From positions 1 through 62,158 of the forward strand of contig JAFGIK010000072.1 in the NCBI GenBank assembly GCA_016929645.1: a DNA stretch of 62,158 nucleotides. Reading direction: 5' to 3'. The position numbers and the translations under genes were made by a program. The notes beneath the pieces were generated by a model. It was not told the DNA's origin. It did not search any database and saw only the letters and a program-made list of their open reading frames with translations. This document shows positions 1 to 62,158 of the stretch, one piece after another (positions within the stretch are counted from its first letter, which is position 1; the number at the start of each line of letters is the position of its first letter). The DNA comes from Candidatus Dojkabacteria bacterium. Its GTDB lineage: Bacteria > Patescibacteriota > Dojkabacteria > SC72 > JAFGCJ01.

Positions 1-1
1 A

Positions 2-82
2 GTATACAACAACATGAGACCTCATTTAGGCCTTAATCTAAAGACTCCTGCTGAGGTTGTTGCATATGTCTTGGGACATTAA
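2..82 (+). mobile_element. 3' end of a DDE (rve/integrase-core type) transposase gene, truncated by the window edge
   Basis: Frame 2 reads VYNNMRPHLGLNLKTPAEVVAYVLGH* (TAA at 80-82). The YNxxRPHxxLxxxTPxE string is the conserved C-terminal tail of IS3/IS481-type integrase-core transposases. Only 26 codons are visible. Confidence 0.5.
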
Positions 83-143
83 GGGCTATTGCACGAGTAT
101 CTTTACTTCTCTATTCATTCGTTTTTATGTTAGACTAAATTGT

Positions 144-1073
144 ATGAAGAGTCAGATGAAAAAATTTTTTATTGCATGTGCACTTTTTATTGTCACTTTT
201 GTCATCCCTGTCTTGGTTTTCTCTGTTATTTCTGAAAGTAGTGGAAAAAGTTCTGAGAATGAGAACAATAGTGCAAATGCTGTAAATAGTAATTCTAAAA
301 AGCCGCAGATTGTATCTGTACCTGTGACAGATGCATATGTCGGAGACTTTTACCAATATAAAGTAAAAGCTGTAGATAGTGATGGAGACACTTTAAGCTT
401 CATTATAAAGGACATTCCGTCATGGTTGTCATGGAACTCTGAAACGCAAGTTTTTAGCGGTTATCCAACTGTTAATCCTAGTGGTAATCGTGTTGAATTT
501 TCAGTAAGTGACGGAAAATGGATTTCGACTCAAAATTATGAAATCATGATTCTTGATAATTCATCTAATCAAAACGATTCAGATAATCCAGGTGACTCAG
601 GTAGTGATGACGAAGGTGAGTCTAATTTAGCTATAACTCAATCAACAGCAAATAGTTTCTTTGGTGAAATGCAAGGTGATGATTCCGAAAGTAACGTGTT
701 GGGAGCAATGGACCAAAAATCAAATGTAGCTCAAACAACGATTGATGAATTCTACGATTCAGGAGATTTATCTACTTTTGAAGATGTTGATAATTTTGGA
801 AATGAGTTGGATAATCTGTCTGAATCTTCAAAAAACGAGGATGAAAGTAATGTTCTTGGTGTATCAGACGTGAGAACGAGTTTTCTTGATAGTGGTAAGA
901 CTAGACTTGGTTTAATTTTAATTTTAGCTGGTGTCTCATTATTAGTTTTTTGTGCGTATCAATTTTTTGATTCGCATTTTAATATCTCAGATAAAATTTG
1001 GCATGTGTTTTTTTTAGAAGATGAGAAACCAGGCGGAAAAAAGAAAATAATAAGACAAAGATTTGAGGTATAA
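144..1073 (+). CDS. Membrane-anchored surface protein with one cadherin-like 'putative Ig' domain and an acidic low-complexity stalk
   Basis: ORF 57-1073. The first ATG followed by a hydrophobic anchor (MKSQMKKFFIACALFIVTFVIPVLVF) is at 144. PQIVSVPVTDAYVGDFYQYKVKAVDSDGDTLSFIIKDIPSWLSWNSETQVFSGYPT fits the He_PIG/dystroglycan-type Ig repeat pattern. A D/E/S/N-rich region and a second C-terminal TM helix (LGLILILAGVSLLVFCAY) follow. Confidence 0.6.
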   Translation: MKSQMKKFFIACALFIVTFVIPVLVFSVISESSGKSSENENNSANAVNSNSKKPQIVSVPVTDAYVGDFYQYKVKAVDSDGDTLSFIIKDIPSWLSWNSETQVFSGYPTVNPSGNRVEFSVSDGKWISTQNYEIMILDNSSNQNDSDNPGDSGSDDEGESNLAITQSTANSFFGEMQGDDSESNVLGAMDQKSNVAQTTIDEFYDSGDLSTFEDVDNFGNELDNLSESSKNEDESNVLGVSDVRTSFLDSGKTRLGLILILAGVSLLVFCAYQFFDSHFNISDKIWHVFFLEDEKPGGKKKIIRQRFEV

Positions 1074-1077
1074 AATT

Positions 1078-1479
1078 ATGAAAAAATTTATTCCATGGAT
1101 AATAATTATTTTATTGGCAGGTGTGTTGGGTCTTGGATTTTATTATCTGTTAAATCGGGATGTGACTGTTCTTGGAACAGATCCAGATAATATTGAATCT
1201 ATAAGGCCAAGGAATATGAGAATTACACAAGTGGATGCAAATTCTTTCACTGTAGAATGGAAGACTTCAAGTGCTGTTGTCGGTTACGTCAAGTACGGTG
1301 AAAGTAGTGATAATATTGTAACTGTTGTACAGGGTGATTATGGAGTTACTCCGAAAAAAGATCACAAAGTTAAAGTAAGTGGATTAGTAAAGGGGAAGAA
1401 GTACTATTTCTGGGTTGTCTCTAACAATATTGCTTTTGGTAAAGATGGAAGAGCTTTAGAAGTTCTTACTATCGAGTAA
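1078..1479 (+). CDS. Small membrane-anchored fibronectin-III-like (purple-acid-phosphatase N-terminal type) domain protein
   Basis: ATG at 1078 is preceded by GAGG (1064-1067). N-terminal TM helix is IPWIIIILLAGVLGLGFYYLL. RITQVDANSFTVEWKTSSAVVGYVKYGES...HKVKVSGLVKGKKYYFWVVSNN has the same pattern as two domains in ORF 55445-57256. Confidence 0.6.
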   Translation: MKKFIPWIIIILLAGVLGLGFYYLLNRDVTVLGTDPDNIESIRPRNMRITQVDANSFTVEWKTSSAVVGYVKYGESSDNIVTVVQGDYGVTPKKDHKVKVSGLVKGKKYYFWVVSNNIAFGKDGRALEVLTIE

Positions 1480-1539
1480 TAGTTATATTTTCTTATAAAA
1501 AAGATTTTTCCTTAGGAAGCAAAAAGTAAATTCCTGTTA

Positions 1540-3600
1540 TTACTCAATGGAATCTATCATTATTTGAGATTCATCTTTTAAATACTGGTAGGGACATTCA
1601 TCATATACTTTTTTGAAGTATTTAAGAGCATTTTCATAATTATTGTTGAAATAGTTGGCGTAAGCCAAATTATAGTATGCGATCCAATGTTCATCATCTT
1701 GTTCAATGACCTTATTTAATATTTCTATGGCTTTTGTGTATTCCTCTTGTGCGATGTAAAGTTCACCAAGGAGATTTTGATAGTCAATATTATTTCCATC
1801 GATTTTGATGGCTTCTGTAGCGTAGGAGACTGATTGGCTTAAATAGTCTTTTTCAAGTGATGGATATAGCATCGCTAATTTGTAATTTATTGTTGCTGCA
1901 CTAATTTCTGATTCTGGATTGTTCTGATTTAGAGCAATAGCCATCAAGTATGAGTCTCTTATCTGATTAACTATGTTATTTGAGTTTGATCTGGATGGAT
2001 CTTGCTCAAGGTACTCTGTCAGTAAAAAAGCTTTTTGTATCTGGTATTTCGGATTATATGGATTTGCGTCAATTGCCTTGTTTATTAATTCAATTGAAGT
2101 ACTATTTTCTTGTGTTAGCGATTTTTGATACAGTCTCTCGGCTTTGGCATATTCAATGATTGTGAAAAACGAACACGCCATTGCAAAAATAATTAATGCG
2201 ACAAATATTTCACTATGTTTTTTTCTTGTTTCTGGAAATCTAGAGTTGTTGCTCGTTATTGAGCAAAATATTCCAATGAGAACGCTTGTAATGCTTATTG
2301 TGGCGATATTTGGTAGGTGAGTTAATGATTGTATGAAGAATATTGAAATTGATACCCCTATACCTAATGCTGCAAAATTTAATTGATTAATATTTTTGAA
2401 AAAGGTTTTGAAAAAGGAATAAATAAATAATGAAAAAGCTATTAATCCTACAATTCCTAAAGTTGAGGAAACCTCACTAAATAAGCTGATATATTCTTCT
2501 TTGTTTTCAATTTGATCATTAGTGTTAAGTATTCTGTAGGTTTCTGGGCCTCTTCCGAAAAGGAAATTGTTTTTGATTGATCGAAGATTCTGGTCATCTA
2601 AGACGAAATGGGTACTTATTTCGTTTGTAATAAATTCTCTCGTCAGATATGGATTTAAATCTTTGTTAACTGGTTTCAATGATAGTAACCCAACAGATAA
2701 AAGCAACGTTATTATTATTACAATGAGTTCAGTATTAAGTTTCATTTTCTGCTTTATCGATAGATAGGCAAAAATACCTCCAATTGCTATTATCACCCAT
2801 ATCCAGCTTACTATTTGTGCTGTAAGTACAATTGAAATAGAACCTAAAACAAATGACAAGATGGAGATTATTCTTGTCATTGTATTTCTGGCCATAATTA
2901 TCTGGATAAATACTATTGGTAAGCAAATCGAGAGGAACATGGAAAGTTCTCTTGGCGATTCAAATGTGGCTTTCACTATATCATTTTTTGAAAATCCGGA
3001 ACTCTCAGATAGAAATTGAGCTGTAAGAACGATTAGGCTCAAAATTATTACGATTATCGTTACAAAGCTAACTAATATTCGTTGTCTTGGAATTTGATAT
3101 TTAACATTTGAAAGTATTAGAACTGTTAGTGCAAAACAAGAAATTGAAATTAAGCTCAATAATGGTACATCATGACTTCCTGTGATACTTGTAATCGGGC
3201 TAGGAGATAGAAAGGTGCTCAATATGTATGTAATAACAAAAAAAACAAGTGCTGATAATATGATGTTTTGTGAAAATCTTTTCTTATCTGAAATGGACTC
3301 TTTTATAAGGAATAATGCCGTTATCGTTGTTGTTGTTGAAAGAAAGAGTATAAATTTGGGAAATCCGAAAGTAGACTGATACGAATTGCTAAACAAGAAT
3401 GGCGTTAATATAACCTGAATAGCAATAACAATATAAATGGAAGCAGAGCAAATCTGATTTACAAGGGTCCTCCAATCCTTTGGTATGCGAAATTTTATTG
3501 ATTTAATCTCAGACGATTTGCTGTTATCTTGTGAAAATTTCTCTTTTATTCGTTTTTTTTGTGATAATTTGTTGTATGAACTGCCTTTTTTAATCTTCAT
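1540..3600 (-). CDS. Polytopic membrane protein, O-antigen-ligase (Wzy_C)-like core with C-terminal TPR repeats
   Basis: 686-aa ORF whose start overlaps the upstream stop by 11 nt (3590-3600). Many hydrophobic helices occupy the N-terminal two thirds, with a loop carrying FLFGRGPETY (G-x-G motif common in O-antigen ligase-like proteins). The C-terminus has TPR-like repeats (YTKAIEILNKVIEQDDEHWIAYYNLAYANYFNNNYENALKYFKKV). Family assigned by pattern only. Confidence 0.5.
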   Translation of the reverse strand: MKIKKGSSYNKLSQKKRIKEKFSQDNSKSSEIKSIKFRIPKDWRTLVNQICSASIYIVIAIQVILTPFLFSNSYQSTFGFPKFILFLSTTTTITALFLIKESISDKKRFSQNIILSALVFFVITYILSTFLSPSPITSITGSHDVPLLSLISISCFALTVLILSNVKYQIPRQRILVSFVTIIVIILSLIVLTAQFLSESSGFSKNDIVKATFESPRELSMFLSICLPIVFIQIIMARNTMTRIISILSFVLGSISIVLTAQIVSWIWVIIAIGGIFAYLSIKQKMKLNTELIVIIITLLLSVGLLSLKPVNKDLNPYLTREFITNEISTHFVLDDQNLRSIKNNFLFGRGPETYRILNTNDQIENKEEYISLFSEVSSTLGIVGLIAFSLFIYSFFKTFFKNINQLNFAALGIGVSISIFFIQSLTHLPNIATISITSVLIGIFCSITSNNSRFPETRKKHSEIFVALIIFAMACSFFTIIEYAKAERLYQKSLTQENSTSIELINKAIDANPYNPKYQIQKAFLLTEYLEQDPSRSNSNNIVNQIRDSYLMAIALNQNNPESEISAATINYKLAMLYPSLEKDYLSQSVSYATEAIKIDGNNIDYQNLLGELYIAQEEYTKAIEILNKVIEQDDEHWIAYYNLAYANYFNNNYENALKYFKKVYDECPYQYLKDESQIMIDSIE

Positions 3601-5650
3601 TATTGTCTAAATGATCCTTGATCTTTTTAAGGGCAGCTTTCTCTATCTCTTTCTCTTTGAATTTCTGGGGCTGAGATATTCTAAGGGTTAATGATTTTCC
3701 TGATTTCTTTATTGTACTACGAATCTTCTTTGATGTGTTGGCAGTTTTATCCATCAATGCTGTAAGTTGTTGCGAACCGAATCCTGTTCTATAAACCACT
3801 GTTGCCATTGCGATTAGTAAACCTCCCATAACGAGTATGACTGGAATGTTATCAAGAATACCGGTTTTGGGCTGTTCACAATTTTGAGCAACAATTATTG
3901 TGTTTTGTGTGGTCACTGGTGTCTCATCTGAAGGAGTAACTGTAACTCGATTTATTTGGTTACCTGTTACAGCGTTAGTTCCTGCAGTTGCTGTGAACCG
4001 TATAGTCATAGTTGCATTAGCTCCAAGAGTAAATCCTGTACCGCTATTTGACCATGTAATTAACTGACTATTCCCTGAAGTTTCAAGAGTGACTTGGCTG
4101 TCACTTACTGTTACACCGTTGATGTATGATGAATTCGCATTATATTGGAATCCCTGGGGTAGGGCATCTGATATTCCTCGAATATCTTTTGCTACGTTGC
4201 TAGCATTTCGAATTGTTACGGTTAGTGTTATTTGGTTGCTGCCTGCAACACGTTCGACGCAATCTGTTGATGTTTGAGTTGTGACTGACCATGCCCCATC
4301 AGAAGGCTGAGAAGGAGAACTGGAAGTATATTCGCAAGAAGTGTTACAACTACCTGAAGAATATGGAGTTCCTGCGGGACAAAGCAATGTGCCATCACAT
4401 TCTTCTCCTGTGTCACAAGTACCATTTCCGCAATCATCACTTTGTCTATATACAGCAACGCTTGATTCACAATAACTAAGTATTGTATCCAAATCGTCAA
4501 CAACGTTGGAAGAAGTAACTTTTATCTGACAATTTCTTCTAATTTCTCCTTCGGGTAAGGTAAATTCTTTTCGAACTGTTGGCTGTTCTGTTGTAAATAC
4601 CTCTCCTGAACCAAGGTCTATTTGTCCATTACAATTTAGGTCCATACTCCATCCAAAAAGGTTAGCTGTGCCGTCATCTGGTTGGGCTGTTACCTCTATC
4701 GTGACTGGTGTTTCACCGTTTTCTGGAGCAATATCAATGCCAATACATTCTGCGTCATTAGTTGCATTTGGACCAACGATGTTGTTCTCTTCTTCTCCAG
4801 GAATAATTGCGGCATTTTCGTAATCTTCTTCGTTAAGGTTTAATTTAATAGGGCAAGCCTGCGCATCAGACCAGGAATCTTCACCTCCTGAGGTTGTTGT
4901 CTGACTGAATTTGACAGTGTAGATTCCTAGATTTGCAGGATCTACAAAGCTTTCCCAGTTTGTACTAAATTCTACTGTGTAAATTTTAAAATTTGTTCCT
5001 GCAATTTCTCTATCTACAGATGAGTGAATATTTGGATCATAATCGACAATAATTGGTTCCATTGCCTGGCCTCCATCAGGATTTTCAACTTCTATTCTTC
5101 CCTGAAGTAAGTCATTATTTCCATCTTGATTTAGAATTTGAAATTGTACAGAAAATATTACTGGTCCTGTCAGGCTCTCTGGTATAGTTTCTGGGATCAT
5201 TTTGCTTGAACTGCATTGGTTGTCACAGGTTGTATTGTCTACTGTTGAGGTTATCATCTCGTTGCATGCTGTGCATAACCGATTAGATTCATCTTCTGTG
5301 CATAAAGAGCTATTTGTCAGCGCATTACAAATTTCAGATGGTGCACTTTCGCATGTTGTTAGTGGAACCGAAAAATCAATATCTGATAATGTGAAGTTTT
5401 CTTCAGAAAATGTACAAGCACCGCTTGCACTGTCTGTTGAGCCAAGTGTTGGTATTGTTACTTTTTGACCTCGATTATTAGTATATTCAATGTAACATTT
5501 ACAACAACCAGAAGCATGTGTTTCCTGCGGATTAACATTCTTCGTCTGATTTATTGTATAGATGATAAAACCTGCTACGCCACCTAAAATGACTATAAGT
5601 AGGATTCCGCCAATAATGAGAATTTTATTTTTATTTGAACCTCCGGGCAT
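3590..5650 (-). CDS. Cys-rich cell-surface protein with DUF11-type repeat and LPXTG-like (QPKTG) C-terminal anchor
   Basis: 686-aa ORF with N-terminal TM helix (ILIIGGILLIVILGGVAGFIIY). Cys-rich modules include DDCGNGTCDTGEECDG. A DUF11-like repeat is present (ITLTVTIRNASNVAKDIRGISDALPQGFQY...ATMTIRFTATAGTN). The C-terminus has QPKTG (3860-3874), a 23-aa hydrophobic helix and a 66-aa basic tail. Confidence 0.6.
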   Translation of the reverse strand: MPGGSNKNKILIIGGILLIVILGGVAGFIIYTINQTKNVNPQETHASGCCKCYIEYTNNRGQKVTIPTLGSTDSASGACTFSEENFTLSDIDFSVPLTTCESAPSEICNALTNSSLCTEDESNRLCTACNEMITSTVDNTTCDNQCSSSKMIPETIPESLTGPVIFSVQFQILNQDGNNDLLQGRIEVENPDGGQAMEPIIVDYDPNIHSSVDREIAGTNFKIYTVEFSTNWESFVDPANLGIYTVKFSQTTTSGGEDSWSDAQACPIKLNLNEEDYENAAIIPGEEENNIVGPNATNDAECIGIDIAPENGETPVTIEVTAQPDDGTANLFGWSMDLNCNGQIDLGSGEVFTTEQPTVRKEFTLPEGEIRRNCQIKVTSSNVVDDLDTILSYCESSVAVYRQSDDCGNGTCDTGEECDGTLLCPAGTPYSSGSCNTSCEYTSSSPSQPSDGAWSVTTQTSTDCVERVAGSNQITLTVTIRNASNVAKDIRGISDALPQGFQYNANSSYINGVTVSDSQVTLETSGNSQLITWSNSGTGFTLGANATMTIRFTATAGTNAVTGNQINRVTVTPSDETPVTTQNTIIVAQNCEQPKTGILDNIPVILVMGGLLIAMATVVYRTGFGSQQLTALMDKTANTSKKIRSTIKKSGKSLTLRISQPQKFKEKEIEKAALKKIKDHLDNNED

Positions 5651-5653
5651 GTT

Positions 5654-6598
5654 TTATATTATACTTAAAAGAATGTTTAACGCAAGGTTAATATCAATCT
5701 GTCCTGTTTTAGCAGAATAATCAATATTAATTATCTTATCATAAATCTTTTTAATTTTTGATAAGGAAATATTTTGTGCTGATCTGCTAACACTATATAT
5801 AGAAAATGGTGGAATTTTCAATATCTTTGATATTTCGCCAGATGTTTTGTTCTCAGATTGCAGAATTTTAGTTAATAGAAGCAGTCGAAGATTTCTTCCT
5901 AGCATTGACAATATGAAATAGGCATCGTTTCCCTGATTTAGTAATTTGTTTAGTATTGTAGCCGCTTTGCTATTTTGTTGTTCATTGATGCTGTCAATTA
6001 ACTCCCATATTGTGTGCTCCAAAGTGTCAGGGCAAACCTTATCTATTATTTCTACAGTTATTATTTTGGCTGGCAAAAGTTTCAACTTTTCTGTTTCTTT
6101 TACGAATCGTTCTGGATTATAATTGACCCTTTGCATAAAAATATCGAGAGCATTGGAATCTACATTAACTTCCTGAGTACTGAGTTGTTGTTTAGCCCAA
6201 GTGCGGAATGTCCTTTTATTTAGTTCTGGTGCTTCATAAATTTTACCGTGCTTCTTAAATGCCTTAAATAGTCTGGTATTTGATCTAACCTTGTTATTCT
6301 CCCATATGAGGATTTCGTTTGGATCTTTGTCTTCAAGTAGTTTAATTAAATATTCATTAAGTTGGTCTTTTTCTGGGCTTTCAGAAACTCTTTTCATCAT
6401 GAAGACTTTTGTGTCGCTGAACATTGATGGTGTCTCTATCTCTGTTGTGATCACTGAAGGATCTGATGTTGATCCGTCAAACTTTATTACATTGACGGCT
6501 CTTCTATCCTGTTCGAAAGAATTGACAATTTGTTCTTGAATTCTATGAAATTCCAGTGAGCTTAAAAAACTATTTTTTCCATGAAATAAATAAATCAT
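5654..6598 (-). CDS. holA: DNA polymerase III delta subunit
   Basis: 314-aa ORF. The N-terminus MIYLFHGKNSFLSSLEF, the overall length and the helical C-terminal half (ILSMLGRNLRLLLLTK...IPPFSIYSVSRSAQNISLSKIKKIYDKI) fit HolA. Confidence 0.7.
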   Translation of the reverse strand: MIYLFHGKNSFLSSLEFHRIQEQIVNSFEQDRRAVNVIKFDGSTSDPSVITTEIETPSMFSDTKVFMMKRVSESPEKDQLNEYLIKLLEDKDPNEILIWENNKVRSNTRLFKAFKKHGKIYEAPELNKRTFRTWAKQQLSTQEVNVDSNALDIFMQRVNYNPERFVKETEKLKLLPAKIITVEIIDKVCPDTLEHTIWELIDSINEQQNSKAATILNKLLNQGNDAYFILSMLGRNLRLLLLTKILQSENKTSGEISKILKIPPFSIYSVSRSAQNISLSKIKKIYDKIINIDYSAKTGQIDINLALNILLSII

Positions 6599-6671
6599 AA
6601 GGTGTATTGATCTTAACGAAAATTTGTAAATATTAACAATATAAATTTTTATTCAATATCATTAGAAATGA

Positions 6672-8141
6672 TTATTGGACTCCGAAAATTATTGCAATAT
6701 CTTCACCGTAAATTTTTGATACATTCTCGGGTGGAGTATTAGTCCACTCACAGGAATACATTTCATCAATAGCATTAAGTGTCGCATATTCTGGGTTTTC
6801 TGAGTAACTGACAACTGTTACGCCTGTTAAATTTTGATTGTAAACATTACCTCCAAAGGTTACATTCATGTAAGGATATTGTGCAACTAATTCCTGGTAT
6901 TTTGCATAAGTTTCATTATATCCAAGGCCTCCGTTGTAGACATACACAAATGCATTTTCGCTATAGATTGCCGGATTATTTGTAAATTCTGATACGAATA
7001 TCTGTATATCGCTGTAATTTCCTTCGCCAAGAATTGAAGAGAATGCACTTCCTGGTCCTGCAGCAATCAAACTCCAGTTTCCCGCCATTGGATCGAGTAC
7101 CATAGTGTACATTTTGTCTTTATCAACTTTCCCTGCAATATTTTTAGCAGCAATAATATCACTAACGGTAATCCCTTCTCCTGTAGTCAAATTGATCATT
7201 TTGACTGAATTTCCAAAGTCTGAAAGAAGTTCTGTTATTTTTACGGGATTGAATAATCCGTCAGTAGAAAGTGCTTTCTCTTTTGTTGCAATAATAACTT
7301 TTTGCTGTCTTCTTGCTCGTGCAAAATCTGATCCTTCTGAACTTTGAGCATGTCTTGATCTTGCAAATTTCAGCGCTGTTTCTCCATCCATATGTTGAGT
7401 ACCTGCTTCAAAACTGATTGTCTCGTAGTAGCCTTCCGGGGTAGGGTACATGTAATCTGTAAATGAGTTGTCAACATCGACATCTATACCTCCTAGTGTG
7501 TCAATCATTTTTTGAGCACCTGACATATCAACCATTATGAAATATTGAATTTCAATTCCTGTAATCGCTTGTGCTGTGTCTCGTAAACAGTATGGACCTG
7601 TACCTGATTCTTCTATTTCGCATGAATTATATACAGCGTTGATTTTGCTAAAATATCCAGGATATCTAGGATTCTCTGCCCAGAAATCACGAGGAATTGA
7701 GATCATTGTAACCTGTTTTGTTTTATGATCAATGGTAGCAATGATTATTGTATCTGTGTTTTGAAGCCCAGCATCAGTATCTCTTGTATCAATCCCTACT
7801 ATGAGGACTGATGTACGATTGTTCTCATCTTTAAGTAATTCGGGTTCCTGTTGAGTCAGTGTCGCTTGGATAGCATCATTTACATCAAGTTTGATACCGG
7901 CTTTTTTCAATGAAGCGAAAGTTGTAATAGCAAAATAACCTCCGTAGCCGATTGCTGCGAAGAGTATTAGCAATATCGCAGTTTTTATATATTTGAATAC
8001 TTTGTTTTGTGGTTTGGCAGGTTTGTCCTTCGTAATCTTTTTATCTGTAGTTTTTTTGCCATTTTTGCCCAAATTTACAAGTTTTCCAAATAGTTTTTTC
8101 CCTTTCGTCTTGTTGTTAATCTCAATTTGTACAGGGCTCAT
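6672..8141 (-). CDS. LytR-CpsA-Psr (LCP) family cell-envelope polymer transferase with LytR_C-like C-terminal domain
   Basis: N-terminal TM anchor is followed by the LCP core SVLIVGIDTRDTDAGLQNTDTIIIATIDHKTKQVTMISIPRDFW and ALKFARSRH...SDFARARRQQKV. Confidence 0.8.
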   Translation of the reverse strand: MSPVQIEINNKTKGKKLFGKLVNLGKNGKKTTDKKITKDKPAKPQNKVFKYIKTAILLILFAAIGYGGYFAITTFASLKKAGIKLDVNDAIQATLTQQEPELLKDENNRTSVLIVGIDTRDTDAGLQNTDTIIIATIDHKTKQVTMISIPRDFWAENPRYPGYFSKINAVYNSCEIEESGTGPYCLRDTAQAITGIEIQYFIMVDMSGAQKMIDTLGGIDVDVDNSFTDYMYPTPEGYYETISFEAGTQHMDGETALKFARSRHAQSSEGSDFARARRQQKVIIATKEKALSTDGLFNPVKITELLSDFGNSVKMINLTTGEGITVSDIIAAKNIAGKVDKDKMYTMVLDPMAGNWSLIAAGPGSAFSSILGEGNYSDIQIFVSEFTNNPAIYSENAFVYVYNGGLGYNETYAKYQELVAQYPYMNVTFGGNVYNQNLTGVTVVSYSENPEYATLNAIDEMYSCEWTNTPPENVSKIYGEDIAIIFGVQ

Positions 8142-9178
8142 TGAATATATTGTTCAATATTATTTTCATGCTCAGAAAGAGTCGTCGCATAATGCAATAT
8201 CCCGTCTGAGTCATTAAGGTAAAACCAGTAATCATTAGCTTCCGGATACAGAATTGCTTTGATGGTTTCTTCACCTGGGTTGCTTATTGGCGTTGGTGTA
8301 AACCCTACATATTTTCTGGTATTGTATGGTGTATCCAGCTGTAAATCCTGATAAGTAATCTCATGAGTCCAGTCTTTAAAATAGTATAGTAGAGTAGCAT
8401 CAACCTCAAAAGCCCAACCATTTTCATATCTTCGGATTAAAATGTCGGCAACTAATGGTCGATCAGCAGAGCTTCGTGTCTCTCTTTCAAGTATTGATGC
8501 AAGGGTAACTATTTCGTAGAGTGAAAACTGAGAATTTTCTATCTCTGCCTCATATTTATCATAAATTTTGCTTTGAAAACCATCAACAAGAATTGAATTT
8601 AAGACGTATTCTGCAGTTGCATCAGCAGGAAATCTGTATGTGTCCGGATAAATAAATCCCTCAAGTGGTTTACCCTCTGGAACTGGTATGCCAAGTGAAA
8701 TAGCCATGTCTGGTGTCTCAGTCAATGCAAGAAATTCATCTTTACTAAAATCTTGTGTTTCATTTAATAAAAAGGCTTCATTAATTAGATCTGCGATCTG
8801 AGTGACCATAAGTCCTTCAGGTATTGTAACCCAGACATCTGGTAAGCTTGCGTTTTGCAGATATTCTGCAATTTCTTTCATTGAGCTGTTTTTGGGAAAT
8901 CTAAATGTGCCTGCTTGAAGGGATGTGCCAAGATCTGACTGTTTGATGTAAAGGTCAAAGTATAAAGTGGATTTGATAAGGCCTTTCTCGTAAAGAATTT
9001 CAGCAATATCATCTGTTGTCGAACCTTCGTCTATTGTAATTTCAATAATCTTGCTAGATTCATTGAACGGTGAGTCAACGTATTTTTTGTAATCACTGTA
9101 CACATAGAGACCAGCAGAAATTGCGACTACCATTAAAATTAGTCCGATTATGATAATTACTTTAACAACTTTTTTCAT
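8138..9178 (-). CDS. mltG: Endolytic murein transglycosylase MltG (YceG-like)
   Basis: N-terminal TM helix and YceG pattern (GTFRFPKNSSMKEIAEYL, EGFIYPDTYRF, ASILERE, PYNTRKYVGFTPTPISNPG). The gene has a 4-nt overlap with the downstream LCP gene and a 17-nt overlap with ruvX. Confidence 0.85.
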   Translation of the reverse strand: MKKVVKVIIIIGLILMVVAISAGLYVYSDYKKYVDSPFNESSKIIEITIDEGSTTDDIAEILYEKGLIKSTLYFDLYIKQSDLGTSLQAGTFRFPKNSSMKEIAEYLQNASLPDVWVTIPEGLMVTQIADLINEAFLLNETQDFSKDEFLALTETPDMAISLGIPVPEGKPLEGFIYPDTYRFPADATAEYVLNSILVDGFQSKIYDKYEAEIENSQFSLYEIVTLASILERETRSSADRPLVADILIRRYENGWAFEVDATLLYYFKDWTHEITYQDLQLDTPYNTRKYVGFTPTPISNPGEETIKAILYPEANDYWFYLNDSDGILHYATTLSEHENNIEQYIQ

Positions 9179-9584
9179 GATTTAAAAACTCTTGTAATAT
9201 TATTGCTGCTGCGACGTCATCTTTGTGGGATTTTGCTTGTCTTTTGTGCGGACGGGCAGCTGCTAAACTAGAAAACTCTACCATATTTTGGGCCTGTTGG
9301 GTAGAAAAAGTTTCATCCCAAAATTCGATATTAATCTGAGTTATTTCTTGAACTTTTTGGGCAAATGATTGAACTCTTTTTTGATTTTCTTCGTTTGCGA
9401 AAGATGATAGACCTATGATTATCTTTTTAACTTCAAGTTTCTGGCAAATTTCATTAATATTGTCGATTGCCTGCCTGTCGGATTTCCTTTTTATGATCAA
9501 GTGAGGTTGGGCAATTATGCCTTTTTCGTCAGAAATCGCTATGCCTATATTTTTTGTGCCAAAATCAATTGCTAAATGTCGCAT
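9162..9584 (-). CDS. ruvX: YqgF/RuvX family nuclease (Holliday-junction-resolvase-like, pre-16S rRNA processing)
   Basis: MRHLAIDFGTKNIGIAISD, a length of 140 aa and the terminal DDVAAAIILQEFL are typical of RuvX. The alaS-ruvX-mltG order matches that known in Firmicutes. Confidence 0.8.
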   Translation of the reverse strand: MRHLAIDFGTKNIGIAISDEKGIIAQPHLIIKRKSDRQAIDNINEICQKLEVKKIIIGLSSFANEENQKRVQSFAQKVQEITQINIEFWDETFSTQQAQNMVEFSSLAAARPHKRQAKSHKDDVAAAIILQEFLNHEKSC

Positions 9585-9634
9585 TGATGTATTTTAACAT
9601 GGATAGTGACGATTTGTTTTCTTGTCATATTTTT

Positions 9635-11428
9635 TTACCCCACCACCGCCTTAATCCTCTTTACTCCAGCGCCTACATTTTCCTGCTTTACTATTTTGAA
9701 GCTGCCAAGATCCTTGGTGTTTTGAACATGAGGGCCGCCGCAGATTTCTATAGAGATGTTTTTGTCGCCACGCCCGATAAAGTAGACTTTGACAATTTCG
9801 CCATATTTTTCTGTAAAAGCAGAGTGGGGTGCGAGTTCCAAAGCCTTTTGTTTGTCCATTTCTTCGAAATATACCTCAAGACCGGTGTTTATCTGTTCAT
9901 TTATGATATCTTCGACCTGTTTGACTTGTTCTGGTGTCAGCTTGGTATCATTCGGGAAATCAAACCTAAGCCGATCTGGATTAATGTTGCTTCCAAGCTG
10001 TTTTACGTGGTCTCCTAGGACTTTTCGTAATGCTGCGTTAAGCATATGGGTTGCCGTATGATATTTTTTTGACATTTCCGATGTATCAGCAAGGCCACCT
10101 TTGAAAAATCCTTTTGCTGCTGAGCGTGATTTTTCTTTATGTGAGTTGAAAGCATTTTCAAAATCTTCTGTGTCGATTTTATTAAGTCCTTTTTCTTCAA
10201 GAATTTCTTGAGTTATCTCAATTGGAAATCCATATGTCTCGTATAGATAAAATGCATCTTCTCCTGAAATTTTGTTATTTTCTTGAATAAATTTATCAAG
10301 TTTTTTCATGCCGTCGTTTATTGTTGCCTTGAATTTTGATTCTTCTTCTTTGATAACGTCAATAATTTGCTGTTTTTCATCGGCTAATTTTGGATAAATT
10401 GGGCTGAACTGATCAATTGCGACTGTTGCAACTGTATCGGATAGATTTTCAGTAATGCCTAGCTGTCTTGCATGTCGGACTGATCTGCGGATAAGTCGTC
10501 GAAGAATGTAGCTTTGCTCGGTTCTTCCTGGTGTAATACCATCCATTATCATCCATGTGGCAGCCTTTATGTGGTCAACGATAACTCTTTGTGATTTGGT
10601 GTTCTCGTTTGAGCTTATGCTCTTAACTTTTTCTAAAATTGGTAAATAAATGTCTGTGGAGAAAACGCTTTCTGTATTTTGCGAAATGTAAGCGTATCTA
10701 TCAAGACCTCCACCAAAATCAATATTATGTCGATCCAATTTTGAATAATTTCCATCTTTTTTGAGATATTCCATGAATACATTATTGCCAAGTTCTGTGT
10801 ATTTTCCGCATCCACAGCTAGTATTGCAATCAGGGTTGCATTTTGGTTTTCCCGTATCGTAAAAAAACTCAGAGCATGGGCCACATGGACCTCCGCTTTC
10901 AAGCTCCCACCAATTGTGTTTTTTGTTATCGCCAAGCGGTTGAATGCGCTCTTGTGCACCAACTTCTGCTGCTATTCCATAACTTTTGAAAATTTCTTTC
11001 CATGTGTCGATAGCACACTGATCTATTCCTATGTTTTTATCTCCTTCGTATACAGAAGCATAGATATTGCTAATATCAAAACCAAGCTCATTAATAAAAA
11101 ATTCTACAGACCATTGGAGAGCTTCTTTTTTAAAGTAATCATTTAAGGACCAATTTCCAAGCATTTCGAAACTTGTGCAATGAATATCATCTCCAACTTC
11201 GTCAATATCTATTGTTCGAATACATCGTTGGACATTTGTGAGTCTGGTGCCTGACGGGTGTTTTTCTCCAAGCAAAAATGGTACAAGCGGGACCATTCCT
11301 GCGTTAACGAAGAGCAGAGTAGGGTCATTCTCTGGTACTAGTGGAGAATTTGGAATTTCAATGTGACCTTTACTTATCATGAATTTGAGAAACTTCTCTC
11401 GTATCTCAAGGTAGCTTAATGTTTTCAT
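9635..11428 (-). CDS. alaS: Alanine--tRNA ligase, short form ending after the editing domain (no C-Ala domain)
   Basis: Class II AlaRS N-terminus (FLKFMISKGHIEIPNSPLVPENDPTLLFVNAGMVP, FEMLGNWS). Editing-domain motifs are HTATHMLNAALRKV and ICGGPHVQNTKDLGSFKIVKQENVGAGVKRIKAVVG, which lies at the very C-terminus. Length is 597 aa. Confidence 0.9.
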   Translation of the reverse strand: MKTLSYLEIREKFLKFMISKGHIEIPNSPLVPENDPTLLFVNAGMVPLVPFLLGEKHPSGTRLTNVQRCIRTIDIDEVGDDIHCTSFEMLGNWSLNDYFKKEALQWSVEFFINELGFDISNIYASVYEGDKNIGIDQCAIDTWKEIFKSYGIAAEVGAQERIQPLGDNKKHNWWELESGGPCGPCSEFFYDTGKPKCNPDCNTSCGCGKYTELGNNVFMEYLKKDGNYSKLDRHNIDFGGGLDRYAYISQNTESVFSTDIYLPILEKVKSISSNENTKSQRVIVDHIKAATWMIMDGITPGRTEQSYILRRLIRRSVRHARQLGITENLSDTVATVAIDQFSPIYPKLADEKQQIIDVIKEEESKFKATINDGMKKLDKFIQENNKISGEDAFYLYETYGFPIEITQEILEEKGLNKIDTEDFENAFNSHKEKSRSAAKGFFKGGLADTSEMSKKYHTATHMLNAALRKVLGDHVKQLGSNINPDRLRFDFPNDTKLTPEQVKQVEDIINEQINTGLEVYFEEMDKQKALELAPHSAFTEKYGEIVKVYFIGRGDKNISIEICGGPHVQNTKDLGSFKIVKQENVGAGVKRIKAVVG

Positions 11429-11482
11429 TGTGTTTTAATAATAAATTATTTTGTGATTGCTGGTTGTGGGCGAGTTTTTTTG

Positions 11483-11815
11483 AAAAAAAAACTCGCCCAT
11501 ACATACTAACCTTTCAGTATGCAAGGACGAGTTTTCATCGTGTTACCACCTTGTTTTGTATAAATATTACTATCTATACCTTGTTAACTGACTTTTATAA
11601 AATTTGCATTTTTCTAAAATCCTGCAAATCTAAACATCAGTGTCTCATTTTTTTGTCTCAGTGAGCTTCTGAGAGAAGTTAATAATTAAAAATTTATGAA
11701 ATTCAGGAGAAAAACGAACTTCAATAAATTTTAATAATTCCTTCTACTGCTCGTGGATTGGCCTCTTAAGAAATTCATCTTTCAGATCTTTCCAGTCAAT
11801 GCAATTATTAAATTA
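11483..11815 (-). promoter_or_regulatory. T-box riboswitch leader (alanine-specific) controlling alaS
   Basis: On the minus strand the antiterminator is AAGG[UGGUAAC]ACGA-UGAAAAC-UCGU-CCUU (11552-11523), with core GGUGGUAACACG versus consensus GGUGGUACCGCG. The alternative terminator pairs AAAACUCGUCC (11535-11525) with GGGCGAGUUUU (11498-11488), followed by a U-run to 11483. Ala codons GCC-A (11762-11760) and GCU (11666-11664) sit in upstream loops. The downstream gene is alaS. Confidence 0.75.
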
Positions 11816-11820
11816 ATAGA

Positions 11821-11849
11821 ATTATACAATCTATAACAATCTTTCGCAA
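11821..11849 (-). promoter_or_regulatory. Sigma70-type promoter TTGCGA-N17-TATAAT for the alaS T-box leader
   Basis: The reverse complement of 11821-11849 reads TTGCGA aagattgttatagattg TATAAT. It lies directly after the stop of the upstream gene. Confidence 0.5.
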
Positions 11850-11851
11850 TT

Positions 11852-14800
11852 TCAAGATCTTTTTGAACCAGCATCAAAGCTTCTTAAGACTTCTGGTGGT
11901 GGTTCTGGTTTACCGTTATTTTCTGATATCTGAGATGGGTTCATTCCTTGTGGTTTTTGAGAATAAGCAGAGAGATCTTTTTTCTTCTCTGGTTTTCCTG
12001 AATTCTCTGGTGTAGTAGGTGGAACTTCGTCTTGCAACTCTTTGTCAGATGGGAATATTGACCCGTCTGTTGTAACCTTGGTAAATGCATTTTGAACATC
12101 AGCTTCTGTCAAATCTGAAATATCTGTTGTTTTTACTGCTGGTTCAGTATCCATTGTTGAATTAATTGATGAATTTGCTGAAACTGTTGGTTGTTGATTT
12201 TGAGGATAATTCAAATTGCTAGTTTGATTAGTGGGATCTTGGTTTAAGATTGGTACAGATAGGTTTCCATCATCTGGTATTGTGTTATTTGTAGGCAATG
12301 TTGTTGATAATGAATTCATATCTATAGCGTTTTTATCAACAGGTGTATTTGGCGTATTATTATTATTTTCTGGCTCTGTGATTTTATTAATCTCTTTATT
12401 TTCTTGGGTATCAAAATCGCTTGTTGGTGCAGTTGATACAAATTTGATTTCCTGATTTTTTGCCAGATTATCGGCATCTAACTCATTAATGGCTCGATCA
12501 TTTATATCATTTACTACCTGTTTGTCTTGTGCTGGCTTTGCGCTAATTTCGGGTGATTGTTGTACTTCGGGTTCTTTATTGATTATTTCTTTGGTAACAA
12601 TAGGTCTCTCCGTATCTTCTGTATAAGAAGGGAATACTACTGGTACTGGTGCGATATTAATATTTTGAACAGGTTCGGTAGATTGTGGTAATGTATCTTG
12701 ATCAGTATTTTGAGTATCTTTTACATTAGTAGGTGTCTCTGTTGGTCCAAAATTGTATATACCATTGTCAGCAATTAACTCAGGCTCTTTTTCTTTGGGT
12801 TCGACCATTCCTACAGGCGCTATTGGACTTGGCTCTATTGGTTTGGATTGAAGCGGTGATGGTCCTATTGGTTCATTAGATTTATATGACGAATCAAAAT
12901 ATTCCTCTTCTTCTCTTGATCGTACCCAGGCCGAGTAGAGCATCCAAGGAACCATTATTGCAAGAAGAATAATGACGAGTCCTATTGCTAGAAGTAGTCC
13001 TAAATTCTTTGAAATCTTTAATCCAAGAATATTTATATAATCTTCGCTTTCCTTTTCACTAGTAGATTCTTCTTCTATTGTGAATGTCCATGTTTTCTGT
13101 GCCTGTTTTCCCTCAGTATCTGTAAATGTTACTAAAACTTTATGGCTACCATATTCAATTGGTTTATCTGGTTCATAAACAATAGAGCCTTCAAATTCAC
13201 CTTCTCCTCGAACTTCTACTTTGTCTGTAATGTCTTGATCATCTAGTTTTATGGTAACTGATCCCTCATCAATAGTATTGCCAGTGGAAGCAAATAGTTC
13301 TGCATAAATAAGTGGTTTATTTTCTTTGATTTTGCTGTTATTTGCTGGTTTAACATTTTTTACTTGAGGATAACTCTCTTCAATTGTTGGCTTTCCTTTA
13401 TCGTCATCCTTGCCACTGTCACCACCATCTCCTCCTGCTTTGCCACCAGGGACAGTGATTACACCTGATATCCCGTATCCTATTCCTACAGGAGATTGGT
13501 TATCTGTAGCTTTTACAACGATATAGTAGGTGCCAGGGGCAATGTCTCCTGTGTTCCAAATGTAAGCATTGTAATCGTAGCCGATATTTCCAGCAATTAA
13601 TGTCCAGGTAGATTCATTTGTAGGATCTGTTGCAAGATACACATCATATCGAATTATCTGATTTCGATCTGTTGCATTCCATTCAATTCTTACTTGTTGA
13701 TTCTTTTGTATTTGTGTATTTGCTGTAGGTTGAACTACTGTTACTACTGGGGTATCGTTTGATGGTGAATCCACATTTAAGACCCAAATTTGAGTAGAGT
13801 AGTGATCATGATATCCGTCGTTTAGTGATAGTACTATTTTAAAGCTTCCTGCTCTATCTGCAGTACCAGAGAATGTACCTCTAAATTCTCCATCTTCATT
13901 TTTATTTAACGAAAAGTTAATCCAGCCAGAATCATTAATCACCATGTATTCAATTGCATCCTCTTCTGGGTCAATTGCTTCTACGGTATATGAGTATGTT
14001 TGTCCTACTGCTATTGATGTGCCTGGATTAGAATCTTGGTAGGGATCTGTCTGATATTCTGGAGAGCCGTTATCTCCGGGTAATATTACAAATACTCCAA
14101 TGTCCTTGGTATCGCTTGGCTCCAAAACGCCTGTACTTGTAAGTTCGTCAATACAGCGAGTTGTTTTACCGCTTGTATCCATAATTTCTGCGTAAATTTC
14201 ATATTTTCCTGTGTCCTGATAGGTATACCTTAGTGGTGGAGTGCTATCTTTGTTTATTAAAACTTCGTTTTCGTTTGAAAAATCCCATTGCAAAGTATTC
14301 TCAATATCGCCATCCTTTTTTACTGTGAACTTCACTGCGGATATTCCATCATCTCTATCATAACCTTGAACAATATATGAATTTTCATATCCTTGAGGTA
14401 TTGATTCTCGGTTAGTACCATTAAACATTAATGTACATGTTGGTGCCTGATTTTCATATTGGTCTTCAACATTCAAGGTGAAAGACTGAACATCGCAAAA
14501 ATATTTACCTTCATTGTCTTGATCAGGGGAGACTGCGGTTACAGTAACCTGATATGACGTTTGTTCTATTGTATTTGGATTCTGCCAGACTAATGTCTTT
14601 TGGTCAGCAGCGATGGTTAGTTCAGAAGGTGGATTGTTTTCTATATTGTCACATGCATCTCCACATTTATTTGAATCACATCCTAGTTCTATTTCAGAAC
14701 TAATGGAATTTTTACCCGCTGTTTCTAGTTTTACTTCGTACTGTATTCCAGAGTAGGCTGTATTTACATCTTCTTTGGAAAAATCTGTTGTGAAATATAC

Positions 14801-14935
14801 AGGTTGTACTTCTTCCGCTGCTTTGTTTCTGATATCTTGTATTGTTTGTGCTCCTATTACAAAAAGAGGTAATGCTCCAAGTAGGAGCAGAGTTGAAATC
14901 AGTGTAAGTTTTCTACTTTCTTTCATTTTGGACAT
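11852..14935 (-). CDS. Giant type-I membrane surface protein (Ig-like/PKD-like beta-sandwich ectodomain, single TM, long disordered cytoplasmic tail)
   Basis: 1027-aa ORF with signal peptide LTLISTLLLLGALPLFVIGAQT. He_PIG-like segments are present (GQTYSYTVEAIDPEEDAIEYMVINDSGWINF). The TM helix LGLLLAIGLVIILLAIMVPWMLYSAW is followed by about 365 aa of P/E/T/N/Q-rich low complexity. Confidence 0.6.
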   Translation of the reverse strand: MSKMKESRKLTLISTLLLLGALPLFVIGAQTIQDIRNKAAEEVQPVYFTTDFSKEDVNTAYSGIQYEVKLETAGKNSISSEIELGCDSNKCGDACDNIENNPPSELTIAADQKTLVWQNPNTIEQTSYQVTVTAVSPDQDNEGKYFCDVQSFTLNVEDQYENQAPTCTLMFNGTNRESIPQGYENSYIVQGYDRDDGISAVKFTVKKDGDIENTLQWDFSNENEVLINKDSTPPLRYTYQDTGKYEIYAEIMDTSGKTTRCIDELTSTGVLEPSDTKDIGVFVILPGDNGSPEYQTDPYQDSNPGTSIAVGQTYSYTVEAIDPEEDAIEYMVINDSGWINFSLNKNEDGEFRGTFSGTADRAGSFKIVLSLNDGYHDHYSTQIWVLNVDSPSNDTPVVTVVQPTANTQIQKNQQVRIEWNATDRNQIIRYDVYLATDPTNESTWTLIAGNIGYDYNAYIWNTGDIAPGTYYIVVKATDNQSPVGIGYGISGVITVPGGKAGGDGGDSGKDDDKGKPTIEESYPQVKNVKPANNSKIKENKPLIYAELFASTGNTIDEGSVTIKLDDQDITDKVEVRGEGEFEGSIVYEPDKPIEYGSHKVLVTFTDTEGKQAQKTWTFTIEEESTSEKESEDYINILGLKISKNLGLLLAIGLVIILLAIMVPWMLYSAWVRSREEEEYFDSSYKSNEPIGPSPLQSKPIEPSPIAPVGMVEPKEKEPELIADNGIYNFGPTETPTNVKDTQNTDQDTLPQSTEPVQNINIAPVPVVFPSYTEDTERPIVTKEIINKEPEVQQSPEISAKPAQDKQVVNDINDRAINELDADNLAKNQEIKFVSTAPTSDFDTQENKEINKITEPENNNNTPNTPVDKNAIDMNSLSTTLPTNNTIPDDGNLSVPILNQDPTNQTSNLNYPQNQQPTVSANSSINSTMDTEPAVKTTDISDLTEADVQNAFTKVTTDGSIFPSDKELQDEVPPTTPENSGKPEKKKDLSAYSQKPQGMNPSQISENNGKPEPPPEVLRSFDAGSKRS

Positions 14936-15063
14936 TAATACAATATATACTATTAATTGTGTTCAAATCAATGAGTACCTGATTTTGACACGTTTGCTTA
15001 TCAGAAATTAAATTGATTTGACTTAAGTCTTCTTGTTTCGGATGTTTTTTAAAATTACGGGTC

Positions 15064-16380
15064 TTATTGTGTTGTCCCTCTTATTTGAGCATTTTTTTCA
15101 TTGATTGTCTCTGTTGCTTCCATAAGTGCTGCGTTTTCATTTGATCTTCCATCAACGACATCGCTAATAGCTTTATTTATTGCAGCTTCTGCTGTACTTT
15201 GGTCAACCATTTTCCAGCTTTCCATTGTTGGAGCCATCCTGATAAATGCTCCGACATATGGGTCGTTTGAAATGCTGCTTGCCATGTCTATTCTCGAATA
15301 TGGTTCTCCGAAAGTTCGATTTTTTGAAGCTGCGGCATACATTGATTCCAATTGTTCCTTTTCGCTTAAAAATTCAATAAACTTCCATGCTTCAAGTTGA
15401 TTTTCCGATTGTATTGAAACTGCATCACCCCAATACATTGAATAATTAATATCCACGTCGCTTCCTGCTATCTGTGGTAATTCAGCTACTTCAAAGTTGA
15501 CTGCTGAGTTCATATTAAAAATGTCAAAAACTCTCCAGCTTGGAGCAAACATGATTGCAAGTTTGCCTTCAATAAACATATTCAAATCATTTGGCAGTGA
15601 GCAAGACCAAACTTCATGTTCGTTTACATAATCCGTATAGACTTTTAGTGCTGTCTGCCCGCGAGTATTGTTAAATGTCGCTTCAGAGTAATCAGAATTT
15701 GTCATTGTCACGTTATTTTGAAGCATCAATGCAAACATGATATCTGCGGAGTGGTTAATGTTATTTGAACATCCGAGTGCAGCACCTGCTTGAGTAATGT
15801 TTCCTGAATAATCTGTGAGCGTAAGCTCTTTAGCAACTTCAATTAAGGTATCCCAATCTTTTGGTGGTTCTGTGATACCTGCTTTTTCAAAAATATCTTT
15901 GTTGTAGTACATTGCAAGCCCATCAATTTCAAGAGGAATTGCGTAAATATTGCCATCTGATCCTGTAAAGTCATCTTTTGCAGTTGGGTAAAATGCTTGT
16001 TGATATTCTGATGCAGTCATTACTTCAGAGGGAAGGGATGCCAATCTGTCTTCGAATTTATATGTCCAGGTATTGTTAATTCTAACTATGTCTGGTGTGG
16101 TGATTTCTGTATTTCCTAATCTTTCATAAAGATTATCTTCGTATTGGGTAATTCTCTTTTGCTCATACTTAATTGTTATGTTTGGATGTTGAGATTCGTA
16201 TTCATCTATGACCTCCTGCATATGAGCATCTGGCTCCCATAGTCCCCAATAAACAAGTTCTATTTGATCTCCACTTGTACTTTTTCCACTCTTGTTTTTG
16301 CTAAATATTACAAAGCCAATAATTGCTAAGATGATTAAAAGTACAGCACCACCGATGAGTAACATTTTTTTCTGATCCAT
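15064..16380 (-). CDS. ABC-transporter extracellular solute-binding protein (family 1, sugar type), membrane-anchored, orphan
   Basis: N-terminal TM helix (MLLIGGAVLLIILAIIGFVIF) is followed by the typical SBP_bac_1 layout (ELVYWGLWEP, PDIVRINNTW, GNIYAIPLEIDGLAMYYNKDIFEKAGI, MFAPSW). No permease or ATPase gene is adjacent. Confidence 0.7.
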   Translation of the reverse strand: MDQKKMLLIGGAVLLIILAIIGFVIFSKNKSGKSTSGDQIELVYWGLWEPDAHMQEVIDEYESQHPNITIKYEQKRITQYEDNLYERLGNTEITTPDIVRINNTWTYKFEDRLASLPSEVMTASEYQQAFYPTAKDDFTGSDGNIYAIPLEIDGLAMYYNKDIFEKAGITEPPKDWDTLIEVAKELTLTDYSGNITQAGAALGCSNNINHSADIMFALMLQNNVTMTNSDYSEATFNNTRGQTALKVYTDYVNEHEVWSCSLPNDLNMFIEGKLAIMFAPSWRVFDIFNMNSAVNFEVAELPQIAGSDVDINYSMYWGDAVSIQSENQLEAWKFIEFLSEKEQLESMYAAASKNRTFGEPYSRIDMASSISNDPYVGAFIRMAPTMESWKMVDQSTAEAAINKAISDVVDGRSNENAALMEATETINEKNAQIRGTTQ

Positions 16381-16466
16381 ATTGTGTTTAGTAAAATTTT
16401 AATCTTATTTATTAATAATTTCTAATATTTTCCTTATAAGCGTTCCCCTTCTATCGTATCAGCAGG

Positions 16467-17303
16467 CTAAACTCTCTCTGCAATTACAATTAATCTCTGT
16501 GTTCCTATACCATTAGGTGTGCAAGTCATCAAGGTTATGGTTTCTTTTCCTGGGGTTCCAATAATGACTTCGAAATCTTTTGGGTCAATAACTTTTATCT
16601 TTTGAATAACATATTCCAAGTCTTCGCCATTTTTAGTTATTGTTACCGTATCGGCAATTTCGGTGTTTTCAAGTTTCGAAAAAACAGTCTCTACATTGTT
16701 TTGATTGGCCTGAAACCAGGAATCAACAGCACTGTGACCATAAATAAAAGAATTTCCACCGCCATCTCCTGGTATGACTGTGCCTTTAAAATGAGCCAGA
16801 CCTTTTTTTAATGCATTGTCGTAAACTTTTTCATCGTAGCTATCAACGTTCGGAGTTATTGGAACATTATTTATCCCAATGCTTGGAATACTCAAATACA
16901 TTGTATCGGAATAGTCTTCGTCAATGTAAATTTGACTATTGGCATTGTTTGCTGCTGATGCGATTTCTGGATTATAGTCAGGACTTACGTGTTGGATTAT
17001 ATTTTGAAAATAACTGATTCCTGGATCATAATATGGCAGCTCGTTTTTGGCTGGTGCCATTTCTTGTGATGTTGCTGGATCTTTAATATTGTTATTACTA
17101 TTTTCTCTTACTTTCGCTGAAAGTAAAGAGATTCCAATTGGAGCCAGTTGAGACAATAGTATTATTGAGCCTGAAATTGCAAGAACAGAAGAAAGAAAAA
17201 ACTTTGCTGATTTCAGCTTTTCTTTCTGATTCTCCTGTTTTTTTACCTTTTGTTCATCGATTAGCTCTGTATTTGTGTTGCTGGTACCAAAACTCATGTT
17301 CAT
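16467..17303 (-). CDS. Sortase family transpeptidase
   Basis: N-terminal TM helix is present. The catalytic His context is NSFIYGHSAV, the catalytic Cys motif is ITLMTCTPNG, and the conserved Arg is in GTQRLIVIAERV. Confidence 0.8.
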   Translation of the reverse strand: MNMSFGTSNTNTELIDEQKVKKQENQKEKLKSAKFFLSSVLAISGSIILLSQLAPIGISLLSAKVRENSNNNIKDPATSQEMAPAKNELPYYDPGISYFQNIIQHVSPDYNPEIASAANNANSQIYIDEDYSDTMYLSIPSIGINNVPITPNVDSYDEKVYDNALKKGLAHFKGTVIPGDGGGNSFIYGHSAVDSWFQANQNNVETVFSKLENTEIADTVTITKNGEDLEYVIQKIKVIDPKDFEVIIGTPGKETITLMTCTPNGIGTQRLIVIAERV

Positions 17304-17470
17304 ATTTTAGCATAAAAGACTTGTGTATAAGTTGATATACATACATAACATATAATTGTTGTGAACTTTTCTTTTTGTGGCTATTAAATTTACAATATTA
17401 AGTTATCTATTGCTCAGGCATATCAATATATACGATATCTGGTTGGAATTTTCCTGAAAATTGTATATCA

Positions 17471-17497
17471 TTAGCAATTGATGTCTTGGTTTGCTAT
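17471..17497 (+). promoter_or_regulatory. Degenerate CIRCE-like inverted repeat upstream of dnaJ
   Basis: TTAGCA(17471-76)-N15-TGCTAt(17492-97) has the same outer half-sites and spacing as CIRCE (TTAGCACTC-N9-GAGTGCTAA). The inner CTC/GAG positions are not conserved. It lies 100 nt upstream of the dnaJ ATG. Confidence 0.3.
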
Positions 17498-17596
17498 TTT
17501 TGTTTGTGCTATTATTTTTACTATTTTAAATATCTTAAGTAAGATTGTGTGTGTAAGTTTTGATTTCGAGCAATATTTCAAATAATTATTAGTAAT

Positions 17597-18694
17597 ATGG
17601 CAAATGACGGAAAACGAGATTATTACGAAATCCTTGGTGTTTCAAAGGAGGCGTCCTCGTCTGAGATAAAGAAAGCATATAGAAAATTGGTCAAGGAATA
17701 CCATCCAGATCATAACAAAGAATCAGGTGCTGAAGAAAAATTTAGAGAGATTCGTGATGCGTATGAAGTGTTATCAAATGATGAGAAACGACGGGCTTAT
17801 GATCAATTTGGGCATGCAGCAACAGATGGGTTTAGTGGTGCTGCTGGTCCAGGCTATTCTGACTTTAGTGGTTCACCATTTGATATGGGGGATCTCGGTG
17901 ATATATTTAGCAACTTTTTTGGATCACGGGGTGGCGGCTTTGATTTTGGTTTTGGCGGTTCACGGAGAGATAATGCAGCTCGTCGAGGAAGTGATATAAA
18001 AATTGATGTTGATCTATCTTTTGAAGAAGCAATTTGGGGAAAAGAAGAAGAGATTTCGTATAATAGAGTGACTGTATGTTCTGCTTGCCAGGGGACTGGA
18101 GCGAAAAGTGGAAAGATGACGACATGTAAAACTTGTGGTGGAGTCGGTCGCGTAAGACAGGTTCAGAACAGTATTCTTGGTGGTATTTCGATAATTACTG
18201 ATTGTCCAGACTGTAAAGGTCAAGGAAAAATGCCAAAGGATATCTGTAACAAGTGTAATGGTACAGGACTCGGGCAGGAAAAAAAGAAAATTAAAATATC
18301 AATTCCAAAAGGTAGCTACGATGGTATGGTTCTTCGCTTTGTTCATGGTGGTAATGCTGGCCGAAATGGTGGAGAAACTGGAGATTTATATATTGAGGTC
18401 AAAGTTGAAGCGCATGAACTCTTTGAACGAGAGGGAGATGATATTTATATGGATTTGTTTATTCCGTTAAAAACTGCAGTATTAGGTGATGTTATTTCTG
18501 TAAAGACAATACACGGGGAAGTTGATCTTAAAATTCCGGCAGGAACGCAATCCCACTCTATTTTTAAGCTTACTGGCAAGGGGGCTCCAATACTTAAGTC
18601 AGAAAAATTTGGTGATCAATATATTCGAGTAAAGGTTGAAATACCAAAGAAACTTAATCGTAAGCAAAAGAAGCTGTGGGAGGAACTTGGGTGA
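17597..18694 (+). CDS. dnaJ: Molecular chaperone DnaJ (type I: J domain, G/F region, 4x CxxCxGxG zinc finger, C-terminal domains)
   Basis: [31 protein letters not shown], a G/F-rich linker, and the zinc-finger motifs [24 protein letters not shown] and CNKCNGTG. Confidence 0.95.
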
Positions 18695-18879
18695 ATTTGG
18701 GGAAGTATTTGCTGTCATGCTGATGATTGTTGCCGGCTTTGCTTTTGATACTATTGAAGAATCCTATATTTAATTATATTGCAAAACACTGAATCCTTTT
18801 ATAAAGGATCAGCTAAACTGCATCTTGTGTTGTTCGACCGTTCCTATATATATTTGTAGATACGACTGAGGGTAATAGA

Positions 18880-18917
18880 CTCCGGACGAGGTTTTGAGGA
18901 AACTTCCTCGTCCGGAG
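18880..18917. terminator. 12-bp perfect hairpin between convergent genes (dnaJ and the propeller-lipase gene)
   Basis: CTCCGGACGAGG (18880-18891) and CCTCGTCCGGAG (18906-18917) flank a 14-nt loop. There is no clear U-tract on either strand. Confidence 0.5.
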
Positions 18918-18931
18918 ATTGTTCATTAAAT

Positions 18932-21900
18932 CTAACTAGTAGTACTTCTTAGTACTAATGGAAGGTATATGAATTCCCTTTCTCGATACTCCACAACTCC
19001 ACTCCTGTTCAACATGTTGTCCTCGCTAAAGGCATAGATGACAGGAGTGATTGTGAGATCAACTGTGAATGGATCCGTGTATGATAAGAAGGTTGTTCCA
19101 TCAAGTGAGTATTTTGTATCCTTGACTCCTGATTCCAAATCTACTGCACTGATTGTAACAATTCCCTCTGTAACAGAGATCCCAACTGTTGGAGGTGTTA
19201 TGTCTACTCCGCTGCTGCCACTCAGTACAATGGTTGGTGTAATAATAGACTCAAATGTTCCATCTCCATTGGCATCGTAGTGGAGTATGTCTGTGTACGG
19301 AGTTGAGTAGAGAAGTAAACTTGTACTCACTGGGAGATTGAGATCCATGTATCTACTCACATATGTAGATGTAACTCCATCTCCAACCTGGATATCCAAA
19401 GCAGATAGAATATCAGATGTACTCCAAGTAGCTGTGAATGTCCCTGTCATTGGGTAGATTACCAGGTCGGCTCCTTCTCCAAGATTGTATGTAGTAACCT
19501 CAGGAACCTCTCCCACAAGACCAATAGAAGTGGAAATTGGGGCAGTTGAGTTTCCAAGTGAGTCTGAGATGATAGGGTTTGTTCCCCCGAGGATAGCTAC
19601 ATACTTCGAATCAGCGATGGTTGTCATTGTGATTGTTGATCCTACTTCCATAACGGAGCTTCTCTCTGTATCTGTGGCTCTTATCATACTCTCTCCACAT
19701 CCTGAACCTGACTCTAGAGATGAGACTATCCTATCAAGCATATACTGATCGGTGAGCATTCCTCCATGATCTACTGTTTTATCATTTGAAGACGTGAATG
19801 CACATAGGCTTGTACCTGGGGCATTGATGTTGTATCCATTTCCTATCCTTGAGAGACTCAAAAGAGGAACTGTTCCATCTCCCTGGACATTTGAGACTTC
19901 CATTACATTCCAGGTATGGCAGAGAGATGTTCCACCAAGGCATATGACAAATTTCTCTGCTTTCATGCTTCCTATTGTAGATGCTCCCTTCTTGATCCCC
20001 AGGAAATGGATATAATTTACTCCTGAGATGTCACCCCTCCAGTCATCCTGTCCGCTTGTTGAATGGAAATTGTACGATGTTGTTCCTGGGTAGAAGTAGT
20101 TTCTCCCATATCTCATATTCAAGAAGTTTCTGAATTGGGGATATGAATACTTCTCATTATCCTTTCCATTATTGTTGATATCCCACCCATTCTCAACAAG
20201 CACAGGTCCTCCACCCAGCTGGTAATAAGCTTCTCCTGGAATCAAATCATGAAGTCCAGGGAAGGATCCAGCTATGCGCTTAACCGTACTACTTTGCATT
20301 ATGGGTAATCCAGTCTTCCCTGTCTCCATAACATATACTGATTGAGGAGACCCTAACCATGGTGCTCCGACAGTGAGAAGGGTATCTACATTATTGGTAT
20401 AAGGATAGTTGAGTATGTATCTTCTCGCAACCACACTTCCCATACTGTGAGCTAAGATATCAACCTTTGTTCCTGGGTAGAATTGTTGTATACATTGCAT
20501 GTAGTTATAGAGTTGGGCAGTGGTAGAATCAATATCTTTTCTCCAGTCATATGGGAAGATGAAGAGTGATGGATTGTTTGGCGCTTGGGTCAGATCACAT
20601 CCAGCAGAAGTTCTTTTTGATGGATCAGTATCTCCTGAGTACTCCACGTATCCTGAGGTTGTCAATTTGTTGATTAAGGATGTGTAGATGTCGTTTGTTG
20701 CAACGGTTCTGAGGATGTCTGTAGGAACAATTCCATTTGATGGATCATCATCTGGGTAGAGGCTGAGCTTATTATGATTTCTAAATAGACCCAGCCACAG
20801 TTCTTTGTTTCCATCATTTTGGTCAACGAGCTTACTTCCCATGGTTCCAGGGATGAAGATGAGAGGGGTTTTGGGAGGTTGGGGTGTGATAGTTGTGTCC
20901 ACAACAAAGATGTCGTGTGTCTGATTAAAATCCCCTATGACAAGGTTTGAAGCTTCTGACGGAAAAGCAACATATCTTCCATCATTTGATATTGAGGGAG
21001 AATGAGAATAATCGTTTCCTAATTCTCCTGAAGAGGATACAGAAACAAGTTTTGTTTCTCCGGTTATCATATCATGAACAAAAACTTTCTCTATGCTATA
21101 CGTGTTTCCTGGAACAAGGTTTGTACTACGGGAAGAAAATGTAACAAATCTTCCGTCCTCGGAAACTGAGGGCAATCGGGAATATTCGTTACCTTGTTCT
21201 CCTGTGGAAGACACAGAGGCAAGCTTTGTTTCTCCGGTTACCTGATCGTGAATAAAAATATCTCCTCTATCATTAAAGTCGTTTGGAATAAGGTTTGTCG
21301 CACCTGAGGGAAAAACAATATATCTCCCATTATTTGAGATTGATATTTCCTCCAAGCCGTAAGTGTGATAATTTCCTTGTTCTCCGGAGGATGATACAGA
21401 GACAATCTTTGTCTCTCCTGTTGTCATATCATGAACAAAAACATCTGTGCTTTCATTTGTATCATTTGTGACAAGATTTGAAGCAATAGATTCGAAAGCT
21501 ATAAATCTCCCATCTTCCGATATTGAGGTAAATCCTGAGTACCCATCTCCTTTGACACCCTCAGAAGATACAGAGACAATCTTTGTTTCGCCTGTTGTCA
21601 TATCATGAACAAAAATATCCAAGCTACTATTTCCATGCTCTGGATCGAAATTTGTTGCATATGATTCGAATGCTACAAATTTTCCATCTCCTGAGATAGA
21701 AGGTATACGAGATTCAGAGTTTCCTTGTTCCCCAGAAGAAGATACCGAAACAAGTTTCGTCTCTCCTGTTTGCATATCATGGAGAAAGATATCGGTTTTT
21801 TCGTTAGAGTCGCCTAAAACAAGATTAGTAGCGTCCGATTGGAAAGTAATATATCTTCCATCATCGGAAATAGATGGAAGGGTAGATTTATCATTTCCTT

Positions 21901-22243
21901 GTTCTCCAGAAGAAGACACAGAAACAAGTTTCGTTTCTCCGGTTGTTATATCATGAACAAAAACGTCCGTAGTTCTATTTGTATCGTTTGTGACAAGATT
22001 TGAAGCACCCGAATTAAATGCGATAAATCTTTTATTTCCTGAAATTGAAGAACATCCTGAGTACCCATTCCCTTCAACTCCCTCCGACGACACCGACACC
22101 CTTCTAATATACGTCCCGCCAGCCTGGCTCAACTCTGCAGCCCTAACTCCTGACCTTGGAGCTTGTATCCCAATTATCTGGGTCAACATCATCAGTGCTA
22201 CAAAAATCGAAACTATCCTTAAAAACTTAGATCTAGTAAACAT
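18932..22243 (-). CDS. Secreted 7x PD40-type beta-propeller + LCAT/PGAP1-like alpha/beta-hydrolase (lipase/acyltransferase) + beta-rich C-terminal region
   Basis: 1103-aa ORF with AAGGAG 8 nt upstream of the ATG and signal peptide FLRIVSIFVALMMLTQIIGIQA. Seven repeats carry ...PSISxDGRxxAFxSxAxNLVxxDxNxxxDxFVHDxxTGETKLVSVSS.... Lipase motifs are PLIFIPGTMGSKL, DILAHSMGSVVARRY, QGDGTVPLLS and VDHGGM. Confidence 0.7.
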   Translation of the reverse strand: MFTRSKFLRIVSIFVALMMLTQIIGIQAPRSGVRAAELSQAGGTYIRRVSVSSEGVEGNGYSGCSSISGNKRFIAFNSGASNLVTNDTNRTTDVFVHDITTGETKLVSVSSSGEQGNDKSTLPSISDDGRYITFQSDATNLVLGDSNEKTDIFLHDMQTGETKLVSVSSSGEQGNSESRIPSISGDGKFVAFESYATNFDPEHGNSSLDIFVHDMTTGETKIVSVSSEGVKGDGYSGFTSISEDGRFIAFESIASNLVTNDTNESTDVFVHDMTTGETKIVSVSSSGEQGNYHTYGLEEISISNNGRYIVFPSGATNLIPNDFNDRGDIFIHDQVTGETKLASVSSTGEQGNEYSRLPSVSEDGRFVTFSSRSTNLVPGNTYSIEKVFVHDMITGETKLVSVSSSGELGNDYSHSPSISNDGRYVAFPSEASNLVIGDFNQTHDIFVVDTTITPQPPKTPLIFIPGTMGSKLVDQNDGNKELWLGLFRNHNKLSLYPDDDPSNGIVPTDILRTVATNDIYTSLINKLTTSGYVEYSGDTDPSKRTSAGCDLTQAPNNPSLFIFPYDWRKDIDSTTAQLYNYMQCIQQFYPGTKVDILAHSMGSVVARRYILNYPYTNNVDTLLTVGAPWLGSPQSVYVMETGKTGLPIMQSSTVKRIAGSFPGLHDLIPGEAYYQLGGGPVLVENGWDINNNGKDNEKYSYPQFRNFLNMRYGRNYFYPGTTSYNFHSTSGQDDWRGDISGVNYIHFLGIKKGASTIGSMKAEKFVICLGGTSLCHTWNVMEVSNVQGDGTVPLLSLSRIGNGYNINAPGTSLCAFTSSNDKTVDHGGMLTDQYMLDRIVSSLESGSGCGESMIRATDTERSSVMEVGSTITMTTIADSKYVAILGGTNPIISDSLGNSTAPISTSIGLVGEVPEVTTYNLGEGADLVIYPMTGTFTATWSTSDILSALDIQVGDGVTSTYVSRYMDLNLPVSTSLLLYSTPYTDILHYDANGDGTFESIITPTIVLSGSSGVDITPPTVGISVTEGIVTISAVDLESGVKDTKYSLDGTTFLSYTDPFTVDLTITPVIYAFSEDNMLNRSGVVEYREREFIYLPLVLRSTTS
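20880..22111 (-). repeat. Seven tandem intragenic repeats (about 58 aa, about 174 nt each) encoding propeller blades
   Basis: The recurring protein block ...VFVHDMTTGETKLVSVSSSGEQGN... appears seven times. The DNA recurs in diverged form (e.g. acaagtttcgtctctcctgt, acaagtttcgtttctccggt and acaatctttgtctctcctgt on the + strand). Confidence 0.7.
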
Positions 22244-22652
22244 CGTAAACTCCTTTTTGATTGTTTGAATTGGTTAATTCTGAAACATGACTGCCATAGA
22301 ATTGATTAGGTTTACCTTTTTGTTACATTTTTTTACCTCCAAACTAGCTAGATTGTAAAAGAACTCGGAACAAAACTGGCATAATAAATTTGAATTTCTA
22401 ATATGCCATGAGATTAATTTGTTCCTTGCTTAAGCCTACAAGAGAGGTTTTTGACAGATCCATAGCAAAAAGGTGATAAAAAAGTGACAAAAAATCAAGA
22501 AAAGTCGAAAAGATTTTGTATACTTATCTATATCGAATGATGGGGGAAAACTACTATAATCAGCAAAAAGTATAGAGGAATAGTAGTCGTTATGGGATTG
22601 TTGAATAATCCAGAATGAACATTTAAAAATCCTATTATTCAGGTGTTATTTA

Positions 22653-23741
22653 TTATCTATTTTCTTCACAAATTTCCTTCAGTTTCCAACAAAGTATATC
22701 GATAGCTTCTTTTTTTAACCTCTTAAAAGATCTATCGCTTGTGGCTGAATATTCACTTAATTTAGTATAAGGAAATCTAGGTTTAAAGTCTTCTGTCAAT
22801 TTCTCCCTGGCGCTTCTCGTAAATACATCAAATCCTAAATCCCACATTATTTGTGATTCCGTTGATTCTTTGTATGCGATCATTTTTACTATCTCATACC
22901 TTAATCTTTGGGTAGTTCTTTGACCTTCATCTTTTCTCGGCTTCAGGTATTCTATTAGTTCATCTAAGATTTCTCTAAATGCAATAACTTCAGTTGTTGC
23001 ATTTTTTCTTGCCCTTTCTTTTACTACTTCTAATTCCAATAAATTACTCTTTGCCAATTTAATTGGATTGTTATAGTTTTTTAGCACTTTAAAGATTTCT
23101 TCTTCAATATTTTTAACATCCAATTTAACTGACTTAGTTTTCTTTTTTTCGTACAACCTTGAATTGTACATTGCAAATGAAATCTGATTTGAAAATATTC
23201 GAATTAGTGAGTAGTCTTCATTTGAAATTTTGTCTTCGTTCCATGATAGAGCTAAACACCCCAGTTCAGTATCTTTTATTATAAGAGGGACACTAACTGC
23301 GAGCTTGATTTTTGCCAATTTCTGTACAAGTTCTGCTTGTCGTTTGCTTAACATTGGTATGGAAATATCATAAAGATTTTTTGTGAAAATAGGCTTGTTT
23401 CTCTGTAATGACTTCCACATAAAGTTCTCTCCACCGTTTTGTTTACCAGTATAAAGCTTAACTACAGAGAGATCTTTTCCCAGGATTTTTTTCAAATAGA
23501 TGATAACATGAGAATAAACATTTACCCTATTTAGTTCGAGTGTTTTATCACTTTCATTCCAAATCCATATTGAAGAAGAGGAAACTTTCAAAATAGAAAA
23601 TAACTTCTCAATTATAGAGTCAATGATGGAATCTAGTTTAAGATTACCGGCAAGCGCTTCGTTTATTTCTTCTATTTCATCTAGAGCTTGAGATGTCTGT
23701 GTTTTCTTTTCTTCAATGTTTAATTTATCTTCCATTTTCAA
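22653..23741 (-). CDS. GAF-domain protein with uncharacterised helical C-terminal region (putative regulator)
   Basis: GAF-like pattern (SSSIWIWNESDKTLELNRVNV...LAVSVPLIIKDTELGCLALSWNEDKISNEDYSLIRIFSNQISFAMYNSRLYE). The C-terminal 170 aa are helical, ending SDRSFKRLKKEAIDILCWKLKE, which resembles sigma region 4 or an HTH. This resemblance is weak. Confidence 0.5.
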   Translation of the reverse strand: MKMEDKLNIEEKKTQTSQALDEIEEINEALAGNLKLDSIIDSIIEKLFSILKVSSSSIWIWNESDKTLELNRVNVYSHVIIYLKKILGKDLSVVKLYTGKQNGGENFMWKSLQRNKPIFTKNLYDISIPMLSKRQAELVQKLAKIKLAVSVPLIIKDTELGCLALSWNEDKISNEDYSLIRIFSNQISFAMYNSRLYEKKKTKSVKLDVKNIEEEIFKVLKNYNNPIKLAKSNLLELEVVKERARKNATTEVIAFREILDELIEYLKPRKDEGQRTTQRLRYEIVKMIAYKESTESQIMWDLGFDVFTRSAREKLTEDFKPRFPYTKLSEYSATSDRSFKRLKKEAIDILCWKLKEICEENR

Positions 23742-23879
23742 TAATGTTATAACAAAGGAAGATTAAATTACAATTTGGTGTATTCTGTCAATGTCAATGA
23801 AAGGGTTACGCAACTATTTATGACTGGGCTTTATCTACCTGATGACTTTACAGTTGCTATTTCCTTGTTCGGATTTCGG

Positions 23880-23888
23880 TGCTATAAT
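23880..23888 (+). promoter_or_regulatory. Extended -10 promoter TGcTATAAT upstream of nusA
   Basis: TG at 23880-81 and TATAAT at 23883-88. The same TGnTATAAT form recurs at 46888 and 49835. Confidence 0.45.
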
Positions 23889-23915
23889 TACATTAATTCT
23901 AATGGTACTTGTATT

Positions 23916-23947
23916 AAAGGTGAGTTATATCTCACCTTTTTGTTTTT
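23916..23947 (+). terminator. Intrinsic terminator/attenuator in the nusA leader
   Basis: AAAGGTGAG (23916-24), loop TTATAT, CTCACCTTT (23931-39), then TTGTTTTT. It lies about 28 nt after the extended -10 promoter and about 60 nt before the nusA ATG. Confidence 0.65.
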
Positions 23948-24008
23948 AGATAGCTTTAACAATTTTTGATCGAGTACACAATCTTATTTTAATTTATTTT
24001 TAGTTGAA

Positions 24009-25367
24009 ATGGATATAACAGAATTTTCTGCAGCAGTAAATCAAATATGCTCTGAAAGAGGAATCGATCCGGATGAAGTATACGAGGCCATTGAGTCAGC
24101 TGTTCTTGCTGCATACCATAAAGATTATGGAGGTGGTGAGTCTCTTAAAGCAGAAATTGATCGGAATTCAGGAGCCGTTCACATAATTGCAGATAAGAAG
24201 GTTGTAAAGAAGGTTACTGAAGAGGATACTCAAATTTCCTTAAAAGATGCAAGTAAAATCGAACCAAATTTGAAAATTGATGATCATGTCGAGATCGAGA
24301 TTCCTGTTGATGGATTTGGGAGAATTGCAGCTCAGACAGCTAAACAAGTAATTCTACAAAAATTTAGAGAATCTGAAAGAGATGCAATTATCTCAGAGTT
24401 TAAAGGTAAGATAAATACTGTTGTTACAGGATTAATTCAAAGGATGATCGGTTCTACGGCGGTTGTCGAAATTGGTAAAGCTACTGCGTATATGCCTCCA
24501 GAAGAACAGATTCCAAATGAATTTTATAAAATTGGAGAAAGATATAAATTTTATGTTAAAGAGATTAAAGACAATCAGGATTTAATTGTTTCAAGGGCTG
24601 TTCCTGAGTTTCTTATTGAGCTTTTTAAGATTGAAGTTCCTGAAATTGAATCAAATACTGTAGAAATAAAGGCTGTAGCAAGAGAGGCTGGATCGCGAAG
24701 TAAACTTGCAGTAATTTCTAATCAGGAGGGTGTTGATCCAATTGGTTCATGTGTCGGTCAGAAAGGTGTTCGTATTGCAAATATTATGAGTGAACTTGGC
24801 GAGGAGAAAATTGATATTATTGAGTGGGATCCAGAAAAAAATGTTTTTGTAGCAAATGCTCTTGGTCCTGCACAGGTTAATAACGTTGAGATTAAAGATG
24901 AAGATATTGCAAAGGTTCTTGTGGATGATGATCAGTTATCACTCGCTATTGGCAAGGATGGTCAAAATGTTCGTCTTGCTGCTAAATTAACAGACATGAA
25001 GATTGATATAACATCTCCAGGGCTTAGAGATGCACAGGAGTCCAAGAAGGATGATGAATCTGAGGACAAAGGATCAACAAACGAAACTGAAGAGATAAAG
25101 AGTAAAGGAAAGGCTGCATCTAAAAAGAAATCTGTTAAAAAATCAAAAACCAAGAGTGTTAAAAGTAAAACTAAGAAATCAAAGGATGCAGCAAAATCAA
25201 AGAATAAAGATGCTGCTTTATCATCAAGGATTTTGGGAGTTTTAAAGAAAGCGGAAGTATCTGTTGATAGCTTAAAGAAGATGAAAGAAGCAGATATAAA
25301 GAATATAAAAGGAATTGGTGCTAAAGCATTTGAAGAAATTATAAAATTTGTTAAAAATGGCAAATAG
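24009..25367 (+). CDS. nusA: Transcription termination/antitermination factor NusA with Lys-rich linker and C-terminal HhH-like tail
   Basis: N-terminal domain, S1 domain (TGLIQRMIGSTAVVEIGKATAYMP) and KH domains (PIGSCVGQKGVRIANIMSELGEEKIDII; SLAIGKDGQNVRLAAKLTDMKIDI). Confidence 0.95.
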   Translation: MDITEFSAAVNQICSERGIDPDEVYEAIESAVLAAYHKDYGGGESLKAEIDRNSGAVHIIADKKVVKKVTEEDTQISLKDASKIEPNLKIDDHVEIEIPVDGFGRIAAQTAKQVILQKFRESERDAIISEFKGKINTVVTGLIQRMIGSTAVVEIGKATAYMPPEEQIPNEFYKIGERYKFYVKEIKDNQDLIVSRAVPEFLIELFKIEVPEIESNTVEIKAVAREAGSRSKLAVISNQEGVDPIGSCVGQKGVRIANIMSELGEEKIDIIEWDPEKNVFVANALGPAQVNNVEIKDEDIAKVLVDDDQLSLAIGKDGQNVRLAAKLTDMKIDITSPGLRDAQESKKDDESEDKGSTNETEEIKSKGKAASKKKSVKKSKTKSVKSKTKKSKDAAKSKNKDAALSSRILGVLKKAEVSVDSLKKMKEADIKNIKGIGAKAFEEIIKFVKNGK

Positions 25368-25740
25368 TAATCTAAAAAGTCAAGTAGTGCATGTTCCGTT
25401 GAGGATGTGTATTGCTTGTCGGGTGAAGAAACCCAAAAAGGAGCTCATTAGATTAGTATTGAGTGAAAAAGGTGTTGTTGTGGATGTGGATGGGAAAATA
25501 AATGGCCGCGGTGCTAATATATGTCCGAGTGAAAATTGCTTTAGTGTTGCAGTCGAAAGAAATATATTTTCGCAGACATTTAAACAAAATTTGAAGAATT
25601 TAGATATTGCATCCTTGAAGAAGAATTTTGATTCTGCTATTGAACAAAAAAAATTCAGAGAAGGCAAAGAAAATATTGTATTTAGGGTGAATAAAGACGA
25701 AGCAGAGGTAAAAGTAAGCAAAAAGTTAACAAAGAAATAA
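25357..25740 (+). CDS. ylxR: YlxR/RnpM (DUF448) RNA-binding protein
   Basis: PLRMCIACRVKKPKKELIRLV...GRGANIC matches the YlxR signature. ATG at 25357 is preferred over the TTG at 25348. Its position between nusA and infB is the conserved one. Confidence 0.8.
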   Translation: MANSNLKSQVVHVPLRMCIACRVKKPKKELIRLVLSEKGVVVDVDGKINGRGANICPSENCFSVAVERNIFSQTFKQNLKNLDIASLKKNFDSAIEQKKFREGKENIVFRVNKDEAEVKVSKKLTKK

Positions 25741-25761
25741 AATAATTTAACGGAATTTTTA

Positions 25762-27375
25762 ATGTCAAAAAAAGAATCAGTGAAAAAAGATAAAGTTAAT
25801 CTTGAATATCGACCACCTGTTGTGGCTCTACTTGGTCATGTTGATCATGGTAAAACTACAATATTAGATAAAATCCGTAAAACTTCAATTCAAAATGCAG
25901 AAGTCGGTGGTATTACTCAATGCATTTCCGTTTCAAGTATAAAATACGAGGGTAAAGATATAACATTTATTGATACCCCTGGTCATGAGTCATTTGATTT
26001 GATGAGATCAAGAGGCGGTGAAGTTGCTGATATTATTTTGCTTATTGTTTCATCAAAAGATGGAGTCAAGCCTCAGACAAAGGAGTCCATTGAAATAATT
26101 AATAGTACTGGGACATATTGCATTGTTGTGATAAATAAATACGATATCCCCGGTATTGATTTGGAGAAAGTAAAACGAGATATTTCCAGTGCTGGTTTGA
26201 CGGTAGAATCTCTTGGTGGAGATATTCCATGTGTCGAGCTTAATGCTAAAACAGGTGAAAATATTGAAGGACTTCTTGAGATGATTAATCTTGTTGCTGA
26301 AGTAAATAAGATTAACGTGAAAAAGGAAACTGACAGTAAAAAATTTGTTGGTTGTGCGTTCATATTAGAATCATGTAAAGATAATAGTATTGGTAATGTA
26401 TCTACAGTTCTTGTTATTTCAGGAACTCTTAAAAAAGGTGACTACATTATTTACTCAAAGAATAATAAGCTTATCAAAGAGAAGATCAAGGGCTTTATTT
26501 CACCAAATGGACTTTGTGTAAGCTCAATAGACGAGGGGTATGGTGGTCAAATCATTGGATTATCAAATGTTCCAGAGCTTGGGAGTAGGATTTATTCTGT
26601 TATATCAGATTCTATTGATTTATCCGAACTTTTTACTAAGGAGATACCTGTATCAGAACTTGTATCAAAAACTGAATCAGATAAAGAAGTTTTGGCTGAA
26701 AAATCAACCTCAGATCTTTTGGCTGAAATGTATCAAGCTCAAAATCATCAAAATAATAAAAAGGGCGGTGAGATTGTTGTATTAAATGTTATTATTCGAG
26801 CTTCAACCCAGGGAGCACTTGATGCTGTACAAAACAGTCTAAAGGAACAAAATAAAGGTACGGAGATAATAAGAATAATTGACGCTTCCATTGGGAGTGT
26901 GACCCTAAATGACGTGATATATGCAAAAAACATGGGCAGTATTGTTATTGGGTTTGGGGTAAATATAGATAAAGCAGCTGAGGAATATGCTAGAAGAGAG
27001 AAAGTACTTACGAGAAGTTACAATCTAATATATGATCTAGTTGATGAAATTACAGATGCAGCCTTAGCTATGCAGGCTCCTGAGGAAAAAGAGGAGATTA
27101 CCGCCAAGTGTAAGGTAAAGCAAATTTTCGTGCTTTCTAACGGATCTAAGGTTATTGGTATGAGAGTTGAAGAAGGAGAGGTTAAAAATGGATTGAAATG
27201 TCGTATTATTCGAGGTCAGGAAATTATTGAGCTTGGTACTATTACTTCAATGAGAATAAATAAAGAGAAGGTTAATAAGGCCTCTAGTGGTATGGATTGT
27301 GGTATTGTTGTCGATACGAAGCATGAAGCTCTAGAGGGCGATATGCTCCATTGTTATCGTATTGTCAAGGGTTAA
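25762..27375 (+). CDS. infB: Translation initiation factor IF-2, short form (no long N-terminal region)
   Basis: RPPVVALLGHVDHGKTTILDKIRKT, FIDTPGHESF, VVINKYD and C-terminal IF-2 domains. Length is 537 aa. Confidence 0.9.
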   Translation: MSKKESVKKDKVNLEYRPPVVALLGHVDHGKTTILDKIRKTSIQNAEVGGITQCISVSSIKYEGKDITFIDTPGHESFDLMRSRGGEVADIILLIVSSKDGVKPQTKESIEIINSTGTYCIVVINKYDIPGIDLEKVKRDISSAGLTVESLGGDIPCVELNAKTGENIEGLLEMINLVAEVNKINVKKETDSKKFVGCAFILESCKDNSIGNVSTVLVISGTLKKGDYIIYSKNNKLIKEKIKGFISPNGLCVSSIDEGYGGQIIGLSNVPELGSRIYSVISDSIDLSELFTKEIPVSELVSKTESDKEVLAEKSTSDLLAEMYQAQNHQNNKKGGEIVVLNVIIRASTQGALDAVQNSLKEQNKGTEIIRIIDASIGSVTLNDVIYAKNMGSIVIGFGVNIDKAAEEYARREKVLTRSYNLIYDLVDEITDAALAMQAPEEKEEITAKCKVKQIFVLSNGSKVIGMRVEEGEVKNGLKCRIIRGQEIIELGTITSMRINKEKVNKASSGMDCGIVVDTKHEALEGDMLHCYRIVKG

Positions 27376-27431
27376 TATTGATGATATAATCTGCCTATAG
27401 GTTTGATTATGTTAGTTCATATTTCATCTTA

Positions 27432-28841
27432 ATGGGTTTACCATTAGATCTTTTTTCTAAGGTCAAAAAGAAAATTTTAGATTCGAAAAACGTATTACTC
27501 TGTATAAATACCAGTGCTTCTTTCGACACTCAAATTTCTGGGTTAGCACTTATTATTTACCTTAAAGATCATAAGAAAAAGTTATCAGTATTTTTTAATG
27601 GAGAACTTTCATCAAAGATGGAAGGCTTCTATTCTGCCTACGAATTTGACAGGATTACTGAGCTTAAGCCTTTGAATTATGTTATTACGATTGATCATAA
27701 GGCTGGTAATATTGAAAAAGTTAGTTATGACGATAAAGATGGTAAATTTAGTCTTTTTATTACTCCTTCAGAAAGTGATTCTGAGTTTGATTTTACTAAT
27801 GTTGCCTATGATAAATCCGGTGGTCAGTATGATCTGATTATTACTTTAGGCGTTAGATCATTATCATGGCTTGGTAACATTTATGAGAAGAATAAATCTA
27901 TATTTGATAATGAAAAAATTATTAATATCAACAATCTATCAGGTAACCAGGATTATGGAAACTATAAACTTGTTGATACAGATAAATCTGTTGCTGAAAC
28001 TGTTTATAGACTTTTACAACAGAACTCAACAGAGTCTTCATCAACTATTGTTCAGTTATTGTTAATGGGATTAATGGATAAGTTCCAATTGTTGCGAATG
28101 ACTGATTACAAGATTTCGACTGTTGAGACAATGATGTCTTTTGTTAGAGCAGGTGGTGATATAAAACGGGCTGTAGATGAAGTTTATTTCAATAAGGATT
28201 TCAAAGGATTTAGTCTTGTTCAAAGGGTTTTTAATAATTTGAAAATAGATAAAAAATCAAAAATTTGCTGGTCTGGTGTTACGACCTTTGATATCAAACA
28301 ATGTGGTATTGGTAAAAAAGATATTCTTCTTGATGGACGAGTTGTTTTTAATATTTCCAATAACTTTAATCTTGCATTTGTTCTTTACGAGGTTGAGGAG
28401 GATGAGGTTTGGGGTGAAGTAGATTCTAATAATGAAAATATCGATGTTAAAAAACTGTTCAACGTGATGAATGCCGTTGGTGACGAAAAAAGAGTCAAAT
28501 TTATAATTAAGGGTAAAAGTCTTGCTCAAGTAGAAACAGAAATTTTAGAATTCATAAAATCTAAGTTACACCTAGAAGAAATAAATCCTGAAGTAAATAT
28601 TACCTCTAATGCGGTTTCTGCAAATATCCCAGAGTCCAGTTCCGGCTCGCAAAATGCACAAAATAATGGAAGTATTGAAACCGGTCAGGCGAATGCCGAT
28701 TCAATTAATGAATCTTCAAGTTATAACGCTGATAAGCCGGAGGGCTTGACAAATGGTGACAATATAAGTAAAAATAGAACTACCCCGATTAATAGGAATA
28801 GCGATAGTCTTGTAATTCCGCCCCCGGTTAACTCGATTTAG
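27432..28841 (+). CDS. DHH/DHHA1-like (NrnA-like) protein with degenerate catalytic motifs and low-complexity tail
   Basis: The layout parallels NrnA. VLLCINTSASFDTQISGLALIIYLKDHKKKLSV sits where H-x-x-P-D-G-D-A-x-G-S is expected. ITIDHKAGN replaces DHH, and VRAGGDIKRA replaces GGGH. The C-terminal 90 aa are S/N-rich. Confidence 0.45.
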   Translation: MGLPLDLFSKVKKKILDSKNVLLCINTSASFDTQISGLALIIYLKDHKKKLSVFFNGELSSKMEGFYSAYEFDRITELKPLNYVITIDHKAGNIEKVSYDDKDGKFSLFITPSESDSEFDFTNVAYDKSGGQYDLIITLGVRSLSWLGNIYEKNKSIFDNEKIININNLSGNQDYGNYKLVDTDKSVAETVYRLLQQNSTESSSTIVQLLLMGLMDKFQLLRMTDYKISTVETMMSFVRAGGDIKRAVDEVYFNKDFKGFSLVQRVFNNLKIDKKSKICWSGVTTFDIKQCGIGKKDILLDGRVVFNISNNFNLAFVLYEVEEDEVWGEVDSNNENIDVKKLFNVMNAVGDEKRVKFIIKGKSLAQVETEILEFIKSKLHLEEINPEVNITSNAVSANIPESSSGSQNAQNNGSIETGQANADSINESSSYNADKPEGLTNGDNISKNRTTPINRNSDSLVIPPPVNSI

Positions 28842-28942
28842 TTATTTATATTAGATTAAGCTACGGAATAGAATCAATTATAAACGGCTTAACAAAGATA
28901 ACTCTTGAATGAATTAATTTAGTATGTTAAATTGAATATAGT

Positions 28943-29209
28943 ATGAGTCTTACTACTGAAGAAAAAAACAATATAATAAAAAAATTTGCTGCTCATGATA
29001 AGGACACGGGTTCACCTGCAGTACAAATTGCAATTCTTACTGAAAGAATTGTTCGCTTAAGTGATCATCTTAAATCTCATAAAAAAGATAATCATTCAAG
29101 ACGAGGTCTACTCAAACTTGTTGGTAAAAGACGAAGACTACTTGAATATCTTAAGGCTAAAGATGAATCTATGTATGGCAAAATTATTAAAGAGATCAAA
29201 GTCAGTTAA
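28943..29209 (+). CDS. rpsO: 30S ribosomal protein S15
   Basis: [49 protein letters not shown]. Confidence 0.95.
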
Positions 29210-29237
29210 GCGCTTTTTTCCCTCAATGATGAATGTC

Positions 29238-29265
29238 AAATACTCGTACTCGAGTATTTTTCTTT
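29238..29265 (+). terminator. Hairpin + T-run between rpsO and pnp (terminator/attenuator)
   Basis: AAATACTCG (29238-46), loop TACT, CGAGTATTT (29251-59), then TTCTTT. Confidence 0.55.
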
Positions 29266-29388
29266 ATTTAGGCCATGTTTTCTTGGTATAGCAATCGTTG
29301 TATTATTCTTATAAAATATAACTAATTATTTTTTTGGAAAATTCAGCATTTTTGCTAATTGATTATTTTAATTTTAATAAATTTTATA

Positions 29389-31557
29389 ATGACTGATAGT
29401 ATTTTTGATGAGATTTTGTATGAATTTGAGTTTCAAGGTAAGAAGTGTTCATTCTCAAGAGGTAAATATGCTCGAAGATCTAATTCGGCTATTTTTGCGA
29501 AAATGGGGGATACTGTTGTTCTTGCTACTGTAGATTACGATAAATCCTCAGAGGTTCCAGATTTTTTCCCATTAACAGTTGAATATATTGAAAGAATGTT
29601 TGCTGGTGGAGTGATTTCTTCTTCTCGATTTATAAAACGAGAAGGTCATCCATCAACAGAGGCAGTTTTGAGCTCAAGGATGATTGACAGATCTATACGA
29701 TCGAGATTTCCATCTGACTTTAGAATGCCAGTACAAGTAGTATTAACTGTTCTAAGTTTTGATCCAGAATGTGATCCAGTAATTCTTGGGATGAGTGCAA
29801 TATCGTTGGCATTAAGTCTATCAGATGTACCTTTTGATGGTCCTATTGCTGGAGTTAGAATGGGTTATGACGGAGAGAAGGTAATTCCTTTTATAAAAAA
29901 TTTGGCGGATACAGACCAGAGTATGGAAGATCGTGGTTCTAAACTCAACCTCGTGATCGGTACTGACGGAGAAATTGTAACAATGATTGATTCTGATAGT
30001 GAAGAAGTATCTGAGGATGTCATTATTAATGGAATGAATGAGGGACTGGAAGTATCTAAAGAGCTAATAAATGCACAAAAGAAATTTATTGAACTTTTTA
30101 CAGAGAAGAATCCTGATTTTCATAAAGCAACATATGAACCATACGTAATTCCTAAAGATTTGATAAGCGAGATTAAGAAAAACAAGAAATCCCAGATGGA
30201 ATCCATACTTGATCTTGATAACATGACAGAAAAAGATAAAGCAAATGAAGAGCTCAAAGCTTTGGCATTCAAGGAATACGAAGGTAAATATTCTAAAAGT
30301 CAGATTAGTGATGCTTATGATTATGTGTCGAAGTTGATTGTTCGCGATTGGATTGTAAATGATAAAAGAAGGACTGATGGTAGAGCTCTTGATGAGATTA
30401 GGCCAATTGCGATGGAAATAGGCGTGCTTCCAAGAGCACATGGATCTGCGATGTTTAATCGAGGAAATACTCAAGCGATAACCGTAACGACATTAGGTTC
30501 AGGAAGGCTTGCGCAGTTAGTTCAGGGTATGGAGGGTGAAGGTACAAGAAGATATATGCATCACTACAATGCACCAGATTATACAGTTGGATGTGCAGGT
30601 CAGTATAAGTATTTTCCAAAAAGAAGAGAACTTGGTCATGGAGCGTTAGCAGAGAAAGCGTTAATGCATGTTATTCCTGGCCAGGAAGAATTTCCTTATA
30701 CAATCAGAGTAGTTAGTGAAATTATGTCTCAATCGGGATCCAGCTCAATGGCTTCTGTATGTGGATCAACATTATCTTTGATGGATGCTGGTGTTCCAAT
30801 TAAAAAACCAGTAGCTGGAATTGCAATTGGCGTTGTAACAGGCGAAACTATGGATGACTTTACAATTCTTACAGATATTGCTGAATATGAGGATTTCTTT
30901 GGTGATATGGATTTTAAGGTAGCAGGAACAAGAGATGGTATTACGGCAATTCAAATGGATAATAAACTTAATGGTATTTCAGTTAAGATTTTTGAAGAAG
31001 CTTTGGAAGCTGCTAAAAAAGCGAGATTCCAGCTTATAGATATGATAGAGGACACAATAAGTGCACCTAAAGAACACCTTTCTATTTATGCACCAAAGAT
31101 TGAAACAGTAAAAATTCCAACAGATAAAATTGGAATGTTGGTTGGCCCTGGAGGCAAGAATATCAAAGCATTAATTGAAAGTACAGGAACCGACATAGAG
31201 ATTGATGATAATGGTTTAGTTTCTGTTTCTTCTATTGATGAAGAGAGTAGGAAAAAGGCAATTGATCATATTAAATCAATGTTTGAAGAGCCTGAAGTAG
31301 GGAAAATTTATCGCGGAACTGTCGGGAAAATTATGGATTTCGGAGTATTTGTTGATATTAATCCTAACTTCTCTGGACTTGTTCATATTTCTGAGCTTTC
31401 AGATAGCTTTGTGAAAGACCCGAGTACTGTTGTGAAAGAGGGACAACAAGTTGATGTTATGTTTATTGGTCTTGATGATAAGGGTCGTGCTAAAATGTCT
31501 ATAAAGAAAGTTAAGAAAAATAAAGATAATGGATCAAACCCTTCAAAAACAGATTAA
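29389..31557 (+). CDS. pnp: Polyribonucleotide nucleotidyltransferase (PNPase)
   Basis: Two RNase PH domains (FPLTVEYIERMFAGG; RTDGRALDEIRPI; GSSSMASVCGSTLSLMDAGVPIKKPVAGIAIG; DFLGDMDFKVAGT-like FFGDMDFKVAGT), plus KH and S1 domains. ATG at 29389 is preferred over the TTG at 29359. Confidence 0.95.
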   Translation: MTDSIFDEILYEFEFQGKKCSFSRGKYARRSNSAIFAKMGDTVVLATVDYDKSSEVPDFFPLTVEYIERMFAGGVISSSRFIKREGHPSTEAVLSSRMIDRSIRSRFPSDFRMPVQVVLTVLSFDPECDPVILGMSAISLALSLSDVPFDGPIAGVRMGYDGEKVIPFIKNLADTDQSMEDRGSKLNLVIGTDGEIVTMIDSDSEEVSEDVIINGMNEGLEVSKELINAQKKFIELFTEKNPDFHKATYEPYVIPKDLISEIKKNKKSQMESILDLDNMTEKDKANEELKALAFKEYEGKYSKSQISDAYDYVSKLIVRDWIVNDKRRTDGRALDEIRPIAMEIGVLPRAHGSAMFNRGNTQAITVTTLGSGRLAQLVQGMEGEGTRRYMHHYNAPDYTVGCAGQYKYFPKRRELGHGALAEKALMHVIPGQEEFPYTIRVVSEIMSQSGSSSMASVCGSTLSLMDAGVPIKKPVAGIAIGVVTGETMDDFTILTDIAEYEDFFGDMDFKVAGTRDGITAIQMDNKLNGISVKIFEEALEAAKKARFQLIDMIEDTISAPKEHLSIYAPKIETVKIPTDKIGMLVGPGGKNIKALIESTGTDIEIDDNGLVSVSSIDEESRKKAIDHIKSMFEEPEVGKIYRGTVGKIMDFGVFVDINPNFSGLVHISELSDSFVKDPSTVVKEGQQVDVMFIGLDDKGRAKMSIKKVKKNKDNGSNPSKTD

Positions 31558-32758
31558 TGTTCAAGATATGACTCAACCGGCTTCGACTGCGAATGCCAAT
31601 TTAAATGGTTCAAATGAGATGATTGAAGAGATTGAACTTCTTGGTAATAAGGTTGCCAAGTCAACTATTCCGGATGAGATGAGAGACCGACTTGATCAGA
31701 TGATTGATAGACTTCGTCGTATGGCCAAACTTGGTAGTTATTCTGGAGAATTTGAACTTATCCAAAAGTATATTGATTGGGTTGTAAGTATCCCATGGAA
31801 TACTTACACACAAGATAGAATTGATCTTGTGGAAGCTAAAAAAATAATGGACTCCAACCACTATGGTATGAATTCTGTAAAGGATCTCATTCTTGATTAT
31901 CTTGCAGTTATGCAGCTCCAGTTGAGAAAAGATCAGGAAATGAAATCTGGGGTGAATCCTATTCTTTCGGGAGGTTCTCAAGAAACAGTCCAGAACAACG
32001 ATATGTCTAAATTGCAGGGATCATCATCTCACGCACCCATTATTTGCTTTGTTGGATTGCAAGGTGTCGGTAAGACAACTATGGCTAAATCAATAGCTCA
32101 GGCACTTGGCAGGAAGTTTGTAAGGGTTGCTCTGGGTGCACTTGGAAGTGTTACTCAACTTAGAGGACAATCTCGTGCGTATCTTGATGCAGAGCCAGGT
32201 CAAATTGTTAAAGCTTTGGTAAGAGTTAAATCAATGAATCCAGTTATTCTTCTTGATGAGATTGATAAAGTAAGTGGTCAGAAAGGTTTGTTGAGTGATG
32301 TTATGGCTGCATTACTCGAAATTCTTGATCCTGAACAAAATAGTACTTTTATTGATCATTATCTTGATTTTCCGCTAGATCTTTCAAATATAATGTTTGT
32401 TTGTACCGCAAATAACCTTGGAACTTTGTCTGCAGCACTACTTGATAGACTTGAGATTGTCAGATTTACAAGTTACTCAGATGAGGAAAAAACAGTTATT
32501 GCTAAAAATTATCTGATGGAAAAAGTATTAAAGTCGACATCGCTTAGACCTGAGCAGCTTGAGATTTCTCCTGATGTTTGGCCATATATTGTAAGACCAC
32601 TTGGTTTTGATGCTGGTATTCGACAGCTAGAGAGGAATCTGACGTCTCTATGCAGACGTGCAGCAAGGAAAGTCATCGAGGAAAATGTTGAAAAGGTTGT
32701 AGTGACGATGGACAATATAAAACAATTCATGCCGGAAGGCATTGGTACATTGAGCTAA
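31529..32758 (+). CDS. Lon-like AAA+ ATPase module without protease domain and without the LON N-domain
   Basis: Lon signature stretch YIDWVVSIPWNTYTQDRIDLVEAKKIMDSNHYGMNSVKDLILDYLAV. Walker A is GLQGVGKTTMAKSIAQALGRKFVRVALG and Walker B is VILLDEIDKV. TANNLGTLSAALLDRLEIVRF and GIRQLERNL are also present. The ORF ends where Lon_C would begin. The start is uncertain (31529 overlaps pnp; the alternative ATG is 31568). Confidence 0.7.
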   Translation: MDQTLQKQINVQDMTQPASTANANLNGSNEMIEEIELLGNKVAKSTIPDEMRDRLDQMIDRLRRMAKLGSYSGEFELIQKYIDWVVSIPWNTYTQDRIDLVEAKKIMDSNHYGMNSVKDLILDYLAVMQLQLRKDQEMKSGVNPILSGGSQETVQNNDMSKLQGSSSHAPIICFVGLQGVGKTTMAKSIAQALGRKFVRVALGALGSVTQLRGQSRAYLDAEPGQIVKALVRVKSMNPVILLDEIDKVSGQKGLLSDVMAALLEILDPEQNSTFIDHYLDFPLDLSNIMFVCTANNLGTLSAALLDRLEIVRFTSYSDEEKTVIAKNYLMEKVLKSTSLRPEQLEISPDVWPYIVRPLGFDAGIRQLERNLTSLCRRAARKVIEENVEKVVVTMDNIKQFMPEGIGTLS

Positions 32759-32790
32759 TGACTGATTACTGATTTGTACAGGGATAAAAA

Positions 32791-33456
32791 ATGACACTCG
32801 AAGAGTTAAACGAAAGTTGTAAAAAATGCGATAAATGCAGGTTAAGAAAAGGTGCAACTCAGGTTGTGCCTGGAGCAGGTTCGGAGCATGCAGAGATAAT
32901 GTTTATAGGTGAGGGACCTGGGGAAACAGAAGATAAACAGGGATTGCCTTTTGTCGGTGCTGCGGGTCGATTTCTCAACGAACTTTTAAAGAGTATTAAT
33001 CTTAATCGAGAAGATGTTTACATTGCGAATATGGTGAAATGCAGACCTCCAGGAAACCGTGATCCTCAAGAGGATGAGATTCAAGCATGTAAAGGTTGGT
33101 TAAATCAACAGATTAAAGTAATCCAACCCAAGATTTTTGTACCGCTGGGAAGATTCGCAATGTATAAATTCCTTAAAGGGACATCTATATCAAAAGAACA
33201 CGGTAAAATATACTCTCGATCTGGTAAAGTCTATTTTGTAATGTATCACCCTGCTGTGGCCTTATACAATGGAGCTATGAGACCAATATTGCTTGAAGAT
33301 ATTAAAAAATTGAGACTTTTTTTGGATGGGAAGCTTGATGCACAATCTCTGAATGATACTGTTTCAAAAATCATATCAGAAAAAGAAACTTTGAAAAAAG
33401 AACAAAACAAAAATCAAGGGAACAAAGATTCAAGTCAATTTAAAATGACAATTTAA
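32791..33456 (+). CDS. udg: Uracil-DNA glycosylase, family 4 (Fe-S type)
   Basis: CKKCDKCRL...VVPGAGSEHAEIMFIGEGPGETEDKQGLPFVGAAGRFLNELL...YIANMVKCRPPGNRDP...HPA. Confidence 0.85.
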   Translation: MTLEELNESCKKCDKCRLRKGATQVVPGAGSEHAEIMFIGEGPGETEDKQGLPFVGAAGRFLNELLKSINLNREDVYIANMVKCRPPGNRDPQEDEIQACKGWLNQQIKVIQPKIFVPLGRFAMYKFLKGTSISKEHGKIYSRSGKVYFVMYHPAVALYNGAMRPILLEDIKKLRLFLDGKLDAQSLNDTVSKIISEKETLKKEQNKNQGNKDSSQFKMTI

Positions 33457-33506
33457 GTTCCTGATTAATTGTTTATGATATTAAATTTTATTGAAAAAAA
33501 TAATAA

Positions 33507-35195
33507 ATGAGTGAAAATGCGAAATTAAAAGTTATGGCCTTTGGTGGGGTTGAAGATTTAACACGAAATTGTTATGTGATTGAATATGGAAGAGATATCC
33601 TGATTGTTGATCTTGGCTTAAGTTTTCCGGATTATATGATGCCAGGAATTGATTACTTGATTCCTGATGTAAATTATTTGAAGCAGAATAAAGATCGAAT
33701 TGTTGGTATAGTTATTTCTCATTCACATCTTGATCACGTTGGAGCTATACCTCACGTAATTGAAGAGCTTGGATTTCCACCGATTTATTGTAGAAACTTT
33801 ACATTTGAATTTGTTAAGGAAAAATTAAAAGAATACAAACTTGATAAGCGAGTTACGTTTAAACAAATAGAGGTTAATACTTCGTGCAAGGTAGGACGTT
33901 TTGAAATTAGATTAATCTCCGTTACTCATTCAATTCCTGAGGCATCTGCAGTTTATGTTAAAACTCCTGGTGGAAATGTAATTTACACAGGGGATTATAA
34001 ATTTGAGGAAAATCCTATTACTGGGAATAATACTGATGAGGAACAGTTGATGCAAGCTTCCCGTGAGGGAATTGATCTTGCCCTTATGGATAGTACTGGA
34101 GTTTTTAATGAACACGAATCCGCATCAGAAGAAGATGTCGCTAAAGTTCTGGAACGTCTGATTAAATTTTCAAGATCAAGGGTATTAGTTGCGACTTTCT
34201 CATCTTCTGGTCCAAGGCTTTATTCTTTGATTGAAATTGCAAAGAAACTTAACAAAAAAGTAGTAATTACAGGAAGAAGTTTACGTACAAATATCGATAT
34301 CATGAGGAAGCTCAAGTATATTATTTGTTCAGATGACTTATTTGTACTTGATAAAAATATTGGTAATTACGACCCGTCTGAATTACTAATTCTTGCAACA
34401 GGGACTCAAGGAGAGGAAATGTCAGCTTTAGCAAGGATTTCCCGAGTAGTTCATCCATCGATAAAGCTTAATACTGATGATACTGTTATACTTTCTTCAT
34501 CCGTAATACCGGGTAATAATGAGCCTATTCAGAGATTAATTGACAGTTTGCTTAAAATTGGAGCAAGGGTTTTCCATCAATCTTTCATTGATGTCCATTC
34601 TCATGGTCATGGATCTCAAGATCATATGAAGAAGATGTATGAAATACTTAAGCCAAGGTATGTTATGCCTGTTCATGGTTGGCCATCGTTTATTCATGAA
34701 TTTGAACACTTGTTAAAGAAATGGGGACATGATCCAAAGAAAATTTTAATTTCCGATTCCGCCAGGATTTTTACTTTAGATAATCTAGGAGAATTATGGA
34801 AAAAAGGTGATAAAATTAAGTACAACGATGTGTACATTGATGGAGGTAGAGTTCTTGCAAATGCTGAATCAGTGATTAATGATCGAGTTAACCTTTCTCA
34901 ATCCGGTATAATTGTATTATTCCTTGAAACTGGAAATAATTTTCGAAAACTAAATAAAGTACGCTTAACCTCACGAGGGTTCATAGATGAAAAGTCTAAC
35001 GTGAAATATATTAATGATCTCAAAGATCTTGTCAGAAGATCTTTTAATAATTTTATCCAAAATCAAGAAGAAAGGCCTGATAAAAAAGAATTTTTCAACA
35101 AAATAAAGCGAAAAATATCAAGAGATCTAATTAAATCAATTCTTGATAGAACTCAAAGAAGAAAAAATCCAGTAGTGTTAGTAGATATTGAATAA
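33507..35195 (+). CDS. rnj: Ribonuclease J (metallo-beta-lactamase/beta-CASP)
   Basis: ISHSHLDHVGAIP (HxHxDH motif), ISVTHSIPEASAVYVKTPGGNVIYTGDYKF, HSHGHGSQDHMKKM. Length is 562 aa. Confidence 0.85.
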   Translation: MSENAKLKVMAFGGVEDLTRNCYVIEYGRDILIVDLGLSFPDYMMPGIDYLIPDVNYLKQNKDRIVGIVISHSHLDHVGAIPHVIEELGFPPIYCRNFTFEFVKEKLKEYKLDKRVTFKQIEVNTSCKVGRFEIRLISVTHSIPEASAVYVKTPGGNVIYTGDYKFEENPITGNNTDEEQLMQASREGIDLALMDSTGVFNEHESASEEDVAKVLERLIKFSRSRVLVATFSSSGPRLYSLIEIAKKLNKKVVITGRSLRTNIDIMRKLKYIICSDDLFVLDKNIGNYDPSELLILATGTQGEEMSALARISRVVHPSIKLNTDDTVILSSSVIPGNNEPIQRLIDSLLKIGARVFHQSFIDVHSHGHGSQDHMKKMYEILKPRYVMPVHGWPSFIHEFEHLLKKWGHDPKKILISDSARIFTLDNLGELWKKGDKIKYNDVYIDGGRVLANAESVINDRVNLSQSGIIVLFLETGNNFRKLNKVRLTSRGFIDEKSNVKYINDLKDLVRRSFNNFIQNQEERPDKKEFFNKIKRKISRDLIKSILDRTQRRKNPVVLVDIE

Positions 35196-35287
35196 TATAC
35201 AATTTTGGTAATGGTAATAATGTGACAGAATTATATGATAATAGGAAAACGTTGTTACTGTAGCACAATTTGATTCTTTGAAATTGG

Positions 35288-36907
35288 TTATGTTTGTATA
35301 TTTTTTGTGTCCTTATTTGTCTGGCTTGAATCTTGGTAGTACTCTTCATCTCCAACTTTTCCCTCAATTGCTGCAAAAAACTTTACTCTCTTTTTGCCAA
35401 TAAACATCTCAAATTGTGCTTGAAGTCTTGGAAGTAGGTAGTATGTCCAGATAAGAAGTAGTTCAAGGAACGGTTCGAATGTCCACCAGAAAGCTTTGAA
35501 AAATATTGATTTTTCTTTTGGAGGAGCACCAAAATATTTCCAGATGAAATATTTTCCCGGAATTTGCAATAATACAGTAAATGTCATAAGGTAGCTTGAT
35601 ATTCTTGGTAGATTATATGATATAGCTGAATATTCAAGCTCTTGATTGAATAAGTTAAGTATTGGAATGGTAAATGCCATTAATATACTGAAGGTCATTA
35701 TTATGTTGTAGACTCGAGCCAAGACTCCGAATGCTTTTTCAATTTTGATCCATAATGGAATTTTCCTGTTCCATATAATGCCTTGAATGGCGACTGACAT
35801 GATTATTGCACCCCAACCCCAGCGAATCTGCTGCTTATAAAGGCCTTTTAAAGCATCAAATGTATTTTTGCCTTCGACACAGTCCATCAGCAGAGGTAGA
35901 TAGAATACTTCTCCAGAAAACTTGCCATTCAAGTGTAAAAATGCGTTCCAGTAAAAAAAAGTATCCTCTGCTCCAAGAGAAGCATCCCAAAAATCAATTT
36001 GTTCTAGCAGGTGGAAGGTTGCACTGTAATTGGAAAAACTTTGTTTTTTGCCTTTGTCGTATATCCATTCTGCAACAACACCAAGAGTTAATGCGCTGCT
36101 GAAAACTCTAGTAAGTGCAGGTACATCCCAATAGTTATTAGAATAAATAAGAACTCCTGCTGAGAAGAATTTGTAATATCTATCTGGATCAGTGAGGTAT
36201 TTATAGGTTAAAGCAGAAAAATGCTTAGGATGATATTTCCCATCGCTATCACTTTTGGTAAATATGACATGATGAGGATTGATTTTTAACTTGTGAAGTT
36301 TCTTGGAAGATTCTATTCCTGCCCATCTTAAATTTGCACAAGCGTCGCCCATTATTTCTCCAGGTATTCCATATGGATGATAAAAATCCCAAATGTCGTA
36401 AAATTGGTTTTTAAATTCCTTTTTAATTTGAGCTGTCACATCGTATCTTTCTGGTCCAGCCCGTTGTTCGCATGCCAGGACAAGTATAAACCTATTTTTA
36501 TATGGATAATCCTGATTTGCAATTGTTTTTATTGTTCTTCTTAAATATTCAAGAGGTTCCTTGTAAGTTGGGATGAAAACCAAATGATAAAGTTCTTTAA
36601 TATTTTTGGGAAGCTTTTGGGGATTTGGTAGATTTTTCAAATTTAATGAATTGATTTTGGTTACCCAGTCAGTTTCTTCGTCACGTTTTTGATAGGCAGT
36701 CGTAAAAAAAAGCGCTGTAAGTCGTTGTAATCCTTTAAATAATACAAAAACAGATATAAATGAAAGATAAACAAGTAAGACTTCGTAAATGCCTAGTAGA
36801 GAAGTCCAAACAGGAGAAGTAATAAGGATTATGGTAATAATGCCAGGCAACATTCGATAAAAAGCAAAGCTTTTAGTCTGGGTATTGTATGGCTTAATCC
36901 GTTTCAT
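35288..36907 (-). CDS. Membrane-embedded processive family-2 glycosyltransferase (polysaccharide synthase)
   Basis: N-terminal TM helices are followed by a GT2 core with the ordered motifs VLACEQRAG, KSDSDGKY (DxD), LGAEDTFF (ED) and QQIRWGWGA (QxxRW). C-terminal TM helices follow. Confidence 0.7.
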   Translation of the reverse strand: MKRIKPYNTQTKSFAFYRMLPGIITIILITSPVWTSLLGIYEVLLVYLSFISVFVLFKGLQRLTALFFTTAYQKRDEETDWVTKINSLNLKNLPNPQKLPKNIKELYHLVFIPTYKEPLEYLRRTIKTIANQDYPYKNRFILVLACEQRAGPERYDVTAQIKKEFKNQFYDIWDFYHPYGIPGEIMGDACANLRWAGIESSKKLHKLKINPHHVIFTKSDSDGKYHPKHFSALTYKYLTDPDRYYKFFSAGVLIYSNNYWDVPALTRVFSSALTLGVVAEWIYDKGKKQSFSNYSATFHLLEQIDFWDASLGAEDTFFYWNAFLHLNGKFSGEVFYLPLLMDCVEGKNTFDALKGLYKQQIRWGWGAIIMSVAIQGIIWNRKIPLWIKIEKAFGVLARVYNIIMTFSILMAFTIPILNLFNQELEYSAISYNLPRISSYLMTFTVLLQIPGKYFIWKYFGAPPKEKSIFFKAFWWTFEPFLELLLIWTYYLLPRLQAQFEMFIGKKRVKFFAAIEGKVGDEEYYQDSSQTNKDTKNIQT

Positions 36908-36997
36908 TGTTTGCGATTATATCATTATTTTGTTGGGGTGGTAATTCTGAGTTTCTGGTAAAAATAAACTTTTGGAGGAGGATTCGTATGGAGAGTG

Positions 36998-37026
36998 GAG
37001 CGGGTGCACCTTCGGTGCACCCGCTC
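36998..37026 (-). terminator. Strong GC hairpin with UUCG-type loop after ORF 37047-38294
   Basis: GAGCGGGTGCACC (36998-37010) and GGTGCACCCGCTC (37014-37026) form a 12-13 bp stem around ttcg. There is no U-tract. Confidence 0.5.
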
Positions 37027-37046
37027 TATATATGCCTTCTGCTTTA

Positions 37047-38294
37047 TTACAAAATTCCCCAAATATAATCTGCTGCAACATCACGAACTGCTACGTTCTG
37101 GTAATTTACGTCCATTATCCATCTGAATTTATCATCATCAAGGTCATAAACTCCCATTCTGTCGTTGATGACAAGGACTATTTTATTTGAGTCATGGGCA
37201 AAATGTGCATCTATCTGATTTGCTCCTTTTGTTGAGAACCATGATAACAATTCTTTTTCTTCTTTTGTTTTTTCGTCAATGTATATGATACTTTGTTTTC
37301 CTATCAGTGGATCTGTGACTTTTAGATATTCACTATCGAATATTTCACTTTTGTCATAAATTTTACTAGAGCAAAAGAATCCACATGATGACTTATCAAA
37401 ATAATATGTGTTGGGTTGAAATAATGAGCTGATACTAATATATGTAAAAGTTAATGGAACTTTTACGGAGTTTGACTCAACTGAATATGAAATAGAATTA
37501 ATTTCATCTTTTTTTTCTTCTTCAGAAAGCTTGTAATCATCAATGTTTCCAAGTTCCTTAATGACCATAATTTCCGAAGTTTTTGCGTCATAAGTATATT
37601 TACCAATAATATAATCTTTACTTTCAGTGTTGGCTTTATAATCGGTTAATTCAATCTCAAAAACATCAGAATCTTCATTCCAGCTATACGAAGAGCTTAT
37701 AGATGATTCTAGGTAAGAAATATTAATATTTGTCATATCAGATGTAATTTCTTTTGACCAAGTGTCATTTCTTATATCGTAAATCCAAATTTTAGCAATT
37801 GATTCTCTAGCATATGACTCTTCATTTGAATCTGTTTGATAAGTTTCGTCTAGTTCCTGCATCACAAAGGCAATATATTTTTTACTTTCTGAGTATAGGA
37901 TAGAGAATATTGTTTTTGAGTAAGCTTCCTTTGGCATATTTAGTTCAGTTAATTTGCCATTTACTGATGATTCAACTTTTTCAATTTTGCCTTTATTGTT
38001 GCTGTAGGCTAAGAATATTGTGTCAGTATTTGTTAATATGAACTCAATATTGTCGTCTTGTTTTATTACTTTTCCATCAAGACTTAGTATTTTTGATTCC
38101 TGTGTTTCAAAGTCCTCATAGCCAATTAATGGTTCGTTTTTTGATTCAGATATCCGATCATTTCCCTTTATGATTGCAGGTCCAAACAATCTATTGGAGA
38201 CAGATATCAAAATTGATATTGATATGACAGAGACTATTGATATCAAAAATATTTTTAAGACCTTCTTTTTTTGTTGAGATTTATTATTTTTCAT
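37047..38294 (-). CDS. Hypothetical membrane-anchored extracytoplasmic protein
   Basis: 415-aa ORF with N-terminal TM helix (VLKIFLISIVSVISISILISV). The rest is beta-rich with no motif I recognise. It is last in the padR-linked gene string. Confidence 0.4.
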   Translation of the reverse strand: MKNNKSQQKKKVLKIFLISIVSVISISILISVSNRLFGPAIIKGNDRISESKNEPLIGYEDFETQESKILSLDGKVIKQDDNIEFILTNTDTIFLAYSNNKGKIEKVESSVNGKLTELNMPKEAYSKTIFSILYSESKKYIAFVMQELDETYQTDSNEESYARESIAKIWIYDIRNDTWSKEITSDMTNINISYLESSISSSYSWNEDSDVFEIELTDYKANTESKDYIIGKYTYDAKTSEIMVIKELGNIDDYKLSEEEKKDEINSISYSVESNSVKVPLTFTYISISSLFQPNTYYFDKSSCGFFCSSKIYDKSEIFDSEYLKVTDPLIGKQSIIYIDEKTKEEKELLSWFSTKGANQIDAHFAHDSNKIVLVINDRMGVYDLDDDKFRWIMDVNYQNVAVRDVAADYIWGIL

Positions 38295-38346
38295 TTTCTG
38301 ATAATTATTTTCTAATTTTTAACTATTATTTGTTGGGCATGTTAAT

Positions 38347-39075
38347 TCAAATTATTTTTTTCGTATATTTTTTAGTAAAAAATTTAACTAAGAATGTAAC
38401 TAAGAATGTAACAGTAGCTACGGTCAACCAGATAATTTGGTTCAATATCATGTAACCCGTTATATTCAGGGTCCAGAAATTTTCGATTAAGACTTCAGGA
38501 TTTGATACAAACACCGTGATAAAGTTCGAAATGAAAAACAGTACAACTGGTAACAATGAGATTAATGCTGCAATTATGTGTTGTTTCAGGTTCAACGCCT
38601 TTTTACTGGTTAAATATCCTGTTATTCCGGCCATGACATAGGGTAATAGTGCTATAACCTTTGATATGTTAATGGCAATAGAAGTTGAGATAATTATTGA
38701 ATTAGATAAAAGGATTAATGCAAAAGCAAATAGTGCACTCAAAAGATAAATTGCAAAATAAATCATCGCGTATCGTGTTTCTTTAAAGTAAACAAGAGGT
38801 CCTATTACAGGGATTTCCAGGTAAGGATGATGTGAATAGAATAGAAATTTACCAATAGTCTTGGTATCGCCAAAATCATTTAATGATTTTTCAATTAAGT
38901 CATTATGAGTTGTCGATTTATCATTGGTTTGGCTATTAAGTTCGATATCTCTATTTTTTTCAAAGAAATGGCAAGCTAATTCCTTGGCTAGATCCTTTGA
39001 TTCATTTTCTGATAGTTCGCTTTCACTAATTATTTCATTGATTTTATTATTAAATTTCTTGTTTAATTTTGTCAT
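38347..39075 (-). CDS. Membrane protein with DUF1700/HAAS-like ('permease prefix') N-terminal cytoplasmic domain
   Basis: N-terminus IISESELSENESKDLAKELACHFFEK...IEKSLNDFGDTKTIGKFL follows the pattern of PadR-associated DUF1700 proteins. Four to five TM helices follow. Confidence 0.5.
   Translation of the reverse strand: MTKLNKKFNNKINEIISESELSENESKDLAKELACHFFEKNRDIELNSQTNDKSTTHNDLIEKSLNDFGDTKTIGKFLFYSHHPYLEIPVIGPLVYFKETRYAMIYFAIYLLSALFAFALILLSNSIIISTSIAINISKVIALLPYVMAGITGYLTSKKALNLKQHIIAALISLLPVVLFFISNFITVFVSNPEVLIENFWTLNITGYMILNQIIWLTVATVTFLVTFLVKFFTKKYTKKII
38385..38412. repeat. Perfect 12-nt tandem repeat (taactaagaatg x2.3) inside CDS 38347-39075
   Basis: Units at 38385-96 and 38397-408, plus a partial unit at 38409-12. 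The repeat is in frame and encodes VTFLVTFLV on the minus strand. Confidence 0.85.
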
Positions 39076-39142
39076 AATTTGTATGTGTTATATTTAGGAG
39101 AGTTATCTCTTATTTTTCCAGTTTTTAGTAGAGTGATGTTTT

Positions 39143-39478
39143 TTAAACGCTCTTCATGTTTATTACGTTATTTACAGCTTTCGTATACTTTTTCCATTCA
39201 TTAATCTCTTCGTGTAGCTTACTTATGCCTTTTTCTGTTATTTTGTAATATTTTTTATCAGGCAAACCTATTTGTTTCTCCCAGTAGCTTTTTAAGAAAC
39301 CTTGTTTTTCAAGACGATGAAGTATCGGATAGATAGTTCCTTCACCCATATTGAATATATTTTTACTTTTAGTTTTGATTTTTTTTATTATTTGATAGCC
39401 ATACATGTCTTCGTCGCTTAGGCAAGATAGAATAAGTTGAACAGTTGACCCTTTCATTAATTCTTTAGAAATTTTCAT
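39143..39478 (-). CDS. PadR family transcriptional regulator
   Basis: LILSCLSDEDMYGYQIIKKIKTKSKNIFNMGEGTIYPILHRLEKQGFLKSYWE. Confidence 0.85.
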   Translation of the reverse strand: MKISKELMKGSTVQLILSCLSDEDMYGYQIIKKIKTKSKNIFNMGEGTIYPILHRLEKQGFLKSYWEKQIGLPDKKYYKITEKGISKLHEEINEWKKYTKAVNNVINMKSV

Positions 39479-39510
39479 TATCTGATAAATAAAAGATTAT
39501 ATATCGTGTT

Positions 39511-39540
39511 ACGATGTATACGCATTGTACGACGATGTAT
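39511..39540. promoter_or_regulatory. Direct repeat ACGATGTAT x2 (21-bp spacing) flanked by GTGTT, candidate PadR operator
   Basis: ACGATGTAT occurs at 39511-19 and 39532-40, and GTGTT at 39506-10 and 39541-45. On the minus strand these lie just upstream of a TATAAT-like box (about 39496-39501) and the padR ATG (39478). Confidence 0.35.
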
Positions 39541-39706
39541 GTGTTTTGTCAAATAGTCGTTTGTTTTTGTTGGGATATCGAGTTTTTTTGCTCATTTTCT
39601 AAAATTGGCATTAATTTATAAATGTTACGATTTTGTTAATTCTCTGTATAGATTAATGTAGTAAATATATGTTATTTAATCTTTTACTTATGTTATACTA
39701 AGGCAT

Positions 39707-40951
39707 ATGATATTCCCATTCTTTTTTAAAAAAGAAGAAAAGCCACAATTTACAAATGAACTTATGTTATCAATTGATATTGGTACGGAAGTTCTGAAAA
39801 CACTGCTTTTTAGATGCAGTGAGATGGGTGTTCATGTGTTGAAATCGTCTCGAATATTTCAACAACGGCATGCCATGAGATCAGGGGTGATTCAATCACT
39901 TGAGACTGTTGTGGAGAATTGTGAATTAGCTTTTAATGAGGTGACGGAAGGGCTTGAAGAGCAGGATCGTCCAAAGAAAGTTGTAATGGGTATTGCAGGA
40001 GAGCTTATACATGGTGTTTCTATTGTTGTTAATTATGACAGAGAAGATAGGGCAGAAAAACAGGTTGATCGAAAAGAACAACAAAATATAATAAATCAGG
40101 TAAAAGATAATATTCTTACAAATGGGAAAGAAGAGCTATCGAGTAAGTATGCTATTCCTGTTGATGATATTGAAATTTTGCATATTACTGTTACTGGTGT
40201 TGAGATTGGTGGTATGCCGGTTGACTCATTGATTGGATTTACAGGTAAAAATGTAAGACTTAATTTTTATGCGTCGTTTGCTCCGAAAACCTATGTAGAC
40301 ATGTTAAGACAAGTAGCGTCAAAGCTTAATCTTGAATTAATGGGGATTGTATCTCAGCCTTTTGCTATGTCTAGGGCGTTTGTCGGATCGTCCGATAAAA
40401 CTTTTAGTGGTATCTTCATTGATATTGGTGGTGGTACGACAGATATTGCTCTAATTAAAAATGGCAATATAATTGATACGCAGATATTTGCTTTTGGTGG
40501 TAGGACTTTGACTAAACGTATAGCCAAGGAGATGAATCTTGATTACCGTCATGCAGAGTCAAGGAAGATAAAATATTCTAATTCTGAGTTAGACATTAAT
40601 ATTTCTAAGGAAATAAGAAGATACTTATCTCGAGATCTTGCGGTCTGGGTGGAAGGAGTTAAAAATGCCTTATCTATAATGGAAGATGTTGATCAATATC
40701 CTTCATTTATTTATCTTTGTGGTGGTGGTTCTCTTCTTCCGGATTTAAGAAAAGTTTTGATAGAATATCCGTGGACAAACAAATTAAAATTTATGAGATT
40801 TCCTAAAGTATTATTAATTACTCCCGATAAATTAGATTTAATTATAGATAAACACCAGGTTTTATCTGATCCTATGGATATTACTCCTGCTGGACTTGCC
40901 AGATTTGCCTGGGATAAAATTAAGTATCCAGATAGACATTTTTCAGACTAG
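39707..40951 (+). CDS. ftsA: FtsA-like actin-family ATPase
   Basis: LSIDIGTEVLKTLLF, AMRSGVIQSLETVVENCELAFNEV, FIDIGGGTTDIALIKNGNIIDTQIFAFGGRTLTKRIAKEM, LCGGGSLLPDL. Confidence 0.7.
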   Translation: MIFPFFFKKEEKPQFTNELMLSIDIGTEVLKTLLFRCSEMGVHVLKSSRIFQQRHAMRSGVIQSLETVVENCELAFNEVTEGLEEQDRPKKVVMGIAGELIHGVSIVVNYDREDRAEKQVDRKEQQNIINQVKDNILTNGKEELSSKYAIPVDDIEILHITVTGVEIGGMPVDSLIGFTGKNVRLNFYASFAPKTYVDMLRQVASKLNLELMGIVSQPFAMSRAFVGSSDKTFSGIFIDIGGGTTDIALIKNGNIIDTQIFAFGGRTLTKRIAKEMNLDYRHAESRKIKYSNSELDINISKEIRRYLSRDLAVWVEGVKNALSIMEDVDQYPSFIYLCGGGSLLPDLRKVLIEYPWTNKLKFMRFPKVLLITPDKLDLIIDKHQVLSDPMDITPAGLARFAWDKIKYPDRHFSD

Positions 40952-40985
40952 ATAATTTTAATGAAGGTGTCTTTTAATTCCTGTT

Positions 40986-43349
40986 ATGGATGAACCCAAA
41001 AAGAAATTAAATAAGGCTGATAATATAAAAAACAAGAAAGTATCTGATAAAAAGGATGTTAATCCTAAGGATATTCCGGATAAAATTCCTGCGATCTCTG
41101 AAGATGTTGAGAATGACATAGAAAACGATTTAGAAAAGGCTACTAATCCTGTAGCTAATATTGGTGTTGACTCTGTTTCCAAGATTATGATTCAGGTGCA
41201 GGATGAGATTACCTTTGTGATAGATAAAATCGAGGAGGTTAAAACTAAGAAATTAATAATATCAATACCTTCAGGATGTGACATTTTGGTAAGTACCGTA
41301 GGTATGAATCTCATTTCCCAGACATTAAGGGCGTTAAAGAAAAAAGCAGTTATTGTTACGGATGACAATTCAGGATTAAGGGTAGCTCAACTTGCTGGGT
41401 TTACGACTCGAAAGTCAATGAGTGAGGTGACAGATGATATTTGGATGACTGTTGGTAAGGTTTCTGGAGAAGGAATTCAAAATTTTGCTGATAATAGTGC
41501 TGAAAATTTAGTCAAAGAAAACCAGCCAAACTTTGTATTAGATTCCGCCTCAGGGGGGGAGAGTTCTACAGAAGGTTCACCTTCAGTGGATGAATCGAAT
41601 ATGGATGCAACTTCTGCATTAGATGACTATGATAAATTACCCTATGAAACTTCGGGTAAACATGATGGTGGTTTAGCAGATGACTCTCTTCTTGGAAGAG
41701 ATTTTCAAGACAACATTGAGAAAGAAGAATCTGCTTTGCATCCTCAAAAGAAAATGATTGACAATCTTACAGACGGTGTAAAAAAAGTTAATGTAGGTGA
41801 TGTTGAATTTACAATTGACTCTCAAGCTCCACAGGAAACCCCTCCTGTAGGGAAAGTTTCGACTTTGGCTTCAAGAGTAGCAAGACCTAAGCCGAGTCTG
41901 GTCGGACGCGATTTTTCTGGTTATCGAGCGGTGAACACTGGTGATGTTATGAAAACATCTGTTAGCAATTACGACAAGATTCCGGCTTCTGGTGCAGGCG
42001 AACTCACTCCTTTAAATGGTGGCCTCGGTGGAGGAAAATCTGGAGGTGGGTCAACATTTTTCTCAAATGTTCTTGCCGGATTTACGGGATTTTTCAAAAA
42101 TTTCAACTTTGAGACTATTAGGAATTTATTTAAGAGTGCAAAATTCATAAGGATTCTTGTTGTGCTTATTGTCGTTTTGCTTGTTGGTATAGTTTTTATG
42201 AGTTGGTATTTGCCTGAAGTTGTTATTACCTTGGAAGTTGAGAGTGTTCCTGTAGAATATTCTGGAGAAATAAGTGCATTAACAACTGTTGATGAAATCA
42301 GCCTTGATAATGTTACTATTCCTGCAAAAATAGAATCTGTTGAAACAAGTGGAGCAAAGCCTGGTGATTCAACAGGTACTGCAGTTGAGGGTGAAAAGGC
42401 TACAGGTACAGTGAATATCTATAACAATACAGATGCTGAAATAACTATTGATGGTGGCACATATTTTACAACTTCCAGTATGAACTTTATTCTGCAAGGA
42501 TCAGTTACTGTACCTAAAAAACCTGATCCTTTTGGTATGGGTTCGGCATCTGGACAAATTGCTGCAGAAGCTCCTGGTCCTGAATACAATATTGCAGGAG
42601 GTGCCCAATTTTCTGTCGGTTCATATGCGCTCACTAATTTGTATGCTACAAATCCATCTGCACTTTCTGGCGGTACCAAGCAGGAATATCGGGTTGTCTC
42701 GCAATCTGATATTGATAAGCTTGTAGAATCAGTAAAGCAGGAAATGTTTACCAGTTCGAAATCTGATCTTCAAGAAAAAGCTGATGGGACACGATGGGTG
42801 ATTGTTGAAGAATCAATTAAGAATGAGGTTGTTGGTGATGTCGATTCCGATAAGCAAGCTGGAGAACGAAGTGATACCTTGAATGTTAGCCTTAAAGGTA
42901 AAAGCTCAGCAGTTTATTATGATAAGGATGCGTTTGATGAGCTAATTAGCGACCTTTTATTGAACGATCTTGATCAGGATGCTGATGTTCAGGATCTTGT
43001 TTTATCTGATGATGTTGAAAAAACTGTTACAGTGACTTCATCTTCTGTTGATGACGGATCTGTTGTATTAAGTGTCACGGTATCGGGTTTTGTAATGCCT
43101 CAATTTGATGAAGAGCAAATTGCTCAAGATCTGAAAGGGCAAAGATGGGCCGAAGGTTTGAAAATATTAAACAAAATGGATTTTCTTGCCAAGGATCCTG
43201 AGATCGAATTTTATCCAGAATGGTTCCCTGGTATTTTTAAAAAAATGCCTTCGCGAGATGGTAGAATTACAGTGATAATTAAAAATGTTGCGCCTTCTGA
43301 GGATCAATCGGAGGAAGATAACACTGATAATACTGAAAATGCTGAATAA
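40986..43349 (+). CDS. Large bitopic membrane protein: cytoplasmic N-terminal domain + disordered linker, one TM helix, extracellular baseplate-J(gp47)-like domain
   Basis: 787 aa with TM helix FIRILVVLIVVLLVGIVFMSWYL. The ectodomain GEKATGTVNIYNNTDAEITIDGGTYFTTSSMNFILQGSVTV...IAAEAPGPEYNIAGGAQFSV...NPSALSGGTKQEYRVVSQSDIDKL follows the A-x-G-x-V...G-T...A...G..YN...GG pattern of baseplate J-like proteins, as recalled from memory and not searched. Confidence 0.45.
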   Translation: MDEPKKKLNKADNIKNKKVSDKKDVNPKDIPDKIPAISEDVENDIENDLEKATNPVANIGVDSVSKIMIQVQDEITFVIDKIEEVKTKKLIISIPSGCDILVSTVGMNLISQTLRALKKKAVIVTDDNSGLRVAQLAGFTTRKSMSEVTDDIWMTVGKVSGEGIQNFADNSAENLVKENQPNFVLDSASGGESSTEGSPSVDESNMDATSALDDYDKLPYETSGKHDGGLADDSLLGRDFQDNIEKEESALHPQKKMIDNLTDGVKKVNVGDVEFTIDSQAPQETPPVGKVSTLASRVARPKPSLVGRDFSGYRAVNTGDVMKTSVSNYDKIPASGAGELTPLNGGLGGGKSGGGSTFFSNVLAGFTGFFKNFNFETIRNLFKSAKFIRILVVLIVVLLVGIVFMSWYLPEVVITLEVESVPVEYSGEISALTTVDEISLDNVTIPAKIESVETSGAKPGDSTGTAVEGEKATGTVNIYNNTDAEITIDGGTYFTTSSMNFILQGSVTVPKKPDPFGMGSASGQIAAEAPGPEYNIAGGAQFSVGSYALTNLYATNPSALSGGTKQEYRVVSQSDIDKLVESVKQEMFTSSKSDLQEKADGTRWVIVEESIKNEVVGDVDSDKQAGERSDTLNVSLKGKSSAVYYDKDAFDELISDLLLNDLDQDADVQDLVLSDDVEKTVTVTSSSVDDGSVVLSVTVSGFVMPQFDEEQIAQDLKGQRWAEGLKILNKMDFLAKDPEIEFYPEWFPGIFKKMPSRDGRITVIIKNVAPSEDQSEEDNTDNTENAE

Positions 43350-43470
43350 TCATGATTTGTTTTTCAATAACATTATGCATAAATTAACAAGATCACTGAT
43401 TTTTTAGTGTTTTTATTTTAAATAGTAGAATTTAGTTCTAGAATACAGCCAAATAAAAGGATATATAGTT

Positions 43471-43554
43471 GGAGAGGTGGCTGAGTGGCCGAAAGCGCTC
43501 GCTTGGAGAGCGAGTATACCTATGGTATCGCAGGTTCAAATCCTGTCCTCTCCG
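43471..43554 (+). tRNA. tRNA-Ser (anticodon GGA)
   Basis: Acceptor GGAGAGG/CCUCUCC plus discriminator G. Anticodon stem CUCGC/GCGAG with loop UUGGAGA. Long variable arm AUACC-UAU-GGUAU and T-loop GGUUCAAAUCC. No CCA is encoded. Confidence 0.9.
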
Positions 43555-43600
43555 TTTTTCATTCTCTTAATTTCTCATCTAACTTTTAAAATTTTTCTAA

Positions 43601-43975
43601 ATGCAGAAAACTGAAAAATATAGATGTGCTGTCTGTGGGAACATAGTAGAAGTCTTGCATGTTGGGGGCGGAGAACTTATTTGTTGTGGTCAACCTATGG
43701 ATAAGCTTGATCCTTCGGATAAAGATGAAGGTAGTGAAAAACATGTTCCAGTTATAGAAAAAACAGAGAAAGGCTACAAAGTCAGAGTAGGATCTATACC
43801 TCATCCAATGGAAGAAAGCCATTATATAGAGTGGATCGAATTAGTTGTTGACGGTGTAGTTAGCAGAAAGTTTTTGAATTATGGAGATGAGCCTACTGCT
43901 GAATTCTGTGCTAAAGGTGAGGAAGTGACCGCTAGTGAATATTGTTCAGTTCATGGTCTGTGGCAATCAAAGTAA
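43601..43975 (+). CDS. dfx: Desulfoferrodoxin (2Fe superoxide reductase)
   Basis: Desulforedoxin-like N-terminus YRCAVCGNIVEVLHVGGGELICCGQPM. SOR centre II motifs are EKHVPVIE, HPMEESHYIEWIEL and CSVHGLW. Confidence 0.85.
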   Translation: MQKTEKYRCAVCGNIVEVLHVGGGELICCGQPMDKLDPSDKDEGSEKHVPVIEKTEKGYKVRVGSIPHPMEESHYIEWIELVVDGVVSRKFLNYGDEPTAEFCAKGEEVTASEYCSVHGLWQSK

Positions 43976-44015
43976 CGATAAAACTTATTTACTTAATGAT
44001 AAAAAATATTGATTA

Positions 44016-45023
44016 ATGTCTGCACTTAAAGGAAAAATCAAGACTATTGATGAATCAGAACAATATGATGAGTATGAGGTAGAGTTGCTGAATGGTGATC
44101 AGAAAGGGGAAAAAATTACTATTCAAATACCTAAAGGACAGAATGTTGTTACTTGGGGCGTTGAATATTCTATTGGAGATGATGTTTATATTCAAGAAGC
44201 TCAAATAGGTGAGGACAAAATGTATTCGTTTGAAGGACGTGTACGCACTTTTCCTATAATTATTCTTGCTCTTCTTTTCGCTGGTTTATCTATTGCTATT
44301 GGTAAAAAGAAAGGACTCGGTTCCTTAGTTGGCCTAATATTCAGTATTGCTATTTTGTTCGGAGTGACAGTACCAGCAATGGTTGCGGGCTATAGTCCAT
44401 TAATTGTTGGAGCAGCTTCTATAATTCTAATCCTTATCCCCACGATGTATATGTCTCATGGCTTCAATCCTAAGACAACGATAGCGTTAATTGGGACTGT
44501 TGTTTCAATTATTATTTCTTTAGTGATCGGGCAGATTTTTGTCTATTTGTGTAAACTTTCAGGGGTAGCAACAGAAGATTCAAGAGTTCTTGCTATGCAA
44601 TTAAGTGAGAATATTAATTTTCGGGGAATACTTCTTTTAAGTTTGATAATTGGTGCTGTCGGTGTTATTGACGATGTTACTGTAAGTCAGGTATCGACTA
44701 TTGTTGAAATATTCAAAGCTAATCCTAAAGTTGATCTCAAACGATTATTAGACAGTTCTATGACTGTAGGAAGGGATCATATTGCGTCGATGATAAACTC
44801 TCTTGTAATGGCCTATGTTGGTGCGTCATTGCCATTTATTATGCTTCTTTATGCAGTAAAAATGGATTTCTGGCAAGTATTGAGCCTTGAATTTATTACT
44901 GAAGAAGTTGTAAGGACACTTACTGGTAGTATTGCTTTAATTATTGCTGTTCCGATTACATCATTTATTGCATGTTATGCGGTAACTAGACCAGGAAGTG
45001 TGAAAAAATGGGTGAACATGTAG
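44016..45023 (+). CDS. YibE/F-like polytopic membrane protein
   Basis: N-terminal soluble segment (GKIKTIDESEQYDEYEVELLNGDQKGEKITIQ...YSIGDDVYIQE) is followed by GKKKGLGSLVGL and multiple TM helices. Family assigned by pattern only. Confidence 0.55.
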   Translation: MSALKGKIKTIDESEQYDEYEVELLNGDQKGEKITIQIPKGQNVVTWGVEYSIGDDVYIQEAQIGEDKMYSFEGRVRTFPIIILALLFAGLSIAIGKKKGLGSLVGLIFSIAILFGVTVPAMVAGYSPLIVGAASIILILIPTMYMSHGFNPKTTIALIGTVVSIIISLVIGQIFVYLCKLSGVATEDSRVLAMQLSENINFRGILLLSLIIGAVGVIDDVTVSQVSTIVEIFKANPKVDLKRLLDSSMTVGRDHIASMINSLVMAYVGASLPFIMLLYAVKMDFWQVLSLEFITEEVVRTLTGSIALIIAVPITSFIACYAVTRPGSVKKWVNM

Positions 45024-45150
45024 ACTAATTTTTACTGATACATGATAGTGCTGAATTTGTCCTAAAAATTGACATAGTGGAATGTTGCTCCTATACTGAT
45101 ATTGAAAAATAATCATATACATTATTATTTAATTTATTAACTATTTATAA

Positions 45151-45477
45151 ATGGCTGAGAAAAAAACAGAAACAAATCAAACGAAAAAAGGTATGGATCC
45201 TAAAGTTGCTGGTCTTCTCGCATGGCTTTTTTGTCCAATTAGCAGCTTGATCTTTATGTTGATTGAGGATATGAAACAGGATAAAACAATTCAGCACCAT
45301 GCAAAACAATCGCTATGGTATGGAATTATCAATATTGCAGCAATGGCGATTATTTGGGTGCCATGTATTGGTTGGTTAATTGGTGTTGCATTTTTAGTTG
45401 GCAGATTAATCTTTGCTTTCCAGGCATATAGTGGAAAAGAAGTAAAAGTACCAGTAATTGGTGACATGATCAAGTAA
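45151..45477 (+). CDS. Small DUF4870-like membrane protein
   Basis: VAGLLAWLFCPISSLIFMLIEDMKQDKTIQHHAKQSLWYGIINIAAMAIIW. Confidence 0.5.
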   Translation: MAEKKTETNQTKKGMDPKVAGLLAWLFCPISSLIFMLIEDMKQDKTIQHHAKQSLWYGIINIAAMAIIWVPCIGWLIGVAFLVGRLIFAFQAYSGKEVKVPVIGDMIK

Positions 45478-45500
45478 TCGGAATTTTTTGATTTGTAGAT

Positions 45501-45528
45501 AAAGGAGGCAGCGAAAGCTGCCTCCTTT
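45501..45528. terminator. Bidirectional intrinsic terminator between convergent genes
   Basis: AAAGGAGGCAGC-GAAA-GCTGCCTCCTTT forms a 12-bp stem with a GNRA loop. A/T runs on both sides are included in the stem. Confidence 0.7.
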
Positions 45529-45543
45529 GTTGATATTAAAAGT

Positions 45544-46731
45544 CTAACGATTTGGGCCATCGGCTAGCTTTTTCTTTGCAGGCACAAAAAAGATTATGTA
45601 TGCGGTCAATGCGATCAGTGAAGCTATTGCCGTTGCTAATAGATATATATTCGCAGATGAATTTTTTATTACGATACCCCCAATCCATATGTAAAAAGTG
45701 GATAAAAGTCTGAAGAGGAGTGAATTAAACGAAATAATGCTTGCCGTGTATTGTTTCTTTGCCAGTTTAGTGATCCTGACTTCAAGAATGGTTTGAATGA
45801 AAGAGCCAAAAATAAATGATAAAACAATGCTAACTATACTTATAATTGGTATCTGAATGCTGGCTGCTATAACTATTGCAATAACGTAAAATATTGAAGC
45901 TGCGAAGATTTTTAATTTTCTATTTTTCTTTATAATAATTCTCGAGCCTATTGCGTTTGCGGCAAAAGTTAAGCCGAGAACAAGTCCCCAAAATGATTTA
46001 TCCAAAGAAAGGTTTTCAAATAAAGGATTAGATATCCATTTAAAGCTTACCAAATATACAGTGATAATACTTTGGATCAAAATTGCTGATATTAAATACT
46101 TGTTATTTATTGAGTGTTTTACCCCGTTTATAGCTTCGGCAAATATATTCGCCTTTGTTTTTGAGTTTTCTTTCTTTGACTTTATAGAAATTATTAATGC
46201 AAATGATATGATAAGTGTTATTCCCGTTAATAGAACAGGTAAAACTGGGTTAAACTTAAACATGATTGACCCAAAAACTGAGGCAAGAAGTTGGATGATT
46301 ATGCTTGTTGATTTAAGATTCGGATAATCCTTCTTCAAGTCGTCTGATAATGAATTAAATAAAGCATTATGACTTCCTGATATTAACGATTGTCCTGTGG
46401 CAAGACCAAATAAAACGAAAAAGTATACAAATGGTGTCGTGTGCAAGCAGAAAAGTAACATTGATATTCCTGAAAACAGGTAGCCAAGAATCAGTGATAA
46501 TTTATGTGAATAGTAATCTCCAATTACCCCTGTTGGATATTCCATGATAACAATACTCAAACTGTAAGCTCCGACTAGCCAATATGCTTGTTCCGTAGTT
46601 ATTTGTTGAAATTGCATGTATGCTATACCAACAGATATCCAGAATGTCATTGAGCTGATAAATGTTGCAAACTTAAGCTTTGTGAGATCTGATTTTCTAT
46701 TTTTACTCTCCATTAATGTATTTGTTGTCAA
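45544..46731 (-). CDS. MFS-type transporter
   Basis: 395 aa with about 12 hydrophobic helices and a central basic loop (SKKENSKTKANIF). The GVIGDYYSHK motif sits after TM2 in the MFS signature position. Confidence 0.65.
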   Translation of the reverse strand: MTTNTLMESKNRKSDLTKLKFATFISSMTFWISVGIAYMQFQQITTEQAYWLVGAYSLSIVIMEYPTGVIGDYYSHKLSLILGYLFSGISMLLFCLHTTPFVYFFVLFGLATGQSLISGSHNALFNSLSDDLKKDYPNLKSTSIIIQLLASVFGSIMFKFNPVLPVLLTGITLIISFALIISIKSKKENSKTKANIFAEAINGVKHSINNKYLISAILIQSIITVYLVSFKWISNPLFENLSLDKSFWGLVLGLTFAANAIGSRIIIKKNRKLKIFAASIFYVIAIVIAASIQIPIISIVSIVLSFIFGSFIQTILEVRITKLAKKQYTASIISFNSLLFRLLSTFYIWIGGIVIKNSSANIYLLATAIASLIALTAYIIFFVPAKKKLADGPNR

Positions 46732-46887
46732 ATATTTTCCTGCGCTAATATTATAGCTGATCTATATTGAATAAGTTAGATCAGCAAGATCATAGAATCA
46801 TAACACTATTTGTATTTTGCAAGCTGTACTTAACTTGTACTAAATTTATACTCAATTTGGATATCTTTCTTTAAAAGGGTAGTGCTG

Positions 46888-46896
46888 TGGTATAAT
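46888..46896 (+). promoter_or_regulatory. Extended -10 promoter TGgTATAAT for tRNA-Ser(UGA)
   Basis: TG at 46888-89 and TATAAT at 46891-96, 36 nt upstream of the tRNA 5' end. Confidence 0.45.
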
Positions 46897-46931
46897 CAGC
46901 GTAGTTTTGATCTCTTGGTTGAATTTAGCAT

Positions 46932-47171
<240 letters not shown>

Positions 47172-47533
47172 TCAGTCATTCATTATTCGGACTCTATCAA
47201 TTTCCATCAACTTTTCGATAGCTGGTGTATATTTTACCTCAATAATTTTCTTCATCATTTACAACGATTTTATTAAAGAAGAATTTCTTAAGAAGGTATC
47301 AAAAAGATATTTAGCTGAAGAGAAATTCTAATGACAAAAAGTAAAGAAGATATTTTGTTTGCGGTTGTTTAATAACAAGAATAATGTAGGTTTTGAGAAT
47401 GAATTGAATAAACTTATATAGAGATCTGCTTAAAAATATTCCAAAATAGGTATTTTGTGCGTCGCAATACCTACTTCTATATTCCGATATATAAGTACTT
47501 GTGTTTTCTTTTGTATTCTGATATATTAGTAAT

Positions 47534-48970
47534 GTGAAAAAACTAAAAAAAGACCAAATACTGGCTTATTTACAAAATCAACTATCACAATCATCTTCAA
47601 GATTAAAAGGTTACACAATTGATCAGGAAGGGAAAGGATATTTTCGAAGAAGTGCGGCTCTGGTCATCGATAAATATATAAAGGATTTTAAGAATAAGGG
47701 TGTTGAGCCTAGATGGATAGCAATACCAGGTTTGCGCGGTGTTGGAAAGACAACAATGCTGGCTCAGATTTATACATCTTTAAAGTGTGAGAATAACCAT
47801 AAGCTCTATATTTCTCTTGATGAAGTAAAAAACGTTTTAAATGTTTCTTTGGCTGAGGTTTTAGAAGTCTATGAAGAAATACTTGGAAGTGTTTTTGAAC
47901 AACTTAAATCAGAAGTATATCTTTTTGTCGATGAGGTTCATTATGATCCAGAGTGGAGTTCTGTACTGAAAACAATTTATGACAGAACGAAAAAAACATT
48001 TATTATTTGTACAGGTTCATCGGCATTATCAATACAGGGAAATCCTGATGTATCAAGACGCATAGTATTAAGAAAACTTTATCCAATAAGTTTTACAGAG
48101 TATCAATTACTGAAAAATAGGAAATTCCCGGTTAAAGGATTGGCAGAGTCTATAAGATCTGCATTATTTCAGGCAGGAACTGCAAATGAGGTCTATCAGA
48201 ATTTATCTAAACTTGAGCGAAAGGTTAATCAATACTGGATTAATATCGATCGATTAGAGCTTGAAAGATATTTAAATTATGGAACAATCCCTTTTACATT
48301 GCAGTACCAGAATAATGAAGCTCTCATATATCAACAAATCGATCAAACACTGAATAATATTGTTTATAAAGATTTACCTCTATTCAGTAAATTTGATTCC
48401 GCGACGATTTCCCAAGTTTTACAAATACTCTACACAATTGCTAGTCAGGATGTAACAAGTGTTAATAAAATAGCAAGAATTTTTAAAATCTCGCCAATTA
48501 CACTTGCTGACATTCTTAATGTTTTATCAAAATGTGAAGTCTTATTTAGAGTCTTACCATATGGTACTCATATAGGACAGGTAAAAAAACCATCAAAATA
48601 TTTATTTGTATCACCAGCTTACAGAAGCGTATTTTTTAATCTCATGGGAAGTACACAGAGTTTTAACTATTACAAAGGAAAATTACTCGAAGACACAGTT
48701 GGTTTGTATTTATATAGAATATTTCAAGATAAGATCAGTACTTCAGTAACATACGATAGTTCGGAGAAAGGTGCAGATTTCATAGTGAAGATTAATGAAA
48801 ATATTGTTCCTGTAGAGGTTGGTTACGGGAACAAAGATTTTAAACAGGTAGAAAAAACTCTAGTTTTGACAAAAGGTCAATATGGTATATCTATATCTCC
48901 TTCACCTTTGATGCTGAATGAGAAAAAAACATCTGTTTTAGTACCTTTGAAGTTCTTTTTATTGATTTAG
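47534..48970 (+). CDS. AAA+ ATPase of the COG1373 type (AAA_14 + DUF4143-like)
   Basis: GTG start, Walker A PGLRGVGKTTML and Walker B YLFVDEVHY. The C-terminal part is DUF4143-like with a restriction-endonuclease-like tail (GADFIVKINENIVPVEVGYG). Confidence 0.65.
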   Translation: MKKLKKDQILAYLQNQLSQSSSRLKGYTIDQEGKGYFRRSAALVIDKYIKDFKNKGVEPRWIAIPGLRGVGKTTMLAQIYTSLKCENNHKLYISLDEVKNVLNVSLAEVLEVYEEILGSVFEQLKSEVYLFVDEVHYDPEWSSVLKTIYDRTKKTFIICTGSSALSIQGNPDVSRRIVLRKLYPISFTEYQLLKNRKFPVKGLAESIRSALFQAGTANEVYQNLSKLERKVNQYWINIDRLELERYLNYGTIPFTLQYQNNEALIYQQIDQTLNNIVYKDLPLFSKFDSATISQVLQILYTIASQDVTSVNKIARIFKISPITLADILNVLSKCEVLFRVLPYGTHIGQVKKPSKYLFVSPAYRSVFFNLMGSTQSFNYYKGKLLEDTVGLYLYRIFQDKISTSVTYDSSEKGADFIVKINENIVPVEVGYGNKDFKQVEKTLVLTKGQYGISISPSPLMLNEKKTSVLVPLKFFLLI

Positions 48971-48984
48971 ATTTGTTATTTTAA

Positions 48985-49142
48985 GATGAAATTGCATTAT
49001 TTGATGGTAAAGGAAAAACAATGCGCCACATAAAGTTTTATTCTCTTGCCGACGTAAACGAGCAACGACTTATGGGAATGTTAAATATTGTTTATAAGAA
49101 AAGTAAGTGCAAGGACGTTATTGAATTTAAAAAACATGATTA
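48985..49142 (+). pseudogene. Possible C-terminal remnant of a DUF1801/YdhG-like gene
   Basis: The open frame reads DEIALFDGKGKTMRHIKFYSLADVNEQRLMGMLNIVYKKSKCKDVIEFKKHD*. The GKxMRHIKFxSLxDV...L string resembles the C-terminus of DUF1801 proteins, from memory. It has no N-terminal part and a stop lies just upstream at 48982. Confidence 0.3.
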
Positions 49143-49198
49143 AAAGGCTGTATTGCAAAAGCTCAAGAGAAAAATAAGTTTATAGTAGATACAACAAA

Positions 49199-49762
49199 AT
49201 GGCTGATCTTAGTGTGTTCTATAAAAATGATGTTTCGACAGGTAAATATAAGATTAAAACCTTATGCTACCTGAGAAGAGTGAATAACCGTGGCGAAACT
49301 GAGTACCTTCTTGGCAAGCATTACAAGCAAGGTAAATGGAATGGTTTTGGCGGTAAAGTCGGTGATAAAGCGGAGTTCAAAAATGAAACAATTGAAGAGT
49401 CACTGGAGCGTGAAGGTTTGGAGGAATTTGGCATAAAGGTTATAAAACCTCAGAAAAGAGGTATTATCCTGTTTGTTTTTTATGATGAAGCTGGCCAAGA
49501 AAATAAGGTCCTTTGTCATTTATTTTTTGCAGATCAATATGAGGGTGAGATAACGGCGAGCGAAGAAATGCTTTCTCCCACCTGGTTTACTTTGGGTGAC
49601 ATGCCTTGGGAAGAAATGTGGCCTAACGATAGAATTTGGCTTGAGGAAGTGCTTAAGCGAGATCAATTTCTTAAGGCTGATTTTAAATTTGATCCTGCAA
49701 AGGGTTTGATTGCATCGAAGACGAAGATGGAGTGGAGTCCTATGCCAAAGAAATCCTACTAA
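49199..49762 (+). CDS. MTH1 (NUDT1)-like Nudix hydrolase, probable oxidised purine NTP pyrophosphatase
   Basis: GKWNGFGGKV...ETIEESLEREGLEEFGI (Nudix helix), then EEMLSPTWFTLGDMPWEEMWPNDRIWLEEVLKRDQFLKADFKF. This parallels human MTH1 GRWNGFGGKV...[40 protein letters not shown], recalled from memory. Confidence 0.8.
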   Translation: MADLSVFYKNDVSTGKYKIKTLCYLRRVNNRGETEYLLGKHYKQGKWNGFGGKVGDKAEFKNETIEESLEREGLEEFGIKVIKPQKRGIILFVFYDEAGQENKVLCHLFFADQYEGEITASEEMLSPTWFTLGDMPWEEMWPNDRIWLEEVLKRDQFLKADFKFDPAKGLIASKTKMEWSPMPKKSY

Positions 49763-49834
49763 ATTTAGGAATATCCCATATTTTTTTATTGTGAATAAGT
49801 TTGTAAACAAGTTCAGGAACATATGCAACTCCTA

Positions 49835-49843
49835 TGCTATAAT
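49835..49843 (+). promoter_or_regulatory. Extended -10 promoter TGcTATAAT upstream of the cupin gene
   Basis: TG at 49835-36 and TATAAT at 49838-43, 33 nt before the ATG at 49876. Confidence 0.4.
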
Positions 49844-49875
49844 GAAAATATCATTAAATTCTCATTAATAATCTT

Positions 49876-50274
49876 ATGAAAGGATTCTCGACAAACATTG
49901 AGAAAGAAACCTTGGAAAACAGCAATTTTCGCAAGGTTTTATATACAGGAAAGCACAGCCAACTTGTGCTAATGTCTTTAAAGCCAAAAGAAGAAATTGG
50001 TATGGAAGTTCATACAGATAATGATCAATTTTTCCGATTCGAAAAAGGACAAGGAAAATGCATTATTGACGGTAATGAATACGAATTGAGTGACGGTGTA
50101 TGTATTGTTGTTCCTTCTGGATCTCAACACAATATTATCAACACATCTGAAACAGAAGATCTAAAACTATATACAATTTATTCTCCTGCTCATCACAAAG
50201 ATGGTGTGGTAAAAAACACGAAAGAAGAAGCTGAGGCTGATTCTCCTGAGTTTGATGGGGTGACAACCGAATAG
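49876..50274 (+). CDS. Cupin-domain protein
   Basis: GMEVHTDNDQFFRFEKGQG...VVPSGSQHNIIN has the cupin motif 1/2 arrangement. Length is 132 aa. Confidence 0.65.
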   Translation: MKGFSTNIEKETLENSNFRKVLYTGKHSQLVLMSLKPKEEIGMEVHTDNDQFFRFEKGQGKCIIDGNEYELSDGVCIVVPSGSQHNIINTSETEDLKLYTIYSPAHHKDGVVKNTKEEAEADSPEFDGVTTE

Positions 50275-50367
50275 ATTTCTATAGATGTTCGATTGATAAG
50301 AGATTGGTTATGTTCGATTAGGTGAAGAACATGGCGTTATATTAATTAATTATTAATATATTTCTAC

Positions 50368-50835
50368 ATGTCTGAATTATTAAAAAAAACAAAATCCTCC
50401 CAAACATTAATTGTCTCAATAACCGTGTTTGTGATTCTAGTATTAAGCGTTGCTGCTGTGGCAATTTTTTTCAAGATTTCGAATGGATTTAGTAATAATT
50501 CACTTTGTGATTCCGAATCTGAATTCATTGCAAATGATAAGGATGATGTCTCTATCTCTTGTGGTGATACTGTTATATTGACTGTCGTGTACAAAGGCTC
50601 GACAGGTTATTCTCCGTTTGATCCTCAATACGATACGTCAGTTTTTGAGTTAGTTGATGTTGAAGATAATGATGATAATAACGGACTTGTTGGTGGAGAT
50701 AATACCATTCGTACATACACCTTTAAATCGATCAACCAGTCAGATGGCTCTGTATTACAAGTTGGTATTTTTCAATCGTGGGATGCTCTAAATACTATGG
50801 AGATTCAGCAAGAGGTAAAGGTAATTGTTCGGTAA
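50368..50835 (+). CDS. Membrane-anchored chagasin-family (I42) cysteine-peptidase inhibitor-like protein
   Basis: N-terminal TM helix is followed by three chagasin-like loops in the right order: KGSTGYSPF (compare NPTTGYxW), GLVGGDNT (compare GxGG) and FQSWDA (compare RPW). Confidence 0.5.
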   Translation: MSELLKKTKSSQTLIVSITVFVILVLSVAAVAIFFKISNGFSNNSLCDSESEFIANDKDDVSISCGDTVILTVVYKGSTGYSPFDPQYDTSVFELVDVEDNDDNNGLVGGDNTIRTYTFKSINQSDGSVLQVGIFQSWDALNTMEIQQEVKVIVR

Positions 50836-50848
50836 TTAATTATGCTAT

Positions 50849-51064
50849 GTGTCTAAGTGTCCAACTTGTCATAATTCAAATGGATGTCCTTTTTGGGGAA
50901 AGTGTGAGGTTGCGATGTGCAGCATTAATAAAAAATTAAATGATTGTTCCGAATGTGGAGATTTTCCTTGTGAACTGCTGAAGAAATATGCCTATGATAA
51001 AGAGCAGGGGGACAATGGAAAACGAATAGATAATCTGAGAGAACTAAAGAAAGCGAAAGGATAG
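50849..51064 (+). CDS. Small Cys-rich DUF3795-like protein
   Basis: GTG start. The Cys pattern CPTC...GCPFWGKCEVAMC...CSECGDFPCELL resembles DUF3795. Confidence 0.4.
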   Translation: MSKCPTCHNSNGCPFWGKCEVAMCSINKKLNDCSECGDFPCELLKKYAYDKEQGDNGKRIDNLRELKKAKG

Positions 51065-51179
51065 GTGAGAAAAAGGATTTAAGGAACTTTTTTACTTGGG
51101 AATACAAGTTTGACTTATGGACTTTTTGGGATTACTTTAAAAGTAGTTATAGAGTTATTTCTGTAAATCGTAGAAATTT

Positions 51180-51662
51180 ATGAAAAATCCTATTAATCAT
51201 CCCATTATTAAAAATATTCTAAAAATTCTTATCATTGTTGTGTTAGGTTTTATTCTTCTAAATGTTGTATTTCTTCTTGATTTTGCATATCAGAGTCTTA
51301 TCAGATCTTTTTTAATGAATTTTCTTGTCAATGATCCAGAAGCGAACTTCTTCTGGATTCCTTTGTTGATGCATGGTTCCTTTGCAGCATTAATTTGTGT
51401 TGTTTCATATTTTGTTTTGAAAACCAGGATCAGCGCTTTGTTGAAAGCAACATACATGTCAGTTCCTATATGTGTTGTTCTAGTAACTGTTGGAATATTT
51501 CTCTATCGATGGCAAGTAATCGCTATTTTGGTTTGCTTGATAGTTGTCCTAGTAATTTTGACTTTTCTTCGGCTGAAGAAACTATCTTGGGAATACTATT
51601 TTTCGTTGATATTCTATAGCTCTGGTTTGCTGATAATGATCCTATTGGGCGTTGAAATATAA
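51180..51662 (+). CDS. Hypothetical 4-5 TM membrane protein
   Basis: 160-aa ORF, strongly hydrophobic, with no recognisable motif. Confidence 0.4.
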   Translation: MKNPINHPIIKNILKILIIVVLGFILLNVVFLLDFAYQSLIRSFLMNFLVNDPEANFFWIPLLMHGSFAALICVVSYFVLKTRISALLKATYMSVPICVVLVTVGIFLYRWQVIAILVCLIVVLVILTFLRLKKLSWEYYFSLIFYSSGLLIMILLGVEI

Positions 51663-51714
51663 CGTTTTTTTATTGCATCCTGGGCATTTAATTAATTTTT
51701 AATTTAAACCAATA

Positions 51715-52083
51715 ATGAAATCGACGGTCAGTAAGGGTTTGTATTGGACTCCAAGGATTTTATCAATACTTTTTCTTGTTTTTCTTTTTCTCATGTCACT
51801 GGATGTTTTTGATGCTGAATTAAGTCTTTGGGAGATAGTTCGTGCATTTTTCATTCACAATATTCCTGCAATTGTATTACTTATTATTCTTGTCATCTCC
51901 TGGAAGTATGAGGTTGTTGGTGCAGTCGCTTTTTTCCTTGCTGGTCTCTTGTATATTTTTCTTGTTTTTCAAAATAATTTTGCCTGGTATAAGCTTGTTT
52001 GGGCGATTGAAATTAGTGGAATTTCTTTTCTTATCGCATCGTTATTTTTAGCAGGCTGGATTAAGAAGAGAAAAAAGAATTAA
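51715..52083 (+). CDS. Hypothetical 4-TM membrane protein
   Basis: 122-aa ORF with four hydrophobic helices and a basic C-terminus KKRKKN. Confidence 0.4.
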   Translation: MKSTVSKGLYWTPRILSILFLVFLFLMSLDVFDAELSLWEIVRAFFIHNIPAIVLLIILVISWKYEVVGAVAFFLAGLLYIFLVFQNNFAWYKLVWAIEISGISFLIASLFLAGWIKKRKKN

Positions 52084-52197
52084 GTATATTATTTTTTGCT
52101 CTATCATGAATAGAGTGAATTTTTAATGTAAGTTATAGCGAATACTCTATGGTTTGTGATATAATTGCAGTAGTATTTTACTTTTTAATCTAGTTTT

Positions 52198-52533
52198 ATG
52201 GCAGACGTAAATCAAACTACAGCAGCTCCTGCACAAAGTGCTACAACAACACAAGCACCAAGCAGTAGTGGTACAAACTGGAACGAGATTAGTGCTATTG
52301 CATCTCTTGTTCTTGGTATAATCAATCTTTGTTCATGGATTCTTCCACTTTGTGGTTGTCCAATGGCAATAATTGGTATTGTTACCGGTATTCTTGGACT
52401 TAAAACAGAGAAAAAGACATTGGCAATTGTTGGTATTGTATTATCAGGATTGGCTTTAATCGCCACAATTATCAATAGTATTCTTGGTGTTGCAATGAAT
52501 AGCTCAAATTATAGCTACGATTTCAACTACTAA
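52198..52533 (+). CDS. DUF4190-like small membrane protein
   Basis: A/T/Q/S-rich N-terminus, then ASLVLGIINLCSWILPLCGCPMAIIGIVTGILGLK and a second TM helix. Confidence 0.5.
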   Translation: MADVNQTTAAPAQSATTTQAPSSSGTNWNEISAIASLVLGIINLCSWILPLCGCPMAIIGIVTGILGLKTEKKTLAIVGIVLSGLALIATIINSILGVAMNSSNYSYDFNY

Positions 52534-52546
52534 CCTAGTTGTTGGA

Positions 52547-52605
52547 GGGCCCGCTTTTTTGTCACTAAATTTGGAGAGAAGGTGACAGAAAAGCGGGCCC
52601 TTTTT
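52547..52605 (+). terminator. Very strong intrinsic terminator (19-bp stem, one G-U) + T5
   Basis: GGGCCCGCTTTTTTGTCAC (52547-65) and GTGACAGAAAAGCGGGCCC (52582-600) flank a 16-nt loop and are followed by TTTTT. Confidence 0.8.
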
Positions 52606-52672
52606 GTTGACTCTTTATTTCTTTGCTGTCATACTGAATACAATAAATCTGTAAATTATCAATTGAACATAT

Positions 52673-53005
52673 ATGCAAGAGATTCCAGTTTGGTTTTGGA
52701 TGCTCGTAATCGGAGGATTATCTGCAATGTTGGGTTATATCCTTTATTATGTTGCTTTATTAATGAAGGAAAGTATGTTAACTATGAAGGAAGTTCGGTT
52801 TCTTATTGTGGATTTCAGTGATGTTATGGATAACATGAAATCTACTATGGAGAAACTTGAGGATACTGTAAATGTTGTAAACACGACGGTCAAGATGGTT
52901 TCGACTTCAATTATTACTCCAATTACTGCGGTAACATCATTTTTTTCTGGTATTAAGGATTTTGTGACTGGTCTTGCGCAAGAAGAGTCTGAAGATGAGG
53001 ATTAG
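52673..53005 (+). CDS. DUF948-like membrane-anchored coiled-coil protein
   Basis: Single N-terminal TM helix (WFWMLVIGGLSAMLGYILYYVALL) followed by helical repeats. Adjacency to a YtxH gene mirrors Firmicutes. Confidence 0.4.
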   Translation: MQEIPVWFWMLVIGGLSAMLGYILYYVALLMKESMLTMKEVRFLIVDFSDVMDNMKSTMEKLEDTVNVVNTTVKMVSTSIITPITAVTSFFSGIKDFVTGLAQEESEDED

Positions 53006-53069
53006 TTTGCTCCTTTTTGGGCAATCTATAGAGTGCTTTTTAGATTAAATTAAATTTATATTTTTTATT

Positions 53070-53312
53070 ATGAACGATAACAGGGCTTCAAATATTTTTA
53101 GTTTCCTTGGTGGTGCGATGATTGGTGGAGTAATTGGTGCTGGTGTAGCATTATTGTTTGCTCCTCAATCTGGTAAGGAGACACGAGAACTTCTCAAGAA
53201 AAAAGTTGAAGATGTTGGAGAAGATATTAAGAAATTCCAGAAGAAAATGGAACCAAAGCTTAAACAGGTTAAACAGAATTTGGCCAAAACTCTTCATGTT
53301 GGAGCAAGGTAA
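53070..53312 (+). CDS. YtxH-domain protein
   Basis: FLGGAMIGGVIGAGVALLFAPQSGKETRELLKKKVEDVGEDI is the YtxH signature. Confidence 0.7.
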   Translation: MNDNRASNIFSFLGGAMIGGVIGAGVALLFAPQSGKETRELLKKKVEDVGEDIKKFQKKMEPKLKQVKQNLAKTLHVGAR

Positions 53313-53352
53313 TAGAAGGACGGGAGTAATTTCTTTTGTCGATTGGCGTTAT

Positions 53353-53386
53353 AAGAAGGTGCATGATTATTTGCACCTTCTTTTTT
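53353..53386 (+). terminator. Intrinsic terminator after the ytxH-like gene, abutting the alr start
   Basis: AAGAAGGTGCA (53353-63) and TGCACCTTCTT (53372-82), followed by TTTT (53383-86). Confidence 0.7.
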
Positions 53387-54541
53387 ATGGCATTTCGACA
53401 ATTTATTAACAAAATAATTAAATCCTTTGAAAAAGACTTTTCTGTTTTGAACAGTATTGAGGTTTCTTCTTCGCGAATTTGTCATAATTTCGACTTATAC
53501 AATAATTTGAATCCTGGTAAAGAAATCTGGCCGGTATTAAAAGCAAATGCTTATGGTCATGGAATAGAAAATATTACCAGTATACTAAAGGCAAAAAGAC
53601 CTACTTACTTCGTTGTTGACAGCTTTTACGAAGCGTTGAAAACACGCTATATTACTGATTCTCCTGTTCTATTGATTGGTTACACTGAGCCTTCAAACCT
53701 AAAGAAGATAGATACAAGAGATTTGTCGTTTACTGTTTATGATGTAGAAACGATTAAAGCTCTAGGATCTCTTAAAAAGAAAGTTAAAGTACACTTGAAA
53801 ATCGATACAGGTATGAATCGGCAAGGAATTGTGCCTTCAGAGGTAGAAGCGTTTATTGATTTGATAAAAAGTTTTCCTAATCTTAAATTAGAAGGTGTAT
53901 GCTCGCACTTTTCAGATGCAGACAATAAAGCTCTTGATTATTCTAATAAACAAATGGAAAACTTCGATGATATTGTTGATAAGATTAAATATCTCGATCC
54001 TGACATTAAGTATTTTCATATGGCTGCTTCAGCGGCAGCAGCTAAAAATCTTGGTAGTTGTTGTAATGCGATACGTCTTGGGATCGGTCTTTACGGTATA
54101 AATCCACTAAAAAGTGATGATAAATACTACTTTAATTTAAATAAACTAAAACCTGCGTTGAGGTTGGTCTCAAAAGTTGTCCAGATAAAAAGAATTAATA
54201 AAGGATCCCTTGTCAGCTACAATGGAACCTATAAAGCAAAATCTGACATGGATATTGGTGTTTTGCCTCTTGGTTACTACGAGGGGATTGATCGACGTTT
54301 TAGTAATAAGGGGTTTGTAAAATATAGACAGACATTATTGCCAATAATAGGTCGCGTCTGTATGAATTTAACAGTTATTGACTTATCTCATATCTCTCTT
54401 AATCCGTTGGATGAAGTCATCGTGTTCAGTGATGATTCTAGTGATCTCAATTCAGTAAGTAATGCAGCAACGTTAATTCAAACTATTCCATATGAACTTC
54501 TTGTGCATTTAAGTGAATCAATTAGGAGAGTTGTAGTTTAG
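53387..54541 (+). CDS. alr: Alanine racemase
   Basis: PLP-lysine motif WPVLKANAYGHG, plus HLKIDTGMNRQG, GVCSHFSDAD and VSYNGTYKA...LPLGYYEGIDR. ATG at 53387 is preferred, because the ORF-track start at 53336 lies inside the terminator hairpin. Confidence 0.85.
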   Translation: MAFRQFINKIIKSFEKDFSVLNSIEVSSSRICHNFDLYNNLNPGKEIWPVLKANAYGHGIENITSILKAKRPTYFVVDSFYEALKTRYITDSPVLLIGYTEPSNLKKIDTRDLSFTVYDVETIKALGSLKKKVKVHLKIDTGMNRQGIVPSEVEAFIDLIKSFPNLKLEGVCSHFSDADNKALDYSNKQMENFDDIVDKIKYLDPDIKYFHMAASAAAAKNLGSCCNAIRLGIGLYGINPLKSDDKYYFNLNKLKPALRLVSKVVQIKRINKGSLVSYNGTYKAKSDMDIGVLPLGYYEGIDRRFSNKGFVKYRQTLLPIIGRVCMNLTVIDLSHISLNPLDEVIVFSDDSSDLNSVSNAATLIQTIPYELLVHLSESIRRVVV

Positions 54542-54550
54542 ATTCAATAA

Positions 54551-54576
54551 AAAGAGGAGCATAAATGCTCCTCTTT
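54551..54576. terminator. Bidirectional hairpin between convergent alr and the thioredoxin-like gene
   Basis: AAAGAGGAGCA-TAAA-TGCTCCTCTTT, an 11-bp stem. Confidence 0.65.
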
Positions 54577-54603
54577 CTGTGACTAAATGATGGTTGATTT
54601 TTT

Positions 54604-55269
54604 TTATGATTTTGTCAATTCTTCGACCACCGCATCAAATGATTTCTTCTCCTTATCAAGATCATCCTCTGTTTCATATCCATTTCCAACTCTGCCGTAT
54701 CTACATCCAAAAACAAATGTAGGAATAGAGCCTCCTGGATTAAACTTCTCGTAAACTGCTTGATGCTCAGCTGGTACCTCTGTCTCAACATCGCTTGTCA
54801 ATGTATTGTCGCCAGTATCAAGTTGCCAATGATATGCTGTTATGTCAGATTTATTATCTTTTGCCCATTTATCAAAGGTTGCTGCTACCCATTCGCAGTG
54901 AGGACACCATGTTGTTGAGAATAAATATACAACTGGTTTTCCGTCTTCTTTGCAGATGTCTGTGTCGTATTCAGTAAATGTCTCAAAATCTCTTACATAG
55001 TCTCCTGGAAGTTGAGCTTCAGTGTTTCCGTTTGTATCCCCTGTGGTATCTTGTGTTGTGTCTGTGTTTGTATCTTCTGCGCCAAGAGTAGAATCATCAC
55101 CATTCAGAGCAGTACTGATTTTTGAGCTACCCCATATAATACATGAGGCTATAATTATAGCTGACATGATAATGGAAATAGGAGTAAATAAACTAGATAA
55201 TCCATCTGGCATTGTAACTTCGACGTATGAATCTTCGTTGCCAGTTTTTGTTTTCTGAGTTTTTGACAT
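54604..55269 (-). CDS. Membrane-anchored extracytoplasmic thioredoxin-fold protein with CPHC active site
   Basis: TM helix (LFTPISIIMSAIIIASCIIWG), a T/D-rich linker, VVYLFSTTWCPHCEWVAATFDKW, and cis-Pro context GGSIPTFVFG. Confidence 0.7.
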   Translation of the reverse strand: MSKTQKTKTGNEDSYVEVTMPDGLSSLFTPISIIMSAIIIASCIIWGSSKISTALNGDDSTLGAEDTNTDTTQDTTGDTNGNTEAQLPGDYVRDFETFTEYDTDICKEDGKPVVYLFSTTWCPHCEWVAATFDKWAKDNKSDITAYHWQLDTGDNTLTSDVETEVPAEHQAVYEKFNPGGSIPTFVFGCRYGRVGNGYETEDDLDKEKKSFDAVVEELTKS

Positions 55270-55444
55270 TAGACTTTAATTAAAATTTAATGAATTTTAT
55301 AAAAATAAACGATTTTTTCATAAAATTTTTACTTCTTGGTATTATAGTATCTTTTAGCTGATTTGAGAAATTATTTTTGTAGTTATCTGATTCAGCTAGG
55401 ATTTGCTCTTGTTATGTAATCTAATGTAATCTATACTTCTACAA

Positions 55445-57256
55445 ATGGCTTACGTACCCAAAAAGAAAAGACAATTGTATGTAATATTGTTTTTCGTTTT
55501 TATTGCCCTTATTCCGATAAGTGTAGGGGCATTTTTCATTATTCAAGATTGGCGTTCCCGGGCTTCAACAGAGAATAAACCAAATGAAGTGCGAATAAGT
55601 AATATGACCACTAAGTCTGTGGTCATATCTTGGATTACTGATTCTGGTGCGGAAGGTTGGGTTAGGTACAGTACTGACCCTGCAGTTGGAGAGGGATCTC
55701 CTTTATCTCAAGATGATAGAGATGTTACTAGTGGTTCTATGGATAAAAGGACTACGCACTATGTTACATTAAGGAGTCTTAACACTGGGACTAAGTATTA
55801 TTATGTTATTGGCTCTGGTACTCAAGTTTTTAAAGATACTAACGGAAATCCTTTTGAATTTACAACGGCCTCTATTGGCGAGAGTACTTCAACAGCACTT
55901 CCTGATGCTGTATATGGAAGTGTTGTAAATGGTACGGATATGAGTGCTATTGTGTATATAACAATAGAGAATGCTTCAGGAGAAAAATCATTTCCAATTT
56001 CTGCTTTAACAAATAGTGGTGGAAATTTTGAAATGAGCCTTTCTGATGCGAGGACTGCTGACCTATCAGCAAAGTTCTCCTATAACAATGAGATGAAGAT
56101 GATTATTTTTGCTCAAGGTGGAGATAAAGGAGGTGCAGTATTAGAGACCTCTGTGGGTGAGCGTGATTCAATCTCAATGACAATGGATCCAGACTATACA
56201 GTTACTGATATCTTTGCGGATACTTCTGGTGTTGATGTCGGTGGTGATGAAGAGCCATCTCAAGAGGAACCTGCAGAAGAATCGCCTCAACAACAGCAAC
56301 CTTCAGAACAACCTGCTCAGGAAGAACCGACTCAGGAAGAACCTGAGGAAGAGGCCGTGTCTCAAAAAAATTATACAATAACGCATGATGTTCCTCTTAC
56401 TAAGATGGTTCTTGGAGCAAGTACTGTTGAGGAAACTATTAAGGATGTAAATATAACTAATGTTACGGAAAATTCATTCACTGTCGTTTGGGAAAGCTCT
56501 ATTAAGCAACCAGGCTCTATTAATTATGGATCAGCGGCAAATGCATTAACTGATACTGCTAAAGATGATAGAGATACTGTGGTATCAACAGGTCAATACT
56601 ACATGCATCATATAACAGTGAAAAATTTGGATCCAGAATCTACATATTTTTATGTGATTCAATCTGGCACAAAAAGTTATAAAAATAATGGAAATCCTTA
56701 TCAAGTGACACTTCCTGAGACTTTAGATAGCCCTCCAGCATTTGATTCTATTGCTGGTCAGATTACTGGTACTGGTGCACCAGATTCTGTTGTATTTGGC
56801 ATAATTACTACGGATAGTGGGACTTCCTCAGAAATTTCAACAATTACTGATGAAAACGGTAAGTGGACCATGAGTATAGGAAGTGTTAGAAACCAAGCAT
56901 ATACGGATTATTTTTCTTATGAAAGTAGTGATAGTATTGTGATATCAGCAAAGACTAAGGGTGATGATGTATCAAACACCTATGTTTTATCGACTATTGC
57001 TGATGATATAGTGACACAACAACTTACATTAGAAGAGCCAGAAACTGGAGTTGAATTTAAAAGAGGTCTTTATGATACTATTGCTTCAACAGGTACAAAT
57101 ACATTACCTCAAACATCTGTTAACCGTATAGCTATAGTGTTGGTCTTTGTTGCTGTGCTTATGGTGGGTTATGGATCATATATAATGATTTCGGTTTATA
57201 ATAAAGGGAAAGGTAATACATGGGAAAACGGAGTTTTGAATGATCTTGATATTTGA
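55445..57256 (+). CDS. Surface protein with duplicated [FN3-like + beta-sandwich] module, acidic P/E/Q linker and LPQTS + TM C-terminal anchor
   Basis: N-terminal TM helix is present. The FN3-like domains are VRISNMTTKSVVISWITDSGAEGWVRYSTDP...HYVTLRSLNTGTKYYYVIGSG and VNITNVTENSFTVVWESSIKQPGSINYGSA...HHITVKNLDPESTYFYVIQSG. LPQTS is at 57104-57118, followed by a hydrophobic helix. Confidence 0.6.
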   Translation: MAYVPKKKRQLYVILFFVFIALIPISVGAFFIIQDWRSRASTENKPNEVRISNMTTKSVVISWITDSGAEGWVRYSTDPAVGEGSPLSQDDRDVTSGSMDKRTTHYVTLRSLNTGTKYYYVIGSGTQVFKDTNGNPFEFTTASIGESTSTALPDAVYGSVVNGTDMSAIVYITIENASGEKSFPISALTNSGGNFEMSLSDARTADLSAKFSYNNEMKMIIFAQGGDKGGAVLETSVGERDSISMTMDPDYTVTDIFADTSGVDVGGDEEPSQEEPAEESPQQQQPSEQPAQEEPTQEEPEEEAVSQKNYTITHDVPLTKMVLGASTVEETIKDVNITNVTENSFTVVWESSIKQPGSINYGSAANALTDTAKDDRDTVVSTGQYYMHHITVKNLDPESTYFYVIQSGTKSYKNNGNPYQVTLPETLDSPPAFDSIAGQITGTGAPDSVVFGIITTDSGTSSEISTITDENGKWTMSIGSVRNQAYTDYFSYESSDSIVISAKTKGDDVSNTYVLSTIADDIVTQQLTLEEPETGVEFKRGLYDTIASTGTNTLPQTSVNRIAIVLVFVAVLMVGYGSYIMISVYNKGKGNTWENGVLNDLDI

Positions 57257-57335
57257 TTATAATTTTAGAAAATTTTAATAATTTTCGGTTATAATATAAT
57301 TATACTCGTTTAGAAATATTTTAAAGGATGTCTGT

Positions 57336-58580
57336 ATGAAATTTGCTAAATTGGGTCAAAAATTGAATATTTTATTGGTGTTTAAGGTCTCGCTATTTAT
57401 TTTTGCTGTTAGTTTGTTTTTCCCGCTTTCTGCAAGTGCAGCAAATATTAAGACACGAGAGGATATACCTCTTGATGAGAAGCTGGCGGATCAGTCATTA
57501 AATCAATATTCTGCTATTGATAAAATCGCTGTTGCTAGGGTGTCCCCTCCATCAGGAGTTCAGTTTTCAGATTCTGATGAGTGGATGAAGGGCCTTTATT
57601 ATTATTCAATAACTCAGCTGGGGTTTGTTGATATTCCTTTTAATTATGTTGTTACCTGGCAGGGAGATGTGTATGAAGCTAAAGGTGGTGGATATGAGGC
57701 ATTACCATCAATTTCATCTTCATCCATAGATGGATATAATAGTTCATTGCTTGTCATCTATTTCGATAATGGTCGAGATATTACTAATAGTGGTAAGGAT
57801 TCATTAACTTCCTTGTTGAGCCAATTGGTTTCAATTTACACCTTAGATAAAAGTAAAATTTATGCTGTAGATCTATCATATGAACAGACAGGAGAGGACG
57901 TAATTTCTTCCTCTGTGGTAATTTCTCAAGCATCTGCAGAATGGAAATCAGTAGTAAGCGACATATCATCTGGAGTTACGAAAGATACCGTACTTATAAA
58001 CACCGCGGGTAAAGTATTGGATGTTTCATATAATAATACTGTCGAGTCTGGTAAGGCTTTTGTTGTGACAATTACTGTTGAAAATCAAGGTGATTTCCCC
58101 TGGTACAATAGTGGCCCAAGGAAAATGTATATAGCGACGTCTGATCCTAGAGGTAAAAATAGTAAGTTTTATATTACTGATATTTGGGATAGTTTTACAA
58201 GAGCTGGAACTATGAACGAGACATGGGTACTTCCCGGAGAGGTTGCCACCTTTGAAATAGAAATGATGGCACCGTTGATTCCTGGCAATTATTCCGAGAA
58301 ATTTGAAGTGCTTCAGTCGCCAAATATTTGGATTACTGATTCCCAATTCGAGGTAGCATTCTCGAGTGAGGGAGGCGATTATGAGCTTTTAGAGATACAA
58401 AGTACTGAAACTGGATCACTTAATGTTAGATCATGTCCTTCGACTGGTTGTGGTCAAGTTGGACAAGTGACTCCTGGCACAATAGTTATCAAATTAGAGC
58501 AACAGGGAAATTGGTATAAAATCAAAGTCGATGAGAATCTTGAAGGATGGGTGTACGGTAAATATGTGAAAGCTGTATAA
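57336..58580 (+). CDS. Secreted PGRP/amidase_2-like + Ig-like + SH3b wall-binding protein
   Basis: Signal peptide ending SASA. The amidase_2-like core is FNYVVTWQGDVYEAKGGG...SLLVIYFDNGRDITNSGKDSLTSLLSQL. An Ig-like segment (GKAFVVTITVENQGDFPW...PGEVATFEIEMMAP) follows. The C-terminal SH3b is GSLNVRSCPSTGCGQVGQVTPGTIVIKLEQQGNWYKIKVDENLEGWVYGKYV. Confidence 0.5.
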   Translation: MKFAKLGQKLNILLVFKVSLFIFAVSLFFPLSASAANIKTREDIPLDEKLADQSLNQYSAIDKIAVARVSPPSGVQFSDSDEWMKGLYYYSITQLGFVDIPFNYVVTWQGDVYEAKGGGYEALPSISSSSIDGYNSSLLVIYFDNGRDITNSGKDSLTSLLSQLVSIYTLDKSKIYAVDLSYEQTGEDVISSSVVISQASAEWKSVVSDISSGVTKDTVLINTAGKVLDVSYNNTVESGKAFVVTITVENQGDFPWYNSGPRKMYIATSDPRGKNSKFYITDIWDSFTRAGTMNETWVLPGEVATFEIEMMAPLIPGNYSEKFEVLQSPNIWITDSQFEVAFSSEGGDYELLEIQSTETGSLNVRSCPSTGCGQVGQVTPGTIVIKLEQQGNWYKIKVDENLEGWVYGKYVKAV

Positions 58581-58587
58581 TCAAACT

Positions 58588-60690
58588 GTGTTTAATCAAC
58601 TGAATTCCCAACAAAAAAAAGCTGTTATGCATAATAATGGACCATTACTTGTTTTTGCAGGTGCTGGTTCTGGCAAGACTCGGGTTATTACCTATCGAAT
58701 AGCAAGGCTTATCAAGGATCATATCTGTGAACCTGAAAATATTCTTGCCATAACATTTACTCGGAAAGCAGCTGGTGAGATGAAAGATCGTGTTAAATCA
58801 ATCCTTGCAAAGTTAGCAGAACAGAGTAAGGATTTCGCATATCCGCGTAGTCCATTAATTAGTACATTTCACGCTTTTGGGGCATATATTTTAAGAAAAG
58901 ATGGACATTACATCGGTATAGATCGGAATTTCTCGATTTTTGATCCAAATGATACAGAGGTTTTGATAAAGCAGATTATGGATGAGTTGAATATTGACAA
59001 GAAGCAGTTTAACCCGGCGAACATCCGCTACAGTATTTCCTCGTCTAAGAATGAGATGATTGATCCTAAACAGTTTAAACAGTTTGTCCAGAGTTCCTTT
59101 GATGAAGTTGTGGCCTCTGTCTATCCAAAATATGAGGAGCAATTACGAGAACAAGGAGCCGTAGATTTTGATGATTTACAGATACTTCCACTTGTTCTTT
59201 TTAAAGAAAATCCTACAGTATTGGAACGCTATAACAATCAATTTAAATATATCTTAGTAGATGAATATCAAGATACTAATGAGGTGCAGTATAGGTTGGT
59301 AAAATATCTTGCAGGTAAAAATAATAATCTTTGTGTTGTAGGGGACGATGATCAAGGGATCTATCGATGGAGAGGTGCTACGATAAAGAATATTTTATCT
59401 TTTGAAAAAGATTTTAAAGGGACGGTTGTTGTTAAACTTGAGAAGAATTATCGTTCGACTCAGAATATTCTTGATTCTGCATATGCAATTGTTCATAAGA
59501 ATAACGAGAGAGTTGAAAAAAAGTTGTGGACTGATTCAGAAAAAGGTTCCCCAATTCATGTTTACGAGGCGAAAAGGGATTTTGATGAGGCAAAATTTGT
59601 TATTGATAAAATTCTCGATCTATCAGATATCAACAATAATGAAAATAGTGTTAGATTAAAAGATATTGCGATTTTGTATCGAACAAACGCACAATCTCGT
59701 ATATTTGAAGAGGAACTTCTTAAAAACGCTATTCCTTATCGACTTGTTGGTGGCTTGCGATTTTACGAACGGCGCGAAATTAAGGACCTTCTTGCATATC
59801 TTCGTTTTCTTGCAAATCCTCGAGATGAAGTGTCATTCCAGAGGATTATCAATACACCTCCTAGAAAAATAGGAATAAAGTCAATTCTCTCAATGAATCA
59901 TTTTGTCAAAAAAACTTTTAATGGTCGAATTAATCTTGGATTATTTCTTATCATTGCCTGGAAAGTTACGGATAAATCTAGTGATTGGAAAAAGGAATTT
60001 AGCACATACGATATTGATGACTTCATAATTAACTTAATCAAGACTGATGATCAGTGCAAGGCTTTTATAGAAAGATATGCTGAATTAGTGTCACTGTTTG
60101 GTAAACTTTGGGACTTTTCAATGAAAAATAATGTAAGACTGTTGCTTGACGAAGTTCTTTCTCAGGTTAAATATATCGATTGGATAGATGATGGTTCAGA
60201 TGATGCTGTTGCTCGAAAAGAGAATATTTTTGAATTGAAAGTGATTGCTGATCGTTATTCTGATTATAAATCAAGAGATTCATTATTGTCTTTCCTTGCT
60301 GACATTGCTTTAGTCGAACAGGATCAGATTTCTGATAAGGATGTTGATGAGAATGATATGGTTACGTTAATGACCTTACATTCTGCAAAAGGTCTTGAAT
60401 TTGACACTGTCTTTATTGTAGGTATGGAGGAAGGGTTATTTCCTCATTCTCTTTCTTTTGCAAGTGTGTCTGATTTGGAAGAGGAGAGAAGACTCTGTTA
60501 TGTAGGTATTACTCGTGCTAAAAAACGCCTGTATCTGACATTTGCTGGAAATCGTAAAACTTATACTGGTCTTACTGATAGGATTCCTTCAAGATTTATC
60601 TCCGAGTTACCAGAGGAGTTAGTGAAATTTGATTCATGGAACAGCGGCGAATCATATTATTCACCTGGTGATAATTTTTATCAATACTAA
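58588..60690 (+). CDS. pcrA: ATP-dependent DNA helicase PcrA/UvrD (SF1)
   Basis: The GTG start is required to keep the conserved LNSQQKKAV. Motifs: VFAGAGSGKTRVITYRIA, ILVDEYQDTN, VVGDDDQGIYRWRGA, LEKNYRST, TLHSAKGLEFDTVFIVGMEEGLFPH and RRLCYVGITRAKKRL. Confidence 0.92.
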   Translation: MFNQLNSQQKKAVMHNNGPLLVFAGAGSGKTRVITYRIARLIKDHICEPENILAITFTRKAAGEMKDRVKSILAKLAEQSKDFAYPRSPLISTFHAFGAYILRKDGHYIGIDRNFSIFDPNDTEVLIKQIMDELNIDKKQFNPANIRYSISSSKNEMIDPKQFKQFVQSSFDEVVASVYPKYEEQLREQGAVDFDDLQILPLVLFKENPTVLERYNNQFKYILVDEYQDTNEVQYRLVKYLAGKNNNLCVVGDDDQGIYRWRGATIKNILSFEKDFKGTVVVKLEKNYRSTQNILDSAYAIVHKNNERVEKKLWTDSEKGSPIHVYEAKRDFDEAKFVIDKILDLSDINNNENSVRLKDIAILYRTNAQSRIFEEELLKNAIPYRLVGGLRFYERREIKDLLAYLRFLANPRDEVSFQRIINTPPRKIGIKSILSMNHFVKKTFNGRINLGLFLIIAWKVTDKSSDWKKEFSTYDIDDFIINLIKTDDQCKAFIERYAELVSLFGKLWDFSMKNNVRLLLDEVLSQVKYIDWIDDGSDDAVARKENIFELKVIADRYSDYKSRDSLLSFLADIALVEQDQISDKDVDENDMVTLMTLHSAKGLEFDTVFIVGMEEGLFPHSLSFASVSDLEEERRLCYVGITRAKKRLYLTFAGNRKTYTGLTDRIPSRFISELPEELVKFDSWNSGESYYSPGDNFYQY

Positions 60691-60806
60691 AGATAATCGG
60701 AAAAGAATATCAAACTGTAAATCGGAGTAGGGGAGTTTTTATCAATGTAGAGAACTGGCGTGAAATACGAGTTGTACCAATTTGTGTATAGATGTAGAGA
60801 ATTTTA

Positions 60807-61745
60807 TTAATCAAGAATATAGATCTCAACGTATCTTGCACTCCACTGACCTTGATACTTTGCAAGATCATCGTAACCGAGATCGATTTTGTTACCTTTT
60901 ATTGCGCCTCCTGTGTCTAGAGCCTGACAATAACCATATCCTGGAATATACATTCTTGTGTACAAAGGAATGACTGTTGGATCAACTGCACATACACCTT
61001 TTTGTAATATAGCTCCTGTTGCTGTGATGTTATTACATCCAGCACAATTTGAATCATAGGATGTGGCCCAGACAGTTGTTTTTTTCCAATAAGAAAAAGA
61101 ATCTCCATTAATACTCATTTGTCTGAATACTTTCATAGTTCCGATTGCGATGATTTCATCCTGTGTTTGCTCTATGGTTTCTTCAGATAACTTAACCTTG
61201 CTCTTTAATATTCCGTTTAGATATAGATATTCATATAGCATCTTTACTTTACCCTTGCGACCTGCCTGAACTACCTGTGTAGTATCGATTTCTAGTTGGT
61301 CATTATAAACATGCTTGGTTTCATATCCGATTTCAGAATATTCAGCTTTGACTTCTGTGACAAGATCGTAAGCATATATATTCATGCCAGATACTAAAAT
61401 TGTATCCTTTGGAGGATTCGATTCTAAATTGTTATCGGCATCAATTCCAATGCTTTTTAGAGCGTCCTTAACTTCTTTTCCATATGAAAGGCCTTCGTAA
61501 GTCTCTCCTTTATATGTTACTGTGATATGTTTAGGTGCAAACAGTGGATCTATTTGATAATTTGCCTGTGGTTTAACTATATTCGATACGGAATTAATGT
61601 TTTCATAGGCTGATTTAGAATCGATATCTTCTGAAGCATATGCAAACGATAAATGTGGAAGTACGAGAATAGGTACAGTTACAAACGATAAATAAAGTGC
61701 GATTTGCAATGTTCGGGTTCCAAATCCTTTTTTATTTGTGTTCAA
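60807..61745 (-). CDS. DUF348-G5-3D domain cell-wall protein (YabE/RpfB-like architecture with 3D/DPBB domain)
   Basis: Signal/anchor sequence. The DUF348-like segment is ITVTYKGETYEGLSYGKEVKDALKSIGI. The G5 segment is VKAEYSEIGYETKHVYNDQLEIDTTQVVQAGRKGKVKMLYE. The 3D domain is ATSYDSNCAGCNNITATGAILQKGVCAVDPTVIPLYTRMYIPGYGYCQALDTGGAIKGNKIDL. Confidence 0.75.
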   Translation of the reverse strand: MNTNKKGFGTRTLQIALYLSFVTVPILVLPHLSFAYASEDIDSKSAYENINSVSNIVKPQANYQIDPLFAPKHITVTYKGETYEGLSYGKEVKDALKSIGIDADNNLESNPPKDTILVSGMNIYAYDLVTEVKAEYSEIGYETKHVYNDQLEIDTTQVVQAGRKGKVKMLYEYLYLNGILKSKVKLSEETIEQTQDEIIAIGTMKVFRQMSINGDSFSYWKKTTVWATSYDSNCAGCNNITATGAILQKGVCAVDPTVIPLYTRMYIPGYGYCQALDTGGAIKGNKIDLGYDDLAKYQGQWSARYVEIYILD

Positions 61746-62158
61746 TAATGTGTTTATTAATATTATTAAAACCTTGCCGCTAATGTAAAGTTACTATTAG
61801 CTGCACTTACACGAATCTTAATCTGTTATGTGTAAGTTGGTTTAAATCAATAAAATTGTATAAATAAATACATCTATTGATATCTTGCTAGGATGGAACA
61901 AGTATAGTCCAACCATTTTTTTTGATCAATAGCGAAATTTGTTAGGAATAGTAAGCAAAAGTGAAATACTGGAGAATTAAATTTATGAGTTTTGATTTTA
62001 TATTGATATGAGATCAAGTATATTCAAGTTGATAGGATATTGATTCTGAATAATTAAAACTTGTTAATTAAGATTGAGGTCATCGGGTAGATAATGCCCA
62101 CTTTTGGAGAATGAGGTTGAATGAAGTGTATCATAAAATAGAACAGGGAATTTGTAGA

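Follow-up and report, generated by a model that had tools for sequence, protein, structure and literature searches.

An alanine-specific T-box riboswitch very probably controls the alanyl-tRNA synthetase gene (alaS) of a Dojkabacteria-like (Patescibacteria/CPR) bacterium by transcription attenuation. The stretch of DNA analysed here (the window) is 62,158 nucleotides long and comes from a host with about 35% G+C, whose nearest named relatives are Candidatus Dojkabacteria. On sequence grounds, we regard it as confirmed that the leader before alaS is a genuine T-box, tRNA sensing itself being predicted: the leader matches the Rfam family RF00230, carries a canonical discriminator, and both of its alternative pairings are maintained across five related leaders. 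A preliminary description of this DNA had already proposed a T-box before alaS, and nearly all sequence elements named there were found where it had placed them.

All elements lie on the minus strand, in the order promoter (11849-11821), leader of ~330 nt, discriminator (11553-11522), terminator (11535-11483) and alaS (11428-9635). The promoter consists of TTGCGA (11849-11844), a 17-nt spacer and TATAAT (11826-11821). It starts 3 nt past the stop codon of the upstream gene and, with 10/12 matches, is the top promoter-like site between 9000 and 16000, in agreement with its initial assignment. Leaderless relatives (L213, L214, L211) have the same promoter type, TTGCGN-17-TATAAT, immediately 5' of alaS. 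The open reading frame downstream of the leader encodes an AlaRS (PF01411 and PF07973) of 597 aa without the C-terminal C-Ala domain, and is followed by ruvX, yceG, a lytR-family gene and holA. A second promoter 3' of the terminator was considered and rejected: by direct reading, there is no acceptable -35 element between the terminator and alaS in either the window or the related locus L082, although L082 does have a TATAAT there.

Of about 50 Dojkabacteria-type alaS loci, just four have this T-box leader, namely the window, L082, L086 and L009; among the contigs of the closest AlaRS relatives examined (n=12), only L082 and L086 have one. These four alaS leaders and the ileS leader L097 form our five-leader comparison set. 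L097 came from a metagenome scan with the pattern CAAGGTGGNAMCRCG...CGYCCTTG, in which the matches listed were mostly Firmicutes-type, with no Dojkabacteria-type alaS among them; the same scan supplied a control set of 118 T-box leaders.

On a 601-nt stretch, RF00230 gave a match of 40.6 bits (E = 1.5e-7) covering Stem III and the antiterminator. The family match suggested earlier as a check was thus obtained at the E-value threshold but not at the curated gathering cut-off of 93 bits, where the window yields no T-box match. Related alaS T-boxes all score below 93 bits as well (L009 43.9, L082 33.0, L086 28.9, others 72.7 and 60.9), as does the ileS leader L097 (57.3). The shortfall arises because upper Stem I positions are deleted in the alignment: 69-74 of them in L009, L086 and L097, where the K-turn base is aligned, and 84 model positions in the window, where Stem II of the model is put at 11600-11631. 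Since the curated threshold misses all of them, T-boxes of this short-Stem-I type are probably under-annotated in metagenome-assembled genomes.

Stem I, Stem II and the specifier codon

Stem I of the window spans 58 nt (11804-11747) and comprises a K-turn-like base, a helix UGGA/UCCA, a specifier loop and a distal hairpin. The base reads UUGC[AUU]GA-C-UGGA ... UCCA-C-GA-GCAG, with a C-C apposition, and contains the sequence pattern of a K-turn (GA motif), UGC[AUU]GA ... GA-GCA. The same motif is model-aligned in L009, L086 and L097; among the alaS leaders, a K-turn base under Stem I is recognisable in three of four, L082 being the exception. The specifier loop of the window is a side bulge between two helices, with AAGA on its 5' side and G-GCC-AA on its 3' side, and the distal hairpin (11786-11764) is short, AU-rich and only 7 bp long. 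The elbow-binding platform of class I and class II T-boxes, an interdigitated double T-loop built from an AG bulge and the distal loop, is absent from the window's Stem I. By energy, Stem I alone is not significant (z = -0.6).

Assignment of the specifier is comparative, from the four alaS leaders and L097. In each of the four alaS leaders (window, L009, L082 and L086), the Stem I loop carries the alanine codon GCC at its 3' edge (11762-11760 in the window, followed by AA), and the helices that surround it, wholly different in sequence among the leaders, are still paired. At the equivalent position, the ileS leader L097, of the same design, has AUC-A, which identifies GCC as the specifier. The Chloroflexi alaS T-boxes L034 and L055 have GCC-A as well, and GCC fits the C-rule for the third codon base (PMC7583486, PMC10482949). 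We regard GCC, not GCU, as the specifier confirmed by these sequence comparisons; the original assignment of GCC-A is borne out by three orthologous alaS leaders and by the AUC of L097.

The codon is presented in two ways. In the window and in L009, which share one Stem I layout, it occupies a side bulge (5'-AAGA or AAAAA / 3'-G-GCC-AA). In L082 and L086 it lies in an apical loop, UARAUGCC, and in L097 in an apical loop CAAUCA; L086 and L097 combine this apical GCC or AUC with a K-turn base. A Stem I without platform, with an apical-loop or side-bulge specifier, is that of class III/IV T-boxes. The Stem I initially taken to be ultrashort (~56 nt) is indeed short and platform-less, but its GCC does not occupy an apical loop; the class III layout with an apical specifier, which is ultrashort in the strict sense, is that of the relatives L082 and L086.

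A second alanine codon, GCU (11666-11664), had also been thought to be displayed, in conjunction with an S-turn. It is held by the hairpin CUCAG-AAGCUCA-CUGAG (11673-11657), and if it were the specifier, the 5' hairpin with GCC would be unrelated. GCU is the alaS specifier in Bacillus, and here it sits, as an alanine codon, in a hairpin loop. However, GCU has no constant place in the equivalent hairpin loops of L009, L086 and L082, whereas all four alaS leaders retain GCC, beside the K-turn that is model-aligned as the Stem I base. The triplet at the place of GCC becomes AUC with ileS in L097, and it is GCC that the C-rule fits (PMC7583486). We thus reject GCU: neither this codon nor its supposed S-turn is conserved among relatives, and it is extremely unlikely to be the specifier; the hairpin that contains it may correspond to Stem IIA.

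Stem II (11746-11674) has a lower helix, AGAAG (11745-11741) / CUUCU (11678-11674), and a long AU-rich extension, and folds with -15.3 kcal/mol (z = -3.1). Among the leaders, the pairs of this lower helix covary (AGAG/CUCU, GGAG/CUCC, UAGAG/CUCUA, UUGGG/CCCAA). Its internal loop is S-turn-like, with GAA (11740-11738) on the 5' side and UUAA on the 3' side. All four alaS leaders have a GAA / (GC)UAA internal loop, and L097 has a canonical S-turn; the S-turn of the alaS leaders is approximate only, with GAA opposite UUAA or GCUAA, not AGUA. What had been described as an AU-rich, Stem II-like hairpin is therefore Stem II itself, containing this lower helix and a GAA...UAA loop.

Another hairpin, AGAUUUGCA ... 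UGCAAAUUU (11631-11600), lies in the Stem IIA/B-linker region, and this is where the Rfam model's Stem II was placed. No convincing IIA/B pseudoknot was found in the four alaS leaders, and one is clear only in L097. Candidate pairings between a loop and downstream sequence, CUCA/UGAG in the window and CCUC/GAGG in L086, were set aside, none being conserved.

Discriminator and terminator

AAG (11582-11580) precedes Stem III, GUAUAGAUA-GUAA-UAUUUAUAC (11579-11558), which is followed by AAAAC and has a folding z of -7.3. By direct reading, the flanks RAG-Stem III-AA are present in 5/5 leaders, with a different stem sequence in each; conserved purine flanks are a known property of Stem III (PMC7583486, PMC11297988). 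The antiterminator (11553-11522) is formed by helix A1 (C-AAGG/CCUU-G), a 7-nt bulge UGGUAAC (11548-11542) and helix A2 (ACGA/UCGU), the discriminator core being AAGG[UGGUAAC]ACGA-UGAAAAC-UCGU-CCUU at 11552-11523. It aligns to the T-box sequence of RF00230 with a posterior near 1, and its 9 pairs are 100% paired across the five leaders, with one compensatory change. The earlier designation as a textbook T-box antiterminator is upheld, and its bulged form is conserved in relatives. The antiterminator alone has a folding energy of -2.8 kcal/mol. A73 is the usual discriminator base of tRNA-Ala, and the U of UGGU would face it. There is no tRNA-Ala gene on the window contig or in any compared locus, and for this organism both that base and the GGC anticodon are presumed.

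The terminator (11535-11483) is formed when AAAACUCGUCC (11535-11525) pairs with GGGCGAGUUUU (11498-11488), with one G-U, ahead of a U9 run (11491-11483). In the transcript terminated at 11483, the terminator is formed in the minimum free energy fold (-31.7 kcal/mol, z = -7.2). Across the five leaders, 92.7% of the terminator's cells are paired and 3 pairs have changed on both sides; only 3/500 shuffles were as good, the covariation statistics being thin with five leaders only. The pairing and the U9 run are as first described, but the nested hairpin is longer than had been thought, with 10 bp (11523-11500). A simple terminator scan did not list the T-box terminator because this nested hairpin exceeds the loop limit of the scan.

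A further pairing, between the 5' half of the T-box sequence (CAAGGUGGU) and alaS codons 5-7, was predicted in the window and in L082. It scores equally in the leaderless L210 and L208, and we thus attribute it to a coincidence of Ser-Tyr-Leu codons.

One may ask whether such a leader is in decay and has lost its response to tRNA, with alaS expressed by leaky read-through. As just four of the roughly 50 related alaS loci have one, the leader is evidently dispensable and has often been lost, and a low Rfam score and the lack of both a Stem I platform and a clear pseudoknot point in the same direction. In the window, however, all defining pairings are intact and the T-box sequence fits the consensus with a posterior near 1; the helices covary among otherwise diverged leaders; and a strong terminator before an essential gene would be costly if there were no working antiterminator. 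Decay is thus very unlikely, and we retain a tRNA-responsive T-box as the preferred reading.

The helix after the terminator

Just past the U run, the preliminary description had noted a near copy of the terminator 5' strand and proposed a three-way competition. This third helix (11499-11467) pairs U-GGGCGAG-U7 (11499-11485) with A7-CUCGCCC-A (11481-11467) across a loop UUC, and thereby re-uses the 3' strand of the terminator. It has 15/15 complementary positions and a 3-nt loop, and no other perfect close inverted repeat in the 62-kb window is as long; its folding energy is -20.8 kcal/mol (z = -8.0). In the minimum free energy fold of the full transcript (-36.8 kcal/mol), the third helix is formed in place of the terminator.

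Among the 118 T-box leaders, taken from the matches listed, the window ranks first for such a helix and L082 second, with nothing comparable in the 116 others. The counterpart in L082, GGCGAGAUUUUU-GUUAUC-AAAAAUCUCGCC, is 12/12 paired. In both leaders, the third-helix pairing is better than the terminator pairing, and between them one position co-varies in all three strands. The helix is absent from L009, L086 and L097. A search for its palindrome in viral contigs gave no matches, and a second protein search (query P0005), in which the closest AlaRS relative reached 68%, gave no further examples. Following the helix on its 3' side is a CA-rich segment, CACAACCAGCAAUCACAAAA (11466-11447), conserved with L082; the whole region from T-box to start codon aligns well between the two loci, though their AlaRS are only 65% identical.

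Since the third strand is made after the termination point and U run, it cannot join the termination decision. On the modelled folds, it would re-partition the read-through RNA only and would not compete during the decision. The three-way competition therefore survives in part: the helix exists and recurs with a compensatory change in L082, but it comes too late to act in the decision.

It is possible, though on balance somewhat unlikely, that the third helix has no function at all, and that its third strand is a local duplication or template-switch copy of the terminator 5' strand, common to the window and L082 by descent. Its near identity to that strand would be explained in this way; leaders of the same T-box design (L009, L086 and L097) do without it, it is made too late to affect the decision, and its removal in silico leaves the accessibility of the start region unchanged. 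On the other hand, a comparison of the window with L082 shows the third strand and the next 20 nt to be as conserved as the T-box core, in two loci whose Stem I/II regions are barely alignable and whose AlaRS have diverged to the extent given above. A passive copy would also have to account for a helix that is perfect in both leaders and beats the terminator pairing in both, for the position changed in all three strands together, and for the lack of anything comparable in the 116 other T-box leaders among the matches listed.

Two specific roles were considered and abandoned. The third strand as an insulator of the start region is not supported, because the predicted accessibility of that region is 0.63 whether the strand is intact, shuffled or deleted. 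As a mimic of the tRNA acceptor (a GGG...CCC stem, then ACAACCA), the helix lacks a G3:U70, and L082 does not share the ACCA. If the helix does have a role, our best guess, based on the predicted folds, is that it would act as a latch of the read-through mRNA.

With the third strand present, two folds of the full-length RNA are about 6 kcal/mol apart, as would suit a mainly post-transcriptional, bistable switch like actinobacterial class III/IV, in which the third helix would be the alternative partner. A short Stem I is otherwise tied to thermodynamic, translational control (PMC7583486, PMC10482949). However, the start codon is located 55 nt past the U run, and its predicted accessibility is equal in both folds (0.62-0.63); the sequestered strand contains no Shine-Dalgarno-like sequence. 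L009, L086 and L097 have the terminator and lack the third strand, and a U9 run after a composite hairpin of 21 bp is a strong intrinsic terminator signal. Control that is mainly post-transcriptional is thus highly improbable, and we favour transcription attenuation.

Proposed mechanism and relation to known T-boxes

Transcription would start a few bases past the TATAAT at 11826-11821. Stem I (11804-11747) would then display GCC and a following purine in its side bulge for pairing with the anticodon of tRNA-Ala(GGC). Because Stem I has no elbow-binding platform, the S-turn of Stem II (11746-11674) would probably strengthen anticodon binding, in the manner of actinobacterial class III/IV T-boxes. 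In uncharged tRNA, the 3' ACCA would pair with UGGU of the bulge (11548-11545), with the U facing A73. This pairing would stabilise the weak antiterminator (11553-11522) and allow RNA polymerase to read into alaS. Otherwise, the 3' strand of the antiterminator would pair with 11498-11488, and the terminator and U9 run would stop transcription at about 11483. In read-through RNA, 11481-11467 would capture the terminator 3' strand in a more stable hairpin, so that the terminator would not be re-formed; this third hairpin, 40 nt ahead of the start codon, may give protection independently of the switch and leave the discriminator free. The leader would then be a three-state T-box, with one tRNA-dependent decision at the U run, after which the read-through mRNA is latched with its discriminator open, a reading that we put forward tentatively and consider doubtful.

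The window's leader shares much with class I transcriptional T-boxes (RF00230; B. subtilis tyrS type; Firmicutes/Chloroflexi alaS, including L034 and L055): the discriminator with RAG-Stem III-AA, A1, a 7-nt UGGN bulge and A2, a mutually exclusive terminator with a U run, a K-turn at the base of Stem I, a specifier matched to the gene (GCC-A also in Chloroflexi alaS) and the same class of regulated gene. It differs from them in its 58-nt Stem I without distal platform (69-84 model positions deleted), in the extra helix past the terminator, and in scores far under the gathering cut-off.

With class III/IV T-boxes, for which the reviews consulted give actinobacterial ileS leaders as examples (Nocardia farcinica, Mycobacterium tuberculosis; Actinomyces odontolyticus; PMC10482949, PMC7583486), the leader shares a short or intermediate, platform-less Stem I and a K-turn directly followed by a Stem II with an S-turn-like loop. 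By position of the specifier, the window and L009 are class IV-like (side bulge), and L082, L086 and L097 class III-like (apical loop). Short Stem I leaders are mostly translational, with a sequestered Shine-Dalgarno sequence (PMC7583486, PMC10482949). In contrast, the window has alaS as its gene, a Patescibacteria-type host, and an intrinsic terminator with U9 as its output in place of Shine-Dalgarno sequestration. In addition, the apical loops of L082 and L086 are 8 nt, not the 5-6 of class III, and the alaS leaders show no evident IIA/B pseudoknot.

Some lineages have added elements to the expression platform; in staphylococci, glyS has a stem Sa (PMC9177973). The met leader of S. aureus has a long terminator that is cleaved by RNase III (PMC7913692), and the B. 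subtilis thrS leader, as cited in PMC7913692, leaves after processing a terminator that stabilises the mRNA. As in glyS stem Sa and the met leader, the window has extra structure at the terminator/antiterminator region, and, like the met leader, it has a composite terminator helix of about 21 bp through a nested hairpin. With thrS, so far as that citation describes it, the shared idea is a leftover hairpin on the 5' side that protects read-through mRNA. Unlike in these three cases, the third strand of the window is 3' of the U run, pairs with the terminator 3' strand, and would erase the terminator in read-through RNA. We found no T-box with a post-terminator third strand described in the literature consulted, nor in the 116 other leaders among the matches listed; that literature likewise contained no report of a T-box in Patescibacteria-type genomes.

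If the three-state reading is true, the leader would be a natural bridge between one-shot transcriptional and bistable post-transcriptional T-boxes. The third helix may then have arisen to compensate for a platform-less Stem I that captures tRNA slowly. It might make the rare read-through mRNAs more stable towards RNase J or RNase III, or possibly allow uncharged tRNA to stay bound to the leader.

To capture tRNA fast, transcriptional T-boxes are generally said to depend on the Stem I platform (PMC7583486), so a platform-less T-box of the terminator type might work poorly or differently. Reviews pair terminating T-boxes with a long Stem I platform, and a short Stem I with slower translational switches such as those of actinobacterial ileS (PMC7583486, PMC10482949). 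The five natural leaders, four of alaS and one of ileS, contradict that pairing: each joins a class III/IV-like decoding arm to a strong intrinsic terminator, and for the four alaS leaders at least, the sources are Patescibacteria-type genomes. In the window's leader, a truncated tRNA-decoding arm of a kind hitherto described only in actinobacterial translational switches is joined to a transcription terminator. These leaders provide a test case for how much speed in tRNA capture a co-transcriptional switch requires, for the Stem I/Stem II anticodon groove with amino acids other than isoleucine, and for the effect of a post-terminator 'latch'.

A T-box leader upstream of alaS

The leader lies on the minus strand in a 423-nt gap, evident on direct reading, between a 1027-aa ORF (11852-14935) and an ORF (9635-11428) encoding a 597-aa alanyl-tRNA synthetase (AlaRS; PF01411 and PF07973), whose nearest named homologues belong to Candidatus Dojkabacteria (WS6; 59-67% identity). 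This AlaRS is short: the catalytic, tRNA-recognition and editing/SAD parts are present and the C-terminal C-Ala (DHHA1) domain is absent, a form shared, among the loci listed, by hundreds of MAGs from Patescibacteria, Chloroflexi, Kiritimatiellia and some archaea. Downstream of alaS follow ruvX, yceG, a lytR-family gene and holA; the G+C content of the window is ~35%. The top promoter-like site in a scan of 9000-16000 is TTGCGA-17-TATAAT (11849-11821, minus strand). After it, on the same strand, come a hairpin with a K-turn-like base (11804-11747), a long AU-rich hairpin (11746-11674), two smaller hairpins (11673-11657 and 11631-11600), a clean 9-bp hairpin with a GUAA loop (11579-11558), the element AAGG[UGGUAAC]ACGA-UGAAAAC-UCGU-CCUU (11552-11523), GGGCGAGUUUU, complementary to the final strand of that element, with a U9 run (11498-11483), and C-A7-CUCGCCC-A, ending at 11467.

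The preliminary description read this region as an alanine T-box, and with corrections our analysis supports that reading. At the Rfam curated cut-off of 93 bits, RF00230 finds no T-box in the window; by E-value, in a search of 11350-11950, it matches 11657-11520 (40.6 bits, E = 1.5e-7), with Stem III and the antiterminator aligned near perfectly and 84 Stem I positions deleted. The leader thus falls short of the threshold because the upper Stem I is missing. A sub-threshold score is not specific to this locus: two Chloroflexi alaS T-boxes (L034 and L055) score 72.7 and 60.9 bits, and the three leaders orthologous to that of the window (L009, L082 and L086, also upstream of alaS) score 43.9, 33.0 and 28.9, all below 93. 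In folding controls, none of 200 shuffles was as good as Stem III (z = -7.3), the terminator (z = -7.2) or the third helix discussed below (z = -8.0), while 2/200 were as good as Stem II (z = -3.1) and 57/200 as Stem I (z = -0.6). With its E-value-level match, canonical discriminator and downstream AlaRS gene, the leader would work like a T-box and, by its defining features, is one, the Rfam score threshold excepted.

The switch was examined in an alignment, spanning Stem III through the U run, of five leaders: the four upstream of alaS and one upstream of ileS (L097). All nine antiterminator pairs form in all five, with one compensatory A-U to G-C change. The lower terminator helix (11 bp) has 92.7% of its cells paired and three pairs with both sides changed; its covariation score was reached by 3/500 shuffles, and slid registers were 40-60% paired. 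Every leader also has the nested terminator hairpin and the U run. In the window, the antiterminator alone is worth -2.8 kcal/mol, and the transcript to 11483 adopts the terminator fold (MFE -31.7 kcal/mol), its nested 10-bp hairpin lying coaxially. No start codon or Shine-Dalgarno-like sequence lies in the sequestered strand of the five leaders, which together with the terminator and U-run design points to transcription attenuation. We infer both this attenuation and tRNA binding by the leader.

The discriminator is canonical in 5/5 leaders (RAG-Stem III-AA, A1 CAAGG/CCUUG, bulge UGGU-A(A/C)C, A2). The usual discriminator base of tRNA-Ala is A73, which the U of UGGU fits. No tRNA-Ala gene occurs on the window contig or in the related loci examined; the only tRNA genes on the contig are two for tRNA-Ser (43470-43555 and 46932-47021, plus strand; anticodons GGA and UGA). 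At the base of A2, where a conserved G-U wobble forms part of a sieve against charged tRNA (PMC7583486), four of these short-Stem-I leaders carry A-U (11541/11527, alignment columns 46/62) and the fifth, L082, carries G-C. Many metagenomic T-boxes vary likewise at this pair, so the variation is probably ordinary.

A short Stem I displaying GCC

Stem I of the window reads UUGC[AUU]GA-C-UGGA-AAGA-(7-bp distal hairpin)-G-GCC-AA-UCCA-C-GA-GCAG. Its counterparts are GGC[GUU]GA-U-CAG-AAAAA-GGAC-UAU-GUCC-G-GCC-AA-CUG-U-GA-GCC in L009, CAC[UGC]GA-UC-GGGAC-UAGAU-GCC-GUCCC-AG-GA-GUG in L086 and UAAUCUAAAC-UAAAU-GCC-GUUUAGAUUG in L082. The helices flanking the specifier are unrelated in sequence yet paired in all four alaS leaders, and GCC is in each the final loop triplet, before the 3' helix strand. 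The Rfam model, too, takes the GA-motif base for Stem I in L009 and L086, where it passes over 69-71 upper positions.

Among the metagenome-scan matches listed, one more leader has the same design: L097 (10042-10229), upstream of ileS on contig Ga0208872_1000054 (39% G+C). Its Stem I, GGC[GUU]GA-U-GAGG-CA-AUC-A-CCUC-G-GA-GCU, has a K-turn and a 6-nt apical loop, CAAUCA, carrying AUC-A. It scores 57.3 bits with RF00230, with 4 nt in place of 74 Stem I positions. Where the gene is ileS rather than alaS, the triplet at the specifier position is thus AUC instead of GCC, which is the classical specifier test. GCC (11762-11760) therefore stands as the displayed alanine codon. The Chloroflexi T-boxes of L034 and L055 likewise use GCC-A, in agreement with the rule of C at the third specifier base (PMC7583486). 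A second displayed codon had been proposed at GCU (11666-11664); we reject it, as it lies in a hairpin past Stem II and equivalent loops in relatives do not keep GCU.

Directly 3' of Stem I, a helix covaries: AGAAG/CUUCU in the window and AGAG/CUCU, GGAG/CUCC, UAGAG/CUCUA and UUGGG/CCCAA in the other leaders. It encloses a 5' GAA and a 3' (GC)UAA or UUAA, and we read it as a probable Stem II with an S-turn-like loop, extended by a long AU-rich stretch in the window and L082. L097 has a canonical S-turn in Stem II (UUGGG-AAGAA-AGC-GAAA-GCU-CUAGAA-CCCAA) and a compact IIA/B pseudoknot (CGGG-UAUG-CCCG-A-CAUA), followed by Stem III, the discriminator and an intrinsic terminator with U7 rather than a Shine-Dalgarno sequestrator. 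No conserved IIA/B pseudoknot was identified in the four alaS leaders.

The suspected ultrashort Stem I is indeed short and devoid of a distal platform; its class needs refinement. Class III T-boxes have a short Stem I that lacks the elbow-binding double T-loop platform, a 5-6-nt apical specifier loop and a required Stem II, and the class III and IV examples are actinobacterial ileS leaders (PMC10482949). The window and L009, whose specifier lies within a side bulge between two helices, are class IV-like, and L082, L086 and L097 are class III-like, although the loops of the alaS members L082 and L086 are 8 nt rather than 5-6. Membership in classes I/II is excluded for the window, where the platform was tested for and is absent. 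The window shares its decoding architecture with classes III/IV, whereas gene, host group and output differ. In translational T-boxes the stem is mostly intermediate or ultrashort, while transcriptional ones generally require a long Stem I (PMC7583486). The TBDB short-Stem-I model was searched in Actinobacteria genomes and in class I matches with truncated Stem I (PMC7778990). A limited literature search, which is not proof of novelty, found no paper tying T-boxes to Patescibacteria, CPR, Dojkabacteria or Saccharibacteria.

A third helix in the read-through transcript

The terminator 3' strand is re-used in a third helix, U-GGGCGAG-U7 / A7-CUCGCCC-A (11499-11467), which is 15/15 complementary around a 3-nt loop (-20.8 kcal/mol); the window has no longer perfect close inverted repeat. 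Three other perfect short hairpins, intergenic with arms of 12-13 nt (36998-37026, 45501-45528 and 54551-54576; for example GAGCGGGTGCACC/GGTGCACCCGCTC and AAAGGAGGCAGC/GCTGCCTCCTTT), are likely ordinary terminators, partly bidirectional. When the folded RNA extends through the third strand, its MFE structure (-36.8 kcal/mol) contains the third helix instead of the terminator, as do folds of the whole leader in both the window and L082. The L082 counterpart, GGCGAGAUUUUU-GUUAUC-AAAAAUCUCGCC, differs in sequence, with one position co-changed in all three strands (A, U, A for the window against U, A, U for L082), and in both leaders the third strand outpairs the terminator 5' strand. Over 118 non-redundant T-box leaders, the energy of pairing between the terminator 3' strand and the next 45 nt ranks first in the window (-22.2) and second in L082 (-16.8; median -7.0). 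The two leaders align poorly in Stems I/II and well between the T-box and the start codon, including the third strand and the following 20 nt, which argues for selection. The absence of the helix from L009, L086 and L097 counts against a general role.

A three-way competition had been proposed. It holds for the read-through RNA and not for the termination decision, since the third strand is transcribed past the U run, too late to take part. The third strand would block re-formation of the terminator in read-through RNA, and the helix would supply a switch-independent hairpin. A passage in PMC7913692 describes the terminator of the S. aureus met leader as releasing tRNA and being an RNase III target; work cited there has the terminator remaining after processing of B. 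subtilis thrS protect the mRNA. By analogy, and with low confidence, the third helix may act as a latch or protect the mRNA. The window encodes an RNA-metabolism cluster (24009-35195, plus strand) of nusA (24009-25367), infB (25762-27375), PNPase (29359-31557) and RNase J (33507-35195), which bears on the processing of terminated and read-through leader RNAs.

Two more specific proposals were tested and gained no support. For one, shielding of the start region by the third strand, predicted accessibility is 0.63 with or without it. T-box CAAGGUGGU (11545-11553, minus strand) is complementary to alaS codons 5-7, GCUACCUUG (11406-11414, minus strand; 9 bp, -13.7 kcal/mol), and RNAfold closes the full-length leader through this pairing in the window and L082; it is equally strong in leaderless relatives and probably a Ser-Tyr-Leu codon coincidence. 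Past the third helix, the CA-rich, G-poor CACAACCAGCAAUCACAAAA (window 11447-11466; L082 2544-2565) is conserved though the proteins are only 65% identical.

Scattered occurrence of the leader

In a set of 80 alaS loci, sampled at one genome for each GTDB species, the only ones with a T-box core no more than 200 nt from where alaS starts are L009, from a Patescibacteria MAG, and the Chloroflexi loci L034 and L055; in nearly all Dojkabacteria-type loci alaS is leaderless, starting 20-50 nt past the upstream gene. When thirteen of the closest AlaRS proteins were traced to contigs, only L082 and L086 had the leader. L082 carries ~460 nt extra (1731-2195), with no called gene, between the upstream gene and its T-box promoter, TTGACA-17-TAGAAT (2196-2224). 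Carriers thus number 4 of ~50 related loci, and their AlaRS proteins form no joint cluster, so the leader has been repeatedly lost or moved. A promoter of the window type, TTGCGN-17-TATAAT, is kept directly upstream of alaS in the leaderless loci L213 (1150-1215), L214 (1040-1215) and L211 (1040-1215), within or just past the upstream surface-protein gene. Judged from this arrangement, the leader sits between an apparently ancestral promoter and alaS, and in the window it looks inserted there.

Follow-up and report, generated by a model that had tools for sequence, protein, structure and literature searches.

The question raised by this locus is what use an ultra-small CPR bacterium may have for a large, apparently exported lipase fused to a beta-propeller. 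By its PNPase, the window (i.e., the entire 62,158-nucleotide stretch of DNA that was analysed) comes from a Dojkabacteria-like CPR genome: all the named matches of this protein are from CPR, and the best ones, from Dojkabacteria, are about 60% identical. This agrees with the CPR-type genome assumed in an earlier note made from the DNA letters alone. In our opinion, the gene was horizontally acquired and reasonably probably encodes a Sec-exported lipid esterase of the LCAT/LPLA2/Tle4 type, which carries an accessory propeller and acts on the membranes of other cells.

All the sequence features listed in the earlier note, i.e., the single ORF, the N-terminal segment, the repeats and the motifs, are present and are reported in Table 1. 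A tblastn search of the 62-kb window revealed no second copy of the gene.

Table 1. Features of the lipase gene, its product and its flanks
Feature	Coordinates	Strand	Residues	Basis or remark
Complete CDS, 1103 aa, ATG start	18932..22243	(-)	1-1103	ORF list; stop codon included
Shine-Dalgarno-like AAAGGAG	22250..22256	(-)		6 nt 5' of ATG; direct sequence reading
Putative Sec-type signal peptide or N-terminal signal anchor	22136..22243	(-)	1-36	Hydropathy scan
Seven-bladed PD40/TolB-type beta-propeller	20861..22135	(-)	37-461	Repeat register, Pfam PD40
LCAT/LPLA2/Tle4-like alpha/beta-hydrolase with insertion and cap regions	19691..20860	(-)	462-851	Pfam, profile, AF2, Foldseek
PLIFIPG			460-466	PG motif; aligned with PVVLVPG
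YDWR, LCAT/LPLA2 hallmark	20540..20551	(-)	565-568	Aligned with YDWR of LPLA2 and LCAT
Ser600 codon, predicted nucleophile, in AHSMG	20444..20446	(-)	598-602 (motif)	Aligned with serine of LPLA2 AHSMG
Asp789 codon, predicted catalytic acid, in GDGTVP	19877..19879	(-)	788-793 (motif)	Aligned with LPLA2 GDGTV
His826 codon, predicted catalytic base, in VDHGG	19766..19768	(-)	826	Aligned with His of LPLA2 SEH
First Ig-like beta-sandwich	19202..19657	(-)	863-1014	AF2 models, Foldseek
YDANGDG, predicted Ca2+ site	19259-19279	(-)	989-995	In first Ig-like domain
Second Ig-like beta-sandwich, OmpL47-type	18974..19201	(-)	1015-1090	NCBIfam NF047446, AF2 model
12-bp GC-rich hairpin	18880..18917	(-)		14 nt past lipase-gene stop codon

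The export signal noticed earlier is recognizable in the hydropathy scan. The N-terminus features basic residues (R4, K6 and R9) and the sole hydrophobic stretch of the segment (approximately residues 7-29), followed by VRA|AE, and is compatible with a Sec signal peptide as well as with a signal anchor that stays uncleaved. The hydrolase contains six cysteines, and at least two Cys pairs are retained in the family consensus. Together with the N-terminal hydrophobic segment and the Ig-like C-terminus, the conserved Cys pairs point to an extracytoplasmic site. At the other end of the protein, the tail (...EFIYLPLVLRSTTS) contains neither an LPXTG-like motif nor a TM segment, which does not fit a sortase-anchored surface protein.

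The propeller consists, as proposed, of seven blades. The tandem repeats, six of which are 58 and one 61 residues long, are in register, with VSVSS anchors at residues 49, 107, 165, 223, 281, 342 and 400 and a mean identity of 55% between blades. The region scores 52 bits against Pfam PD40 (cutoff 20.9) and, by register and profile, is a seven-bladed propeller of the PD40/TolB type. More than 7,000 homologues align over precisely these residues, and thousands of them are propellers fused to other domains. The propeller would be an exchangeable accessory domain, most likely serving for binding or targeting outside the catalytic machinery.

The following domain matches Pfam LCAT (PF02450) at 56.8 bits (cutoff 21), a partial match in which residues 557-709 correspond to positions 84-239 of the 392 in the model. 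The family profile retrieves Tle4 (2.6e-19), LPLA2 (4.9e-15) and LCAT (3e-12), and the corresponding alignment brings PLIFIPG, YDWR, AHSMG, GDGTV and the His motif onto their LPLA2/LCAT counterparts. AlphaFold modelling and a Foldseek search, which had been suggested as a check, gave a concordant picture. The AF2 model of the hydrolase (pLDDT 92.5, pTM 0.92) is closest in fold to LPLA2 (E 1.8e-12, TM 0.65), followed by Tle4 (E 2.6e-11) and LCAT (E 5e-10, TM 0.62), TM scores referring to the whole target. Lower-ranked matches include family I triacylglycerol lipases, the PHB depolymerase PhaZ7 and cholesterol esterase.

Ser600, Asp789 and His826 are 100% conserved in 69 relatives, in which the D, W and R residues of YDWR are also invariant and the Y residue is 99% conserved. 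In the AF2 model, Ser600 sits in a strand-Ser-helix elbow, as evidenced by the DSSP assignment, in which core residue 146 lies between a strand (140-145) and a helix (147-158). The Asp/His segment on its own aligns weakly to LPLA2 (4x90; domain E 0.35), and the placement of the triad in that segment therefore depends on the identity of the motifs and the match in fold. The earlier note had staked its lipase assignment on the alignment of the three residues with the family, and at the level of sequence and fold they do align with LPLA2/LCAT residues. Sequence and model thus support Ser600-Asp789-His826 as a catalytic triad of the LCAT/LPLA2 type, in family order. Assignment to the LCAT family is similarly supported by the Pfam score, the triad, the PG and YDWR motifs and the overall fold. 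Of the "LCAT/PGAP1-like" label given previously, only the first half stands. The PGAP1-like family PF07819 scores 26.3 bits (cutoff 24.3) over just 52 residues (582-633) at the nucleophile, and PGAP1 structures match the family profile over about 38 residues only (E ~2e-5). PGAP1 was rejected, since the match is confined to the nucleophile region and those to LCAT, LPLA2 and Tle4 are far better.

LPLA2 (group XV PLA2; PDB 4x90-4x97) and LCAT (4xwg, 6mvd) share with the window protein the alpha/beta-hydrolase fold with LCAT-type insertions, and the same order of motifs (PG, YDWR, AHSMG elbow, GDGTV acid, His). In contrast to them, the window protein is bacterial, is just ~16-17% identical in sequence and features an N-terminal propeller and two C-terminal Ig-like domains that are conserved along with the hydrolase; nothing suggests that it depends on sterols or apolipoproteins. 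The best match to the profile, and second-best in fold, is Tle4/TplE (PA1510; PDB 4r1d), a T6SS lipase effector of Pseudomonas aeruginosa. Tle4, a GXSXG phospholipase from bacteria, falls in the same superfamily and targets the membranes of cells other than its producer, but lacks both the propeller and the Ig-like domains. Moreover, Tle4 uses a T6SS and the immunity protein Tli4, whereas the window gene has a Sec-type N-terminus and no T6SS (vgrG/hcp) or immunity gene was found in its neighbourhood. Although its lipase is similar, the protein was not classified as a T6SS Tle4 effector, as the association with T6SS/Tli4 genes is missing.

The beta-rich region downstream of the hydrolase had been estimated at 350 aa. 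It is about 240 aa long and is composed of two tandem Ig-like sandwiches, and the Ig-like nature proposed for its end is borne out. The best Foldseek match of the first domain is to the Ca-binding BIg domains of SiiE (E 8.9e-4). Its YDANGDG motif, in which D990 is invariant in the 69 relatives, is probably a Ca2+ site. In the second domain, residues 1024-1083 match the NCBIfam OmpL47-type beta-barrel domain (NF047446) at 40.4 bits (cutoff 40), and AF2 models this C-terminus as an Ig-like sandwich. D1075 and N1079 are 99% conserved in the 69 relatives and invariant in a C-terminal alignment of 36 sequences. The two sandwiches would pack onto the hydrolase, one of them carrying the predicted Ca2+ site.

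The hydrolase and the two Ig-like domains form a conserved C-terminal module of 649 aa, matched by 456 clusters at E<=1e-30; about 60 relatives span 96-99% of its length. Many relatives are just ~670 aa long and therefore consist of the module alone. In others, the module follows PD40, PQQ, NHL, SBBP, LVIVD, DUF1080 or DUF3466 domains, and adhesin-like cadherin-like and Ig-like domains as well as PEP-CTERM occur as add-ons. Since the module is found alone and behind many unrelated N-termini, the propeller is no obligatory part of the active site. In bacterial proteins annotated as "lipase/acyltransferase domain-containing" (P0121, P0122, P0428 and P0410), the full module is colinear (31-44% identity) and the catalytic residues are invariant; Kouleothrix, Pyrinomonadaceae and Caldilinea loci (L001-L006) also carry it. 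These relatives differ from the window gene in residing in non-CPR-like DNA of 44-66% GC, and most have another N-terminal domain or none. P0428 and P0410, however, share the propeller subtype of the window protein and are colinear with it over residues 48-1099. Contrary to the initial impression of an architecture lacking precedent, the propeller-lipase combination has been found elsewhere, and its sequence places the module in a large family of uncharacterised bacterial proteins.

The distribution of the fusion, the survey of which had been proposed earlier, shows that it is not unique to this genome: the closest copies are in Chloroflexota and Acidobacteriota rather than in other CPR, with Myxococcales also among the nearest relatives. 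The enzyme type itself is thus no CPR adaptation. As these relatives reside in genomes of ordinary size, presumably lipid-making, host-lipid harvesting was not the ancestral role. LCAT-like hydrolases from other CPR (Saccharibacteria, Levybacteria, Daviesbacteria and Nomurabacteria; P0184, P0192 and L015-L020) have the same type of module, frequently follow an N-terminal propeller or lectin-like domain, and belong to organisms with the same lifestyle. Yet they are just 24-28% identical to the window protein and fall in a separate clade. The module tree, obtained by neighbour-joining only, is split with 100/100 bootstrap support, and the window copy, the sole CPR-encoded member of its clade in the sample, groups with the Chloroflexota and Acidobacteriota copies. 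The GC3 of the lipase gene is 0.341, compared to 0.263 +/- 0.025 for 30 other ORFs of the window, and the dnaJ-nusA gap is empty or has other content in three syntenic relatives. Foreign tree position, raised GC3 and variable gap content together indicate that the lipase gene was horizontally acquired and inserted at a variable dnaJ-nusA site. The donor would be a non-CPR lineage of higher GC content carrying Chloroflexota- or Acidobacteriota-like copies.

We infer that the esterase would be either released or, if its N-terminal anchor is left uncleaved, retained on the cell surface. Most likely, it would cleave acyl esters in the manner of a phospholipase A, its targets being the membranes of a host or of neighbouring bacteria. 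The fatty acids and lysolipids set free could be taken up by a bacterium presumed unable to make lipids, target-membrane damage being a side effect of the cleavage. The harvesting of, or attack on, host lipids by such a lipase is plausible, and has already been discussed in the literature. Patescibacteria without fatty-acid synthesis appear to recycle the lipids of other bacteria, and a lysophospholipase acquired by HGT has been described (PMC12455944). Membrane lysis by phospholipases of the LCAT family is known from Plasmodium (PMC10325081), Toxoplasma (PMC5830472) and plants (PMC13377104), and Tle4 harms bacterial membranes (PMC6560169). No lipid-uptake or acyl-activation genes are found among the neighbours of the lipase gene in the window, which are housekeeping genes.

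The esterase may instead be a general extracellular nutritional enzyme that kept its donor-lineage role and has no specific host targeting. Its substrates would be triacylglycerols, wax esters, PHB-like or cutin-like polymers or detrital membranes, and the propeller and Ig-like domains would merely keep it attached to particles or the cell surface. The taxonomy of the nearest relatives, the adhesin-like add-ons of the family and the lower-ranked fold matches to triacylglycerol lipases, PhaZ7 and cholesterol esterase all speak for this possibility, which we nevertheless regard as rather unlikely: the top sequence and fold matches (LPLA2, Tle4 and LCAT) act on membrane or lipoprotein phospholipid, and CPR bacteria reportedly need the lipids of other cells (PMC12455944). 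Given this dependence, even a nutritional lipase would here mostly meet the membranes of other cells. The prominence of Tle4, an antibacterial phospholipase compromising membrane integrity (PMC6560169), among the profile and fold matches, and the membrane rupture mediated by LCAT-family enzymes in apicomplexan egress, would suit a dedicated antibacterial or anti-host toxin, i.e., a Sec-secreted Tle4/TplE analogue for which lysis or permeabilisation comes first and nutrients second. We consider this improbable. No immunity-like gene adjoins the lipase gene, no credible small ORF was seen in the intergenic regions on either side and the locus lacks T6SS or other delivery-system genes. Furthermore, family members are often stand-alone secreted enzymes of ordinary bacteria and, on general grounds, a CPR epibiont quickly killing its host would forfeit its lipid source.

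Acyl transfer from donor phospholipids to an acceptor (lipid, glycolipid or protein) on the bacterium's own surface, whereby the envelope would be remodelled or built out of foreign lipids, is very improbable. Transacylation is catalysed by both LCAT and LPLA2, which among eukaryotic proteins are structurally closest, such transfer to lipophilic alcohols having been described for LPLA2 (PMC6027918), and the activity would suit an organism assembling membranes from scavenged lipids. Nonetheless, the sequence offers no means of telling a transferase from a hydrolase, phospholipase activity has been described for Tle4, the closest bacterial relative, and acceptor-related genes are absent nearby. 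A seven-bladed propeller followed by an alpha/beta-hydrolase also superficially recalls S9 peptidases. In an enzyme of the prolyl-oligopeptidase/DPP type, the propeller would be an integral substrate filter gating the active site, possibly for peptides. The best NCBIfam match of the propeller is indeed the Dpp5 propeller region, but its score (52.7 bits) is far below the cutoff of 900 and the match spans the blades only; the hydrolase is of LCAT type and the Pfam search gave no S9 match. We give this reading almost no credence, as the occurrence of the module alone or behind unrelated N-termini in many relatives effectively refutes an S9-type propeller-gated hydrolase.

The favoured reading, a lipid esterase acting on the membranes of other cells, may be extended in a bolder form, which is doubtful. 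The module would represent a widespread group of extracellular phospholipases that are "addressable", their target cell surface being set by whichever propeller or lectin-like domain precedes the module. A Dojkabacteria-like CPR bacterium would have captured a whole propeller-lipase from a free-living donor; the propeller would dock on the host envelope, and the host membrane would lose acyl chains or lysolipids to the lipase. If this is true, lipid parasitism, which has long been inferred for CPR bacteria, would gain a direct molecular route.

The neighbours of the lipase gene are dnaJ, a GAF-domain gene, nusA and a sortase gene. The earlier sequence-only reading had overlooked both the horizontal origin and the insertion between dnaJ and nusA. 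The dnaJ and lipase genes are convergent, and the GC-rich hairpin lies in between. Its predicted RNA fold has a stability of -23.2 kcal/mol (z = -3.9), equalled by 0/200 shuffled sequences. The minus strand has no clear U-tract and the consensus terminator scan did not call it; the hairpin is probably a terminator for dnaJ, the lipase gene or both.

The propeller-lipase, in which a PD40 propeller (residues 37-461) precedes an LCAT-like hydrolase and two Ig-like domains (residues 455-1103, hereafter the module), is very likely an LCAT-type enzyme. The Pfam LCAT model (PF02450) matches the hydrolase with 56.8 bits (cutoff 21), and the single sequence retrieves human LCAT from the PDB (E 1.4e-4). 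A profile of 67 relatives matches the T6SS lipase effector Tle4 (2.6e-19), lysosomal phospholipase A2 (LPLA2; 4.9e-15) and LCAT (3e-12). The motifs PLIFIPG, AHSMG, GDGTVP and VDHGG, pointed out in the earlier note, are all present in the protein. In the profile alignment with LPLA2, PLIFIPG pairs with PVVLVPG, YDWR with YDWR, AHSMG with AHSMG, GDGTVP with GDGTVN, and the invariant histidine with SEH; the partners of AHSMG, GDGTVP and this histidine are the motifs of the catalytic Ser, Asp and His of LPLA2. In an alignment of 69 module sequences, conservation is 100% at Ser600, Asp789 and His826 and at the last three positions (D, W and R) of YDWR.

The AlphaFold2 model of residues 455-1103, obtained with the 69-sequence alignment as input, has a mean pLDDT of 92.5 and a pTM of 0.92. 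Ser600 sits between a strand and a helix in the model, the arrangement of a classical nucleophile elbow. Foldseek searches of the PDB with the module model returned LPLA2 first (E 1.8e-12, TM 0.65 on target), Tle4 second and LCAT third, followed at a distance by BlEst2, Legionella PlaB, PhaZ7 and family I lipases. Since the triad aligns with LCAT-family residues, the LCAT-like assignment proposed earlier stands, and Pfam, profile and fold agree on it. The PGAP1-like label attached to it does not, as the Pfam PGAP1 match is a marginal pass limited to 52 residues around the nucleophile. All LCAT-family features checked (score above the Pfam threshold, motifs, triad alignment and fold) were found; those that define PGAP1, Tle4 systems, S9 peptidases and sortase substrates were not. 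LPLA2, LCAT and Tle4 are predicted to be its closest counterparts in mechanism.

The 1103-residue protein is encoded by a single, uninterrupted ORF, which has a ribosome-binding site (AAAGGAG) 6 nt upstream of the ATG; only short ORFs without support overlap it on the other strand. Three basic residues, a hydrophobic stretch spanning approximately residues 7-29, which is the only strongly hydrophobic one in the protein, and the sequence VRA|AE make up an N-terminus predicted to be either a Sec-type signal peptide or an uncleaved signal anchor. Seven PD40 repeats, as initially described, follow in strict register. Six are 58 and one is 61 residues long, and their VSVSS anchors fall at residues 49, 107, 165, 223, 281, 342 and 400; the mean pairwise identity of the blades is 55%, and the Pfam PD40 score is 52 bits (threshold 20.9).

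The region downstream of the hydrolase measures about 240 residues, not the roughly 350 first estimated. Modelled separately, residues 860-1103 form two tandem beta-sandwiches (pLDDT 89.9). Fold searches revealed only generic Ig, FN3 and bacterial-Ig matches, the best being the Ca2+-binding BIg domains of the adhesin SiiE (E 8.9e-4). The NCBIfam OmpL47-type domain is barely at cutoff on the last sandwich. Of the Ig/chitobiase-C-like ending suggested before, the Ig-like part is borne out by the fold model, and the chitobiase-C part found neither a specific fold match nor a Pfam match. The YDANGDG sequence in the first sandwich is probably a Ca2+-binding loop, as judged by its likeness to DxDxDG, and such a loop would fit the weak match to SiiE. 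The high pTM of the 649-residue model suggests that the sandwiches pack against the hydrolase in a fixed manner.

Searches with the full-length protein returned propeller matches only (36-40% query coverage), comprising more than 7,000 PD40-propeller proteins with C-terminal partners of every kind. As the propeller swamped the results, the search was repeated with residues 455-1103, and about 60 proteins covering 96-99% of the 649 residues at 31-41% identity were found. Many of these relatives are only about 670 residues long and consist of a signal peptide and the module. An exhaustive HMMER search of 1.84 billion cluster representatives yielded 4,439 matches at E <= 1e-3, 1,697 at <= 1e-10 and 456 at <= 1e-30. 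Among the best 150, nearly all span the whole module or its retained part, and a few are fragments or split matches. Module-bearing proteins range from 576 to 5,006 residues. Pfam scans of representatives revealed that the module is preceded by PD40, PQQ/BamB-like, NHL, SBBP or LVIVD propellers or beta-repeats, as well as by DUF1080 lectin-like domains or DUF3466/HAF repeats. Judging from its occurrence alone or behind such varied partners, the constant unit is the hydrolase with its two Ig-like domains, the N-terminal domain being exchangeable. This exchangeability argues that the propeller is an accessory domain, most likely for binding or targeting. Obligatory gating by the propeller, in the manner of prolyl oligopeptidases, is ruled out, because the N-terminal domain can be exchanged and the module also occurs alone.

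Among 231 family members, the propeller subtype is common only to P0428 (1274 residues) and P0410 (1171 residues), two relatives colinear with the propeller-lipase from residue 48/49 to 1086-1099 at about 37% identity. A third relative, P0177, also combines PD40 and LCAT domains and was rejected as an instance of the same fusion: its propeller matches that of the query at E of at least 0.12 and is unrelated in sequence, and the fusion is therefore independent. By sequence comparison, the exact architecture is thus rare but not unique. At the P0177 locus (L082, 58% GC contig), a second alpha/beta-hydrolase gene (Abhydrolase_6; 3879-5042 of L082) lies 7 nt downstream, suggesting a two-hydrolase operon in that organism. 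No experimentally characterised bacterial member of the module family was found in the literature searched. The propeller-lipase is an additional member of a known enzyme kind, inside a large bacterial subfamily.

The window is a chromosomal segment of low GC (about 35%) carrying holA, LytR-CpsA-Psr, mltG, alaS, solute-binding protein (SBP), sortase, dnaJ, nusA, infB, pnp, Lon-like AAA protein, RNase J, ftsA and uvrD genes. The named PNPase homologues among the best 120 are all from CPR/Patescibacteria, the best (about 60%) being from Candidatus Dojkabacteria, which upholds the CPR origin assumed in the earlier note. Gene order is kept in three relatives (L085, L086 and L087), whose PNPases are about 60% identical: Big_7 protein-SBP-sortase-dnaJ-...-nusA-ylxR-infB-x-rpsO-pnp-Lon-like-...-RNase J-...-ftsA. 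In two of these relatives, the Big_7 protein marks the edge of the locus. The content of the dnaJ-nusA gap differs among the four loci (see the table), and in this CPR lineage the gap is a site of variable insertions.

The propeller-lipase was likely acquired horizontally. The nearest named full-length module relatives (28-37% identity) are from Pyrinomonadaceae, other Acidobacteriota, Kouleothrix, Ca. Ribeiella, Oscillochloris, Caldilinea and Myxococcales, and the module copies of CPR bacteria (Saccharibacteria, Levy-, Davies- and Nomurabacteria, Microgenomates) share only 24-28% identity with the window copy. In a tree built by neighbour joining (31 sequences, 584 columns), CPR and non-CPR copies are split at 100/100 bootstrap, and the window copy falls inside the non-CPR group, as the sister of the relatives P0121 and P0122 (62/100). 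The loci of this group have 44-66% GC. The GC3 of the gene is 0.341, versus 0.263 +/- 0.025 for 30 other ORFs of the window. Given nearest relatives, tree, base composition and synteny, transfer from a higher-GC, non-CPR donor is the best reading, and the intermediate GC suggests partial amelioration. Chimerism of the contig would also bring in a foreign gene, but is unlikely: at 41%, the GC of the gene is near that of the host and far below the donor-like 44-66%, and the flanks are continuous with the conserved CPR synteny. Within the gene, GC3 is near the local norm in the propeller (0.285), and the excess comes from the hydrolase (0.386) and the Ig-like part (0.362). Propeller and module may differ in origin or age. 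This contrast suggests that propeller and module arrived separately; the colinearity of P0428 and P0410 suggests that they arrived together.

The gene looks monocistronic. It is convergent with dnaJ, and a GC-rich hairpin lies between the two; 409 nt separate it from the upstream, co-oriented gene of a GAF-domain protein. The hairpin was spotted by eye and confirmed by folding. A consensus scan for promoters and terminators found nothing above chance, and missed the hairpin because of the long loop and the lack of a clear U-tract on the minus strand. The GAF-domain protein, in which the C-terminal half (about residues 200-362) lacks Pfam matches, could be a regulator; with 31% GC its gene is native-like, unlike that of the propeller-lipase. 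The flanks hold no credible small ORF that could encode a partner or immunity protein, and the window contains no second LCAT-like gene and no secretion-system, lipid-uptake or acyl-activation genes. A sortase is encoded two genes away; the propeller-lipase was rejected as a sortase substrate, since a sorting signal is absent from the C-terminus. A purple-acid-phosphatase-N/fn3 protein is the only protein of the window with a sortase-type tail.

Features of the window and of the dnaJ-nusA gap in syntenic relatives
Feature	Position	Strand	Description
Propeller-lipase	18932-22243	-	1103 aa, ATG start
YDANGDG, first Ig-like domain	19259-19279 (residues 989-995)	-	central D990 invariant across family; family consensus YDxDGDG
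Hairpin between dnaJ and propeller-lipase	18880-18917		perfect 12 bp, 14-nt loop; -23.2 kcal/mol, z = -3.9
GAF-domain protein	22653-23741	-	362 aa, directly upstream of propeller-lipase
dnaJ-nusA gap, window	18695-24008		5.3 kb: propeller-lipase and GAF-domain gene
dnaJ-nusA gap, L087			empty
dnaJ-nusA gap, L086			61-aa ORF
dnaJ-nusA gap, L085			two unrelated genes: DUF362/Fer4 gene and MFS gene
Sortase	16467-17303	-	
Purple-acid-phosphatase-N/fn3 protein	55445-57256	+	603 aa; LPQTS, hydrophobic segment, short tail
Alanyl-tRNA synthetase	9635-11428	-	597 aa
PNPase	29359-31557	+	732 aa, TTG start
ORF without Pfam match	3590-5650		
ORF without Pfam match	27432-28841		
ORF without Pfam match	35288-36907		
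ORF without Pfam match	37047-38294		
ORF without Pfam match	40986-43349		follows ftsA

CPR/Patescibacteria are thought to take membrane lipids from other cells, and few of the enzymes behind this acquisition are known. The propeller-lipase has an intact, conserved Ser-Asp-His site of the LCAT type and an N-terminus of the export type, and its design is modular. An extracytoplasmic location is predicted because the protein has an N-terminal segment of the signal or anchor kind, six hydrolase cysteines, pairs of which are conserved in the family, and Ig-like domains. The enzyme would cleave phospholipid acyl esters at an interface, like LPLA2, LCAT and Tle4. We hold the composite explanation that we consider best with fair confidence; use on foreign membrane phospholipids, as envisaged in the earlier note, is a tentative proposal. 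Its plausibility derives from published work on lipid recycling and membrane damage. Patescibacteria without fatty-acid synthesis appear to recycle the lipids of other bacteria; a lysophospholipase acquired by horizontal transfer has been reported from Paceibacteria, and Vampirococcus has been noted to possess phospholipases (PMC12455944). Enzymes of the LCAT family lyse membranes during the egress of Plasmodium and Toxoplasma and during the breakdown of plant autophagic bodies (PMC10325081, PMC5830472, PMC13377104), and Tle4/TplE, which requires an immunity protein, damages the membranes of bacteria (PMC6560169). A CPR-specific role is countered by the distribution of the enzyme type, commonest in non-CPR bacteria (such as Chloroflexota, Acidobacteriota and Myxococcales), in which it probably serves nutrition or acts as a surface lipase, and by the lack of a lipid-import link in the window. 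Moreover, as lipid scavenging by CPR phospholipases is already in print, the concept is not new.

The propeller-lipase is a concrete and testable candidate for lipid acquisition in CPR bacteria, because it is a predicted exported enzyme of the phospholipase-A type whose triad is intact and whose model is of high confidence, was likely gained by transfer at a defined site, and belongs to a large family (hundreds of clusters) in which no experimentally characterised member was found. The history of transfer to a defined site of a streamlined CPR genome is of interest in itself, and would remain a tidy example even if the enzyme were an ordinary nutritional lipase. Characterising a single member would annotate the family as a whole. 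The combination of a constant lipase module with interchangeable propellers or lectin-like domains suggests a general means by which lipases are directed to surfaces.

Other window genes deserve mention. The alanyl-tRNA synthetase comprises only the catalytic core and the tRNA_SAD domain; typical bacterial enzymes are much longer, and the C-terminal domain is presumably missing. The database protein matching the PNPase ORF (P0222, 99% coverage) has 722 residues, and the true start is therefore probably 10 codons downstream of the TTG. Five sizeable ORFs (415-787 residues), several with hydrophobic N-termini, gave no Pfam matches at E <= 1e-5. The one following ftsA has positional counterparts in the relatives, and that of L086 shows a weak Baseplate_J match.
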